IMG/VR virus record: IMGVR_UViG_3300042286_000173
Reading direction: 5' to 3' (one strand)
Origin: a virus
DNA: 42,565 nt
The translations under genes were made by a program, and so were the position numbers. Under the pieces are notes generated by a model that saw only the letters and a list, made by a program, of their open reading frames with translations, did no database searches and had not been told where the DNA came from. Below, piece by piece: positions 1 through 42,565 of the stretch; the stretch's first letter is position 1; the number at the start of each line of letters is the position of its first letter.

Positions 1-127
1 CTCACGTTCGCGGCCCCGATCCGCAGAGAAGCAGACAAGCGGGTGAAGGCTCGAACCTACGACCCGCGCACCTACAAATAAGGAGCTCTATCATGTGCAG
101 CAGTAAACCCAGCATGCCCTCGACCCC
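1..127. repeat. Terminal overlap, copy 1. Identical to 42439-42565. Circular-assembly redundancy, not a physical terminal repeat.
   Basis: Read directly: both copies run ctcacgttcgcggccccgatcc...cagcatgccctcgacccc. The overlap spans the TerL stop (79-81 = 42517-42519) and the start of the next ORF (93 = 42531). Confidence 0.95.
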
Positions 128-308
128 GCCGCCCCCGCCGCCCCCGCCGCCCCCGAAGAATCCTAAAGAGATCTCGGCGGCGTCCAAGGAAGCGAAGCAG
201 GCGCAGGCCGATAAGGCCGCGGCCAACTACGGCGCGAGTGCAACCATAAGCACAAGCCCGCTCGGCCTCAACGAAGCGGCGAACATCAAGAAAAACAAGC
301 TCGGCTAA
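93..308 (+). CDS. Small protein (71 aa) with a Pro10 tract, function unknown
   Basis: ATG preceded by AAGGAG (aaataaggagctctatcATG). It sits between TerL and the portal gene. Translation starts MCSSKPSMPSTPPPPPPPPPPKNPKE and has a basic C-terminus. Confidence 0.6.
   Translation: MCSSKPSMPSTPPPPPPPPPPKNPKEISAASKEAKQAQADKAAANYGASATISTSPLGLNEAANIKKNKLG
126..155 (+). repeat. Tandem (ccgccgccc) x3.3 encoding ten consecutive prolines
   Basis: Read directly: ccgccgccc ccgccgccc ccgccgccc ccg, in frame with ORF 93..308. Confidence 0.9.
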
Positions 309-318
309 GGGGGGCGTC

Positions 319-2031
319 ATGTCGCTACGCACTAAACTGGATGATCTGCGCGCGCGCCACGATCAGCTCCTGCATGACCGCGAGCCGTGGGAACCCGCTT
401 GGGAAGACGTGGCCAAGCATTTCCTGCCGCATAAGTGCCGATTCACGGACAAAGAGGACGTGACGCGGACGAACGGGGGCATCCTGCGGGAGTCTCCGCT
501 CAACGCTGCAGGTATTTACGCGTTGCGTGATCTGGCCGCGGGGCTGCACGGCGGCATGACGTCACCGGCGAGACCGTGGTTCCGGCTCACACTGCCGGAC
601 CGCGATCTTGCGCGGCACCGCACTGTGCGCGAGTGGCTGGATGGGAACACAAAGGCTATGCGCAACGTGTTTGCGCGGTCGAATTTCTACCGCGCGGCAC
701 ACGAGATTTACGGGGAGCTGGGCGGCTTCGGCTCCGGTTTCATGTTTATAAAGCCTCATTCCCTCGACCAGACGCGCCTCATTTTCAGCCCGCTCACCGT
801 CGGGGAGTATTCCATGGCGGACAACGAGATCGGGGACATAGACACGATATCCCGCGTGCTCGTTATGACCGCCCGGCAGATTGTGCGCGAGTTCGGGTAC
901 GATAACTGTTCCGATGATGTGAAACGCGCTTTCGATCTGGCTTCATCCACGATGACGCGGTTCAAAGTTGTGCACATGGTGTACCCCCGCAACGACCGCG
1001 ATCCGAACAAACTTGACGCGAAAAACAAACGTTTCGCGTCTATCTGGTTTGAAGAGGGGTCGAGGGACAAGCTGCTCCGCGAGTCCGGGTTCGATGTTTT
1101 CCCGGGTGTCGGCGTGCGCTGGTCTGTCACGGGCCACGACGTATACGGCGTGTCTCCTGCGATGGATACTCTCGGGGATGTGAAGATGCTCCAGAATATG
1201 GAGTACACGCACCTCAAGGGCCTGCACAAGATGGCCGACCCACCTACAGGTTCCGGTTCGGATATGGACCGGCTCGACCTGCACCCCGGTGGCCAGAACC
1301 CCGGTGTAGTGACTAACACGGGCGCGATGGGTGTTTACCCGATCTATCAGGTGGACCCGCGCACGCAGGAGCTACAGCTCAAGATCAACGATGTGAAGCA
1401 GCAGATCCGCGAGGGCATGTACAACGATCTGTTCTCTATGCTGTCCCGCTCGCCTGTCAGCAACATGACGGCGACGCAGGTAGCGGAGATGCAGGAAGAA
1501 AAGCTCATCATGCTGGGGCCGGTTATCGAGCGGCTCAACGATGAGTTTTTCATGCCTCTTATCGACATAACGTTCGCGCATATGCTGGCCAATGAGATGG
1601 TGCCGCCGCCCCCCGAAGAGATACAGGGCATGCCTATCAAGGTTGAGTTTGTGTCACTGCTCGCGCAGGCGCAGAAACAGCTCGGCACCGTGGCTGTGGA
1701 ACGGTACATGAATTTCGTGGTCAACTATGGGCAGGCTATCCCCGAGCTCATGGACTCACCGGAAATTGACCGCGTGGGCGACGGCTACGCGGAGATGCTC
1801 GGGGTGGACGTTGAGATGGTGGCTTCGCAGGCCGATAGGGACGCGAAGCGCCAGCAGCGTGCGCAGATGCAGCAACAGGCTGTTATGGCGGAACAGGCGC
1901 AGCAGGCGGCCACCGCCGCGCACTCCGCGGGCAATACGCCCACCAAGGGCGGGGAGTCCTCGCTCCTCGATGACGTTATGGAATCCCTCACAGGCGCCGC
2001 AGCTAACACGGTGGCGGGAGATATAGTCTGA
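319..2031 (+). CDS. Portal (head-tail connector) protein
   Basis: 570 aa, placed after the terminase and before scaffold and capsid. The N-terminus ...HDREPWEPAWEDVAKHFLP... and an acidic, Q-rich C-terminal tail are typical of podovirus (T7 gp8-type) portals. Confidence 0.85.
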   Translation: MSLRTKLDDLRARHDQLLHDREPWEPAWEDVAKHFLPHKCRFTDKEDVTRTNGGILRESPLNAAGIYALRDLAAGLHGGMTSPARPWFRLTLPDRDLARHRTVREWLDGNTKAMRNVFARSNFYRAAHEIYGELGGFGSGFMFIKPHSLDQTRLIFSPLTVGEYSMADNEIGDIDTISRVLVMTARQIVREFGYDNCSDDVKRAFDLASSTMTRFKVVHMVYPRNDRDPNKLDAKNKRFASIWFEEGSRDKLLRESGFDVFPGVGVRWSVTGHDVYGVSPAMDTLGDVKMLQNMEYTHLKGLHKMADPPTGSGSDMDRLDLHPGGQNPGVVTNTGAMGVYPIYQVDPRTQELQLKINDVKQQIREGMYNDLFSMLSRSPVSNMTATQVAEMQEEKLIMLGPVIERLNDEFFMPLIDITFAHMLANEMVPPPPEEIQGMPIKVEFVSLLAQAQKQLGTVAVERYMNFVVNYGQAIPELMDSPEIDRVGDGYAEMLGVDVEMVASQADRDAKRQQRAQMQQQAVMAEQAQQAATAAHSAGNTPTKGGESSLLDDVMESLTGAAANTVAGDIV

Positions 2032-2396
2032 TGAGCGAAATGTACAACGAGGTGGCCGCGCGGGTTGAGGGCATGTTCGCAGACCCCGGGCGCAAAAGGA
2101 GCGAACGGGACAAGGCGCTCGAGCGTAAGCGCATGCGTAAACTCTTTGAGGCGCAGCTATCCACCCGCGAGGGCCGCGAGCTTGTTATCTGGCTGCTCAG
2201 GCACTGCCACCTGTTTCACACGACATTTACCGGGAACAGCCTCGGGCAGTTTCTCGAAGGTAAGCGCGCTGTGGGGCTGAAAGTGCTTGAAGAGGCCGCA
2301 TATGTGGAGCCTGCTTTTTTCGCTAATGCGATAAAAGAGGGCATAATTGACTGTGAGTCTGTGCTCACGAACGACAAGGAGAAGAGGAATGCCTGA
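2031..2396 (+). CDS. Small head-module protein (Bbp19-like by recollection)
   Basis: ATGA overlap with the portal stop. 121 aa between portal and scaffold. The motif ...GRELVIWLLRHCHLFHTTFTGNSLGQFLEGKRAVGLKVLE recalls the Bordetella phage BPP-1 Bbp19 family. Needs an HMM check. Confidence 0.6.
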   Translation: MSEMYNEVAARVEGMFADPGRKRSERDKALERKRMRKLFEAQLSTREGRELVIWLLRHCHLFHTTFTGNSLGQFLEGKRAVGLKVLEEAAYVEPAFFANAIKEGIIDCESVLTNDKEKRNA

Positions 2397-3165
2397 CGAA
2401 CACACGACCCCCGGCGGAGCGGGTGACACCAATTCCGCCCAAGGCGGAAGCGAGTTCACCCCTGCCATGGGCGGAGAAAACTCCGGGGCAGGCGCGGCCC
2501 CCGAGGGCGGCGCAGGCGGTGAAACGGCGCCCGAAGGCAAAGAGGGTTTTTTCCCTGCCATGGGTGGGGAAGGCGAAGCTCCCGAAGGCGACAAGGCCAA
2601 CGGCGATAAGACCGACGGCGATAAGACCGACGGCAAAGAGGGTGAGGACGGGGGCGAGGTTCCCGAGTCCTATTCTCTTGACAAGGTGGAGCTGCCGGAA
2701 GGCGTCGAGGTAAGCGATGCGCTGCTCGAGAGCTTCACCCCCGTGGCCAAGGAGCTGGGCTTGTCGCAGGAAAAATTCGACAAGGCCGCGAAGTGGTTTG
2801 CGGAACAGCAGGCCGAACAGGAGCAGGCGCGTACGAACGAGCTTATCCGGTTCTTTGACGATCGGGACAAGACGCGGCTTGACGCGCTCCGGGCTGACGC
2901 CGAGGTAGGCGGGGATCGTCTGCGTGCGAGCCACCAGCTCGTGAACCGGTTCCTGAAAACCTTTGATACCGACGGCGAAGCGGTGAAGTACCTCGGCGAA
3001 ATGCGCGAGCAATTCAACCCCGCGCTGTTCAAGATATTCCACCGGGCAGCCAAAGCAATGTCCGACGATGTACTGGTCGGCGGAAACCCGCCGAAGGACG
3101 CGAGAGAAAAGCCTGCGTATGAGCGCATGGGCTGGAAACCTCTCGAAGAATACTCGAAGAAATAA
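2389..3165 (+). CDS. Scaffolding protein
   Basis: ATG at 2389 follows aaggagaagagg, and the longer ORF from 2347 lacks an RBS. The N-terminus is G/E/D-rich and low-complexity, and the rest is helical. It lies immediately upstream of the capsid gene. Confidence 0.7.
   Translation: MPDEHTTPGGAGDTNSAQGGSEFTPAMGGENSGAGAAPEGGAGGETAPEGKEGFFPAMGGEGEAPEGDKANGDKTDGDKTDGKEGEDGGEVPESYSLDKVELPEGVEVSDALLESFTPVAKELGLSQEKFDKAAKWFAEQQAEQEQARTNELIRFFDDRDKTRLDALRADAEVGGDRLRASHQLVNRFLKTFDTDGEAVKYLGEMREQFNPALFKIFHRAAKAMSDDVLVGGNPPKDAREKPAYERMGWKPLEEYSKK
2602..2631 (+). repeat. Perfect 15-bp tandem duplication (ggcgataagaccgac x2) inside the scaffold gene
   Basis: Read directly. It encodes GDKTD-GDKTD. Confidence 0.9.
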
Positions 3166-3192
3166 CCACCATACGGCAGGAGGATACCTAAG

Positions 3193-4221
3193 ATGCCCGC
3201 AACTTTTAATGCCGCGCAGGTGTACACCCTCGCGGAAATGCAGCAGTTTTACGAGCCTGACGGCTCCCTCTCGACGCTGATTAACATGCTCAAGCAGGAC
3301 AACCCCATGCTTGAACATGCCAAGTGGCGCGAGGGCAACCAGACCGACGGCCACAAGCACAAGATTGTGACCAAGCTGCCGCGCCCGGCGTTCCGCCGCC
3401 TGTACAAAGGTGCCAACTATACCAAGTCCGGCGTGGCCGCTGTGCATGACACCTGCCGCCAGATTGTTGACCGCTGGGCGGTGGACGTGGACGAGTTGCA
3501 GATGTACGAAGGTCCGGCAGCACAGAATGCTTTCCGCATGCAGGAAGGCGCGTTGCATGTCGAAGGCATGCGGCAGTTCTTCTTTGAACAGCTCATTTAC
3601 GGCAACATGGACGTCAATGCCGACGAGATCCGCGGGCTGCATGCGCGGTACCCCTACAAAGACGCCCCCGGTGTTATCGACGCCGGAGGGACTACCGGTG
3701 ACATGTGCTCCGTGTGGGGCATTGCGTGGGCGGACAACAACGACCACCGCGGCCTGACCTGCATCACCCCCAAGAATATGAAAGCCGGATTGCAGCACAA
3801 AGACCTCGGCGAGTTCGACGCCTTCGACGAAGACAACAAGCCTTACCGGGCGCTCGGGGATGAATGGAAATGGAATATCGGCACCGCGCTGGGCGACTGG
3901 CGTTATGTCGTGCGCATCGCCAACATTCCCGTGGCCAACCTCGGCAAGCCCGTAGGGGATGCTGATTACGTTGACCTGAAAGACCTTTTCATCAAGGCCA
4001 AGTACGCGCTTTGCACCGCGGCCCGCCGCCGTGTTCAGTGGTACGCGCCTAACGCAATCATGGCCGCCCTTGAAAAGCAGGCCAGCGACAAGGACAACGT
4101 GCACCTGCGCTACGGCGAGTATTTCGACTCGAAAGACGTGCTCATGGTTAACGGCCGCCCGATCTTCGAGTGCGAGGGCATGCTGGAAACCGAAACCCCA
4201 CTTATCGCCACCCCGGCCTAA
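3193..4221 (+). CDS. Major capsid protein
   Basis: AGGAGG RBS and 342 aa. It follows the scaffold, and a stable hairpin lies downstream. Sequence character fits HK97-fold podovirus coat proteins. Confidence 0.85.
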   Translation: MPATFNAAQVYTLAEMQQFYEPDGSLSTLINMLKQDNPMLEHAKWREGNQTDGHKHKIVTKLPRPAFRRLYKGANYTKSGVAAVHDTCRQIVDRWAVDVDELQMYEGPAAQNAFRMQEGALHVEGMRQFFFEQLIYGNMDVNADEIRGLHARYPYKDAPGVIDAGGTTGDMCSVWGIAWADNNDHRGLTCITPKNMKAGLQHKDLGEFDAFDEDNKPYRALGDEWKWNIGTALGDWRYVVRIANIPVANLGKPVGDADYVDLKDLFIKAKYALCTAARRRVQWYAPNAIMAALEKQASDKDNVHLRYGEYFDSKDVLMVNGRPIFECEGMLETETPLIATPA

Positions 4222-4243
4222 GTGGCGGAAGCGAGACCTTAAC

Positions 4244-4263
4244 GAGGGGCTGAAACGCCCCTC
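4244..4263 (+). promoter_or_regulatory. Stem-loop after the capsid gene (gaggggc-tgaaac-gcccctc)
   Basis: 7-bp GC-rich stem read directly, with no U-tract after it. Likely an mRNA-stabilising or attenuating hairpin. Confidence 0.5.
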
Positions 4264-4286
4264 ATAACCAAATAAGGGAATGACCC

Positions 4287-4730
4287 ATGCTTGATAATCT
4301 CGCGATCTTTTCCGATCATCAGGCCATTACCGGCACCGCGTTGTCGGCGAAGGCCATTCAGTTTATGGACCACGTGAAGACCGGTGAGCCCGTGAAGCTC
4401 CTGCTCCGCGTGACGGAAGATTTCAACAACCTTACGAGCCTGACCGTTGAGGTGCACGTTTCGGACACCGAAGGTGGCTCGTACACCAAGCACACCACCG
4501 GCCCGACCATCGTCGCCGCGGACCTGAAAGCGGGCGCGGACCTCGGTATCCGGTTCCTGCCGCCTGTCGGCAAGCCTTGGGTGAAGCTCAACTACGTTGT
4601 AGTGGGCACCGCCCCGACCACCGGCAAGGCGTTCGCTGCCGTCGTCGAAGGCGAAGACTACCCGTGGCGCGACGGACTGTATTTCAGCCCCCGCAACCCT
4701 TCGGGTGCTGCTGCCACCGCTAAACCCTAG
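4287..4730 (+). CDS. Capsid decoration/cement protein (Bbp16-like by recollection)
   Basis: 147 aa directly after the capsid gene. The N-terminus MLDNLAIFSDHQAITGTALSAKAIQF recalls the Bbp16 cement family. Confidence 0.6.
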   Translation: MLDNLAIFSDHQAITGTALSAKAIQFMDHVKTGEPVKLLLRVTEDFNNLTSLTVEVHVSDTEGGSYTKHTTGPTIVAADLKAGADLGIRFLPPVGKPWVKLNYVVVGTAPTTGKAFAAVVEGEDYPWRDGLYFSPRNPSGAAATAKP

Positions 4731-4744
4731 AAAGGCGGTGTGAC

Positions 4745-5047
4745 ATGAAACTGATTTGCACACGTCAGTGCTTCGCCGGGCGGATGTTCCTGCCCGGTGA
4801 CGCCACCACGGAGGAACAGCTCAAGGCGATGGGGGTTCCCGAAGTGCCCGTGCATTTTGTCCCCGCGGGCTCCGAAGAGGCCGCCGAGGTTTCACTGGAT
4901 GCGGACGGGAACGGTTTTACCACCAAGGACGAAATGGTGGCGTGGCTCAACGCCAAGGGGATTCATTTTCCCCCGAGCGCCAAGAAAGCCGACCTCGCCG
5001 AGCTGATCAAGATTGAAATGGCCAAGCGCGACGACCTCATGGCGTAG
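4745..5047 (+). CDS. Small head-module protein with a C-terminal HeH/SAP-like motif
   Basis: 100 aa. The C-terminal ...SAKKADLAELIKIEMAKR resembles HeH/SAP helix-extension-helix motifs. Confidence 0.55.
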   Translation: MKLICTRQCFAGRMFLPGDATTEEQLKAMGVPEVPVHFVPAGSEEAAEVSLDADGNGFTTKDEMVAWLNAKGIHFPPSAKKADLAELIKIEMAKRDDLMA

Positions 5048-5069
5048 CACGGCCAGCACAAACGGATAG

Positions 5070-5094
5070 AGCGGGGGCTTCGGCCCTCGCTTTC
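5070..5094 (+). terminator. UUCG-tetraloop hairpin followed by TTT (weak intrinsic terminator or RNA stabiliser)
   Basis: agcgggggc-ttcg-gccctcgct gives 9 pairs including one G-U, followed by ttt. It lies between the head and tail gene blocks. Confidence 0.4.
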
Positions 5095-5107
5095 CAAGGA
5101 GCCCCCG

Positions 5108-5719
5108 ATGCCCTCGGATGAACATATTTGCAGTATGGCGCTCCGCGAGGCGGGGCTCACCACCACCATAGCCAGCCTCGACGAAAACTCCCCCGAAGCC
5201 CGCGCCTGTAAGCTTTTCTACCACAACACCCGCGACACCGTTCTGCGTGATCACCCTTGGAATTTTGCGCAGAAGTCTAAGCGCCTTTCACAGGTGGCCG
5301 CGCCCGACGGGTACGACGACTATGATTATGTCTATGTGTACCCCGTGGACTGCATAAAGGCCCGCGTCGTCCGCGCGTCCGGAGACAAGACTCCGCGCGA
5401 GTTCGAGGTGCGCCACCATCCCACGGAAGACTACCGCGTTATCCTGACTGATCAGGCCGCGGCCATTCTCGACTACACCATGGTGGCCGCTAACCCCGAC
5501 GTGTACGATGCGGGTTTTGTGGACGCGCTGGCGCTCCGGCTCGGTGCGCGACTGGCTGCGGACCTGCGTAAAGATTTGCAGACAGAGCAGGCGCTGCTCA
5601 CCAAGTACGCTAATTTCATAGAGCGCGCCCGTCTGGCTGACAAGCAGGAAGGCAAGCCCGACACCATCGAAAAAGTCCCGTGGGTCGAGGCGCGCACGGT
5701 ATGGGGGCGCAGAGCATGA
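5108..5719 (+). CDS. Tail tubular protein A / adaptor (T7 gp11-like)
   Basis: AAGGAG RBS. ...ICSMALREAGLTTTIASLDENSPEARACKLFYHNTRDTVLRDHPWNFA matches the N-terminal pattern of gp11-type adaptors, and it is syntenic with the gp12-like gene. Confidence 0.7.
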   Translation: MPSDEHICSMALREAGLTTTIASLDENSPEARACKLFYHNTRDTVLRDHPWNFAQKSKRLSQVAAPDGYDDYDYVYVYPVDCIKARVVRASGDKTPREFEVRHHPTEDYRVILTDQAAAILDYTMVAANPDVYDAGFVDALALRLGARLAADLRKDLQTEQALLTKYANFIERARLADKQEGKPDTIEKVPWVEARTVWGRRA

Positions 5720-7803
5720 GCCCGCTCATAAACGCTATCAAGCGTAATTTCACCGGCGGCGAGGTGGCACCCACGTTTGAAAGCCGCGACGACGTGGCAA
5801 AGTATTCTTCGGCCTGCCGCGTAATGGAAAATTTCATACCGCAGGTACACGGCGGCGCATACTTTCGCGGCGGCCTGCAGCTCGTCGGGGAGCTACCGGC
5901 ACCGTTCGTCGTTATCCCCTTTGCGTTCAATACCGACCCTGAGGATACGTACGCGCTGTGCTTTTACCCCGGAAAGCTCCGGATAGCGCAGGGCTTCGGC
6001 ATGGTAATTGACTCCTCGTCCGTCGTTGTCGAGGTTGATACGCCGTTCACGGTAGCAGACCTGTATAAGCTGCGGTACACCCAATCCGCTGACGTTGTGT
6101 ATCTATCCAGCAGCGGGGCGCATCCACTCCACAAGCTCACACGGCTTGCCCACGATAATTGGACACTGGCCGAGGTGGCGTTTACTCCGGACGTGTCGGC
6201 TCCCACGGGCGGCGCAGGTACGTGGCATGGCGCCGCCAGTTCGTTCACCCTGCGTTATGTTGTTACCTCGGTGACGAACACCGGCAAGGAGTCCGTGGGT
6301 TCCTCACCTGTGGAGATCGCGGACGCGAAGTACGCCACGGACTGGACGGAAGGGGAGTATGTTTCCCTGACGTGGGATGCTGTGACTGACGCGGTGGAGT
6401 ACAATATTTATAAAGAGGACGGCGGCCGGTACGGCTTTGTGGGCACTGCCAAGACAACGACGTTCCGCGATGATAATTACAGTCCGGATATGTCCGACTC
6501 CCCGCAGGCGGAGTATCTGCCCTTTGCGGACGGCAACCACCCGCACAGCCTCGCGTTGCATATGCAACGGCTATGGGTCGGCGGTGCGGCGAAAAACCCG
6601 CGTACGCTGTACGCCTCGCGCATTGGTGACCTCGAGAATTTCAACAAGTCTTTCCCGTTGCAGGACGATGATTCCCTCGAGCTGCCGCTGGACACGAGCG
6701 ACGGGTCAGGTTCGGGCCACGGTTCCGTGAGCGTCATTCAGTGGCTGTGCCCGTTCAGCGATTTGCTGCTCGGTACGGCGGCGGGGGAGTACAAGATCGC
6801 AGGGGCGGGCGGCTCCGGTCCGGTGACGGCGGGGAGCAACGAAGCGAAGCCTCAAAGTCATTGGGGTTCCGCGGACATATCGCCGCTTGTTATCGGGGAC
6901 TCCATGCTCACCATGACCCGTCACCGCACAAAAGTGCGAGACCTGTTTTTCTCCCTCGAGAAGGACGGTTACGCGGGCAACGATCTGTCGATACTGGCCG
7001 CGCACTTGTTCCAAGGGTACAAGCTCATATCATGGGCATATCAGTCCGAGCCCGACTCGGTTGTGTGGGCGGTACGCGATGACGGGCTGCTGCTCGGGTT
7101 CACGTACCACAAAGAACACGAGATATGGGGCTGGTTCCGCGCACCCACAAAAGGCCGTGTGCTGTCAGTGGCCACGGTTCCGGCCGACGACGTTAACGAG
7201 GACGCTTTGTATGTTGCTGTTGAACGCGAGATTCAAGGGGTTAAGAGGTATTTTCTCGAGCGGCTGTCACCCAAGTGGCGCGAGCGGCAGGGGCTGGAGA
7301 ACGCCGTTTTTCTGGACTCGTCGCTTTCCTATTCCGGCGAAGCCAAGGACACCTTTACGGGGCTTGATCACCTTGAAGGTGAGACGGTTGCGGCGTTCGC
7401 TGACGGGGACGTGGTGGAAAACCTTGTCGTGACCGGCGGCTCCGTTACGCTACCCCGGGCGGCGGGCATTGTGCATATTGGGCTGCCGTATTCCGGAGCG
7501 CTTGCACCTCTGCCCGTGGAGATGGACACGAACACCGGATCGTCGCAGGGCAAGGTGCGTGCTCTTGGGCAGGTACACTTGCGTTTCGCCGAGACCGTAG
7601 GCGGAAGGGTAGGCACCAGTCCGGAGAACGCCTCCGAGATAAAATACGAGTTCAATATCGGGGCGGCCGTCGAGGTCTTCACCGGCACCGTGACCTGTTC
7701 GCTTGAAAACGGAGTCGGCCCGAGTCCTACGGTTTACGTCATTCAGGACCGGCCGCGGCCCATGACGGTCATGGCCATAATCGAAACGGTGTCCGCATCA
7801 TGA
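5716..7803 (+). CDS. Tail tubular protein B / nozzle (T7 gp12-like)
   Basis: ATGA overlap at 5716. 695 aa starting MSPLINAIKRNFTGGEVAPTFESRDDVAKYSSACRVMENF. Size and position match the gp12 slot. Confidence 0.7.
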   Translation: MSPLINAIKRNFTGGEVAPTFESRDDVAKYSSACRVMENFIPQVHGGAYFRGGLQLVGELPAPFVVIPFAFNTDPEDTYALCFYPGKLRIAQGFGMVIDSSSVVVEVDTPFTVADLYKLRYTQSADVVYLSSSGAHPLHKLTRLAHDNWTLAEVAFTPDVSAPTGGAGTWHGAASSFTLRYVVTSVTNTGKESVGSSPVEIADAKYATDWTEGEYVSLTWDAVTDAVEYNIYKEDGGRYGFVGTAKTTTFRDDNYSPDMSDSPQAEYLPFADGNHPHSLALHMQRLWVGGAAKNPRTLYASRIGDLENFNKSFPLQDDDSLELPLDTSDGSGSGHGSVSVIQWLCPFSDLLLGTAAGEYKIAGAGGSGPVTAGSNEAKPQSHWGSADISPLVIGDSMLTMTRHRTKVRDLFFSLEKDGYAGNDLSILAAHLFQGYKLISWAYQSEPDSVVWAVRDDGLLLGFTYHKEHEIWGWFRAPTKGRVLSVATVPADDVNEDALYVAVEREIQGVKRYFLERLSPKWRERQGLENAVFLDSSLSYSGEAKDTFTGLDHLEGETVAAFADGDVVENLVVTGGSVTLPRAAGIVHIGLPYSGALAPLPVEMDTNTGSSQGKVRALGQVHLRFAETVGGRVGTSPENASEIKYEFNIGAAVEVFTGTVTCSLENGVGPSPTVYVIQDRPRPMTVMAIIETVSAS

Positions 7804-8282
7804 GGGTAAAAGTCGAGATACGAAAGGCCGTGGCGGAAGACGTCGGCGCGCTGCTCCGCGAAGGGCTGCGCGCGTCTGACGTGCGGGAAGTAAAGCGCAT
7901 GACCGGTGACGGGCCCGCGGAAGCCTTGTGGGAATCCTTTGTGCGCTCGGTGGAAAGCTACTCCGTTTTCGCCGACGGTACGATATGCGCCATGTATGGA
8001 ATGGCGCCAAAGGGGCTTATGTGCAACGACGGAAACCCGTGGTTTCTTGCCACGGATGTTGTTGAAAAGTTCTGGATGCAGTTTGCCGTCGTATCCGGCC
8101 GCGCGGTGCGCGAGCTTTGCGATGGATACGATGAAGTGGTCAACTACGTTGACGTAGAACACGAAAAGTCAATCCGGTGGCTGCAGTGGCTGGGGTTTGA
8201 CGTCTGCAAGGATGTTGTCCGCCTCGGCCCCGAGTCGCACCCGTTCTATAAGTTTACAAGGAAAGGTGCATCATGTGCGTAG
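7800..8282 (+). CDS. Virion-module protein in the T7 gp13 slot, function unknown
   Basis: ATGA overlap with the upstream stop. 160 aa, with an alpha/beta sequence character. Assigned by position only. Confidence 0.55.
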   Translation: MRVKVEIRKAVAEDVGALLREGLRASDVREVKRMTGDGPAEALWESFVRSVESYSVFADGTICAMYGMAPKGLMCNDGNPWFLATDVVEKFWMQFAVVSGRAVRELCDGYDEVVNYVDVEHEKSIRWLQWLGFDVCKDVVRLGPESHPFYKFTRKGASCA

Positions 8283-8818
8283 TAACAACAGCGGTGGCAG
8301 GCAGCGCCACGGCGGCTTTTGCGGCGAACGCGGCTATCGCGGCGTCCGTGGTCGGCGCTGGCATGTCCGCATACGGCGCGTATCAGCAGCAGGAAGCAGC
8401 CAACGCGCAGGCCAAGTACCAGGCGCAGGTGGCGGCGAACAACGCCGAGATAGCCCGCATGGAAGGGGATTACGCGCGCGAGCAGGCGCAGAGGAAAGCG
8501 GACGAGCACCGCGACGAGGTGCGCAGGTTTATCGGCGCACAGCGCGCGGCGCAGAGCGCTTCCGGCTTTATCGTGGATAAGGGGACAAACCTTGATTTGA
8601 CGCTTGACTCCGCGGCGCTTGGCGAGATTGACGCGATGGAGATACTCCACGAAGAGGGCGAGATGGCCGCGTGGCGGTCCGAGCTGAGAGCGTCTAACGC
8701 GGAAGCGCAAAGCGCGTTGTACTCGTCCAGCACTTTCAACTCGTTCACCCCGGCCATGGGTCAGCTCGCGGGCGGCCTGGGCCAAGCCGGCGGCATGTAC
8801 TACACTTTTACGAAATAA
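8273..8818 (+). CDS. Internal virion (ejection) protein, gp14 slot
   Basis: 181 aa. N-terminal hydrophobic A/G/V-rich segment (VVTTAVAGSATAAFAANAAIAASVVGAGM) followed by a Q/A-rich coiled coil. Syntenic position. Confidence 0.6.
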   Translation: MCVVTTAVAGSATAAFAANAAIAASVVGAGMSAYGAYQQQEAANAQAKYQAQVAANNAEIARMEGDYAREQAQRKADEHRDEVRRFIGAQRAAQSASGFIVDKGTNLDLTLDSAALGEIDAMEILHEEGEMAAWRSELRASNAEAQSALYSSSTFNSFTPAMGQLAGGLGQAGGMYYTFTK

Positions 8819-8827
8819 GGGGCGGTC

Positions 8828-10798
8828 ATGCCTAACGTACCTGTTTACCAGAAACAGACACAGATCAACACGAGGCTTAATGCGCCGCAGCAGAGCATAA
8901 ACGCGCCAATCGAAGCCTTCGGGGGTGGTAAAGGCGCACTGGCTGCAGGGGACGCGCTCGGTAAAGCGGGCACCGCGCTCTCCGGCGTGGTGGCGGGGGA
9001 AAAGAATCTTGCCGAGAAAAAAGGCAAAGCGTGGGCGGACGCCACGGCCGCGAAGCTGCAAAGCTGGTTCAACGATCCCGAGAACGGGTATTATAAGCAG
9101 ACGCTGCAACGTGTCGGCGAAGGAGCCAACGGGCTTACAAAAGAAGCGCGCGAGGCGTACGACACCAAGGTGGCCGAGCTCATGGGCGACGCGCCTAACC
9201 AGTACGCGAGGGAGCAGTTCTCCGCGAAGGCGCTGGCGCTGCATTCCCGCGATATAAGCGCGGTTGCCAAGCATGAGGCCAACGAGCTTAACAAGTGGGC
9301 GGTCACGTCTAAGAAAAGTCTCGTAGAAGGCAATCTGCGCACAATCATAACGCAGGCGTCTTCCTTCGCGAAGATTGACGAGGTGGACGAGCAGTTCAGC
9401 GCGCTGGTGGATAGCGGAGACCTTGAGGAGCTGGCGGCCATGACAGGTGCTCCGGTGTCTGAGCTGCGCACCGCGGTAAAAGCCAAGATGTATGAAAGCG
9501 TGATCAATCAGGCGCTGGCGAACAACACTCCGGAACGTGCGCGGGCCATGCTTGAGAAGTGGGGCGATAAGCTCGACCCCGACGCGGCAGCCAAGGCCAC
9601 GAAAACTATCAGGGGTGCCGAAGATGAAGCGGCGGCGGCGGATGCTACCCTCGCAGCCGCGCGCGGTGATATCGGCGGCGCCCGCGCGGCTGCAAGGGGT
9701 GTGCAGGACAAGAGCACCCGCGCGAAGCTTGAGGCCAAGATTGTGAAGCTCGAAACAGACCTGTGGGCCGATGAGTCCGCGGGTCTGCTTATCGCCGAGG
9801 TGGCCGCCGGTAACAAGAGCGAGGCCGAGATAAAAGAATTTATCTCAAACATGAAAAACCCCGTGCGCAAATCGGCGCTTGATTCCGCGTTCCGCGCAAG
9901 GATTACACAGCACAAGATTATCGAGCGGGAGAACAAGCTCGACGCCGTGGATAATCTGTTCACGCAGATATCCGGCGTAGCCACCGACCCCGTGGCCGCA
10001 CAGAAGATGCTTAGAGACATGGAAGCCTCGCAGGATACGGAGCAGGGCCGATACCTGTACACTAAGGCGAAAGCGCCGCTCGAGAACATAATCAGGTCCG
10101 CAGGGGTTAACCCCCGCGACGACGTGACAACCCACGTGGACCTGCAGGATAAGATAGACCGCGGGGAGATTACCGACCCCCGCGAGCTGCGCGAGGCGGC
10201 GCTCGGTAAACTCATACCGCAGACGGTAGACAAGATGGTCAAGGACATGCAGGCCAAGCAGGTCGTGCGCGCCGCCGATCTTAAATCGGCTTTCCTGTCT
10301 CTGGTCGAGGCTAACGATGTTTCGCAGCTTTCAGACAGTGAGAAAAAGAAATGGCTTGCTTTCCGCGAGGCGGCCACGGAACGCGCCAAGGAAACGAACA
10401 AGGGGCAGGATGAAAATTGGCTCCGTCGCCTTGCCGCGTCCATGCTGGTGGAAGGGGAGACCGATCCCGACGCGGTGTTCTTCACGGGCGACAAAGACTT
10501 CCAGAAGATTTACAGCCGGATTACCGGCGCGAGGCAGGGGTCTTCCGCGTGGAAAGACGCGGCGGATGAGTGGAACAATTTTCTCCCGACGTGGGACACG
10601 ACGCCGACGGACATGCAGAACCAGATAGAAAGCCACTGGGCGCAGTCTGCGGACCTGCGGCAAAAGCTCCTGACCCTTATTGACGCCAAAGGGTATAAAG
10701 GCTCAGATGTGGAGCGTGCAGAGTATGCCAAGCGGCTACTGTACAAGCAGGTTATGGCAAAGCAGTTCGGGTTGCCCGCGGCATTCATAACGCAGTAG
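8828..10798 (+). CDS. Internal virion (ejection) protein, gp15 slot
   Basis: 656 aa, largely helical and A/K/E-rich. It lies between the gp14-slot and giant gp16-slot genes. Confidence 0.6.
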   Translation: MPNVPVYQKQTQINTRLNAPQQSINAPIEAFGGGKGALAAGDALGKAGTALSGVVAGEKNLAEKKGKAWADATAAKLQSWFNDPENGYYKQTLQRVGEGANGLTKEAREAYDTKVAELMGDAPNQYAREQFSAKALALHSRDISAVAKHEANELNKWAVTSKKSLVEGNLRTIITQASSFAKIDEVDEQFSALVDSGDLEELAAMTGAPVSELRTAVKAKMYESVINQALANNTPERARAMLEKWGDKLDPDAAAKATKTIRGAEDEAAAADATLAAARGDIGGARAAARGVQDKSTRAKLEAKIVKLETDLWADESAGLLIAEVAAGNKSEAEIKEFISNMKNPVRKSALDSAFRARITQHKIIERENKLDAVDNLFTQISGVATDPVAAQKMLRDMEASQDTEQGRYLYTKAKAPLENIIRSAGVNPRDDVTTHVDLQDKIDRGEITDPRELREAALGKLIPQTVDKMVKDMQAKQVVRAADLKSAFLSLVEANDVSQLSDSEKKKWLAFREAATERAKETNKGQDENWLRRLAASMLVEGETDPDAVFFTGDKDFQKIYSRITGARQGSSAWKDAADEWNNFLPTWDTTPTDMQNQIESHWAQSADLRQKLLTLIDAKGYKGSDVERAEYAKRLLYKQVMAKQFGLPAAFITQ

Positions 10799-10805
10799 GT
10801 ACAAT

Positions 10806-13800
10806 ATGAGCATTCTTGACCAAGTTACTGATAATATTCTCGAGGCCGATTCTATCGGCCTTTTGCCTGAAACAGCCACCGCGGACGATCTGTCCTCGGC
10901 AGTTTCGTATAGACCGGATGACGCGTCACCCCTCAAGAGAGTAAGCCTCGACACACCCAAAGTGCCGCCGCAGCAGGCGGTGCAGGACGCGCAGATAGCC
11001 AAGGCGAAGGGAGTAACCCCCGAGCTTGTGGCGCAGCAGCGCGAGCGTTTCACCGTCGAGAACGAGCTGGACGAGATAGTTAACGCCACGGTGGACGCAC
11101 CGGCAACGCGCCGGTACCTCACCAACCCGAACAACCTGCAGGTCAGCCGGAACGATGCCGGAAGGCTCGCAGCACTTGAGCGGGCCGCGGCCAAGATGAA
11201 CGGGGTGTACGGCGACGAAGAGGAAGACACCTCGCTCCTCGGGTACTTCTGGCAGTACGCTAAAGGGGTGGTCTCCGATATCGCGTCCGGCAACGTGGCC
11301 GAAACCGAACGGTGGAACCCCGACGATTCCGATTCCCGCCGCAGGTTCGAGATGTCGCTCAACGGCGTTGACCGTGCGGACCTGTTCCGTGTCCGTTCGG
11401 AGCTTATGCGCTCCGGAATGAGTGAATCCGAAGCATCAGCGGAAGCCATGCGCCGCAACCTCGCAGACCGCGGGGAGTATTGGCAGGGTGTCGCGGACGA
11501 TCCGGATTTTGCCGTGGACGAAGCGTACCGCAATCCGCAGACCTTCGCCGAGAAAGTTTTCGCGGCGGCCGGTGGCACCGCGCCGGGCATGGCCGCCACG
11601 GTCATAAACCCTGTCGTCGGTACGCTCGCCTTTACACAGCAGATATATGGCAGCGAGTACCGGAGCCTTGTTGCGTCGGGGGCTGACCCGAAAGCGGCCT
11701 CGGACGCCGCGTTCATTTCTTCGCTGGCACAGATGCCGCTCGAGTTTGCGGGCAACATGATACAGCTCAACGCCGCAGCTAAAATGCTCAAAGCAGGCCC
11801 GACCCGCGATTTTCTTGTGAACCTCTTGCAAGGTGGCTTGTCCGAGGGTCTCGAGGAGTATCTGCAGCAGGCGCCCGGCTTGTACGGGGAGATCCGCGCA
11901 CATAACCCCGACTGGACGCAGGAGCAGATATTCGCCGAGTTTTTCCGGAAGCTTCCCGAGCACATGGCTTCCGCTGAATCCGGCGAGGCATTTCTCATCG
12001 GCGGCACGCTGGGCATGGTTCTTCCGGGCGCGGCAGGGGCTATCCGCCTGCCGTCGGCTATCCGCGAGCAGAAACGTATCGAGGCAAATTCCGCGCGCGA
12101 ACAGGAATTGCTTTCCGCGCTTGACGAAACCGCGCAGGCCACGGAGACCGGGCAGCTTTCGCCGGAACACCTGCAGGCCGCAGTGCAGGCGATACGTGAC
12201 CAAGTGGGTGAAAACGTTTCGACGGTGTACGTGGACGCCGAGGCGTTTATCGGGAACCTCGGGGAAGAGGCCGGTGCGGTGGCTGAGCGCGTCGGCATAT
12301 CCGACCAGCTCGACGCGGCCTATTCGTCCGGCGGGCTTCTCGAAATTCCCATCGCTAAATACGCGGCGTACATTGCCGCGGTGCCGGAGATCAATAACGC
12401 GCTTATTGAGCACCGCAAGTTTTCCCCCGGCTCCATGACCTTGTCGGAGCAGCAGGCGTATTTTGCCAGCCAGCAGGACGAAATGCAGCGTCTTATAGAC
12501 GTGGTGGCCGAGGAGCAGGCCGCGGCGGACGTTATCGAACAGGAAGCCGCGGACGTTGTAAAAGACCTTACCGAGAAGCTGAAAGCCACCGGCAGGATCA
12601 AAGGGAAGGAGCGCGATAACGCCGTTCTTTACGCGGCGAGGCTTGCCACCCTCGCGCGCAGATCCGGCGGCCAGTACGGCGTTAAAGACTTGTACGAGAC
12701 CTACGGCCCTATCCTCGGCGACTCGCTGGCAGACGTTACCGTCAAGAGTGAAGGGCGGATGATGGAGCAGGCCACCGTGGCCGTCGAGACCGCAGGCGCG
12801 GACGTGAACAACGCTGCTGAGGTCGAAGAGGCCGCGCGGCTGTGGCGGGAGCAGGGTACCGAGTCGCCGTATTTTAAGCGGTGGTTTGGCGACTCCAAGG
12901 TGGTTGACGAGCAGGGTAAGCCGCTTGTGGTGTATCACGGAACGACGGCGGACTTTGATGCTTTCGATCTCGGCTTCGCCGGGGCGGACGGCGTGCTGTA
13001 TAGCACGCCTGCGATCTTCGCCACGTCTGACCCTAATCTCGCCAGCGACTACGCAGTCAACAAGTTTGACCGCGTAATCGCGGATGCGATGCGGGACGTG
13101 CAGAAATTCAAGAATGAGAACCCGGGCACTTATGATGAGAGGTATGAAACTGCGTACGGCGCCCTAAAAAAAGCGTTCCGGGATGTTAAAGGAGCGGGGC
13201 GACCCGAAACCGGCGGCGGCGCGAATGTCATGCCGCTCTACATGGCACTAGAGAAACCACTAGTGTTGGATGCCGACGGGAAACGATTCATGGAGGTTAT
13301 GCCTGACGCGATCGCGCGGGCGGTTGCGGAAGGTAACGATGGGGTTATCGTTAACCGTGTGCGCGATCACGCTTCCCCCGCGTCGGACTACCCGGCGCAG
13401 GTGCTTATCGCCTTCCGCCCCGAACAGATTAAAAGCGCCACGGGCAACCGTGGCACGTTCGACCCGTCGGACGCGCGCATAATGTATCAGTCCGCTTTTC
13501 ACGGAACCCCGCATAAATTCGACAAGTTTACTCTGGACGCTATCGGCTCCGGCGAGGGCGCGCAGGCTTACGGGTGGGGGTTGTACTTTGCGGGACGGAA
13601 AGATGTTGCGGAATGGTATCGAAAAAGCCTGACCGCCCAGCAGGACCTGATAATCGAAACAGAACAAGGGCGTTTTATTGATACAGACGAAGGGTGGCGG
13701 GAAGAAAGCAGTGACTACGATTTTGAAGACCCGGACTCCCCCTATGGGATGATGCTTAGGCATTTTGCGGAATCCGAAGATGTGGACGTGGCGAGAGAAG

Positions 13801-16800
13801 CCCTTAGGGAGGCGATTAGCGACGCGGAAGAATTTGGTGAAGACTTTAACGGGCAAGCCGAAGCCCTGCGCGAAGCTGTGCTATTGCTCGATACTGCACG
13901 GCCTCGTGTTGGGGCCGCGGGCCAGTTATATGAGGTCGAAATACCAGACGATAGCGAACTATTGATGTGGGACAAACCGCTGTCAGAGCAGCCTGAGAAA
14001 GTGAGGGCGGCGATCGAAAAAGCAGATGTGGTGGGGGACGACGCAACAGGGGCAAACGTATACCACGTGCTTAAAAACAACCTGAAATGGCAAGGCCACA
14101 AAAACCGCGCTGAGCAAGCAGCCTCCGAGTACCTGAACAGCCTCGGCATCAAGGGCATCAAGTATCTTGACGGTACAAGCCGCGCGGCGGGTGAAGGCTC
14201 GTACAACTACGTCATATTCGATGACAACGCGATTGAAATTCTGAACACGTTCTATCAAGCTAAAGAAGCCCGCCCGAATCTGCAGAACATGCAGGACTAC
14301 GCAAGGGGCGCCACGTTCTTTGCCAACTCCGTTGTGAGGGGGAAGACCGGTCAGCCCTTGGTGGCTCTGTTCAAGCACTCGGATGAATCCACGTTTATGC
14401 ACGAAGCCGGGCACGTCTTTATTGAAATGACACGCCACCTCGCCACGCAGCCCGGAGCGCACCCCGAGATTGTGCGGGAGTGGCAGGACATAAAAGCGGC
14501 ACTTGGCATACCCAACGACGGAAAGATCAAATCCAAGCACCACGAGGCTTTCGCCGAGGCGCTGGAAAAATATCTTGCGCAGGGTAAGGCTCCTTCCATG
14601 AAACTGCGCCACGTGTTCGAGCGGTTTTTCGCTTGGATGCGGTCTGTGTACCGTTCGTGGGTGGCCGAAGGCGTCACCCCCGATGAAAGGCTTGTGCCGA
14701 TCTTCGACCGCATGTTCGCAACGGATGCGGAAATCGCCGAGGTTGAAGAATACTACGCCGCGCAGAAACCGTTTTTCACTGCGGCCGAGATGCAGGACAA
14801 GGACGAGCAGGACCGGTACCTCAAGAGGATAAAAGCCGCGCAGGAGTCTGCGAGGGAAAAACAGTTCCGCAGGTACTGGAACGCGTACAAGAAAGCGCTG
14901 GGCGGCAAGAAGCGTTTCGAGGAGGAAGCGAAGACGGAAGTCGACGCCATGCCCGTTTACGCCGCGGCGGATGAGGCGGTCAGCAAAGGCGGGTTCTCCG
15001 GGGAAGACCTTGACTATATGGTTGGCAACGACCTGCGGTCGGAGCTTGCGAAAAAGCGCCCCGGCCTCGTAACCAAAAAAGGCGGCGCGGCTCCCGAGTC
15101 CGTCGCGCTCAAGTACGGGTATGATTCTGTTCAGGACATGGTGGCCGACATTCTCAACGCCGAAAGTAAAACCGAAGCGGTGGCCAACCGTGTGAAGCAC
15201 GCGCTTATCGCCGAGGAGCAAAGACTCCGCAAGGGCTTGCAGGAGCGCGGAGAGCTTAATGGCGACGAAGCGTTTCACGGTGCCGAGCAGCTCGCTGTGC
15301 TGGCTGCGGAATTTGAAATGGCGCAGGCACGGGCGCGGGGCAGAAAGGCCGTTGAAAAGGCCGCGAAGGACTTTACGCCGCCTGAGGCGGTGCAGGCTGA
15401 TGCACGCGCCAAGGCGCAGGAAGCGGCCGACCGGTTCCATGCTGCTTGGAAAACGAAAGACGCTAAAGAGCTGCGCGCTTTTGTACGTGCCACGCTCGAC
15501 TCCATGCAGTCGTACCAGACTCTTGCCGCGCTCAAAGAGGCGCCGCTCGACCGGGACCACCTTGTAAAGTATTACGGCAAGGACACCGTGGCGGATTTGG
15601 ACGCTAAACACCCCGGCATAGTCAAAAAGGATTCCGGACGCGCTGCCGATGACGCAGCCACCGAGCTGGGGTACGCGGATACGGACGCGCTTATATCGAT
15701 GCTGCAGGACACCGAACCCCGCAAGGCCGCGTATGAGTCCATGCTCGCGGAGTATGAGGCCGAGTTCAGGTCTGATACGTTCGACGAGGAGGCTAAAGTT
15801 TTCGCAGACACGTATCAGCGTTTCGTGGATTCAGACCCGAGAACAGCCCTCGCCCGCGCGGAGTATAACGACAGGGTCATGCTGGCCGCAGGCAAGCCTT
15901 CCCGCGTCGAGGTTGCCGCAGTCCGTGCCGTGGCTCGCAAGATGCTGGCAGGCCGGAAAGTCAAGGACGCCATGAACCCGGCCAAGTTCCAGACGCAGGA
16001 GCGCAAAGCGGCCAATGCCGCGCTGGCGGCCAAGGCCAAAGGTGATATGGACGCCGCGCTCGAGTGGAAGCGGCGCCAGCTTCTCAACCACGCGCTTGTT
16101 ATCGAGTCCATGAAAATACGCGAAGAACGCGCGGCCACGGTGGCACGCCTCAAGCGCGCGCTTAAAAGGGATATCGCGGACACATACAACGCGCAGGTTG
16201 TCAGTCTGCTTTCCAAGTTCAGGCTTACCGGCCGCGAAGCGAAGGAAGGAACACCGACACTCGAGGCGTTCCTCGAGTCCATCCAGAACAGCGCCACGGA
16301 CTCCCCGTTCATGGGCGCAGTGCCGGACCTTCCCCGCTGGCTTTTCGATGACTCGAAGGTGCCTGCAGGCGGCGCAACCTTGGCGGACGTTCTCACCGTG
16401 GATGAGCTGCGGGAGTTTGACGCCGCGGTTAAATGGCTCGTCGAAACAGGGTACGACATAAAGCAGGGCAGACTCGCGGCGTACAACGAGCACATAAAGG
16501 ACTTGGTGGCAAAGCTCACTGAGCCTATGCGCGAGCTGAAAGACAAGCGGGTCATATCCAAACGGTTTGAAACGTGGCGCAGACTCTCGGACGCTACGCG
16601 GGAATACTTTGCCGACCACAATATGTTGATCTTTGTTCTGGACGCGCTGGACGGGTACACAAACATAGGCAAGAAAGGCTCGTTCGGCCCGAACCGGCGC
16701 ACGATAGGCAATGCTCTCGCGGACCGCCAGTCTGAAAGAGACAAGCGCATGGGTGAAGCCTCGGAGAAATTAAAGCCCATTATGGCGCAGTTCGCGGAGT

Positions 16801-18596
16801 CCATGCGCAAACACCCTAAAATACTGCGCACTACGGTGCCGGTGCCTGAGGTCATGCGCGAGGACGGGGATTTCTGGAATTTCCCGAAAGTGCTTGCCGT
16901 GGCATTCAACATGGGCAACGCCACAAACATGCGGCGTGTCATGGAAGGCTACGAGCTCAGCGAGGCGCAGCTAAGAGAGCTCACTTCCGTACTATCCGCG
17001 GAAGACTGGAACGCCGTGCAGCAGGTGTGGGACACGCTTAATACGTACTGGACGGATATGAACGAAGTCCACAAGCGCACCTACCATTTTGAGATGAACA
17101 AGGTTAAGGCTGACCCGATAACGGTTCGGGCTTCCGACGGCTCACAGGTGCGGCTGCGGGGCGGGTACTACCCTATAAAGTTCAACCCCCGCTACGCGCG
17201 GCAGGTGGGCGCATGGTCTGAAAAAGACGATCTGATGCAGGACAGCGTATTCGGCCACCCGGCCACCAAGTCCGGAATGACCAAAGACCGTAAGGGCGCG
17301 GGTGTGAGGTTGCCGGTGCTCCTCGACATATCGGTGCTGTACGGACACATCGAGGATTCCATCCATTTCATAACCCATGCTGACCTTATCCGTGACCTCG
17401 ACCGCATCACGCAGAACACGGAGTTCCAGAACACAGTACGGCAGAAGATGGGGCGCGAGGTGGCCGACATGTTCCGCCCGATGCTGCGCCACATTGCGCG
17501 GCCTGAAAGACAGATGAACGTTGTTATTGAACGCGGATTTGACCGGATGCGCGCCATGTCCACCGCGTATATTCTCGGGCTTAACACGAGCGTTGCGCTT
17601 AAGCAGGTGTTTTCGCTTCCGGGTATCTGGCATGATATCGGAATGACCAACTACGCGAAGGGTCTTATCCATGTCATGCGCCACCCTGTGCAGGCGTACC
17701 ACGCCATGCGCGAGGCCAGCACCTACATGGCGACGCGCTCCGACTCGTTCGACCGCGATCTGAAAGACTCGCTCGGGCGGATGAGTGGCGGGCGGATGAG
17801 CCGCGGATATCTGGACGTAGCCCGCGATTGGGCGTTCGCTCTTATCCGGCTCATGGACTTTGTGGCCGTGTATCCTTCATGGCACGGTGCGTACAAGCTG
17901 GGGCTTGAAAAGGAAGGCGGCCACGAGGGTGCGGTGCGTTTCGCGGATGAAATGATCCGGCAGTCTCAGCCTTCTTCGAAGCCTATGGATATGTCCAAGA
18001 TCCAGTACAAGCGCGGCGGCCTGTTCAAAGCCATGTCCATGTTCATGACGTTTACCGCCAAGTATGGGAACCGGCAGCGCCACTTCGCCCGCGCTTACTT
18101 CAAGGATAAAAAGATAACCGCCCGTGAATACGCTTGGCACCTTATGCTCGAGGCCGTGGCGCCGCCTGTGCTTATGAACCTCATGTTCGCCGCCATATGG
18201 GGTGATGAGCCGGACGAAAAAGACATGCTTATCGATGTTATCTCGTACCAGTTCTCGGGGTATGTACTGCTCCGCGATATCGCCGGGGTCGCATCCGCTG
18301 CGGTTAAACAGTCCGCGCTTGATAAGGACGTCTTTAAGCCGAACCTCGACCGCGTTCCCGCGCTCACCGGGCTTACTCTGGCGGAGCGCGCCGTTACAAA
18401 TACGGTGAAGTGGGTGGCAGATATGGATGATGAAGACGCAAGGAATAAAGCATTCTTGGACGTGGCGGAGCTGCTTTCGTTCTTCGCCGGTGTTCCGGCG
18501 CCGAAGCTGGCGCGCAAACTCGCCAAAGGATACGAACAATTTGAAGACGACGGCAACCCGCTTTTGCTGGTTGTCCCTGACTATAGCCGAGACTAG
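10806..18596 (+). CDS. Giant internal virion protein (2,596 aa) with embedded ART-like and zincin modules (polyvalent-protein architecture)
   Basis: Single uninterrupted ORF in the gp16 slot. Motifs YHGT (H711), FHGTPH (H899), HEAGH (aa 1199-1203) and a C-terminal hydrophobic segment LMLEAVAPPVLMNLMFAAIWG. Antisense ORFs across it have shadow-type R/G/P/S composition. Confidence 0.85.
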   Translation: MSILDQVTDNILEADSIGLLPETATADDLSSAVSYRPDDASPLKRVSLDTPKVPPQQAVQDAQIAKAKGVTPELVAQQRERFTVENELDEIVNATVDAPATRRYLTNPNNLQVSRNDAGRLAALERAAAKMNGVYGDEEEDTSLLGYFWQYAKGVVSDIASGNVAETERWNPDDSDSRRRFEMSLNGVDRADLFRVRSELMRSGMSESEASAEAMRRNLADRGEYWQGVADDPDFAVDEAYRNPQTFAEKVFAAAGGTAPGMAATVINPVVGTLAFTQQIYGSEYRSLVASGADPKAASDAAFISSLAQMPLEFAGNMIQLNAAAKMLKAGPTRDFLVNLLQGGLSEGLEEYLQQAPGLYGEIRAHNPDWTQEQIFAEFFRKLPEHMASAESGEAFLIGGTLGMVLPGAAGAIRLPSAIREQKRIEANSAREQELLSALDETAQATETGQLSPEHLQAAVQAIRDQVGENVSTVYVDAEAFIGNLGEEAGAVAERVGISDQLDAAYSSGGLLEIPIAKYAAYIAAVPEINNALIEHRKFSPGSMTLSEQQAYFASQQDEMQRLIDVVAEEQAAADVIEQEAADVVKDLTEKLKATGRIKGKERDNAVLYAARLATLARRSGGQYGVKDLYETYGPILGDSLADVTVKSEGRMMEQATVAVETAGADVNNAAEVEEAARLWREQGTESPYFKRWFGDSKVVDEQGKPLVVYHGTTADFDAFDLGFAGADGVLYSTPAIFATSDPNLASDYAVNKFDRVIADAMRDVQKFKNENPGTYDERYETAYGALKKAFRDVKGAGRPETGGGANVMPLYMALEKPLVLDADGKRFMEVMPDAIARAVAEGNDGVIVNRVRDHASPASDYPAQVLIAFRPEQIKSATGNRGTFDPSDARIMYQSAFHGTPHKFDKFTLDAIGSGEGAQAYGWGLYFAGRKDVAEWYRKSLTAQQDLIIETEQGRFIDTDEGWREESSDYDFEDPDSPYGMMLRHFAESEDVDVAREALREAISDAEEFGEDFNGQAEALREAVLLLDTARPRVGAAGQLYEVEIPDDSELLMWDKPLSEQPEKVRAAIEKADVVGDDATGANVYHVLKNNLKWQGHKNRAEQAASEYLNSLGIKGIKYLDGTSRAAGEGSYNYVIFDDNAIEILNTFYQAKEARPNLQNMQDYARGATFFANSVVRGKTGQPLVALFKHSDESTFMHEAGHVFIEMTRHLATQPGAHPEIVREWQDIKAALGIPNDGKIKSKHHEAFAEALEKYLAQGKAPSMKLRHVFERFFAWMRSVYRSWVAEGVTPDERLVPIFDRMFATDAEIAEVEEYYAAQKPFFTAAEMQDKDEQDRYLKRIKAAQESAREKQFRRYWNAYKKALGGKKRFEEEAKTEVDAMPVYAAADEAVSKGGFSGEDLDYMVGNDLRSELAKKRPGLVTKKGGAAPESVALKYGYDSVQDMVADILNAESKTEAVANRVKHALIAEEQRLRKGLQERGELNGDEAFHGAEQLAVLAAEFEMAQARARGRKAVEKAAKDFTPPEAVQADARAKAQEAADRFHAAWKTKDAKELRAFVRATLDSMQSYQTLAALKEAPLDRDHLVKYYGKDTVADLDAKHPGIVKKDSGRAADDAATELGYADTDALISMLQDTEPRKAAYESMLAEYEAEFRSDTFDEEAKVFADTYQRFVDSDPRTALARAEYNDRVMLAAGKPSRVEVAAVRAVARKMLAGRKVKDAMNPAKFQTQERKAANAALAAKAKGDMDAALEWKRRQLLNHALVIESMKIREERAATVARLKRALKRDIADTYNAQVVSLLSKFRLTGREAKEGTPTLEAFLESIQNSATDSPFMGAVPDLPRWLFDDSKVPAGGATLADVLTVDELREFDAAVKWLVETGYDIKQGRLAAYNEHIKDLVAKLTEPMRELKDKRVISKRFETWRRLSDATREYFADHNMLIFVLDALDGYTNIGKKGSFGPNRRTIGNALADRQSERDKRMGEASEKLKPIMAQFAESMRKHPKILRTTVPVPEVMREDGDFWNFPKVLAVAFNMGNATNMRRVMEGYELSEAQLRELTSVLSAEDWNAVQQVWDTLNTYWTDMNEVHKRTYHFEMNKVKADPITVRASDGSQVRLRGGYYPIKFNPRYARQVGAWSEKDDLMQDSVFGHPATKSGMTKDRKGAGVRLPVLLDISVLYGHIEDSIHFITHADLIRDLDRITQNTEFQNTVRQKMGREVADMFRPMLRHIARPERQMNVVIERGFDRMRAMSTAYILGLNTSVALKQVFSLPGIWHDIGMTNYAKGLIHVMRHPVQAYHAMREASTYMATRSDSFDRDLKDSLGRMSGGRMSRGYLDVARDWAFALIRLMDFVAVYPSWHGAYKLGLEKEGGHEGAVRFADEMIRQSQPSSKPMDMSKIQYKRGGLFKAMSMFMTFTAKYGNRQRHFARAYFKDKKITAREYAWHLMLEAVAPPVLMNLMFAAIWGDEPDEKDMLIDVISYQFSGYVLLRDIAGVASAAVKQSALDKDVFKPNLDRVPALTGLTLAERAVTNTVKWVADMDDEDARNKAFLDVAELLSFFAGVPAPKLARKLAKGYEQFEDDGNPLLLVVPDYSRD
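12864..13463 (+). other. ART-like module 1 of the giant protein (aa 687-886)
   Basis: SPYFKRWFGDSKVVDEQGKPLVVYHGT...IFATSDPNLASDY...VMPLYMALEKPLVLD...EQIKSATGNRGTFD. This pattern recurs in phage polyvalent proteins (ART-PolyVal-type, by recollection). Confidence 0.5.
13482..14243 (+). other. HG[ST]-led module 2 of the giant protein (aa 893-1146)
   Basis: MYQSAFHGTPHKFDKFTLDAIGSGEGAQAYGWGLYFAG...QLYEVEIPDDSELLMWD...LGIKGIKYLDG...YNYVIFDDNAIEI. Confidence 0.5.
14298..14705 (+). other. HExxH zincin metallopeptidase-like module of the giant protein
   Basis: STFMHEAGHVFIEM, with HEAGH encoded at 14400-14414. Helical region downstream with a further HHEAFAEALE. Confidence 0.6.
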
Positions 18597-18611
18597 CCGC
18601 AGGAGGCATGC

Positions 18612-20069
18612 ATGCTCAACGATCCGCTTAACATTATCAGCCTGACAGGCGACGGGGTTCAGACGGTCTTTGACGTCCCTTTCAAAATATGGGACGTGAC
18701 CGAGCTTGAGGTATCCGTACTCACCGCGTCGGGCACGTCTACCGTCGTGTCGGACTGGACGGCCACTATTTCACCCAGCGGTTTAGGCGGCACGGTGACA
18801 TACCCGACCGCTGGCACACCTCTCCCCCTCGGGGATAAACTTGTTGTCCGGCGTGTGGTCCCTATCCAGCAGAAAGTGGACCTCGTCCATGCCAACCGCG
18901 TATTGCCCGACGTGGTGGAAAACGCACTCGACCGGCTCACGGCCATGGTGGCGCAGAACGCGGAAGAGGTTGACAGGGCGGTTAAAGGCGCGCCCGGGCA
19001 GACAGCCACCGATTACCTGAACGAGATTGACGCGGACCGTGCAGCCGCGGAGCTTGCGGCTCAGAACGCGCAGGCCGCACAGACCGCTGCGGAGCAGGCG
19101 CAGACCGCCGCGGAAAGCGCGGCAGGTAATGCTGAGGCTTCTGCTATTAGGGCGGAGACAGCTGCTGAACAGGCTGAGCTGCCTATTGCCTCACCCGGAG
19201 AGGAGGGGAAAGTTCTTACAGTCTCTCCTTCGTTAGGTCCGGAGTGGGCAGAGGTGCCTGAGGAGCTTCCTTCCTACACACCGTTGGATGCTGGAAAGAC
19301 CCTGTCTGTTAACGCAGGAGGGGACGCAGTAGAGTGGACAGAGCGTGTTAATATTGCTCCACAAACGATAGTGAGGGCTCAAGTGGGTTCTCGTCCCGAC
19401 GGTTGGACGGCTGCTGACTGTGACGCGCCTGTAGCCAGTCTGTCCCACAGCGGTAACGTGGTGACGGTCGAGGCAGGCCTACAAGTAGCCTACGCTGACA
19501 ACGGTAGAGTACAGCTTTCTGAGGAACTGTCATCTCCACAAACTGTTGACCTGTCCTCAGCGGCTGACGGGACGCCCTATGTGTACGCTGATATAGATGA
19601 AGACGGGACTTTCTCTGGATTTGGTCATACAGCCGCTACGCCAATGGTAGGAACTGAGCGAAGCGGTGCGGGAGACCTCTACAACCCAGTCACTGTTACG
19701 CATTATAACAACTCTGATGCCCCTATACGCCGGGTGTACCTCGGGTGGGTTGAAAAGAATGGCGGCGTCATTACGGATGTGCATTGCTACAGTCTTGGCA
19801 GCAGTGTGACATTGCCGGTCTATGGTGGTGAGTTGGTGGACAAGGGGATGAACGTTTGGGAGGCGCCTCCGTTTGTTCTCAGCAAGAACGCTAGCGCAGA
19901 GGCGCAGATAGTTGCAGAAGGGCACTGGGGAAGCAGTGGTTGGCTATTTAGTCCAGAAGGAGGGGTTGGGGTAAGAGTCCATATTCTCACATACATGCTC
20001 GTGCACACTGGGGAAGATTTATTAACAGCACCAAACCGAGTACGCGTAACAGTGGATAGGGGGTATTAA
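18612..20069 (+). CDS. Tail fibre protein (T7 gp17-type N-terminal adaptor domain)
   Basis: AGGAGG lies 5 nt upstream. The N-terminus ...LTGDGVQTVFDVPFKIWDVTELEVSV...GDKLVVRRVVPIQQKVDL...ALDRLTAMVAQNAEE matches the podovirus fibre N-domain pattern. An A/Q-rich coiled coil follows, then a lower-GC distal domain. Confidence 0.8.
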   Translation: MLNDPLNIISLTGDGVQTVFDVPFKIWDVTELEVSVLTASGTSTVVSDWTATISPSGLGGTVTYPTAGTPLPLGDKLVVRRVVPIQQKVDLVHANRVLPDVVENALDRLTAMVAQNAEEVDRAVKGAPGQTATDYLNEIDADRAAAELAAQNAQAAQTAAEQAQTAAESAAGNAEASAIRAETAAEQAELPIASPGEEGKVLTVSPSLGPEWAEVPEELPSYTPLDAGKTLSVNAGGDAVEWTERVNIAPQTIVRAQVGSRPDGWTAADCDAPVASLSHSGNVVTVEAGLQVAYADNGRVQLSEELSSPQTVDLSSAADGTPYVYADIDEDGTFSGFGHTAATPMVGTERSGAGDLYNPVTVTHYNNSDAPIRRVYLGWVEKNGGVITDVHCYSLGSSVTLPVYGGELVDKGMNVWEAPPFVLSKNASAEAQIVAEGHWGSSGWLFSPEGGVGVRVHILTYMLVHTGEDLLTAPNRVRVTVDRGY

Positions 20070-20070
20070 C

Positions 20071-20442
20071 ATGCCGATATACGCAAAAGCAGGCGAGAGT
20101 TTGCAACATGCAATGACAGAGTCTCAGGCACGGAAAATGCCTGACTTGGTTTTGATGTCCGGCCCGCGTCCGTCCGCGCTGCATGTGGCCGATGCTTCCG
20201 GCGGCTGGGTGGTCAGCGAGGACCTGGCGAGGGCTGAGAGGGACTACCGGCTCCGGTGCTATGTTGACTGCATGAATCCCGCATGGTGGGAAACGCTCCC
20301 GCAGCAGGACAAAGACGCGATTCAGGCATACCGGCAGGCACTCCTTGACGTGCCGCAGCAGCTTGACTTCCCGCATGATATTAACTGGCCGCAAAAGCCG
20401 GAACTGCTTTCCGGCGATGACGTGCTGATGCAACCTAGATAA
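20071..20442 (+). CDS. Tail fibre assembly chaperone
   Basis: 123 aa directly after the fibre gene. ...WWETLPQQDKDAIQAYRQALLDVPQQLDFPHDINWPQKPE is the typical C-terminal pattern of tail-fibre-assembly proteins. Confidence 0.7.
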   Translation: MPIYAKAGESLQHAMTESQARKMPDLVLMSGPRPSALHVADASGGWVVSEDLARAERDYRLRCYVDCMNPAWWETLPQQDKDAIQAYRQALLDVPQQLDFPHDINWPQKPELLSGDDVLMQPR

Positions 20443-20555
20443 ACTCACTCGCTCACTTGCGCCACCGGGGAGGGCGAGGAGTGCTGTTCGGCGGGTTCGG
20501 CCCCCGAGGTCTACGCGGACGTTATGATCTGGAAACTATAGCAACCCCGAAAACA

Positions 20556-20595
20556 CAAAAAGCCCCGCTCACCCGGAAAAGGTGGCGGGGCTTAT
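20556..20595. terminator. Bidirectional intrinsic terminator between the convergent arms
   Basis: aaaaa-GCCCCGC(t)CACC-cggaaaa-GGTG-GCGGGGC-ttatt. 7+4 bp stem with one bulge, with A-run and T-run flanks. Confidence 0.8.
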
Positions 20596-20653
20596 TCACG
20601 TTCTGCGCCAACTTATAATTTCGGCGGTAGGTGCAGGTGCTCTGCCTAGTTGA

Positions 20654-20725
20654 GCTAGCGGCCCGAAATCATTAGAAGCGTCTCAGGTTATTTGAGACAC
20701 AAACTTTTTTCACCCGGGCCGCTAG
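20654..20725. repeat. 11-bp inverted repeat (ctagcggcccg / cgggccgctag) enclosing an inner hairpin (gtctca-N7-tgagac)
   Basis: Read directly at 20654-20664, 20715-20725 and 20679-20697. It lies immediately 3' of the last leftward gene. Confidence 0.8.
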
Positions 20726-20730
20726 ATAGC

Positions 20731-20991
20731 CTACTGACTGTGGGTTGTCAAGGGCCGTTTTACCTCGGCGTCCAGTTCAGCTTCGTAGCCTGCGAGCTTC
20801 TTCTCCTTCCACGGTTTCTGTGTTTTCTTGTACTGGTACGCTCGGTCGCCATAAACCCATCTCGCACCGTAGTGAGCGAAGCCACATTTGGGGCATCCGC
20901 CGTCGCCATGCAGACCACCGTCAGGGTCATGGTCGAACACCCATTCGCAGGAGGCGCACACCCGGAGCTTGGCCTTTAGTTGTTTTGTCAT
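20731..20991 (-). CDS. Small zinc-ribbon-like protein (86 aa)
   Basis: Two Cys pairs (CASCEW...CPKCGF) and a basic C-terminus. Last gene of the leftward arm. Confidence 0.6.
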   Translation of the reverse strand: MTKQLKAKLRVCASCEWVFDHDPDGGLHGDGGCPKCGFAHYGARWVYGDRAYQYKKTQKPWKEKKLAGYEAELDAEVKRPLTTHSQ

Positions 20992-21003
20992 GTCAGTACC
21001 TAC

Positions 21004-21195
21004 TTATGCTTCATCAGGTGTTTCGTCGCCTTTTGCATTCAGCACAGCCTCTGCGATACGCTCATCATATAGACGTTTAATCTCCGCCAGCTTTTGCGCG
21101 TACGTGGTTCGCCCGTCCACCCACAAGTATATTGCACGCGGCGGAGCATTACGGATCTGTCTTGTTGTTACGCCTGTGCCCTTTTGATCGTTCAC
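21004..21195 (-). CDS. Hypothetical protein (63 aa)
   Basis: Its ORF overlaps the upstream thyX stop by 4 nt, consistent with translational coupling. No recognisable motif. Confidence 0.5.
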   Translation of the reverse strand: MNDQKGTGVTTRQIRNAPPRAIYLWVDGRTTYAQKLAEIKRLYDERIAEAVLNAKGDETPDEA

Positions 21196-21977
21196 CGGCT
21201 TTTCTCCTCTTTCTTTTTATACTCATACAATAGATCGGCGAACACCGGCGGGAATATCTCCGCCAGTGAGTGCAGCACGCCGACCATAAGAGCCCGCATC
21301 TGCGGGTGTGGCCTGCCGGTTACGCCGAGCGCACGCAGCCGCATGAATGACTCGCGCCACTGGCGGAGATTTGCGGTTATGACTATTTCTGTTTTCACCG
21401 CGTGGCCGAGAACCTCGCGCGCCTGCTCCGGCTGCCACCCCGCCGAGCGGAGTTCTTTGTACTGCTGTTCGTTCACAGCGCACGCGTACCCGAACAGCTC
21501 CTCGGCACGTGTGAGCGGTGTTTCAGGATCGGCAGGTTCCATATCATCCACAGCAAAAACATATTCGCGGCATTTAATGTTCGCCCACACCGGCCTGATA
21601 TACCGGATGTGACCGTCCGCGTAGTCCACATACCGTGTGGACTCCTGCGCGTATGACGCGATGCGGTGCCGCACAATCTCGTGGGATACTCCCCTGTTCG
21701 TGACGCACAACACCGTGGCTGTTGCATGCTCAAGCATGGCAGTATGCCCGCGGTTAATCAGCATGCGCACGAACCGCTGCGCTGAATGATAGTTACACTC
21801 CACGTTATCGCATCGGTCCCCGAGGATCTCGGGGTTTTTCACAAACAAACAGCCGCCTTTCGCGCGGCATCCGATTTTATCCTCGGACTTGTAGCATACG
21901 CGCGCCACTGTCTCGACGAGGCCCAGCTCGTCGGTATCGGCTTTGATAATCTTGTGGCTCTGTTCAATAATTTTCAT
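21192..21977 (-). CDS. thyX: FAD-dependent thymidylate synthase ThyX
   Basis: EIVRHRIASYAQESTRY matches the ThyX signature RHRxxSxxxxSxR. Upstream ...LINRGHTAMLEH. 261 aa. Confidence 0.9.
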   Translation of the reverse strand: MKIIEQSHKIIKADTDELGLVETVARVCYKSEDKIGCRAKGGCLFVKNPEILGDRCDNVECNYHSAQRFVRMLINRGHTAMLEHATATVLCVTNRGVSHEIVRHRIASYAQESTRYVDYADGHIRYIRPVWANIKCREYVFAVDDMEPADPETPLTRAEELFGYACAVNEQQYKELRSAGWQPEQAREVLGHAVKTEIVITANLRQWRESFMRLRALGVTGRPHPQMRALMVGVLHSLAEIFPPVFADLLYEYKKKEEKSR

Positions 21978-21985
21978 AAGCTCCC

Positions 21986-22639
21986 CTACATGAAAAGGTC
22001 GTCGTCTTCCGTGACGGTTTCGATGGGTTGCTCCGCTTTACCGCTTTCCCCCGCGGGCGGTGTCGGCTCAAGGTCTCGCAGCCGCGCAGTGAGGGACGCC
22101 GTATCCGCTTCAATCCGTTTGAGTATCGCGATGACTTCCTCGAACCCTTCGGCCTCGGACGACTTGAGCGCTCTTTCCCCTGCCTGCGCCACGATATACG
22201 CCAGTGATCCGCCGTAGCACAAAGGGCGGAGCACGCGGTCCCCTTTCTTGTTCGTGGTGATCTTCGCGAGCGTTATGCAGTTAGCGTCAGAGCTTATGCA
22301 GTAATCCGCGCCCGCCATTTTAAACTCCAGATACATATCGTCCCTCGCATCCGAGTGCCCGGCCACCCTTGCGAGGTAGCCGGGGTTTTCAATTTCTTTA
22401 TGCGCCATTTGAACCACGATGTTCGGGTAATCAGTCGTGGCTATGTGGAACCCCGTCCCGGCCATGAGCGCCTCCCGCTTGAGCAGGTGAAAGTGCGGGT
22501 GCGTTATCAGCGAGTCGTACCTGTCCAGCAGGTTACGGCACAGCGCGTCGTATTCGGCGTCCGATATAGCGGATGTGTCCATCTGGTAGTACAGGAACGA
22601 GTAGACCAGATACGCCCCGACGGTCTGCGGTACGTGCAT
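21986..22639 (-). CDS. Hypothetical protein whose N-terminus resembles NAD-dependent DNA ligase domain Ia
   Basis: SFLYYQMDTSAISDAEYDALCRNLLDRYDSLITHP parallels the LigA Ia pattern YY..D.P.ISDAEYD.L...L. The remainder was not recognised. Confidence 0.6.
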   Translation of the reverse strand: MHVPQTVGAYLVYSFLYYQMDTSAISDAEYDALCRNLLDRYDSLITHPHFHLLKREALMAGTGFHIATTDYPNIVVQMAHKEIENPGYLARVAGHSDARDDMYLEFKMAGADYCISSDANCITLAKITTNKKGDRVLRPLCYGGSLAYIVAQAGERALKSSEAEGFEEVIAILKRIEADTASLTARLRDLEPTPPAGESGKAEQPIETVTEDDDLFM

Positions 22640-22658
22640 GGTGGCCGCCCTCCTTCCC

Positions 22659-24944
22659 TTAATCTTTTCTGAACCGCAAGCCGCGCCAGCCGCCGCTTGC
22701 TTTGAGCGGGAACCCTTCCGCCCACGGCGGGAGCTCCGCCATTATCGCCTCGAACTCTTCAACGGTACCGCGGGCTTTTACGACCTCGGCCACCGCTTCG
22801 TCGTGCACGTGGAGCACGATAGGGTACCCTGCCGCCTCGAGTTTGGGCATGGCATGCGCGAGTATGTCGCGCGCGAGTGCCTGTGTTTCGTTTTCCACGA
22901 GCTTTCCGCCGTATGTGTGCTGCCTGACCCAGCGCGCCGTATGGTCGAGACCCATGTACGTGACGCACCATTTCTTTTCGCCCCAGCTTGTTTTCTTCTG
23001 AGACATACGGGGATTGTAGTAGTAAAGCATCCGGCCGGACGCCAGAAGCATTTTGAGATATCCGCCTTTCACGCAGAACCTGCTCCTCCCCGCGGTAAAA
23101 ACGCGGCCGGGGTTCTGCACTGCTTTTGCTGCCGCGTACTCCATCCGCTTCCAGTGCTCCACTGTCGCGGGCCTGTCTGCGCGCCATTTCTGTTTTATGA
23201 TGTCACAGGCCATTGCGGCCTCGTGGCTCATGGGCGGGATGTACGGCTCGCCTTTTTTCTTTGCATTGTTCTCACAGGTCGTGAGATATGTTTTCGCCAT
23301 GCGGTCGGCGAACTCGCTTTCCCTGTCAGACGCGAGCGGAAAAACAATGGCCGGGAGCGTCTCGAGGTCTATGCCGTACACTTCCGCCATGCTCGAGAAC
23401 GCACCTATGCCTCCGCCGTAGCCGAGGCCGAGCTCGGTGGGCTTTCCGACCGTGCGTTTTCTCTTGTCGCCTTTCTCCTTATACTCGGCGTACAGCTCCT
23501 CGTACGTTCCGCCGAAAACAGTCGTTGCCGCCACGATGTACATATCGCGGTTGTGATTGTAGTGGTCGAGTACGTGGTTCTCCCCAGCGGACCACGCGAG
23601 CCCGCGGCCTTCAATGGACGAGTAGTCCGAGCACACAAGGTCGCAGCCCTCGCCCGCTATTAACGCGGGGCGGATGAGCGTAGACGCAACGCCGAGCAGA
23701 TCCTGATAAAACATTTCGAGCAGCTCATCGTCACCGGCGGCCGCCACGGCTATGGCGGTTTCGTAGTCGCCGAAGTGGCCTCGCGGCAGGTTCTGGACCT
23801 GCAGCCCTTTTCCCGCCCAGCGGCCGGTGCCCGCGCCGTGGTACCGGAACAAGTCGCGTATGCGTCCATCCGCGCACACCATGGCCTTGATCGAGTTGTA
23901 CTTTGCCGTGGATGCCTTGGACAGCGTCTGCCTGATTTCAAGGAACCGGCGCGCTTTCGGTGGCAGGTCACCCGCGAGCGCTTTCTTGACCACGTCCTTT
24001 GTCAGACTGTACAGGTCTACGCCTTGCGAGCCGAGCCACGTTTTTATCTTGTCCACCTGCTTGCCGGTCTGCACTTCGCCGCCGGTGAGCTCGCGCAATT
24101 CTGTTACGAGCCTCTCCTCTGTGCGGGAGATGAGCCCGAGCATACTATCTACGAGGTCGAGGTCAACGCACACGCCGCGCCTGTTGATCTTCTGGTCGAG
24201 CTGCCACAGCTCCAGCTCCTGCGCGGGCATGTGTGGCACGGCGGCGTCGAGCGCTTCCTCGGTGGCCGTGTCCTGCATGCAGTATTCAAACAGTTTGATA
24301 TAGTCGTGCGGGCAGTCTTCCGGCTCGTGCCACAGATACACGTTTTCACCTGTTGCGGGGTTGAACCACGTTTTCGTGTCTACCTGCTCGAGGCCGCGTT
24401 CGATCATTTCCGCCCGCTCCGCTTTCCTCGCGGCCCGGGGTTTGCACAGCTTCATCATCACCCTGTGCCCGTCGCCGTCTTTCTGCATAGGCAGGTCGAG
24501 CGCTTTTCCTATCTGGTCGAGCGTTCGCGGCAGGGAGCACATGGCCGAACGCGCCGCAGTGCACCGCAGTTTTTCCAGCGGCAAGGGCGGCGCCCCGAAT
24601 TTTGTCTCCATCTGCTTTTCCCATACCGCTTGCTCGAACCCCGCATTAAACGCGCTTATGTACTGCGCGCGCATAATGTCGTAGACGCCGCCGCCGGTGG
24701 CCTCGCACACGTCCTGCAGACTGAGGCCGTGGGTGCGGTACCATTCATCCCATTCCCGCAGCAGAACGGCCGCAAGTCTTTCTCTGAGCCACTCGGGTAC
24801 CCATATTTTAGGTGCGTGCTTTTTCGGTTTGACCGCCAGACAAAGAACGCTGGTAGTCGGGTCTTCCGCATACCGATGTGCACCCGCTTTCTGGATGTTG
24901 CAGGCGCTGCGGGTTTCAAAGTCTATTGATATCGGTATCACCAT
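22659..24944 (-). CDS. Family A DNA polymerase with 3'-5' exonuclease domain
   Basis: Exo I ISIDFETRS. Motif A DYSSIEGRGLAW. Motif B RTVGKPTELGLGYGGG. Motif C LHVHDEAV. ATG at 24944 follows GGAGGTGG, and the ORF-track start at 24971 is a GTG without an RBS. Confidence 0.9.
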   Translation of the reverse strand: MVIPISIDFETRSACNIQKAGAHRYAEDPTTSVLCLAVKPKKHAPKIWVPEWLRERLAAVLLREWDEWYRTHGLSLQDVCEATGGGVYDIMRAQYISAFNAGFEQAVWEKQMETKFGAPPLPLEKLRCTAARSAMCSLPRTLDQIGKALDLPMQKDGDGHRVMMKLCKPRAARKAERAEMIERGLEQVDTKTWFNPATGENVYLWHEPEDCPHDYIKLFEYCMQDTATEEALDAAVPHMPAQELELWQLDQKINRRGVCVDLDLVDSMLGLISRTEERLVTELRELTGGEVQTGKQVDKIKTWLGSQGVDLYSLTKDVVKKALAGDLPPKARRFLEIRQTLSKASTAKYNSIKAMVCADGRIRDLFRYHGAGTGRWAGKGLQVQNLPRGHFGDYETAIAVAAAGDDELLEMFYQDLLGVASTLIRPALIAGEGCDLVCSDYSSIEGRGLAWSAGENHVLDHYNHNRDMYIVAATTVFGGTYEELYAEYKEKGDKRKRTVGKPTELGLGYGGGIGAFSSMAEVYGIDLETLPAIVFPLASDRESEFADRMAKTYLTTCENNAKKKGEPYIPPMSHEAAMACDIIKQKWRADRPATVEHWKRMEYAAAKAVQNPGRVFTAGRSRFCVKGGYLKMLLASGRMLYYYNPRMSQKKTSWGEKKWCVTYMGLDHTARWVRQHTYGGKLVENETQALARDILAHAMPKLEAAGYPIVLHVHDEAVAEVVKARGTVEEFEAIMAELPPWAEGFPLKASGGWRGLRFRKD

Positions 24945-24964
24945 GTTTCCACCTCCATAAAGCA

Positions 24965-24988
24965 GCGGCACCCCACAAAGGGTGCCGC
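24965..24988 (-). terminator. 9-bp GC hairpin between the SSB and polymerase genes (attenuator or partial terminator)
   Basis: gcggcaccc-cacaaa-gggtgccgc read directly. On the minus strand it is followed by ugcuuuau. Confidence 0.55.
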
Positions 24989-25005
24989 CTGATTATGAGG
25001 GTAGA

Positions 25006-25728
25006 CTACAGACCGAGGTCATCATCAAAATCCCCACTATCTGAGGAACCGGAGTTTCCGTCGTCTTCATAGTTGAGCGGATCGTCCGAGCCGTCACCGG
25101 CGCCGAACGCGGATGCGGCATCTTCTGCGGCGGCACCGCCGCCGAAGGGTGTGCCGGGGTCGCCGTCGATGGTCAGCACCTGAACGGCTTCGATGATGAG
25201 GCCGACGCCCTGAGCCTTGCCGCCTTTTTCGAGCTGGAAATCGTACGCCCAGCTCGAAACCTGAATCTTGGCGAACCGGCCGCCGTATACTTCCTCGGGG
25301 TCGGTAATGGGCTGGCGGGGATTCTTGCCGAAAATCAGGAAACGCGCGTTGCCATTCTTGGTCGGCCATGCGCTCGCGTTGAATATGTACGAGGCTTCGT
25401 ACATATAGTTTTTCTCCTGATCCTCGTCGAATTTCTCGTCGCCGTCCCGGAACCACGCAGCTTCTTTAATCTGCTTTTTCACCTTGGCGGGGATCGCGTC
25501 GCCCCACTTTTCCTTGGCGGTGTTGGCCGCCATACGCTGCACGGCCTTTTTCATTTCCGCCATGGTCATGTCGGGGTGGCCGGGGCGCTTGAGCACCGCG
25601 TCTTTCGGAATGATAAAAGACGTGGTGAACTTAGGTTTGCCATTGCCTTCGGGTTTCTGCGGCTCAAAGAGGGACGGGAACGAGAGGCGGCCGGTGCCGA
25701 GAACGACGGATTCCTTAATCTTGGACAT
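25006..25728 (-). CDS. ssDNA-binding protein (DUF2815 / T7 gp2.5-like)
   Basis: N-terminus MSKIKESVVLGTGRLSFPSLFEP and an acidic C-terminal tail ...SGDFDDDLGL. It sits between the DUF2800 nuclease and PolA, as in the known DUF2800-DUF2815-PolA module. Confidence 0.7.
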   Translation of the reverse strand: MSKIKESVVLGTGRLSFPSLFEPQKPEGNGKPKFTTSFIIPKDAVLKRPGHPDMTMAEMKKAVQRMAANTAKEKWGDAIPAKVKKQIKEAAWFRDGDEKFDEDQEKNYMYEASYIFNASAWPTKNGNARFLIFGKNPRQPITDPEEVYGGRFAKIQVSSWAYDFQLEKGGKAQGVGLIIEAVQVLTIDGDPGTPFGGGAAAEDAASAFGAGDGSDDPLNYEDDGNSGSSDSGDFDDDLGL

Positions 25729-25773
25729 GATCTTTTTCCTTCTGTTTCTTGTCTTTTTCAGAGTGGTTACAGG

Positions 25774-27063
25774 TTAATCGAAAAGCTCGTCGTGGAAGGC
25801 CGTTGTCACCGGAGCGCCCACGGCAGGCCGCTTGTCTGAAAGCGGAGCCACGGTTACGCCGGTGTCCGGCACTTCTATAAGCTGGGCCATAAACGCCAGT
25901 TCCTCCTTACGCTTCGGCGCGTTTGTTTTGCCCTGCGTCAAGGCTTTAACGACTTTCTCAACCTGCGCAGGGGATTTAAGCGCGACGGACAACACGTCAT
26001 TGCCGTAGCGCGCTGAAAGCAGCCGCTGTGCGTCCTGCTCGTTTGCCCATTGGCGGTGCGCTTTCTTCTGCACCAGCTTTGCGTTGATCTGGTTCATATC
26101 CGCACCACGCAAGAGCCTTGCCTCAATCTCGCCTTTACACGAGCGAATCCACGACTCAATGGTCGGGAACAGCTCGTTCAACTGGCCGAGCTGCTTATCG
26201 GTAAGCAGCTCAGGCGGAACAGGATCACATACCGGCTCGGGTTTGTCCGGCGTGCCGAACGCGGCAGCCACGGTATGCATGTGCATGCGTGCCACCTCAG
26301 GGCATGAGCCTTCGGCGCGGCACCATCTGCATTGTTTGGCGCCGGGGATGAGCGGCGCGTTGGGGTCCTCGGTGGCTCTGGCCGCGGACAGCAGATCCCC
26401 GCGTGCCCACTCGTATAACTCTGTTACCGATATGCGCCAGCGTTGCACTGGGTGGCCATGGCGGCACCGTGGCTGTACGATCACCAGCTCGACCTCTTCG
26501 TACATGTGCTCGTTATCGGGGCCGAGCGCGCCGAGCGCGTAGTATTTGAGCTGCGGGTTGTCTTCCACCTCCACCGCGACGCCCTGCCCGTGTTTGTAGT
26601 CGTAGACTCTCAGCACGTCGAGGGGTACGCCGAAATTGGCGTCGTTCGTCCCGAACAGGTCGGGGTGGAGCCACTCGAGGTGGAACCTCGCCTCGACCCC
26701 GAACACCATGGCGGATTTTTCGAGCGCGGCGAGTACGCCCTTACCGTCCAGAACGGACAGGTCAAGGTCGAGCGCTTGGATGATATCGCCGCGAATCTCT
26801 TCAATGTAGACCTGCACAGCGTCTGCCATGTCCACGTCAACGGGGTGCGGCTTTCCGTCGGCTGTGATTTTCTCGCCGAGGTGGTCGTGCGCGTTGGTGC
26901 CGTCGAGCAGGCACCGCTCGCCCAGCTCGTGGGCGGCGGTACCAAGGCTCGTATATTTTGACGGCGTATTGGGAATACCCGCGCACAACCGCACACTGCC
27001 TGGGCAGTTCATCCACATGGACGCGGACGACGCCCCGAGTTTGGAGTGCACGTTAGGTGCCAT
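25774..27063 (-). CDS. PD-(D/E)XK nuclease, DUF2800 / Cas4-like
   Basis: HSKLGASSASMWMNCPGS N-terminus and a C-terminal Cys cluster CRWCRAEGSCPE. 429 aa. Confidence 0.8.
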   Translation of the reverse strand: MAPNVHSKLGASSASMWMNCPGSVRLCAGIPNTPSKYTSLGTAAHELGERCLLDGTNAHDHLGEKITADGKPHPVDVDMADAVQVYIEEIRGDIIQALDLDLSVLDGKGVLAALEKSAMVFGVEARFHLEWLHPDLFGTNDANFGVPLDVLRVYDYKHGQGVAVEVEDNPQLKYYALGALGPDNEHMYEEVELVIVQPRCRHGHPVQRWRISVTELYEWARGDLLSAARATEDPNAPLIPGAKQCRWCRAEGSCPEVARMHMHTVAAAFGTPDKPEPVCDPVPPELLTDKQLGQLNELFPTIESWIRSCKGEIEARLLRGADMNQINAKLVQKKAHRQWANEQDAQRLLSARYGNDVLSVALKSPAQVEKVVKALTQGKTNAPKRKEELAFMAQLIEVPDTGVTVAPLSDKRPAVGAPVTTAFHDELFD

Positions 27064-27065
27064 GC

Positions 27066-27716
27066 CTACGCCCCCAGCTCTGCGAGAATCCGGCCGCGTG
27101 TTTCTTCGGGGACTGCGGACACGTTTTCAGCGCCGATATTGTCGAGCGCAGCCTTGACCTTGGCGCGGTTTTCAGCCTTGCCCGCCACCCACTTGATAAG
27201 GCGCTCTTTGAACTCTTCGAGGGTGACGGGTTTCTGCGGCTCATCGTCGAGGCCGAATTCGTCGTCATCATCCTGCGCGGGCTCGTCGCCGAACATATCC
27301 TCGGCGTCCGCGTCACCTTCCGGTTCCGCAGGCATGCTCGCCTTTTCCTCCTCAGTCGGGAACGCGTCCAACACACGTTGGTGCAGCTCGGCGCCGGTGG
27401 TCGAGGTTCCATAGCTGCCCCCCGTTTCGTCAAGAATCGCCTTAAGCACTTCCTGTTTTTCCGCGGTGTAGCGGGAGATAATGTTCCGGTCCTCTATAGG
27501 GTTCCATCCGAGTTTGCGGATGAGCGCCAAGTACGCAGGTTCGCCGCCGGTTTCGTTGGCCGCGGCAACGGTCTGCCTGCCTTCATCAGGTTTAACGGTG
27601 GGCACGTCTGCCGTGGCCACGAACGATACGCCGTCTGCCATTTTTTCGTTGGCGGCGGCGAGGCGCTCCACAGCGCAGACAAAACGGTCGAGCAGTGTGA
27701 TGAGTTTTTCAAACAT
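27066..27716 (-). CDS. Acidic hypothetical protein (216 aa), independently initiated, in frame with the SNF2 ORF
   Basis: ATG at 27716 follows TAAGGAGAAACCCG. Starts MFEKLITLLDRF and has an acidic D/E stretch. Confidence 0.6.
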   Translation of the reverse strand: MFEKLITLLDRFVCAVERLAAANEKMADGVSFVATADVPTVKPDEGRQTVAAANETGGEPAYLALIRKLGWNPIEDRNIISRYTAEKQEVLKAILDETGGSYGTSTTGAELHQRVLDAFPTEEEKASMPAEPEGDADAEDMFGDEPAQDDDDEFGLDDEPQKPVTLEEFKERLIKWVAGKAENRAKVKAALDNIGAENVSAVPEETRGRILAELGA

Positions 27717-29729
27717 CGGGTTTCTCCTTAAAATCTGAATGAGTATTCTTCCGTGGCGTCGAACGCCACCTCGTCCGGTATCCCCCGCTGGTTCCTCCAG
27801 CAATCGGGGCAACGATAATCCACTATCCTGCGGTTGCACTCGTGGTGCTTTCCGCTCGGGTCTGTCCACCCCGCACACTTGCGGAGCGGCTGTTCCAATA
27901 TGTCCTGACACGTCGAGCAACGGGGGTGATAGTTGCCCCCCTCGTCGTAAAACTCCGCTATCGGGTAAATCTTCCTGCAGTATGTGCAGGCTTTCCTCGC
28001 TCCTTCTTCCTTCCTCCTGCTCATGGTTCCGCCTCGCTGCAATCTGTTCATCCGAGACAAGCGCTTTGATAAAATCAATGTCGAACCTGTCGCCCTCTTC
28101 CGGTTTCAAATCCAGTGCTTTCTCCGCCACCTCCTGCTTTTCTACCAGCAGCCGCACGACGTGAGCGTCGATACTCTGTTCGAGCACGAGGTGCTGAACG
28201 AGTACGCAGTCCGTGGCGCCTATGCGGTGACACCGGTCCTCCGCCTGTGTGACCCAGCCTGGCGTCCAGTCGAGTTCCGCGAAAATCACGTGGCTTGCCG
28301 CGGTCAGGGTGATACCGACACCGGCAGCGCGTATGCCACCGATGAAAACTTTTACCGTCGGGTCGGTCTGGAAAACGTCTACCGGCGTCTGCCTGTCCTT
28401 TGTCCTGCCGGTTATCGTGACCGCCTTTATGCCCCGGGATGCGAGGCCCGCCGCGATTCCGTCGATTACGTCGTGGTGGTGCGCAAACACCACCACCTTG
28501 CCGCTTGATTCCACGGCGTCGTACAGATACTCGAGCACCTGCGGGATTTTCGATACAGCGGTTTCTCTGCGCACTGCCGAGATTTCCTCGAACAGCCCGA
28601 AGTGCGTCTGCTTCATCTTCTTGACCGCCGCCCTGTACTCTTCTTCGGACCGCGCGGCTTCGAGGTCTGCGGTCAGCAAAGCGAGCCGGGCCTCAATGGC
28701 TTTTTTCGCCTTGGCCTCTGCCTTGAGTGCTTTTGTGTTTCCGTCCGCGGACAACTCCACGATCTGCCGCACTTTTGCGGGCAGTTCCTTTAGCACATCT
28801 TTTTTCAATCTGCGCACCATGCATGAGGTGCGCAATTTCTCCTGCAGCTCGTCAAGGTTTGTCGCCCCTGAATCGTCCCAACCCCATTTTGATTGGAACG
28901 CTCCGCAGTAGCGGCGGGTGTACTCCCAATAACTCGGGAAGGTTTCGGGGGCGAGCGCGTGAATCACGGGCCACAGCTCCACGGGTTTGTTGAGGATCGG
29001 GGTTCCGGTGAGCATGAGTGTACGCTCGGCCATGACGGGCGGCGTATAGCTCCGCTTTCTGTTATCCCCGAAAACCGCGCGCGTGCGCTGCGCTTTGGGG
29101 TTTTTCAGGTAGTGACACTCGTCACACACGAGCAGATCCCACGGTTTTGAGTCGAGCTCTGCTTTGAGCCTGAACAGGATATCGTAGTTTACGAGGATGA
29201 TCTGCGTGTCCGGCCATTTCTTGGCTGTGGCTATTCCGATGGTCATGTCGCGGGTGAGCCACTTGTGCAGCTCGTTACGCCAGTTCGTGAGCAATGTTTT
29301 TGTGGCCACGATGAGAACGTCGGATATCTCCGGTACGGCGTTTATGACGCCGATAGCCTGTATCGTTTTGCCGAGACCCATCTCATCAGCTATGAGGACG
29401 TTGTTTTTGCGCAGCGCATACGCGACCCCCGCCCTCTGATAGGGCAGGTATGCAAGCCCTGCGGGGGCCGGTATGCTGATGTCCGCGTCCGTAGCCGCTG
29501 AGGCGTCGAGCGCCTCCTGCCTGTTCCGCCGTAACTCTCCGAGCTGGGCGGACGCTTTACCGTCCGCGTACTCCGCGAGTTTGTCCGCGTGCGCGGGGTT
29601 GCGTGTGTACCAGACCTTGCGCGCCTTGTCCCACTCGAACCCGGCGTTCATGGGCAGGAGCCGCTCGGCGAACGAGCCTTTCCACACCCAGCGTTTCAGG
29701 GTTTCGTCGTAGGCAAGCGGGTTTGTCAT
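27066..29729 (-). CDS. SNF2-family helicase. The literal stop-free frame is 887 codons, but helicase similarity is confined to about 28080-29729 and the 3' end is unresolved.
   Basis: Motif I ADEMGLGKTIQA. Motif II DECHYLKN. Motif III LTGTP. Motif VI QAEDRCHRIGA. After ...IAARRNHEQEE the frame turns R/G/P-rich, overlaps a better-looking ORF, and then runs in frame into a third gene. Confidence 0.8.
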   Translation of the reverse strand: MTNPLAYDETLKRWVWKGSFAERLLPMNAGFEWDKARKVWYTRNPAHADKLAEYADGKASAQLGELRRNRQEALDASAATDADISIPAPAGLAYLPYQRAGVAYALRKNNVLIADEMGLGKTIQAIGVINAVPEISDVLIVATKTLLTNWRNELHKWLTRDMTIGIATAKKWPDTQIILVNYDILFRLKAELDSKPWDLLVCDECHYLKNPKAQRTRAVFGDNRKRSYTPPVMAERTLMLTGTPILNKPVELWPVIHALAPETFPSYWEYTRRYCGAFQSKWGWDDSGATNLDELQEKLRTSCMVRRLKKDVLKELPAKVRQIVELSADGNTKALKAEAKAKKAIEARLALLTADLEAARSEEEYRAAVKKMKQTHFGLFEEISAVRRETAVSKIPQVLEYLYDAVESSGKVVVFAHHHDVIDGIAAGLASRGIKAVTITGRTKDRQTPVDVFQTDPTVKVFIGGIRAAGVGITLTAASHVIFAELDWTPGWVTQAEDRCHRIGATDCVLVQHLVLEQSIDAHVVRLLVEKQEVAEKALDLKPEEGDRFDIDFIKALVSDEQIAARRNHEQEEGRRSEESLHILQEDLPDSGVLRRGGQLSPPLLDVSGHIGTAAPQVCGVDRPERKAPRVQPQDSGLSLPRLLEEPAGDTGRGGVRRHGRILIQILRRNPMFEKLITLLDRFVCAVERLAAANEKMADGVSFVATADVPTVKPDEGRQTVAAANETGGEPAYLALIRKLGWNPIEDRNIISRYTAEKQEVLKAILDETGGSYGTSTTGAELHQRVLDAFPTEEEKASMPAEPEGDADAEDMFGDEPAQDDDDEFGLDDEPQKPVTLEEFKERLIKWVAGKAENRAKVKAALDNIGAENVSAVPEETRGRILAELGA
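27728..28024 (-). CDS. Cys-rich zinc-finger protein (98 aa), nested in the +1 frame of the long SNF2 ORF
   Basis: ATG at 28024 follows GCGAGGCGGAACC. Four Cys pairs: CTYC, CSTC, C...HEC and CPDC. The overlapping SNF2-frame translation looks like off-frame noise. Confidence 0.65.
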   Translation of the reverse strand: MSRRKEEGARKACTYCRKIYPIAEFYDEGGNYHPRCSTCQDILEQPLRKCAGWTDPSGKHHECNRRIVDYRCPDCWRNQRGIPDEVAFDATEEYSFRF

Positions 29730-30352
29730 CCCAGCGCTCCGAACGCTTTTACCGTGGCCTCGGCCGCCGCGAGCGCGCCGGATGTGTCTTCCTGCGGCGG
29801 CGTGGTATTCATAAATCCGGCGAACCGTAGCAGCTCGGGGTGCTGCTCAAACAGCTTTTTGGTGGTCGTGTACGTGCCGATGATAGTTTCCCACGCATGC
29901 ACAAGTTTGTTGACCTCACACTCGAAAGTTTCTCTCAGGTGGAACCACTCAGCGAGGGTGTCCTGCCTGTTCTGCGCAAGCCAGTAGCCCGTCGCGTCCG
30001 ACCTCCGCGCTTTGCTGTCCATACACACCGAGCCATCAACCATATACACTGCGGGTGTAATTTCTTGGCTGGCTGCGTATCTGAAGGAATTTGGGCGCAA
30101 ATTGCCGTCCGTCGTTCTGCTGAACCGCGCGCATGTAGTGCCGGATCTGCCGACACCGTATTTTTCAAGGACCGCGCGGTCCGCGTAGGGCACGACTACC
30201 GCCTGATGCTCCGCGATTGCGTTCTCCATTTCATCCTCAAGTTCAAGCATGCGCCTGCCCGCGGGGGTGTCGAGCCACTGTTTCGCCGCGTCCTTGCGGA
30301 TCGCACGGGCAATGCTGCTTCGCATGGACGCATTAATCCTCACGCTTTTCAT
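29726..30352 (-). CDS. Hypothetical protein (208 aa)
   Basis: ATG at 30352 follows AGGAGAAAACAGA and forms an ATGA overlap with the upstream stop. Its own stop overlaps the SNF2 start. Confidence 0.6.
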   Translation of the reverse strand: MKSVRINASMRSSIARAIRKDAAKQWLDTPAGRRMLELEDEMENAIAEHQAVVVPYADRAVLEKYGVGRSGTTCARFSRTTDGNLRPNSFRYAASQEITPAVYMVDGSVCMDSKARRSDATGYWLAQNRQDTLAEWFHLRETFECEVNKLVHAWETIIGTYTTTKKLFEQHPELLRFAGFMNTTPPQEDTSGALAAAEATVKAFGALG

Positions 30353-30621
30353 TCTGTTTTCTCCTGCATAATGTTTGCGAGTGCCACGTCGTTGATGCCG
30401 CCGGATAATTTGTTCCGTACGCGCACGGTCAGCCCGCCAGCCTTGTTTACTCTCCATCCGGTTACGACACCGCGCGAGGGCGGCGAGCCTGCGCGGCTGC
30501 GGTAGGTGATTACCCTGCCCGCACGCAGCACTCCGGACGCCGCTCTGCGCAGCGCGGACACCGCGGCCCGCGTCTGCCTCTCGGCGTTGCGCAGCTTTTC
30601 GAGGTTCGGTCCGTTTGTCAT
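30349..30621 (-). CDS. Hypothetical protein (90 aa)
   Basis: An ORF in the operon with ATGA coupling to the next gene. No motif recognised. Confidence 0.5.
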   Translation of the reverse strand: MTNGPNLEKLRNAERQTRAAVSALRRAASGVLRAGRVITYRSRAGSPPSRGVVTGWRVNKAGGLTVRVRNKLSGGINDVALANIMQEKTE

Positions 30622-30628
30622 GATTGGG

Positions 30629-31282
30629 TCAATCCTTGTAATTCATGGGCATGACTATGACCTGATACCCTGCGAGCGGTACTTCGGTGTCACCCTGATA
30701 CACGTCGATAAATACCGGCGCTTTATTTGTGCCGTCCTTATCGGGTTCACAGAACCGCATACGGAACGAAGAATCCCGCCCGAACGCATCCATCAGAAGC
30801 CGGAGCGACGACGCCGAGAACCCCACGGATGCCGTGGCCTCCCCGCACTGCTCGCGCTTCTGGAAAAACTGATCGCTCTGGATAGGCTGATAGTTCTTTT
30901 TCGCCGTCCCCGGCTGGACGAAAAGCTCCTGCTGCGCCCTGCTCAGCACAACAAGTCTCTTCCCGTCGTAGTGCACAGCCGCCGCGGTCTTGTGCTTCGC
31001 CCATTTCACAAGGTCGGGTGTAACCGTGACGAGGATCTCGGGCTCCCAGTCGGTATCGATTTCCGCCGCGGCGCCTGTAATAAACCCATCGCACTCCGTG
31101 GTGTATCTGCACGCAGCGAACCCGTTCAGCGCGACGGCCACGATATGCTCCGTCTGCAAAGTCTCACATTTTTCGTACCGTACGTGTACACACGTGAGTG
31201 TCTCGGTGGAGTCGTCAGAACTCCTGAATGCTGCCACCCTCGCGAATGCTTCCGCTGGAAAAGAAAACTCAGTTATAGCCAT
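30629..31282 (-). CDS. Short DnaN-like sliding-clamp candidate (217 aa)
   Basis: ATG at 31282 follows AAGGAG. The C-terminal ...GYQVIVMPMNYKD mirrors the ...VVMPMRL end of bacterial beta clamps. Beta-rich sequence. It lies in the replication module. Confidence 0.5.
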   Translation of the reverse strand: MAITEFSFPAEAFARVAAFRSSDDSTETLTCVHVRYEKCETLQTEHIVAVALNGFAACRYTTECDGFITGAAAEIDTDWEPEILVTVTPDLVKWAKHKTAAAVHYDGKRLVVLSRAQQELFVQPGTAKKNYQPIQSDQFFQKREQCGEATASVGFSASSLRLLMDAFGRDSSFRMRFCEPDKDGTNKAPVFIDVYQGDTEVPLAGYQVIVMPMNYKD

Positions 31283-31333
31283 GATTCTACTCCTTGCCGC
31301 CGTTCGCGGCTTCGTGATTGTCGACAATGGTCC

Positions 31334-31672
31334 TCAGCCATCCCGCTTGTTTTTTATGTGCGGCGGCCACTTGGCTGCAGGCTCAACGCTGTACCGTGAT
31401 GTCGCGCGCTGCATACTCCTCGTCTCAAGTACGGATATCCTTTCGCGGAGCTGTTTAACCTCGTCGCTTTTGTATTGACCTATTTCTGACAGAGGGCAGT
31501 CATAGTGCCGCGGCTCGTAACATAAATCCGCGCTTGAATCGTACGAGTACTCGTACCCGCGGTCTACGAATAGTCCCACACCTATGAGCCCACATTCCGT
31601 GTCGCGTCCCCGCCATCTGATAAACGGGCAATACGTGCAATCCTCGGGCATTTCATCGACAAGGATTTTCAT
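31334..31672 (-). CDS. Cys-rich hypothetical protein (112 aa)
   Basis: ATG at 31672 follows GGAGGCGGAAGAT. Starts MKILVDEMPEDCTYCPF and has further Cys residues. It shares a leader sequence with the gene at 31895. Confidence 0.55.
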   Translation of the reverse strand: MKILVDEMPEDCTYCPFIRWRGRDTECGLIGVGLFVDRGYEYSYDSSADLCYEPRHYDCPLSEIGQYKSDEVKQLRERISVLETRSMQRATSRYSVEPAAKWPPHIKNKRDG

Positions 31673-31709
31673 ATCTTCCGCCTCCGTCTTTGCGGTGTTC
31701 GATTCCCCG

Positions 31710-31895
31710 TCAGCTCCAAACCTCGTCACGCTCGTCCTGTATGTCCTGCAGGCACTGCGATAAATGCTCAGCAATCGTATTTTCAATGCCAGCTTTTTTA
31801 ATTTCAAGCAGAAGGGAGCGCAGACCGTCGAACTCTTCTTCAGTTTCAAGGGTTATTAATACTGGATTAAAAACTTCTTTTTGCTCGCTTTTCAT
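31710..31895 (-). CDS. Acidic hypothetical protein (61 aa)
   Basis: ATG at 31895 follows GGAGGGTAGAAGAT, a duplicated leader. Lower-GC segment. Confidence 0.5.
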   Translation of the reverse strand: MKSEQKEVFNPVLITLETEEEFDGLRSLLLEIKKAGIENTIAEHLSQCLQDIQDERDEVWS

Positions 31896-31933
31896 ATCTT
31901 CTACCCTCCGTCTTTGCGGTGTTACTCAATTGG

Positions 31934-31997
31934 GCGCCGCGGAGTGTCGCCGTTCCCCGCGGCGCTTGTTGAGCCTCGACCGGCCGTTCCGGTCGAG
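31934..31997 (-). promoter_or_regulatory. Two perfect 9-bp GC hairpins in the intergenic gap
   Basis: gcgccgcgg-N14-ccgcggcgc (31934-31965) and ctcgaccgg-N5-ccggtcgag (31975-31997), read directly. Neither has a clear U-tract. Confidence 0.6.
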
Positions 31998-32005
31998 TAG
32001 TTCCG

Positions 32006-32287
32006 CTACATTTGGAAATATGCGTGTGCTATCGTCCTGCGTATCTCCGGAGCGCCCATATCCACGAGGTGGAACCGGGCACTCACGAGGATTGCCTCGG
32101 CCTGCGCGATATCGTCGTAATCCTCCTGCATGAGTACCTCGGGGGTACCGCCGACCAGTTTGACCGCGCGGTCTACGAGGGTCTGTACACGCATCACATA
32201 CCGCATGGCGGTGGCCGCCTGCTCGGGAGTGCGGCAGGACTCCGCGACGCGGGTCGCTTTAAACGCGAGATCGGTAAGGGTAGTCAT
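32006..32287 (-). CDS. Hypothetical protein (93 aa)
   Basis: The ORF overlaps the upstream gene's stop by 4 nt. Helical, with no motif recognised. Confidence 0.5.
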   Translation of the reverse strand: MTTLTDLAFKATRVAESCRTPEQAATAMRYVMRVQTLVDRAVKLVGGTPEVLMQEDYDDIAQAEAILVSARFHLVDMGAPEIRRTIAHAYFQM

Positions 32288-33111
32288 TTCAAAATCTCCT
32301 CAAGCGCGAACCTCTCTTCGAGGTCATGCACTGACGCCTGATGGTGAAAACGAATAGGCGGGTTTTTCTCCGTGAAAATGAGCTCTTCCTCGGCGAACGC
32401 TTCCCACTTCTTCGGGTCTGCCATTTCCTTTTCCCACTCGAGCATCCGGCGCCACAGCTCGGGGCGGTGTTCACGGAGTTTGCGCAGGATATCGAGCGAC
32501 TGAAGCGGGCAGCAGTAACACGACACCCGGTGAAAAATGTCGTAAAGCCCGCCCCAATGGAACCCGCGGGCTTTACAATACGCGAGCGCCTCGGCCTCGG
32601 TTACACCCCAATCTATGAGCGGGTACCAGTACCTGCACCCCTGCTTGCGCTGGGCTATAGCCCCCGGCTTCTCGGGCCGGAAACATTCATCGGCACCATA
32701 TCCTATGGCCTCGTATATGGTGCCGACGCCTTTTACCTGCTCGAGCCCCTTTTTGTAATGCCGCAGGGCGCGTGTTTTAACTCTGGTGCACCAGCGCCTG
32801 AACGGGCTCGGCCAACCATTGCCAACCCTGCGTAGGTGCCCCGCTTTTTCGCTGCTCGTCCGCGCGTTCCAGAAAACATGTGTTTTCAGCATCCACTCGT
32901 TGAACCCCTTCGGGGATTCGAGGAGAACAACCTTGCGGCCCGATACCTTTTCAAACAGGGCTATGTGCTCGTACATCTCGGGGAACTCCCAACCCGTGTC
33001 AAACATAACAGGGTCGAGAAATTCTATGCCGCGGTCCTGCATCATCAGGATCATGGCCGTGGAATCCTTGCCACCGCTGAATGAGGGGAGAACGGAGAAT
33101 GGTGTACTCAT
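32284..33111 (-). CDS. PAPS reductase / PP-loop ATPase family protein
   Basis: PP-loop SFSGGKDS near the N-terminus. C-terminal Cys cluster HRVSCYCCP. 275 aa. Confidence 0.85.
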   Translation of the reverse strand: MSTPFSVLPSFSGGKDSTAMILMMQDRGIEFLDPVMFDTGWEFPEMYEHIALFEKVSGRKVVLLESPKGFNEWMLKTHVFWNARTSSEKAGHLRRVGNGWPSPFRRWCTRVKTRALRHYKKGLEQVKGVGTIYEAIGYGADECFRPEKPGAIAQRKQGCRYWYPLIDWGVTEAEALAYCKARGFHWGGLYDIFHRVSCYCCPLQSLDILRKLREHRPELWRRMLEWEKEMADPKKWEAFAEEELIFTEKNPPIRFHHQASVHDLEERFALEEILK

Positions 33112-33224
33112 CAGAACCCCCGCCCTTTCCTGCGGAGCATTGTTGCCGCGGCGGCTTCTGCGTAGGTGAGGCCGGATATGGTGGTGTGCCTGCCGTCTTT
33201 CGTTACGGTGATATCGGTGGTCAT
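33111..33224 (-). CDS. Possible 37-aa leader peptide or small protein
   Basis: ATG at 33224 follows AGGAG. Its stop overlaps the PAPS-reductase start by 1 nt. It is very short, so the call is uncertain. Confidence 0.35.
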   Translation of the reverse strand: MTTDITVTKDGRHTTISGLTYAEAAAATMLRRKGRGF

Positions 33225-33250
33225 TTGCGGAACTCCTGTTTTAGTTAATC

Positions 33251-33296
33251 CCAAAATAACGCGCCGGAGCCGTCGAGACTCCGACGCGGTGTTTTT
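33251..33296. terminator. Bidirectional intrinsic terminator inside the 5' leader of the leftward operon
   Basis: cgcgccggag-N9-ctccgacgcg gives 9 of 10 pairs. Flanked by gtgttttt on the + strand and ttattttgg on the - strand. Confidence 0.6.
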
Positions 33297-33471
33297 GAAA
33301 TTATCTTTCCAGTCCTTTCTTTGCCTCTGCCCAGCTATCCGGCGGCTAACCGTGTTACACACGTCGAGGCGTCTACCGTCCTGCTGGCTCCCGCGTCCTA
33401 CTGATTGGCGGGCTTGGCATCACTATTTGATTTTGAGAGAGCGGGGCGGCTTCCTCGCCGTCCGTGAATCC

Positions 33472-33499
33472 AATATACACTTGTGGCGTGAACATGCAA
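33472..33499 (-). promoter_or_regulatory. Candidate sigma70-type leftward promoter
   Basis: Minus strand TTGCAT-16 nt-TATATT. A GTGAACA hexamer overlaps the -35 and spacer. Confidence 0.4.
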
Positions 33500-33681
33500 G
33501 CCCTTTTGTTCATTTTTCTAAAATTTTTTATTTCACTTGAAAAACGTAATATATTCTGCGTATATGCGGTTCGGAAAGGGTCTGGATAGTGGTTGCGGGT
33601 CTGTCGGTCGGGGCGTTCCGCCTCGCGAATAGCCGTACCGAGTGAACACCTGTCACGTGAACGTGGTTGACGAATGTTCAC
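33488..33681. promoter_or_regulatory. Five GTGAAC/GTTCAC hexamers (putative operator half-sites)
   Basis: GTGAACA 33488-33494, TGTTCA 33507-33512, GTGAACA 33642-33648, GTGAACG 33657-33663, TGTTCAC 33675-33681. They sit next to the Cro-like gene. Confidence 0.5.
33537..33566 (+). promoter_or_regulatory. Candidate sigma70-type rightward promoter
   Basis: TTGAAA-18 nt-TATATG in the AT-rich core of the divergent region. Confidence 0.4.
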
Positions 33682-33702
33682 TTGTCAGATTACATCGGTG
33701 TT

Positions 33703-33960
33703 ATGAAATGGTTTAACGGTGAAAAAGCAGCACTCGCGCGGGCTGCGGGGATGAAACAGCGCGAGCTCAACAATTTTGCACGGGGATCACGGAAATTTTC
33801 CGTAGAAATGGCGCGCGTTCTGGAGGACGCGTCTGCCCGCGTGCTTGGTGAGACTCGCCGCATACCCGCTGCCGCATGGCTCCGGCTCGAAGGCCACCCC
33901 CTGATAGAAAATTTTGTCACGCGCAGCCCTGCGCACTGTGAGGGCGACCGTGACACATAA
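33703..33960 (+). CDS. Cro/YdaS-like helix-turn-helix regulator (85 aa)
   Basis: MKWFNGEKAALARAAGMKQRELNNFARGSRKFSVEMARVLE has the short Cro/YdaS HTH pattern. The ORF-track start at 33667 is a TTG lying inside the operator cluster. Confidence 0.7.
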   Translation: MKWFNGEKAALARAAGMKQRELNNFARGSRKFSVEMARVLEDASARVLGETRRIPAAAWLRLEGHPLIENFVTRSPAHCEGDRDT

Positions 33961-36184
33961 AGAACGCACCGCAAACAACCTGCGGGGCGCGCTTCTTTTC
34001 CTGTCGTTGTACCCCGACGCAAAACTTTTTCCGGCATACGCGCGGAAAGAGGGCGACGGGTACACCCACCAGCCGCTGGTTGCGTGGCGCTCCGAGGCGT
34101 CCGGAGACCCTGACATGCTCAAATACTGGGCGTGGGAGCTGGTATCCCATTCGATAGACAGGGAGACAGGAAAAACGCGCCGCCTGCGGAACAACGGTTC
34201 GAGGACCGTGTATTTCTGTATCGCCGCGGATCAGTCCGGGGTCCAGATTGTGGACGCCGACGACAAACACGGCAAAAACGGAAACGACACGATTACCGCG
34301 CTCGCTCTGGACGGAAAACACCTGCCCGAGACCCTGCGGTCCCGCACGCCTTCTGGCCGCGGTGGCCACTGGTTCTACCTCGGGCCGCCTGTCCGCCACG
34401 TGGCCGGATCGATGGGTGAGGGACTGGACACGCCTGTAATGGCCCCGCTGCCCGGGCAGGACGCGCACCCCAAGGGGCGGTATGAGGAAGTTGTGGACGA
34501 GCTGGGCATGCCGTACCCTATGGTACAAGCGCCCGAATGGATACGCTACCTCGCGGGTGCCCCGAAACCGAAACACGCGGATGTTTCCGAAAACTACGCG
34601 GGCGAGCTCGACGCCGACAGGTACGTTGAGGAAATGACCGAGTACCTCGAACGCACAGCCCCCGATGTTACGGAGCGCAACGTGGCTGCCCACAGAGCCG
34701 CAGCTATGATGCGGGACTACGCCATATCAGAAGAGAAAAGCGCGGAGCTTCTGCGCGAGGTCTGGCGCCCGCTCCTGCCCGATCCTGATTTCGAGGACTC
34801 GGAGATAGAAAAATGTGTCCGCTCCGCGTGGGCCACCGCGCAGAACCCGATAGGATGTAAAACTGTTGAGGGTGCCGAGGCCGCGTTCGGCGCGACGCTT
34901 TCAACGGATGCGCAACCCTCGCCCACCGACAAAAACGGCCGTATCGAATTGCGCAACGTTATTTTCCCTGACATGACGCGCGCGGACAACCCGCGGCCCA
35001 TGGCGTCCATAGATAATGTACGCATGATAATGGCCGCGTACGGCATAACGGCGCGATACAACGCAATGTCTTTCCGGAGGGAGTATTATCACCCTTACGG
35101 CGGAAGCGCGGCGGTAATGGGTGACGACGCCATTACGCTGGTTCAGGATCTGGCGCTGCGCCACGGTATGACGAACGGCCGGAACCTCGCACCGCTCATG
35201 CAGCGGATCGCGTCGGAAAATGAGTATCACCCCATAAAAGCTTGGCTCGAACAGGACGGGGGTCGCTGGGATGGCGTGCCACGCCTGCAGAAACTGATAG
35301 CCACCGTCACCCCCCGAGACGAGTACCCGCTGGCACTCCGCGACGTTCTCATCGCTAGGTGGCTGTGCAGCGCCGTGGCCGCCCTGTATGCGCCCAATTT
35401 CTCCACGAGAGGAACGCTTACGTTTCTAGGCGGTCAGTCCATGGGCAAAACGTCGTGGTGCCGCGCACTCTGCCCGCCGGGCGCATTCCTCGAGGGTGCA
35501 TCCCTCGACCCAGGCAACAAAGATTCCAAACTCGCCGCGCTGTCTCACTGGATAGTGGAGCTGGGCGAGGTCGGGTCAACCCTGAAAAAAGACATCGACG
35601 GGCTGAAAGCGTTCCTCACGAGCGCGAGGTACACTATCCGTAAACCCTATGACCGCGAGGAAACGGTCATGCAACGCCAGACCGTTTTTACCGCCACGGT
35701 GAATGATGATTTGTTCCTCAAGGATAGCACGGGCAACGCGCGGTGGTGGACAATACCGTGCGCAGAAATTGACTACTGCCACGGGCTGGACATGAGGCAG
35801 GTGTGGCTCGAGGTCAAAGAGACGTTATACGAAAAAGGGTATGCGTGGCACCTGACCCCCGAGGAGCAGCGCATGCTAGACGCTGTTAACGCCGAGCACG
35901 TCATACCAGATGAAATAGCAGACGCAATAAATGATGCGTTTGATTTCTCCACGCCACCGGGCGAGTTCATGACCACAACGGAGGTCCTTGAGCTGACTGG
36001 CATACGCAACCCAAACACCATGCAGCTACGCAAGGCCGGTGTGTTTCTGACACAGATGCTCGGGAGGCGGAAGTCAAATAACGGCCGTAAAGGGTATCGC
36101 ATGCCTGCTCTGCGGGACCGGAGCACGAGAGAAGCCGAGCGCCTCTTTGGTGAGAGTTCGGCCCCCGGATCGGCCCTTAATTAA
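33950..36184 (+). CDS. Bifunctional primase-polymerase (Prim-Pol) fused to a VirE/D5-type P-loop helicase
   Basis: Prim-Pol: ...VQIVDADDKHG...TPSGRGGHWFY. Walker A GGQSMGKTS. Walker B WIVELGEV. Start uncertain: GTG 33950 follows GAGGG, while TTG 33914 and GTG 33938 lack an RBS. Confidence 0.85.
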   Translation: MTHKERTANNLRGALLFLSLYPDAKLFPAYARKEGDGYTHQPLVAWRSEASGDPDMLKYWAWELVSHSIDRETGKTRRLRNNGSRTVYFCIAADQSGVQIVDADDKHGKNGNDTITALALDGKHLPETLRSRTPSGRGGHWFYLGPPVRHVAGSMGEGLDTPVMAPLPGQDAHPKGRYEEVVDELGMPYPMVQAPEWIRYLAGAPKPKHADVSENYAGELDADRYVEEMTEYLERTAPDVTERNVAAHRAAAMMRDYAISEEKSAELLREVWRPLLPDPDFEDSEIEKCVRSAWATAQNPIGCKTVEGAEAAFGATLSTDAQPSPTDKNGRIELRNVIFPDMTRADNPRPMASIDNVRMIMAAYGITARYNAMSFRREYYHPYGGSAAVMGDDAITLVQDLALRHGMTNGRNLAPLMQRIASENEYHPIKAWLEQDGGRWDGVPRLQKLIATVTPRDEYPLALRDVLIARWLCSAVAALYAPNFSTRGTLTFLGGQSMGKTSWCRALCPPGAFLEGASLDPGNKDSKLAALSHWIVELGEVGSTLKKDIDGLKAFLTSARYTIRKPYDREETVMQRQTVFTATVNDDLFLKDSTGNARWWTIPCAEIDYCHGLDMRQVWLEVKETLYEKGYAWHLTPEEQRMLDAVNAEHVIPDEIADAINDAFDFSTPPGEFMTTTEVLELTGIRNPNTMQLRKAGVFLTQMLGRRKSNNGRKGYRMPALRDRSTREAERLFGESSAPGSALN

Positions 36185-36189
36185 CTGCC

Positions 36190-36615
36190 ATATCGACCCT
36201 GCGGCCCTGCCCCCGAGGCAGGGCCTTTTTCTGACTCGTGCCTGACCCCCAGCACATGACCCTATTTTATATCGACCCATGGTTGATAGTATATCGACCC
36301 TGATGGGGGGCACTCAAGGGGCACCAAAGGGATGCTAAAATCCGGGGAGTGACTCCTAAAAAATATTTAGACAAACCAGACTGTTATGGTGTAAAGAGCC
36401 ACTTAGGGTCACTACTTTTTTAATAAAGATTAATTTATTTATATATGGTGTATATAGGGAGCGGCCGGGTGCCCAAGACCCCGAGCGAAACTGAGCGTGC
36501 AGAGTTTTTCGAAGTTTTCAAGTTTTTCAGCTTTTCAGTGACCCCGTGGCCCTAGTGCTATTTTTGCCCGAAAAAACCGTGGCGGGGTTGATATAGAGAA
36601 CAGCTATATCGACCC
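36190..36615 (+). repeat. Origin-like region: four direct (T)ATATCGACCC repeats, an AT-rich core and phased T-tracts
   Basis: Repeat copies at 36190-36199, 36268-36278, 36290-36300 and 36605-36615. GGTTGATA precedes two of them. AT-rich core at about 36355-36460. agtttttcg/aagttttca/agtttttca/gcttttca at 36502-36537. GGGGCAC twice, 11 bp apart, at 36307-36324. Confidence 0.5.
36203..36231 (+). terminator. Intrinsic terminator after the primase-helicase gene
   Basis: ggccctgcc-cccga-ggcagggcc followed by tttttctg. Perfect 9-bp stem. Confidence 0.8.
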
Positions 36616-36644
36616 CCAGAAGCACAAGAAAAACGGAGGAGAAA

Positions 36645-37292
36645 ATGCGGATTTTTGTCGGTATCGATCCCGGCCTGAATGGTGGCGCCGTGGCTGTGAG
36701 CGTAGACCAGACCCTGCTACCCGAGCAGGGTGGCCTGGGTTTACAAGGCAGCCAAGGTTTACAAGGCAGCCAAGGTTTACGAGGCTTACAAGACTTACAG
36801 GGCATCCAAGGTTTACAAGGCTTACAAGACTTACAGGGCATCCAAGGTTTACAGGGTGGAAGGGGCTTCGAGGTTGTGGACACCATCGCCACAAAGGCCC
36901 TTTCCGCCGTGGAACGGGCTCATACTATGAGCCAATGGCTCATAGTTTATGAGCCGGAGAAGGTGCTTTTAGAGCAAGTAACTGTAATTCAAAGACAAAG
37001 AGGTAATGACAAGCTGCTCGCGAGCATGGGCTGGTGGCAAGGTGTGCTCGACGCGCACGCGCAGCCATATGAGCTTGTGCGTCCTACGCTCTGGAAGCGG
37101 CGTGCAGGCATTCCGCCTGCCCCGCGCGGGGCTTCGGATACGCAGATCAAAAAACTGGCCGTAGAACGGGCAGAACAGCTTTTTCCGGGTGAGTGCTTCC
37201 GCGGAGCGCGCGGTGGCGTGTCTGGTTGCGACTGGAAGGCCGAGGCCGCGCTCATGGCGTTATGCGGCGCGTGCTCTCTCAAAACATGGTAG
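36645..37292 (+). CDS. RuvC-like Holliday-junction resolvase with an inserted Gly-X-Gln repeat segment
   Basis: GGAGGAG RBS. N-terminus MRIFVGIDPGLNGGAVAV (catalytic Asp), internal LLEQV, and C-terminal GCDWKAEAALMA, giving a RuvC-type acidic set. About 45 aa of repeat is inserted after the first beta-hairpin. Confidence 0.8.
   Translation: MRIFVGIDPGLNGGAVAVSVDQTLLPEQGGLGLQGSQGLQGSQGLRGLQDLQGIQGLQGLQDLQGIQGLQGGRGFEVVDTIATKALSAVERAHTMSQWLIVYEPEKVLLEQVTVIQRQRGNDKLLASMGWWQGVLDAHAQPYELVRPTLWKRRAGIPPAPRGASDTQIKKLAVERAEQLFPGECFRGARGGVSGCDWKAEAALMALCGACSLKTW
36738..36856 (+). repeat. In-frame tandem repeat array: 18 bp x2, 36 bp x2 (one mismatch), plus an 11-bp partial unit
   Basis: ggtttacaaggcagccaa x2 (36738-36773). 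ggtttacgaggcttacaagacttacagggcatccaa and a near-identical copy (36774-36845). ggtttacaggg (36846-36856). Confidence 0.95.
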
Positions 37293-37371
37293 ACGCTAAA
37301 AACGGGCACATGGTATCGGGGTGGTGCTGACACATACACGCCACCCGATAGAAATTGCCGGAGTAACAGTT

Positions 37372-37776
37372 ATGTCTGAAACGTCCGTGGATATGGTCAA
37401 CCACCCCCCGCACTACGCGGGCCACCCGAGCGGTGCCGAGTGCATCGAGATCACGTCGCACATGGGTTTTTGCGACGGCAACGCGTTCAAATACGTTTTC
37501 CGCGCCGGGCAGAAGGGCGACAAACTCGAGGATCTGCGCAAGGCTGTGTGGTACCTTGAGTTTGAGAAAGAACGCGCGCGGGATTTTGTGCCCACGGGCC
37601 GCCCGCTGATTCTGCCGCTTGCGCGGTATGTGGAGTGGGCCATGGGCCAGGGGTCCAAAGAGGACCGCGGGCGCGCCGGGGTTCTCATGAGCATATGGGC
37701 GCGCGAGTACGCGGACGCGGCGCAGCAGATAAAGCTCTGGATATCCGAGCTCGAGTCGGGGGCGGCGTATGCCTAA
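37372..37776 (+). CDS. DUF3310 (SaV-like) protein
   Basis: VNHPPHYAG...ECIEI...CDGNAFKYVFRAGQKGDKLEDLRKAVWYLE is the characteristic DUF3310 pattern. ATG at 37372. Confidence 0.75.
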   Translation: MSETSVDMVNHPPHYAGHPSGAECIEITSHMGFCDGNAFKYVFRAGQKGDKLEDLRKAVWYLEFEKERARDFVPTGRPLILPLARYVEWAMGQGSKEDRGRAGVLMSIWAREYADAAQQIKLWISELESGAAYA

Positions 37777-38017
37777 CGGAGTTATACCGACATCGTGGTT
37801 TGTCCGGTTCCGGCGCGAGTATGAGGCGGCGTGTGCCAAGCACCCGCTTTTTCCTACACCCGGCAAGCACCCGTTGCAGATCGTCATGGAAGAGCTGGGC
37901 GAGGCATGCCGCGCATTCAACGATGGTGATTTCGCCCACGGCGAGCAGGAGCTCGACCAGTGCATGGTGACTATCAGGCGCTGGCAGGAGATGGAGAACA
38001 AAAATGTACCGATGTAA
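37769..38017 (+). CDS. Small MazG-like nucleotide pyrophosphohydrolase candidate (82 aa)
   Basis: ...LQIVMEELGEACRAFNDGDFAHGEQELDQCMV resembles the EExGE...E..D metal-binding helices of MazG-type proteins. Confidence 0.45.
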   Translation: MPNGVIPTSWFVRFRREYEAACAKHPLFPTPGKHPLQIVMEELGEACRAFNDGDFAHGEQELDQCMVTIRRWQEMENKNVPM

Positions 38018-38429
38018 ATTTTTCTCTATCCGTGAGCTGGTATGCCCCGAGTACCTGAACGCCTATCCCGAGGGTGTTCTGTGGAGCCGGTTTTCTCCTG
38101 ACCGGCTCCGCGTACTCGACCAGATACGCGAGGACTTCGGGCCGGTGGTCATTAACGGCCGTTTCAGCGGTCAGGTGTTTACCGAGTCCGGAGTGCGTGC
38201 GCACGGCACGGATACCGGGGCGCCGCTGTCCATGCACAAGCTATGGGCGGCGTTCGATCTCAAATTCACAGAGACCACGCCCCTGGCGGTGCAGCTCGCG
38301 ATCCTTTCAGACCCCGCGCGGTATGCGCCGGTCACGCGCATGGAAGACGCGCGCGTCACGGCTACGTGGCTGCATATCGATTTTGGCAACCCCGCGCTGG
38401 ATGGCGGGATCTATCTGTTCAGGCCCTAA
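38004..38429 (+). CDS. Endolysin, peptidase M15 (zinc D-Ala-D-Ala/L-Ala-D-Glu peptidase) family
   Basis: ...ESGVRAHGTDTGAPLSMHKLWAAFDL... and ...TWLHIDFG fit the S.H..G.A.D / H.D zinc-ligand pattern. It lies next to the holin. Confidence 0.75.
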   Translation: MYRCKFFSIRELVCPEYLNAYPEGVLWSRFSPDRLRVLDQIREDFGPVVINGRFSGQVFTESGVRAHGTDTGAPLSMHKLWAAFDLKFTETTPLAVQLAILSDPARYAPVTRMEDARVTATWLHIDFGNPALDGGIYLFRP

Positions 38430-38445
38430 CGGCGGAGGTGGCAGC

Positions 38446-38628
38446 ATGCTGTGCCCTGACTGCGGGAACGATACGTTCGTGAACCGCACCATGAAAACCA
38501 ACTGCGGCACGGCCGTTGTCCGTATCCGTATCTGCAAGAAATGCCTCGAGGCGTTCCGTACCGAGGAGAGCCTCATTTACAAAATCAAGCGCAACGACTC
38601 CGGCCAGTGGGTGGCTAACGGCAAATAG
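38446..38628 (+). CDS. Zinc-ribbon protein (60 aa), NrdR-N-terminal-like; possible regulator
   Basis: MLCPDCGNDTF...RIRICKKCLEAFRTEE has two CxxC pairs. GGAGGTGG RBS. Confidence 0.55.
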   Translation: MLCPDCGNDTFVNRTMKTNCGTAVVRIRICKKCLEAFRTEESLIYKIKRNDSGQWVANGK

Positions 38629-38841
38629 GCGCACATATGGAGCGCAAGGGGGTGATCCGCTTGGTAGGAGGGAAGCATTGCATTATGCCTTGCTTCCCTT
38701 CGTCGTTTGCGACGGCGGCGCGGCTGCGGAGACCGAGGGAGAAAGTCAGAAAAAGCCATGCTTAAACCTACGCCTCGAATCCCTGCCGCGCCGTTCGTTG
38801 CATTAAAAACCAAGGAGCCTAACACATTGGAGCCCGAGGTA

Positions 38842-39213
38842 ATGAGTGTTTCAGCGATAAGCACCGGCGTAGCCGGAGCGTCCGGCATAGCCTTCGGGGC
38901 GTGGTTGCTAAAACTGCTTCTTGGGCGGTATCTTGCAGAGAGAGACAAGCGGGACGCGGAATTGACCGCGTCGCTCAATGCTCTTAGAGAGGAGCTTATG
39001 GCGCTCAAACTGCAGGACGTTAAACAGAGCGGGGACATGATGACCCGCACGGAATGCGAGGCGTGTCGCGCGAAATGTGAGATGCGGCGCGAGAAGGACA
39101 TTCAGGAGCTGGGCAGGCGCATAGACCGGCTGTGTGACCAGCTCGAGGAGCTGACACGAATGTTGATCGCCCGGGTAAATAACGGGGCCCTGCAGAACAA
39201 AGGGGGTGCATGA
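38842..39213 (+). CDS. Membrane-anchored coiled-coil protein of the lysis cassette (i-spanin- or antiholin-like)
   Basis: N-terminal TM segment (ISTGVAGASGIAFGAWLLKLLLG) followed by a heptad-rich helix. Start choice is uncertain between ATG 38842 (GGAG 9 nt upstream) and ATG 38758. Confidence 0.55.
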   Translation: MSVSAISTGVAGASGIAFGAWLLKLLLGRYLAERDKRDAELTASLNALREELMALKLQDVKQSGDMMTRTECEACRAKCEMRREKDIQELGRRIDRLCDQLEELTRMLIARVNNGALQNKGGA

Positions 39214-39797
39214 TGCCTCTTCCCCTGATCCCGCTGGCCGGGCTTATCATAAACGCCATTCCGTCCATAGTCGGCCTGTTTGGCGACGAGGATGCGGAGA
39301 AGACCGCGGGCAAGGTGGTTGATATCGCCAAGACGGTCACCGGGCTGTCAGACCCCGATGAAGCGGTTCAGGCCGCGGTTAAAGACCCCGCTCTGCTGAA
39401 ACAGATTGAAGTGCAGGCACACGAGTACCGGCTGGAACAGCTCAAAGCCGAAACGCTCATCGTGAAAGAAGTCAACGCCACTATGCGGGCGGAAACGCAG
39501 TCGGAAGACCCGTGGTCAAGGCGGTGGCGGCCCTTCTGGGGTTTCGTGTCCGCTGTAGCCTTCGGGCTGGTGGCTCTCGCAATTTCAGGCGTGCTTGTCA
39601 TGATGGCATGGCAGGATACCGCCTCTTTTATTGCCCAGCTCCCCGCGGTGGTTTCCAGTATGGCTGCGCTGTTCGGTATTCCTGCTGCTATCCTCGGCGT
39701 TGCGTCATGGCATCGCGGAAAAATGCAGCGCATAAAGGCAGGCGAAACGGTGCAGGGCAGAAACCTTTTTGAGCTTATCAGGAAGGCGAGGCAGTGA
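39210..39797 (+). CDS. Holin with three TM segments (GTA-holin-3TM-like)
   Basis: TM1 PLIPLAGLIINAIPSIVGLF. TM2 FWGFVSAVAFGLVALAISGVLVMMAW. TM3 LPAVVSSMAALFGIPAAILGVASW. ATGATG coupling to the upstream gene. Confidence 0.65.
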   Translation: MMPLPLIPLAGLIINAIPSIVGLFGDEDAEKTAGKVVDIAKTVTGLSDPDEAVQAAVKDPALLKQIEVQAHEYRLEQLKAETLIVKEVNATMRAETQSEDPWSRRWRPFWGFVSAVAFGLVALAISGVLVMMAWQDTASFIAQLPAVVSSMAALFGIPAAILGVASWHRGKMQRIKAGETVQGRNLFELIRKARQ

Positions 39798-40171
39798 AGG
39801 ACACGCTTGAAAAGCTGGGGGTAACCAAGGAAAAGCTGGCGAAGGAATATATTGCCATGGCTTTTTCCAATATCACCGACGTCATGACAGACGACGGAGA
39901 GCTCAAGGGGTTGAACCAGCTTACAGTGCCCGCGCGTAAGGCGGTTAAATCGATCAAGCGCGCCACCGGGCGCTCGCGCAGTACAAGCGTTGAGATGCAC
40001 GATAAGCACCGTGCACTCGAAAAGCTGGTGAAGTGGTTCGGTGTCGAGGACGGCGAGGGCAACCCGCTAGGTGGCGGTGGAATGGCCGTTATCGTGGAGA
40101 CCGGGATACCCTACGCTCCGGGCGGAGCGCCCGAAGCGGAACCGGAAGAAGAGGACGATCTTTTCTCATGA
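39794..40171 (+). CDS. terS: Terminase small subunit
   Basis: GTG start overlapping the holin stop. ...LAKEYIAMAFSNITDVMTDDGELKGLNQL...AVKSIKRA...VEMHDKHRALEKLVKWFG is the typical Terminase_2/P27-type C-terminal pattern. Immediately upstream of TerL. Confidence 0.7.
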   Translation: MKDTLEKLGVTKEKLAKEYIAMAFSNITDVMTDDGELKGLNQLTVPARKAVKSIKRATGRSRSTSVEMHDKHRALEKLVKWFGVEDGEGNPLGGGGMAVIVETGIPYAPGGAPEAEPEEEDDLFS

Positions 40172-42519
40172 TGCGGACACGGATATCCACCGGCTACAGG
40201 CCACACTCGTTTCAGGCGCGCATACACCGCGACATAAAGCGTTTCAGCGTTCTTGTATGTCATCGGCGGTTCGGCAAAGCGTTGGACGTCGCAACCCCGG
40301 TGCCAATGGCTGACGGCTCATGGAAAACGATGGGCAAACTCAAGGCCGGGGATATGATTTTCGGCAGTGACGGCGCCCCCGTGCGGGTGCTCATGGCACA
40401 TCCGGTTATGTTTAACCGCGAGTGCTTCGAGGTCGAGTTCGCGAGTGGTGAGGTTATTGTTGCTGACGCGGAACACTTATGGGTGACGACCAGAAAGAAA
40501 GACAGGCATAATCCTGTGCGCACCCCGCAAGGCCGTGTGAATATGCCGCGTCCTGCGAAGCCGCGAACGACAAAAGATATTTATAACAGCCTTAAGGCCC
40601 GCGGAGAGTTTAACCACCGCGTACAGGTGCATGGCGCTGTTCAGTACCCGGCATGCGTGCTGCCATTCGACCCGTATCTTTTGGGGGTTTGGCTCGGTGA
40701 TAGGTCGGCTCGGTCCGCCGAGGTCACCACGATGGACGCCGAAGCCGTGGACGCCATGCGCAAAAGCGCGGAAGCCTTCGGGTGGAGATTGAAAGAAACT
40801 AACGCGCAGAACGCAGGAAAAGCCACCACGTACCGTGTTAATGGCGGCATGCAGGCGCGTCTGCGTGAGCTAGGCGTCCTTGGGGATAAGCACATCCCGG
40901 ACGCGTTTCTCACTGCGGATATTACCCAGCGCAAGGCGCTGCTCCGCGGTATTATGGATGCGGACGGGTGCATCAACGCCAAGGGTAATTACTGCGAGGT
41001 TGTACAGCGCAGTAAGCGCCTTGCGGATGATATCGAGCGGCTGTTGTTGTCGTTGGGTATGCACCCCCGCACGGACGAGAAAGTAGTTAAAGGGCGTGTG
41101 TACTATCGCATAGGTTTTCGCCCGAGCTTTAATTGCTTCACGGTTCCGCGACACCGCGACAGGTACACCCCCGCGCCGGATTGCAAGGGGTGGCAGTCCA
41201 TAATCCGTGTCGAGCCCGTGGCGTCGCGTCCCGTGCGTTGCATAACCGTGGACGCTCCGGATAGCTTGTACCTCGTGGGGCGAAAATTTACGGTAACACA
41301 CAATACGATCCTAGCCGTGAACACGCTCATAGACGCCGCGGCCCGCAGCAAAGCGGTTGACCCGCATTTCGCATACGTGGCGCCGCAATACAATCAGGCG
41401 AAAAGCGTAGCGTGGAATTACCTAGTGCGGTTCGCATCCGTCATACCCGGTGGCGTGGTTAACAAGTCTGAGCTTTCCATAACATTTACACACAATAACG
41501 CTAAAGTGCGTTTGTTCGGCGCCAACAACCCGGACAGTCTCCGCGGTCTGTATTTTGACGGCATCGTCCTCGATGAGGTGGCCGACATGAAACCGGAAGT
41601 GTGGGGTGAGGTTGTCCGTCCGGCGCTCGCAGACCGCAAAGGTTGGGCGCTCTTTATCGGTACTCCTAAGGGGTACGATATGTTTTACGACCTCTACACC
41701 CACGCGCTGAATGATCCCAAGTGGTACGCAGGGCTGATAACCGTAGAGGACACCGTGGATGACCCCGGCGTTCTCATTGACCGCGAGGAGCTTGAGCTCG
41801 CCAAGTCTTCAATGACAGAAAACCAGTTCAGGCAAGAGTTTATGTGTGACTTCACGGCATCATGCGAGAACACGCTTATCACCATCGACGTGGTGAACGC
41901 CGCCACCGGGCGCTACATACACGCGTCGGACTACTCCGAAGCGCCGCGCATTATCGGCGTTGACGTGGCGCGGTTCGGGGATGACCGCTCGTGTATCGTG
42001 AAGAGGCAGGGTCTGGCCGTGTTCGAGCCGCTCATTTACAAGGGCGTTGATAACATGTGGCTTGCCGGGCAGGTGTCGAGGGAGATAGACGATTTTGAAC
42101 CCGACGCGGTGTTCGTGGACGCAGGGCGGGGTGAAGGCGTTATCGACCGGCTCCGCCAGCTCTCACCGCTGCGTGACCGGAAGGTGCCCATAATCGAGGT
42201 GAATTTCGGCGGGAGCGCGGCTAACGCCACGCTGTACCGGAACAAGCGCACTGAAATGTGGTTCGGCGTCAAAGAGTGGCTCGAGGCGGGCGGATGTATT
42301 CCGAAAAACAAAAGACTTATTCAGGATCTGGTGCTCCCGACCTATCATTTTGACGCCGCCAACCGCCACGTACTCGAAAGTAAAGACGATATGAAGACCC
42401 GCGCGGGGTTCTCGCCGGATATCGGTGACGCCCTCGCGCTCACGTTCGCGGCCCCGATCCGCAGAGAAGCAGACAAGCGGGTGAAGGCTCGAACCTACGA
42501 CCCGCGCACCTACAAATAA
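40168..42519 (+). CDS. terL: Terminase large subunit precursor (783 aa) interrupted by an intein
   Basis: The Walker A is split: ...VLVCHRRFGK | intein | TILAVN.... Walker B DGIVLDEVAD follows, then the nuclease half. ATGA overlap with terS. The stop lies inside the terminal overlap. Confidence 0.9.
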   Translation: MMRTRISTGYRPHSFQARIHRDIKRFSVLVCHRRFGKALDVATPVPMADGSWKTMGKLKAGDMIFGSDGAPVRVLMAHPVMFNRECFEVEFASGEVIVADAEHLWVTTRKKDRHNPVRTPQGRVNMPRPAKPRTTKDIYNSLKARGEFNHRVQVHGAVQYPACVLPFDPYLLGVWLGDRSARSAEVTTMDAEAVDAMRKSAEAFGWRLKETNAQNAGKATTYRVNGGMQARLRELGVLGDKHIPDAFLTADITQRKALLRGIMDADGCINAKGNYCEVVQRSKRLADDIERLLLSLGMHPRTDEKVVKGRVYYRIGFRPSFNCFTVPRHRDRYTPAPDCKGWQSIIRVEPVASRPVRCITVDAPDSLYLVGRKFTVTHNTILAVNTLIDAAARSKAVDPHFAYVAPQYNQAKSVAWNYLVRFASVIPGGVVNKSELSITFTHNNAKVRLFGANNPDSLRGLYFDGIVLDEVADMKPEVWGEVVRPALADRKGWALFIGTPKGYDMFYDLYTHALNDPKWYAGLITVEDTVDDPGVLIDREELELAKSSMTENQFRQEFMCDFTASCENTLITIDVVNAATGRYIHASDYSEAPRIIGVDVARFGDDRSCIVKRQGLAVFEPLIYKGVDNMWLAGQVSREIDDFEPDAVFVDAGRGEGVIDRLRQLSPLRDRKVPIIEVNFGGSAANATLYRNKRTEMWFGVKEWLEAGGCIPKNKRLIQDLVLPTYHFDAANRHVLESKDDMKTRAGFSPDIGDALALTFAAPIRREADKRVKARTYDPRTYK
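40279..41304 (+). mobile_element. Intein (342 aa) with a LAGLIDADG homing-endonuclease domain, inserted after the P-loop lysine of TerL
   Basis: N-terminal ALDVATPVPMADGSWKTMGKLKAGD. Block B ...ADAEHLW. Endonuclease motifs LLGVWLGDRSA and LLRGIMDADGCI. Block F PVRCITVD. Block G FTVTHN, followed by Thr +1. Confidence 0.85.
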
Positions 42520-42565
42520 GGAGCTCTATCATGTGCAGCAGTAAACCCAGCATGCCCTCGACCCC
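42439..42565. repeat. Terminal overlap, copy 2. Identical to 1-127.
   Basis: Same 127 bases as the window start. The window therefore closes into a 42,438-bp circle. Confidence 0.95.

What the first reader, a model, noticed from the sequence alone, without database searches (positions are those of the whole stretch)
10806..18596. Giant 2,596-aa virion-core protein carries two ART-like modules and an HExxH zincin: a candidate capsid-delivered polyvalent effector
Seen in sequence: one uninterrupted 2,596-codon ORF occupies the slot that T7-type podoviruses use for their largest ejected core protein. It comes after the gp11/gp12-like genes and the 160-, 181- and 656-aa ORFs, and before the fibre. 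It contains four notable parts. (i) aa 687-886: SPYFKRWFGDSKVVDEQGKPLVVYHGT...IFATSDPNLASDY...EQIKSATGNRGTFD. (ii) aa 893-1146: MYQSAFHGTPHKFDKFTLDAIGSGEGAQAYGWGLYFAG...QLYEVEIPDD...YNYVIFDDNAIEI. (iii) STFMHEAGHVFIEM, with HEAGH at nt 14400-14414. (iv) A hydrophobic segment near the C-terminus at about nt 18140-18205. Established knowledge: HG[ST]-led ART-fold modules and HExxH peptidase modules are recurrent building blocks of the 'polyvalent proteins' of phages and conjugative elements. These proteins are proposed to enter the cell with the DNA and neutralise host defences. Inference: this phage fuses an enzyme cocktail to its DNA-ejection core protein, so the effectors would act before any phage gene is expressed. 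Substrates are unknown. I did not recognise a lytic-transglycosylase motif anywhere in the ejection proteins, which is itself unusual for this slot.
Basis: partly seen in the sequence, partly recalled or inferred. Interest (0 to 1): 0.8.

Follow-up and report, generated by a model that had tools for sequence, protein, structure and literature searches.

The report
Giant phage ejection protein carrying ART cargo
The 2,596-residue gene is real and is the large internal "ejection" protein of a BPP-1-like short-tailed phage. It has two ADP-ribosyltransferase-like modules in a slot where related phages carry other enzymes, so it is a good new example of an already described class (polyvalent proteins), not a new kind of system.

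Summary
ORF 10806-18596 (+) encodes 2,596 aa, and every quoted motif is at the stated position.

- **Gene context.** The ORF lies between gp13-like and gp14-like genes plus a 656-aa gene, and the tail fibre. The window is a complete 42.5-kb podophage genome.
- **Family.** The protein belongs to the Bordetella phage BPP-1 Bbp10 family, which the literature treats as a divergent T7 gp16 (IVP-D) ejection protein.
- **Family architecture.** Across more than 80 relatives, an HExxH domain plus about 1,250 C-terminal residues is constant. The N-terminal part varies from about 420 to 2,520 aa and carries typical polyvalent-protein cargo: LPD22, ART-PolyVal, PBECR nucleases, RadC, GNAT and Zeta toxin.
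- **ART module i** is a clear ART-PolyVal domain (88 bits against a cut-off of 31).
- **ART module ii** is a divergent relative (hhalign 97%; ART-fold structural hits are weak).
- **Catalytic triad.** Neither module has the full H-Y-D triad: module i reads H-F-D and module ii reads H-Y-K.
- **HExxH.** It is part of the conserved backbone, not a swapped-in effector. Zincin identity is plausible (invariant H, E, H and two downstream E) but unproven, because no profile or fold match is significant.
- **Lytic transglycosylase.** None is detectable, although relatives carry SLT in the preceding gene.

The interpretation restates the published hypothesis of Iyer et al. (2017). Verdict: a new member of a known kind, of moderate interest.

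The parts
10806..18596 (+). Giant ORF of 2,596 aa: a Bbp10/IVP-D-family ejection protein that is also a polyvalent protein
   Evidence: The ORF and its translation are confirmed. Matches: phrog_9880 at 1.4e-197, Bbp10 blastp at 2e-58 and 66 phage records by tblastn.
10944..11195 (+). LPD22 domain, aa 47-130. It is the conserved N-terminal domain of the family and its function is unknown.
   Evidence: Pfam PF18834 scores 36.3 bits against a cut-off of 28.6. It is present in 28 of 38 family members scanned.
11988..12044 (+). N-terminal hydrophobic segment, aa 395-413 (AFLIGGTLGMVLPGAAGAI)
   Evidence: Kyte-Doolittle mean 1.69. A peak at aa 250-520 occurs in 37 of 64 complete relatives. It may correspond to the membrane-spanning helices of the N4 gp50 N-terminal domain (PMC13434306); this is inference.
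12105..12734 (+). Conserved N-terminal region shared with Bbp10 and Jess A gp039c, aa 434-643
   Evidence: blastp to Bbp10 397-623 gives 1e-09, and to Jess A 369-791 gives 4e-27.
12864..13481 (+). ART module i, aa 687-892: a canonical ART-PolyVal domain with H711, F738 at the Tyr position and D845
   Evidence: Pfam PF18760 scores 88 bits, E = 1.3e-24, against a cut-off of 31.2, covering the profile 1-140. Alignment with 13 other giants shows invariant H and D and a Y/F/W column.
13482..14276 (+). ART module ii, aa 893-1157: a divergent ART-PolyVal relative with a roughly 90-aa helical insert. It has H899 and Y927, with K1116 where canonical domains have the invariant Asp.
   Evidence: Direct Pfam match is only 25.2 bits and N-terminal. 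There are 1,808 homologues. hhalign against canonical modules gives 96.5-97.3%. The AF2 model has pLDDT 85.7. Foldseek lists tankyrase, diphtheria toxin, RES and ParT at E about 1.
14298..14840 (+). Backbone HExxH domain, about aa 1165-1345. HEAGH is at nt 14400-14414. The second helix is HEAFAEALEKYL, with E1247 and E1254.
   Evidence: The motif is conserved in all 7 phage homologues. Across 84 sequences, H1199, E1200, H1203, E1247, A1250, E1254, Y1256, G1260, P1263 and F1271 are invariant. The AF2 topology is strand-strand-helix(HExxH)-helix-helix(E), pLDDT 76.5. Similarity to zincins is only sub-threshold.
14841..18593 (+). Conserved C-terminal scaffold, about 1,250 aa: the ejection-protein body
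   Evidence: phrog_9880 matches aa 1512-2569. The length after HExxH is near-constant, about 1,200-1,300 aa in most complete relatives. The alignment A5 supports conservation. Bbp10 is listed as an IVP-D homologue in PMC4819975.
18141..18197 (+). C-terminal hydrophobic segment, aa 2446-2464
   Evidence: Kyte-Doolittle mean 1.77. A peak 100-220 aa from the C-terminus occurs in 59 of 64 complete relatives.
7800..8282 (+). gp13-like internal virion protein (context)
   Evidence: phrog_308 internal virion protein at 9e-30, and a weak Pfam Phage_T7_Gp13 match.
8273..8818 (+). gp14-like internal virion protein (context)
   Evidence: phrog_418 at 9e-18 and T7_gp14 at 25 bits.
8828..10798 (+). 656-aa protein in the gp15 slot, with no detectable muralytic domain
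   Evidence: No Pfam or PHROG hit. The only similarity to Bbp11 and Jess A gp040c is weak and N-terminal; both of those carry SLT. No SLT-type motif occurs in any of the six frames of the ejection genes.
18612..20069 (+). Tail fibre with a T7 gp17-type N-terminal adaptor (downstream boundary of the slot)
   Evidence: Fifteen PHROG tail or fibre families match aa about 10-130.

Best explanation
The ORF encodes the largest internal (ejection) protein of a BPP-1-like podophage.

**Layout.** It matches what is now known for the N4 virion RNA polymerase gp50:
- an N-terminal part (LPD22 plus a hydrophobic segment);
- a variable cargo slot;
- a conserved HExxH domain;
- a roughly 1,250-residue, largely helical C-terminal body with a conserved hydrophobic segment.

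In this phage the cargo slot holds two ADP-ribosyltransferase-family modules instead of an RNA polymerase (N4), a PBECR1 nuclease (BPP-1) or the other cargo seen in relatives.

**Proposed mechanism.**
1. A few copies are packaged on the portal with the gp13-like, gp14-like and 656-aa proteins.
2. At infection they are expelled ahead of or together with the DNA.
3. The scaffold helps build the trans-envelope conduit and anchors in the inner membrane.
4. The ART modules refold on the cytoplasmic side and use NAD+ to modify a host target before any phage gene is expressed.
5. The HExxH domain is a fixed scaffold element. Its likeliest roles are autoprocessing or release of the adjacent cargo, or regulation of it.

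**What is shown here:** the ORF, the synteny, family membership, the constant-scaffold and variable-cargo architecture, and the ART-PolyVal identity of module i.

**What is taken from the literature:** Bbp10 as an IVP-D homologue, and packaging and ejection of IVP-D and N4 gp50.

**What is inference:** presence in the virion of this phage, enzymatic activity, the target, and any peptidase activity.
For: - **Synteny with T7-type core genes:**
- **Homology to Bbp10 and to 66 phage records in the same slot:**
- **IVP-D link from the literature:** Bbp10 is tabulated as an IVP-D homologue, and the N4 gp50 C-terminal domain is also called IVP-D-like (PMC4819975).
- **Architecture:** the part after HExxH is near-constant (about 1,200-1,300 aa in most complete relatives) while the part before it ranges from 420 to 2,520 aa.
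- **Cargo census of 38 members:** LPD22 28, ART-PolyVal 11, DUF7178 5, RadC 4, plus LPD3, PBECR3, PBECR5, GNAT, Zeta toxin and HATPase.
- **Same slot, different cargo:** Bbp10 has PBECR1 at 643-729, just before its HExxH at 797.
- **Position of ARTs:** in most ART-bearing relatives the module ends about 30 aa before HExxH.
- **Cargo turnover:** a close relative (81-92% identical across the aligned segments) has an extra ART copy.
- **ART module i:** Pfam 88 bits.
- **ART module ii:** hhalign 96.5-97.3% to canonical modules, and Foldseek lists ART-fold proteins.
- **N4 gp50 comparison:** it has a membrane-inserting N-terminal domain, RNAP cargo, a C1 subdomain with HExxH and a large helical C2. 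It is ejected and stays membrane-anchored (PMC13434306).
- **Hydrophobic segment:** its position is conserved in 59 of 64 relatives.
- **Published hypothesis:** the polyvalent-protein concept and the H-Y-D ART clade are described in PMC5512222.
Against: - No virion proteomics or structure exists for this phage or, in the papers I could read, for Bbp10 itself.
- The family profile finds no PDB sequence at E <= 1. From memory, solved T7 ejection proteins should be in that copy. The profile also shows no similarity to cyanophage A4 ejection proteins.
- The profile link to N4 gp50 C1 is weak: hhalign probability 10-19%, E about 1e-3.
- Neither ART module has the complete H-Y-D triad. Module i has F738 for Tyr. 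Module ii has K1116 where canonical domains have the invariant Asp, and its family consensus there is Pro.
- The HExxH domain has no significant zincin match.
Confidence: 0.7

Rival explanations
1. The ART modules are catalytically dead pseudo-enzymes. On this view they are retained as NAD+/ADP-ribose or protein-binding modules, as decoys, or as bulk filling of the capsid core, and the protein acts only as an ejection scaffold.
For: - Module i has Phe at the Tyr position, and 7 of 14 canonical modules from giants also have Phe there.
- Module ii and its whole family lack the Asp that is invariant in canonical ART-PolyVal.
- Pfam matches only the N-terminal third of module ii.
- ART copy number changes between close relatives, as if dosage or bulk mattered.
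Against: - H711 and D845 are kept in module i, and Phe could still stack on nicotinamide (inference).
- The module ii family has 17 invariant and about 29 near-invariant columns across 40 sequences at 34-44% identity to the window's module. These include H, Y, S-R, N and D, which points to strong selection on specific polar residues, as in an enzyme or ligand site.
- Standalone homologues number in the thousands.
Confidence: 0.25
2. The ART modules are active, but they do not modify host proteins. Instead they act on NAD+ itself or on nucleic acids or nucleotide signals, for example as an NADase or by ADP-ribosylating DNA, RNA or immune signalling molecules. The purpose would be to blunt NAD+-dependent or nucleotide-signalling defences at entry.
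For: - Foldseek neighbours of module ii include the RES NADase toxin and ParT, as well as protein-modifying toxins.
- Other cargo in the same slot is mainly nucleic-acid-directed, such as PBECR nucleases and RadC.
- The literature notes that ARTs have a wide substrate range, including nucleic acids (PMC5512222 and PMC9503650).
Against: - All of those Foldseek hits have E about 1.
- Iyer et al. place this ART clade next to protein-modifying ARTs.
- No substrate data exist.
Confidence: 0.2
3. The HExxH domain is itself an injected effector protease that cleaves host proteins.
For: - HExxH plus two downstream invariant Glu residues.
- The strand-strand-helix-helix-helix topology is typical of minimal zincins.
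- There are sub-threshold hits to Spartan/SprT, M78, DUF4344, ACE2 and aminopeptidase N.
- Iyer et al. list this as one possible role of MPTase domains.
Against: - It is invariant backbone, present whatever the cargo. That fits a role intrinsic to the ejection protein, such as processing, regulation or structure, better than a host-specific weapon.
- No significant match to any peptidase family was found.
- In N4 gp50 the equivalent C1/CTD is described as regulating the RNA polymerase, and no protease activity is reported.
- Two family fragments lack the motif.
Confidence: 0.1
4. The protein is a lysis protein or 'lysin with a crystallin motif', as several GenBank relatives are annotated, and is not an ejected effector carrier.
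For: Annotations of Caulobacter, Nostoc and Octadecabacter phage homologues read 'lysis protein' or 'lysin'. phrog_873 'endolysin' matches aa 1031-1151.
Against: - No muralytic domain is found in this protein or in Bbp10, Jess A gp039c, BD1 gp16 or AF gp16.
- The phrog_873 match falls inside ART module ii, so it reflects a multidomain profile.
- The window has a separate endolysin-like gene at 38004-38429 and a holin-like gene at 39210-39797.
- The position among core genes argues for a virion protein.
Confidence: 0.03

Closest known systems
Polyvalent proteins of phages and conjugative elements (Iyer, Burroughs, Anand, de Souza, Aravind 2017, PMC5512222)
   Same: It is a giant multidomain protein encoded among late virion genes. 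It contains LPD22 and ART-PolyVal domains that were defined in that study. ART copies occur in tandem, and an HExxH domain is interspersed.
   Different: Here the cargo is attached to a recognisable ejection-protein scaffold (the Bbp10/IVP-D family) at a fixed slot just upstream of a backbone HExxH domain. That HExxH domain does not reach the Pfam MPTase-PolyVal model. BPP-1 and Bordetella are not mentioned in the main text of that paper.
Bordetella phage BPP-1 Bbp10, within the extended T7 gp16 (IVP-D) family of Hardies et al. 2016 (PMC4819975)
   Same: Same gene slot and same family. Matches are blastp 2e-58 over the C-terminal 1,000 aa, 5e-23 over the HExxH domain and 1e-09 over the N-terminal region. 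Both start with LPD22.
   Different: Bbp10 carries a PBECR1 nuclease domain where this protein carries two ART modules. T7 gp16 has an N-terminal lytic transglycosylase (from memory), which is absent here. I detected no direct sequence similarity to solved T7 proteins.
Coliphage N4 virion RNA polymerase gp50 (PMC13434306, and the Iyer 2017 description)
   Same: The order of parts is the same: an N-terminal region with hydrophobic helices, then an enzymatic cargo that must work in the cytoplasm, then an HExxH subdomain (C1), then a helical C-terminal body of about 1,100-1,250 residues. Profile-profile alignment places HExxH on HExxH and the Glu-helix on the N4 'EAYADA' helix.
   Different: The cargo is an RNA polymerase, not ARTs. 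The statistical link is weak (hhalign probability 10-19%). The phage families differ (Schitoviridae versus BPP-1-like).
Phage T4 Alt (head-packaged, injected ADP-ribosyltransferase)
   Same: It is an ART delivered from the capsid with the DNA that acts before phage gene expression. It serves as the functional precedent.
   Different: Alt belongs to the R-S-E clade, is a stand-alone protein of a myovirus, and is targeted to the head by a capsid-targeting sequence. Here the ARTs are of the H-Y-D-type clade and are fused to an ejection protein of a podovirus (as described in PMC5512222).

Membership tests
ART-PolyVal (Pfam PF18760), module i, aa 687-892 | Match to the family HMM above the curated cut-off, over the whole profile | tested here: met
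   The score is 88 bits (87.6 for the isolated segment) against a cut-off of 31.2. Profile positions 1-140 of 140 are covered, E = 1.3e-24.
ART-PolyVal, module i | H (strand 1), Y (strand 2), D (strand 5) active-site configuration (Iyer 2017) | tested here: inconclusive
   H711 and D845 align with the only invariant His and Asp of 14 canonical modules. The Tyr column holds F738 here; across the 14 modules it reads Y in 5, F in 7 and W in 2. Assigning the invariant GxDG Asp to 'strand 5' is my inference.
ART-PolyVal, module ii, aa 893-1157 | Match to the family HMM above the curated cut-off | tested here: not met
   The score is 25.2 bits against a cut-off of 31.2, and only profile positions 10-48 are matched. 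Homologues carry PF18760 labels, but the two I looked at in detail were only 'faint' or 'weak'.
ART-PolyVal-related (superfamily level), module ii | Profile-profile homology to canonical ART-PolyVal, and an ART fold | tested here: inconclusive
   Local hhalign gives 96.5% (E = 8e-10) over the N-terminal 47 columns. Forced global alignment gives 97.3% over 184 columns. The AF2 model has pLDDT 85.7. Foldseek returns tankyrase-2, diphtheria toxin, RES, ParT, cholix toxin and exotoxin A, but at E of 0.8-3.5. H899 and Y927 are present; the canonical Asp position is K1116.
Polyvalent protein (Iyer et al. 2017) | Two or more domains of the polyvalent repertoire in one polypeptide, encoded among late virion genes of a phage | tested here: met
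   It has LPD22, ART-PolyVal, a second ART-type module and an HExxH domain in one ORF, flanked by internal-virion and tail genes. Relatives carry PBECR1/3/5, RadC, LPD3, LPD23, GNAT and Zeta toxin.
Polyvalent protein | Packaged in the virion and delivered into the host with the DNA | not testable with these tools
   This rests only on synteny and on literature for IVP-D and N4 gp50.
Zincin-like metallopeptidase / MPTase-PolyVal | HExxH helix followed by a helix with a conserved Glu, preceded by a small beta-sheet | tested here: met
   H1199, E1200, H1203, E1247 and E1254 are invariant in 84 sequences. The HE residues are biased by the search pattern; the second His and the Glu residues are not. 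The AF2 topology is strand, strand, helix 48-67 (HExxH), helix, helix 97-113 (Glu).
Zincin-like metallopeptidase / MPTase-PolyVal | Significant profile or structural match to a known zincin family | tested here: not met
   - Pfam finds no peptidase family for the window segment; across 84 members the best are M78 and DUF4344 in 2 members each, at E > 0.04.
- The PDB profile search gives only Spartan SprT, at E = 0.24.
- Foldseek against the PDB has a best E of 1.
- BFVD lists SprT-like and metalloprotease entries at E of 0.5-1.
- hhalign against the N4 gp50 MPTase region gives 10-19% probability.
T7 gp16 / IVP-D ejection protein family | Position after the gp13-gp14-gp15-type genes and before the fibre; a large, mainly helical protein | tested here: met
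   The gene order is confirmed. Size and relatives occupying the same slot are shown. That the C-terminal body is mainly helical was not predicted here; it rests on the description of N4 gp50 C2 and of IVP-D proteins in the literature.
T7 gp16 / IVP-D ejection protein family | Detectable sequence homology to T7 gp16 | tested here: not met
   Neither the protein nor a 33-sequence profile of the scaffold finds any PDB chain at E <= 1. From memory, solved T7 gp16 structures should be in that copy. The link rests on the HHpred chaining by Hardies et al. through Bbp10.
T7 gp16 | N-terminal lytic transglycosylase domain | tested here: not met
   There is no SLT or lysozyme hit in the giant protein or in the 656-, 181- or 160-aa proteins. 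No E[ST]...G[LIV][MW]Q motif occurs in these ORFs.
BPP-1 Bbp10 family (phrog_9880) | Homology over the N-terminal region, the HExxH domain and the C-terminal body | tested here: met
   phrog_9880 scores 660 bits. Three blastp segments match Bbp10 and Jess A gp039c. The conserved hydrophobic segment is present.

The most novel reading that the evidence does not exclude
The giant proteins of the Bbp10/IVP-D family and the N4 vRNAP may be one ancient 'delivery chassis': a membrane-anchoring N-terminus, an exchangeable cargo slot, an HExxH domain and a helical body. On this reading the invariant HExxH domain is an autoprotease or gate that releases or activates whatever cargo sits about 30 residues upstream once the protein reaches the cytoplasm. 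In this phage the cargo would be a pair of ART modules with complementary non-canonical triads (H-F-D and H-Y-K). They might work as an enzyme plus pseudo-enzyme pair, or on two different substrates. The loss of the usual transglycosylase would then mean that this phage crosses the wall in another way.
Probability: 0.2. Interest if true: 0.7.

Novelty: new member of a known kind. Interest (0 to 1): 0.4.

Why it matters
If the inference holds, this phage injects ADP-ribosylating enzymes as part of its DNA-ejection machinery, so host takeover or anti-defence would begin before transcription.

That concept is already published. Two things here are useful and new.

1. **A family-level picture.** A constant HExxH-plus-scaffold half is joined to a hypervariable cargo half, with a preferred insertion point. 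Cargo changes between close relatives. This makes the family a natural catalogue of candidate injected effectors and a possible chassis for delivering engineered proteins from podophage capsids.
2. **Concrete test residues.** The candidates are H711, F738 and D845; H899, Y927 and K1116; and E1200, E1247 and E1254. They allow testing of ART-PolyVal domains and the backbone HExxH, none of which has been characterised experimentally in the papers I could search.

Tried and rejected
- **Nucleotide search:** megablast of the ORF against 50,697 phage records found no match.
- **PDB sequence searches:** phmmer of the whole protein found nothing. Profiles of the scaffold (A5) and of module ii (A1) also found nothing.
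- **HExxH region as a single query:** The search for homologous proteins with aa 1147-1520 returned no hits, probably because the coiled-coil tail swamped the word filter. A 7-sequence profile found only 14 fragments, so the AF2 alignment for this domain was shallow.
- **Foldseek of the HExxH model against the PDB:** nothing significant.
- **Pfam on 84 HExxH domains at E <= 10:** no consistent family.
- **Link to N4 gp50 C1:** tested with a single sequence, an 8-sequence profile and a 36-sequence profile. The register was consistent but the probability was only 6-19%.
- **Homology to cyanophage A4 pre-ejectosome proteins gp26-gp29:** the top Foldseek hit of module ii was 9K3A chain B, so I tested this. 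No sequence or profile similarity and no ART in Pfam were found. I treat that hit as unexplained.
- **'Lysin' and 'crystallin motif' annotations of relatives:** rejected as uninformative, because no muralytic domain was found.
- **Not run:** I did not run the search of protein representatives. It returns no annotation, and the size of the family was already clear from IMG/VR.


Full report
**1. The observation**

The window contains one uninterrupted ORF at 10806-18596 (+), with an ATG start, a TAG stop and 2,596 codons.
- SPYFKRWFGD begins at aa 687, with H711.
- MYQSAFHGT begins at aa 893, with H899.
- HEAGH is aa 1199-1203, nt 14400-14414.
- The hydrophobic stretch is aa 2446-2464, nt 18141-18197, with a Kyte-Doolittle mean of 1.77.

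The window is a complete phage genome. It has a 127-bp terminal direct repeat and 58.7% GC. The gene order is:
- a terminase with a LAGLIDADG insert at the right end;
- portal, BPP-1-type capsid (GP7) and Bbp16 decoration protein;
- tail tubular A and B;
- gp13-like and gp14-like internal virion proteins;
- a 656-aa ORF;
- the giant ORF;
- a fibre with a T7 gp17-type N-terminus, then a fibre-assembly protein.

A leftward replication module follows. The synteny claim is therefore correct.

**2. Which family it belongs to**

There is no nucleotide-level relative among deposited phages. tblastn finds 66 phage records. The backbone, from about aa 1186 to 2572, is shared with these:
- Bordetella phage BPP-1 Bbp10
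- Pseudomonas phage AF gp16
- Xanthomonas phage CP2
- several Vibrio phages
- Caulobacter phages
- Nostoc and Microcystis phages
- Octadecabacter virus BD1 gp16

In every record I opened (BPP-1, Jess A, BD1, vir555 and AF), the homologue is the giant gene just after the internal-virion genes.

blastp against Bbp10 gives three collinear segments:
- the N-terminal region, 1e-09;
- the HExxH region, 5e-23;
- the C-terminal 1,000 residues, 2e-58.

Hardies et al. 2016 list Bbp10 as the BPP-1 member of an extended T7 IVP-D (gp16) family. They established this by chained HMM-HMM matching. They state that the C-terminal domain of N4 gp50 belongs to the same family, and they note that such proteins can carry domains that must work inside the cell (PMC4819975).

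I could not reproduce a direct link to solved ejection proteins. The whole protein and a 33-sequence scaffold profile find nothing in PDB sequences.

**3. Architecture of the family**

A degenerate-pattern scan of IMG/VR with the HExxH region found at least 571 relatives, and 80 loci were retrieved. In the complete genes:
- the part from the HExxH motif to the C-terminus is near-constant, about 1,200-1,300 aa in most members and 1,398 aa here;
- the part before it ranges from about 420 to 2,520 aa.

A Pfam census of the N-terminal parts of 38 members gave the following:

| Domain | Members (of 38) |
|---|---|
| LPD22 | 28 |
| ART-PolyVal | 11 |
| DUF7178 | 5 |
| RadC | 4 |
| LPD3 | 2 |
| PBECR3 | 2 |
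| PBECR5 | 1 |
| Zeta toxin | 1 |
| DUF3293 | 1 |
| DUF3990 | 1 |
| GNAT families | 1-2 each |
| HATPase_c families | 2 each |

Other observations point the same way:
- BPP-1 Bbp10 itself is LPD22 plus a PBECR1 nuclease (aa 643-729), immediately before its HExxH at aa 797.
- AF gp16 has LPD22 plus LPD23.
- Jess A gp039c has one ART.
- With home-made HMMs, 31 of 87 giants carry an ART-type module. Seventeen carry the canonical type and 14 the module-ii type. Only the window, its near relative L007 and L086 carry both.
- In most of them the ART ends about 30 residues before the HExxH motif.
- L007 is 81-92% identical across the aligned segments and has an additional tandem copy of module i, giving 2,976 aa.

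The family is thus a constant scaffold with a hypervariable cargo region and a preferred insertion point. This is the definition of the polyvalent proteins of Iyer et al. 2017 (PMC5512222). LPD22, ART-PolyVal and the PBECR domains were all defined in that study.

**4. The two ART modules**

Module i (aa 687-892) is an unambiguous ART-PolyVal domain. It scores 88 bits, E = 1.3e-24, and covers the full profile.

Module ii (aa 893-1157) reaches only 25 bits, on the N-terminal third of the Pfam model. Other evidence for it:
- It has 1,808 homologues in the 5.8-billion-protein collection. Among the 120 listed, these are mostly 250-480-aa stand-alone proteins.
- The motifs are strikingly conserved: HG[ST]PH..F, GEGAQAYGxGLYFA, LYEVxIP, WDKPLSEQ, and GIxGIKYLDGxSRxxGxGxxNYVxFDD.
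- Two such genes lie inside unidirectional, structural-looking gene blocks on contigs of about 45 kb. Their stored PF18760 labels are only 'faint' or 'weak'.
- Profile-profile comparison with 14 canonical modules from the giants gives 96.5% probability (E = 8e-10) over the first 47 columns. A forced global alignment gives 97.3% over 184 columns.
- An AF2 model built with 40 sequences has pLDDT 85.7 and shows a large helical insert.
- Foldseek against the PDB lists tankyrase-2, RES toxin, diphtheria toxin, ParT, cholix toxin and exotoxin A. All are ART folds, but all have E of 0.8-3.5.
- The top Foldseek hit is chain B of the cyanophage A4 pre-ejectosome (9K3A, E = 5e-3, TM 0.34). I could not explain that hit. 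A4 gp26-gp29 show no sequence or profile similarity to this family, and Pfam finds no ART in them.

Iyer et al. describe this ART clade as H-Y-D. The triads here read as follows:
- **Canonical set:** the only invariant His and Asp are H711 and D845 (in GxDG). The Tyr column varies (Y, F or W) and is F738 here.
- **Module ii:** H899 and Y927 align with H711 and F738. The Asp column aligns with K1116, and the family consensus there is Pro (low local confidence).

Module i is therefore H-F-D and module ii is H-Y-K. The module ii family has other invariant polar residues: D1122, S1125, R1126, N1134 and D1139.

'Two ART-like modules' is supported. 'Two active ARTs' is not established.

**5. The HExxH**

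The motif [DN]LST.[LM]HE.GH..L is present in all seven deposited homologues I extracted. It is followed 45-60 residues later by HE.[FW]A..[FY]E.YL.EGKAPS.

In 84 sequences, H1199, E1200, H1203, E1247, A1250, E1254, Y1256, G1260, P1263 and F1271 are invariant. There is one caveat. The 'ST..HE' residues were part of the scan pattern and of my regular expression. The second His and the downstream residues were not.

The AF2 model used 15 sequences and has pLDDT 76.5. It shows two strands, the HExxH helix, a helix, and the Glu-bearing helix. That is the minimal zincin layout described by Iyer et al..

No test reached significance:
- Pfam returned nothing for the window segment. Across 84 members there were only stray hits, with M78 and DUF4344 in two members each.
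- The PDB profile search returned only the Spartan SprT domain, at E = 0.24. It was aligned HExxH on HExxH.
- Foldseek against the PDB had a best E of 1, with ACE2 and aminopeptidase N among the top hits.
- BFVD gave significant hits only to family members. These were annotated 'large polyvalent protein associated domain-containing' or 'crystallin motif'. SprT-like and metalloprotease entries scored E of 0.5-1.

Iyer et al. defined the polyvalent MPTase from N4 gp50 residues 2130-2448, so I built a 36-sequence profile of that region from N4-like contigs. hhalign aligned HExxH on HExxH, the Glu-helix on 'EAYADA', and 'F..W' on 'FMAW'. The probability was only 10-19%, with E about 1e-3.

The 2026 N4 structure paper describes gp50 as follows:
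- a membrane-inserting N-terminal domain;
- the RNA polymerase cargo;
- C1 (2124-2375), which carries the HExxH;
- C2 (2376-3500), a helical body of about 110 kDa without structural relatives.

According to that paper, gp50 is ejected, stays membrane-anchored, and its CTD regulates the polymerase (PMC13434306). The order of parts is the same as here. I regard the HExxH domain as a C1-like backbone element. It is probably zincin-derived, and its activity is unknown.

**6. The missing transglycosylase**

- Bbp11 of BPP-1 and gp040c of Jess A occupy the slot of the window's 656-aa ORF. Both have SLT domains.
- AF gp15 and BD1 gp15 are annotated as lysozymes.
- The 656-aa protein has no Pfam or PHROG hit.
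- It resembles Bbp11 only weakly, over an N-terminal helical stretch and not over the SLT region.
- No SLT-type signature occurs in these ORFs in any frame.
- An endolysin-like gene (38004-38429) and a holin-like gene (39210-39797) lie elsewhere.

**7. Other conserved features**

- A hydrophobic segment 100-220 residues from the C-terminus is present in 59 of 64 complete relatives.
- An N-terminal hydrophobic segment is present in 37 of 64.
- Forty-five of 64 giants have no cysteine. This would suit proteins that cross the oxidising periplasm unfolded, but that is speculation.

**8. Verdict**

The feature is real and well described. It is a member of the Bbp10/IVP-D ejection-protein family and, at the same time, a textbook polyvalent protein.

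Precedents exist in T4 Alt and N4 gp50, and in the remark by Hardies et al. on IVP-D proteins that carry intracellular enzymes.

What this analysis adds:
- the constant-scaffold and variable-cargo anatomy, with a fixed insertion point;
- the finding that the HExxH belongs to the scaffold;
- the non-canonical triads of both ART modules;
- a close relative with a different ART copy number;
- the loss of the muralytic domain.

Nothing here shows packaging, delivery or activity. I rate it a new member of a known kind, with interest 0.4.

Noticed in passing
window 1-127 and 42439-42565: The first 127 nt are identical to the last 127 nt. This is a direct terminal repeat typical of a circularly assembled, complete genome of about 42.4 kb unique sequence at 58.7% GC.
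   Followed up: partly
window 40033-42519 (+): The large-terminase-like ORF (828 aa) has a LAGLIDADG_3 domain at aa 300-358, upstream of the Terminase_6N match at aa 447-609. This could be an intein or a homing-endonuclease insertion in the terminase.
   Followed up: no
window 10806-18596 and 64 complete relatives (loci L001-L086): The 2,596-aa protein has no cysteine, and 45 of 64 complete family members have none either. This may reflect selection against disulfide formation during passage through the periplasm.
   Followed up: partly
window 8828-10798 (+): The 656-aa protein in the gp15 slot has no detectable domain and lacks the SLT transglycosylase that Bbp11 (BPP-1) and gp040c (Jess A) carry in the same slot. 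How this phage breaches peptidoglycan is open.
   Followed up: yes
L007 3922-12849 (IMGVR_UViG_3300042274_000052): This close relative is 81-92% identical in protein sequence across the aligned segments, and its giant protein is 2,976 aa. It has an extra tandem copy of ART module i, plus an unassigned segment of about 160 aa before module ii. Cargo copy number therefore changes on short evolutionary distances.
   Followed up: partly
AF2 model of window aa 887-1160 compared with PDB 9K3A chain B: The best structural match of ART module ii is a chain of the cyanophage A4 pre-ejectosome (E = 5e-3, probability 0.99, TM 0.34). A4 gp26-gp29 show no sequence or profile similarity to this family, and Pfam finds no ART in them. 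This remains unexplained.
   Followed up: partly
window 36645-37292 (+): This 215-aa ORF matches collagen-like tail-fibre repeat families at aa 20-98 and a Holliday-junction resolvase family (phrog_1770, 1e-15) at aa 96-211. It is an odd combination.
   Followed up: no
L006 (Pseudomonas phage AF gp16), aa about 800-815: AF gp16 has a second HExxH (VVMHEVQHAIQ) in its cargo region, 200 residues upstream of the backbone HExxH. Pfam gave no peptidase hit for it, only LPD22 and LPD23.
   Followed up: no
proteins P0133 and P0134 (metagenomic fragments): These two relatives of the backbone HExxH domain keep the downstream 'GKAPS...VFDRL' block but have QLQLG/QLQSG in place of HExxH. The motif is therefore not universally retained.
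   Followed up: no
window 21195-33111 (-) and 33914-36184 (+): The replication and nucleotide module contains ThyX, an NAD-ligase-like N-terminal domain protein, a family A DNA polymerase, an Enc34-type SSB, a DUF2800/PD-(D/E)XK nuclease, an SNF2 helicase, a PAPS-reductase-like protein and a PrimPol-VapE primase. No integrase turned up among the ORFs scanned, which did not cover every ORF of the window.
   Followed up: no
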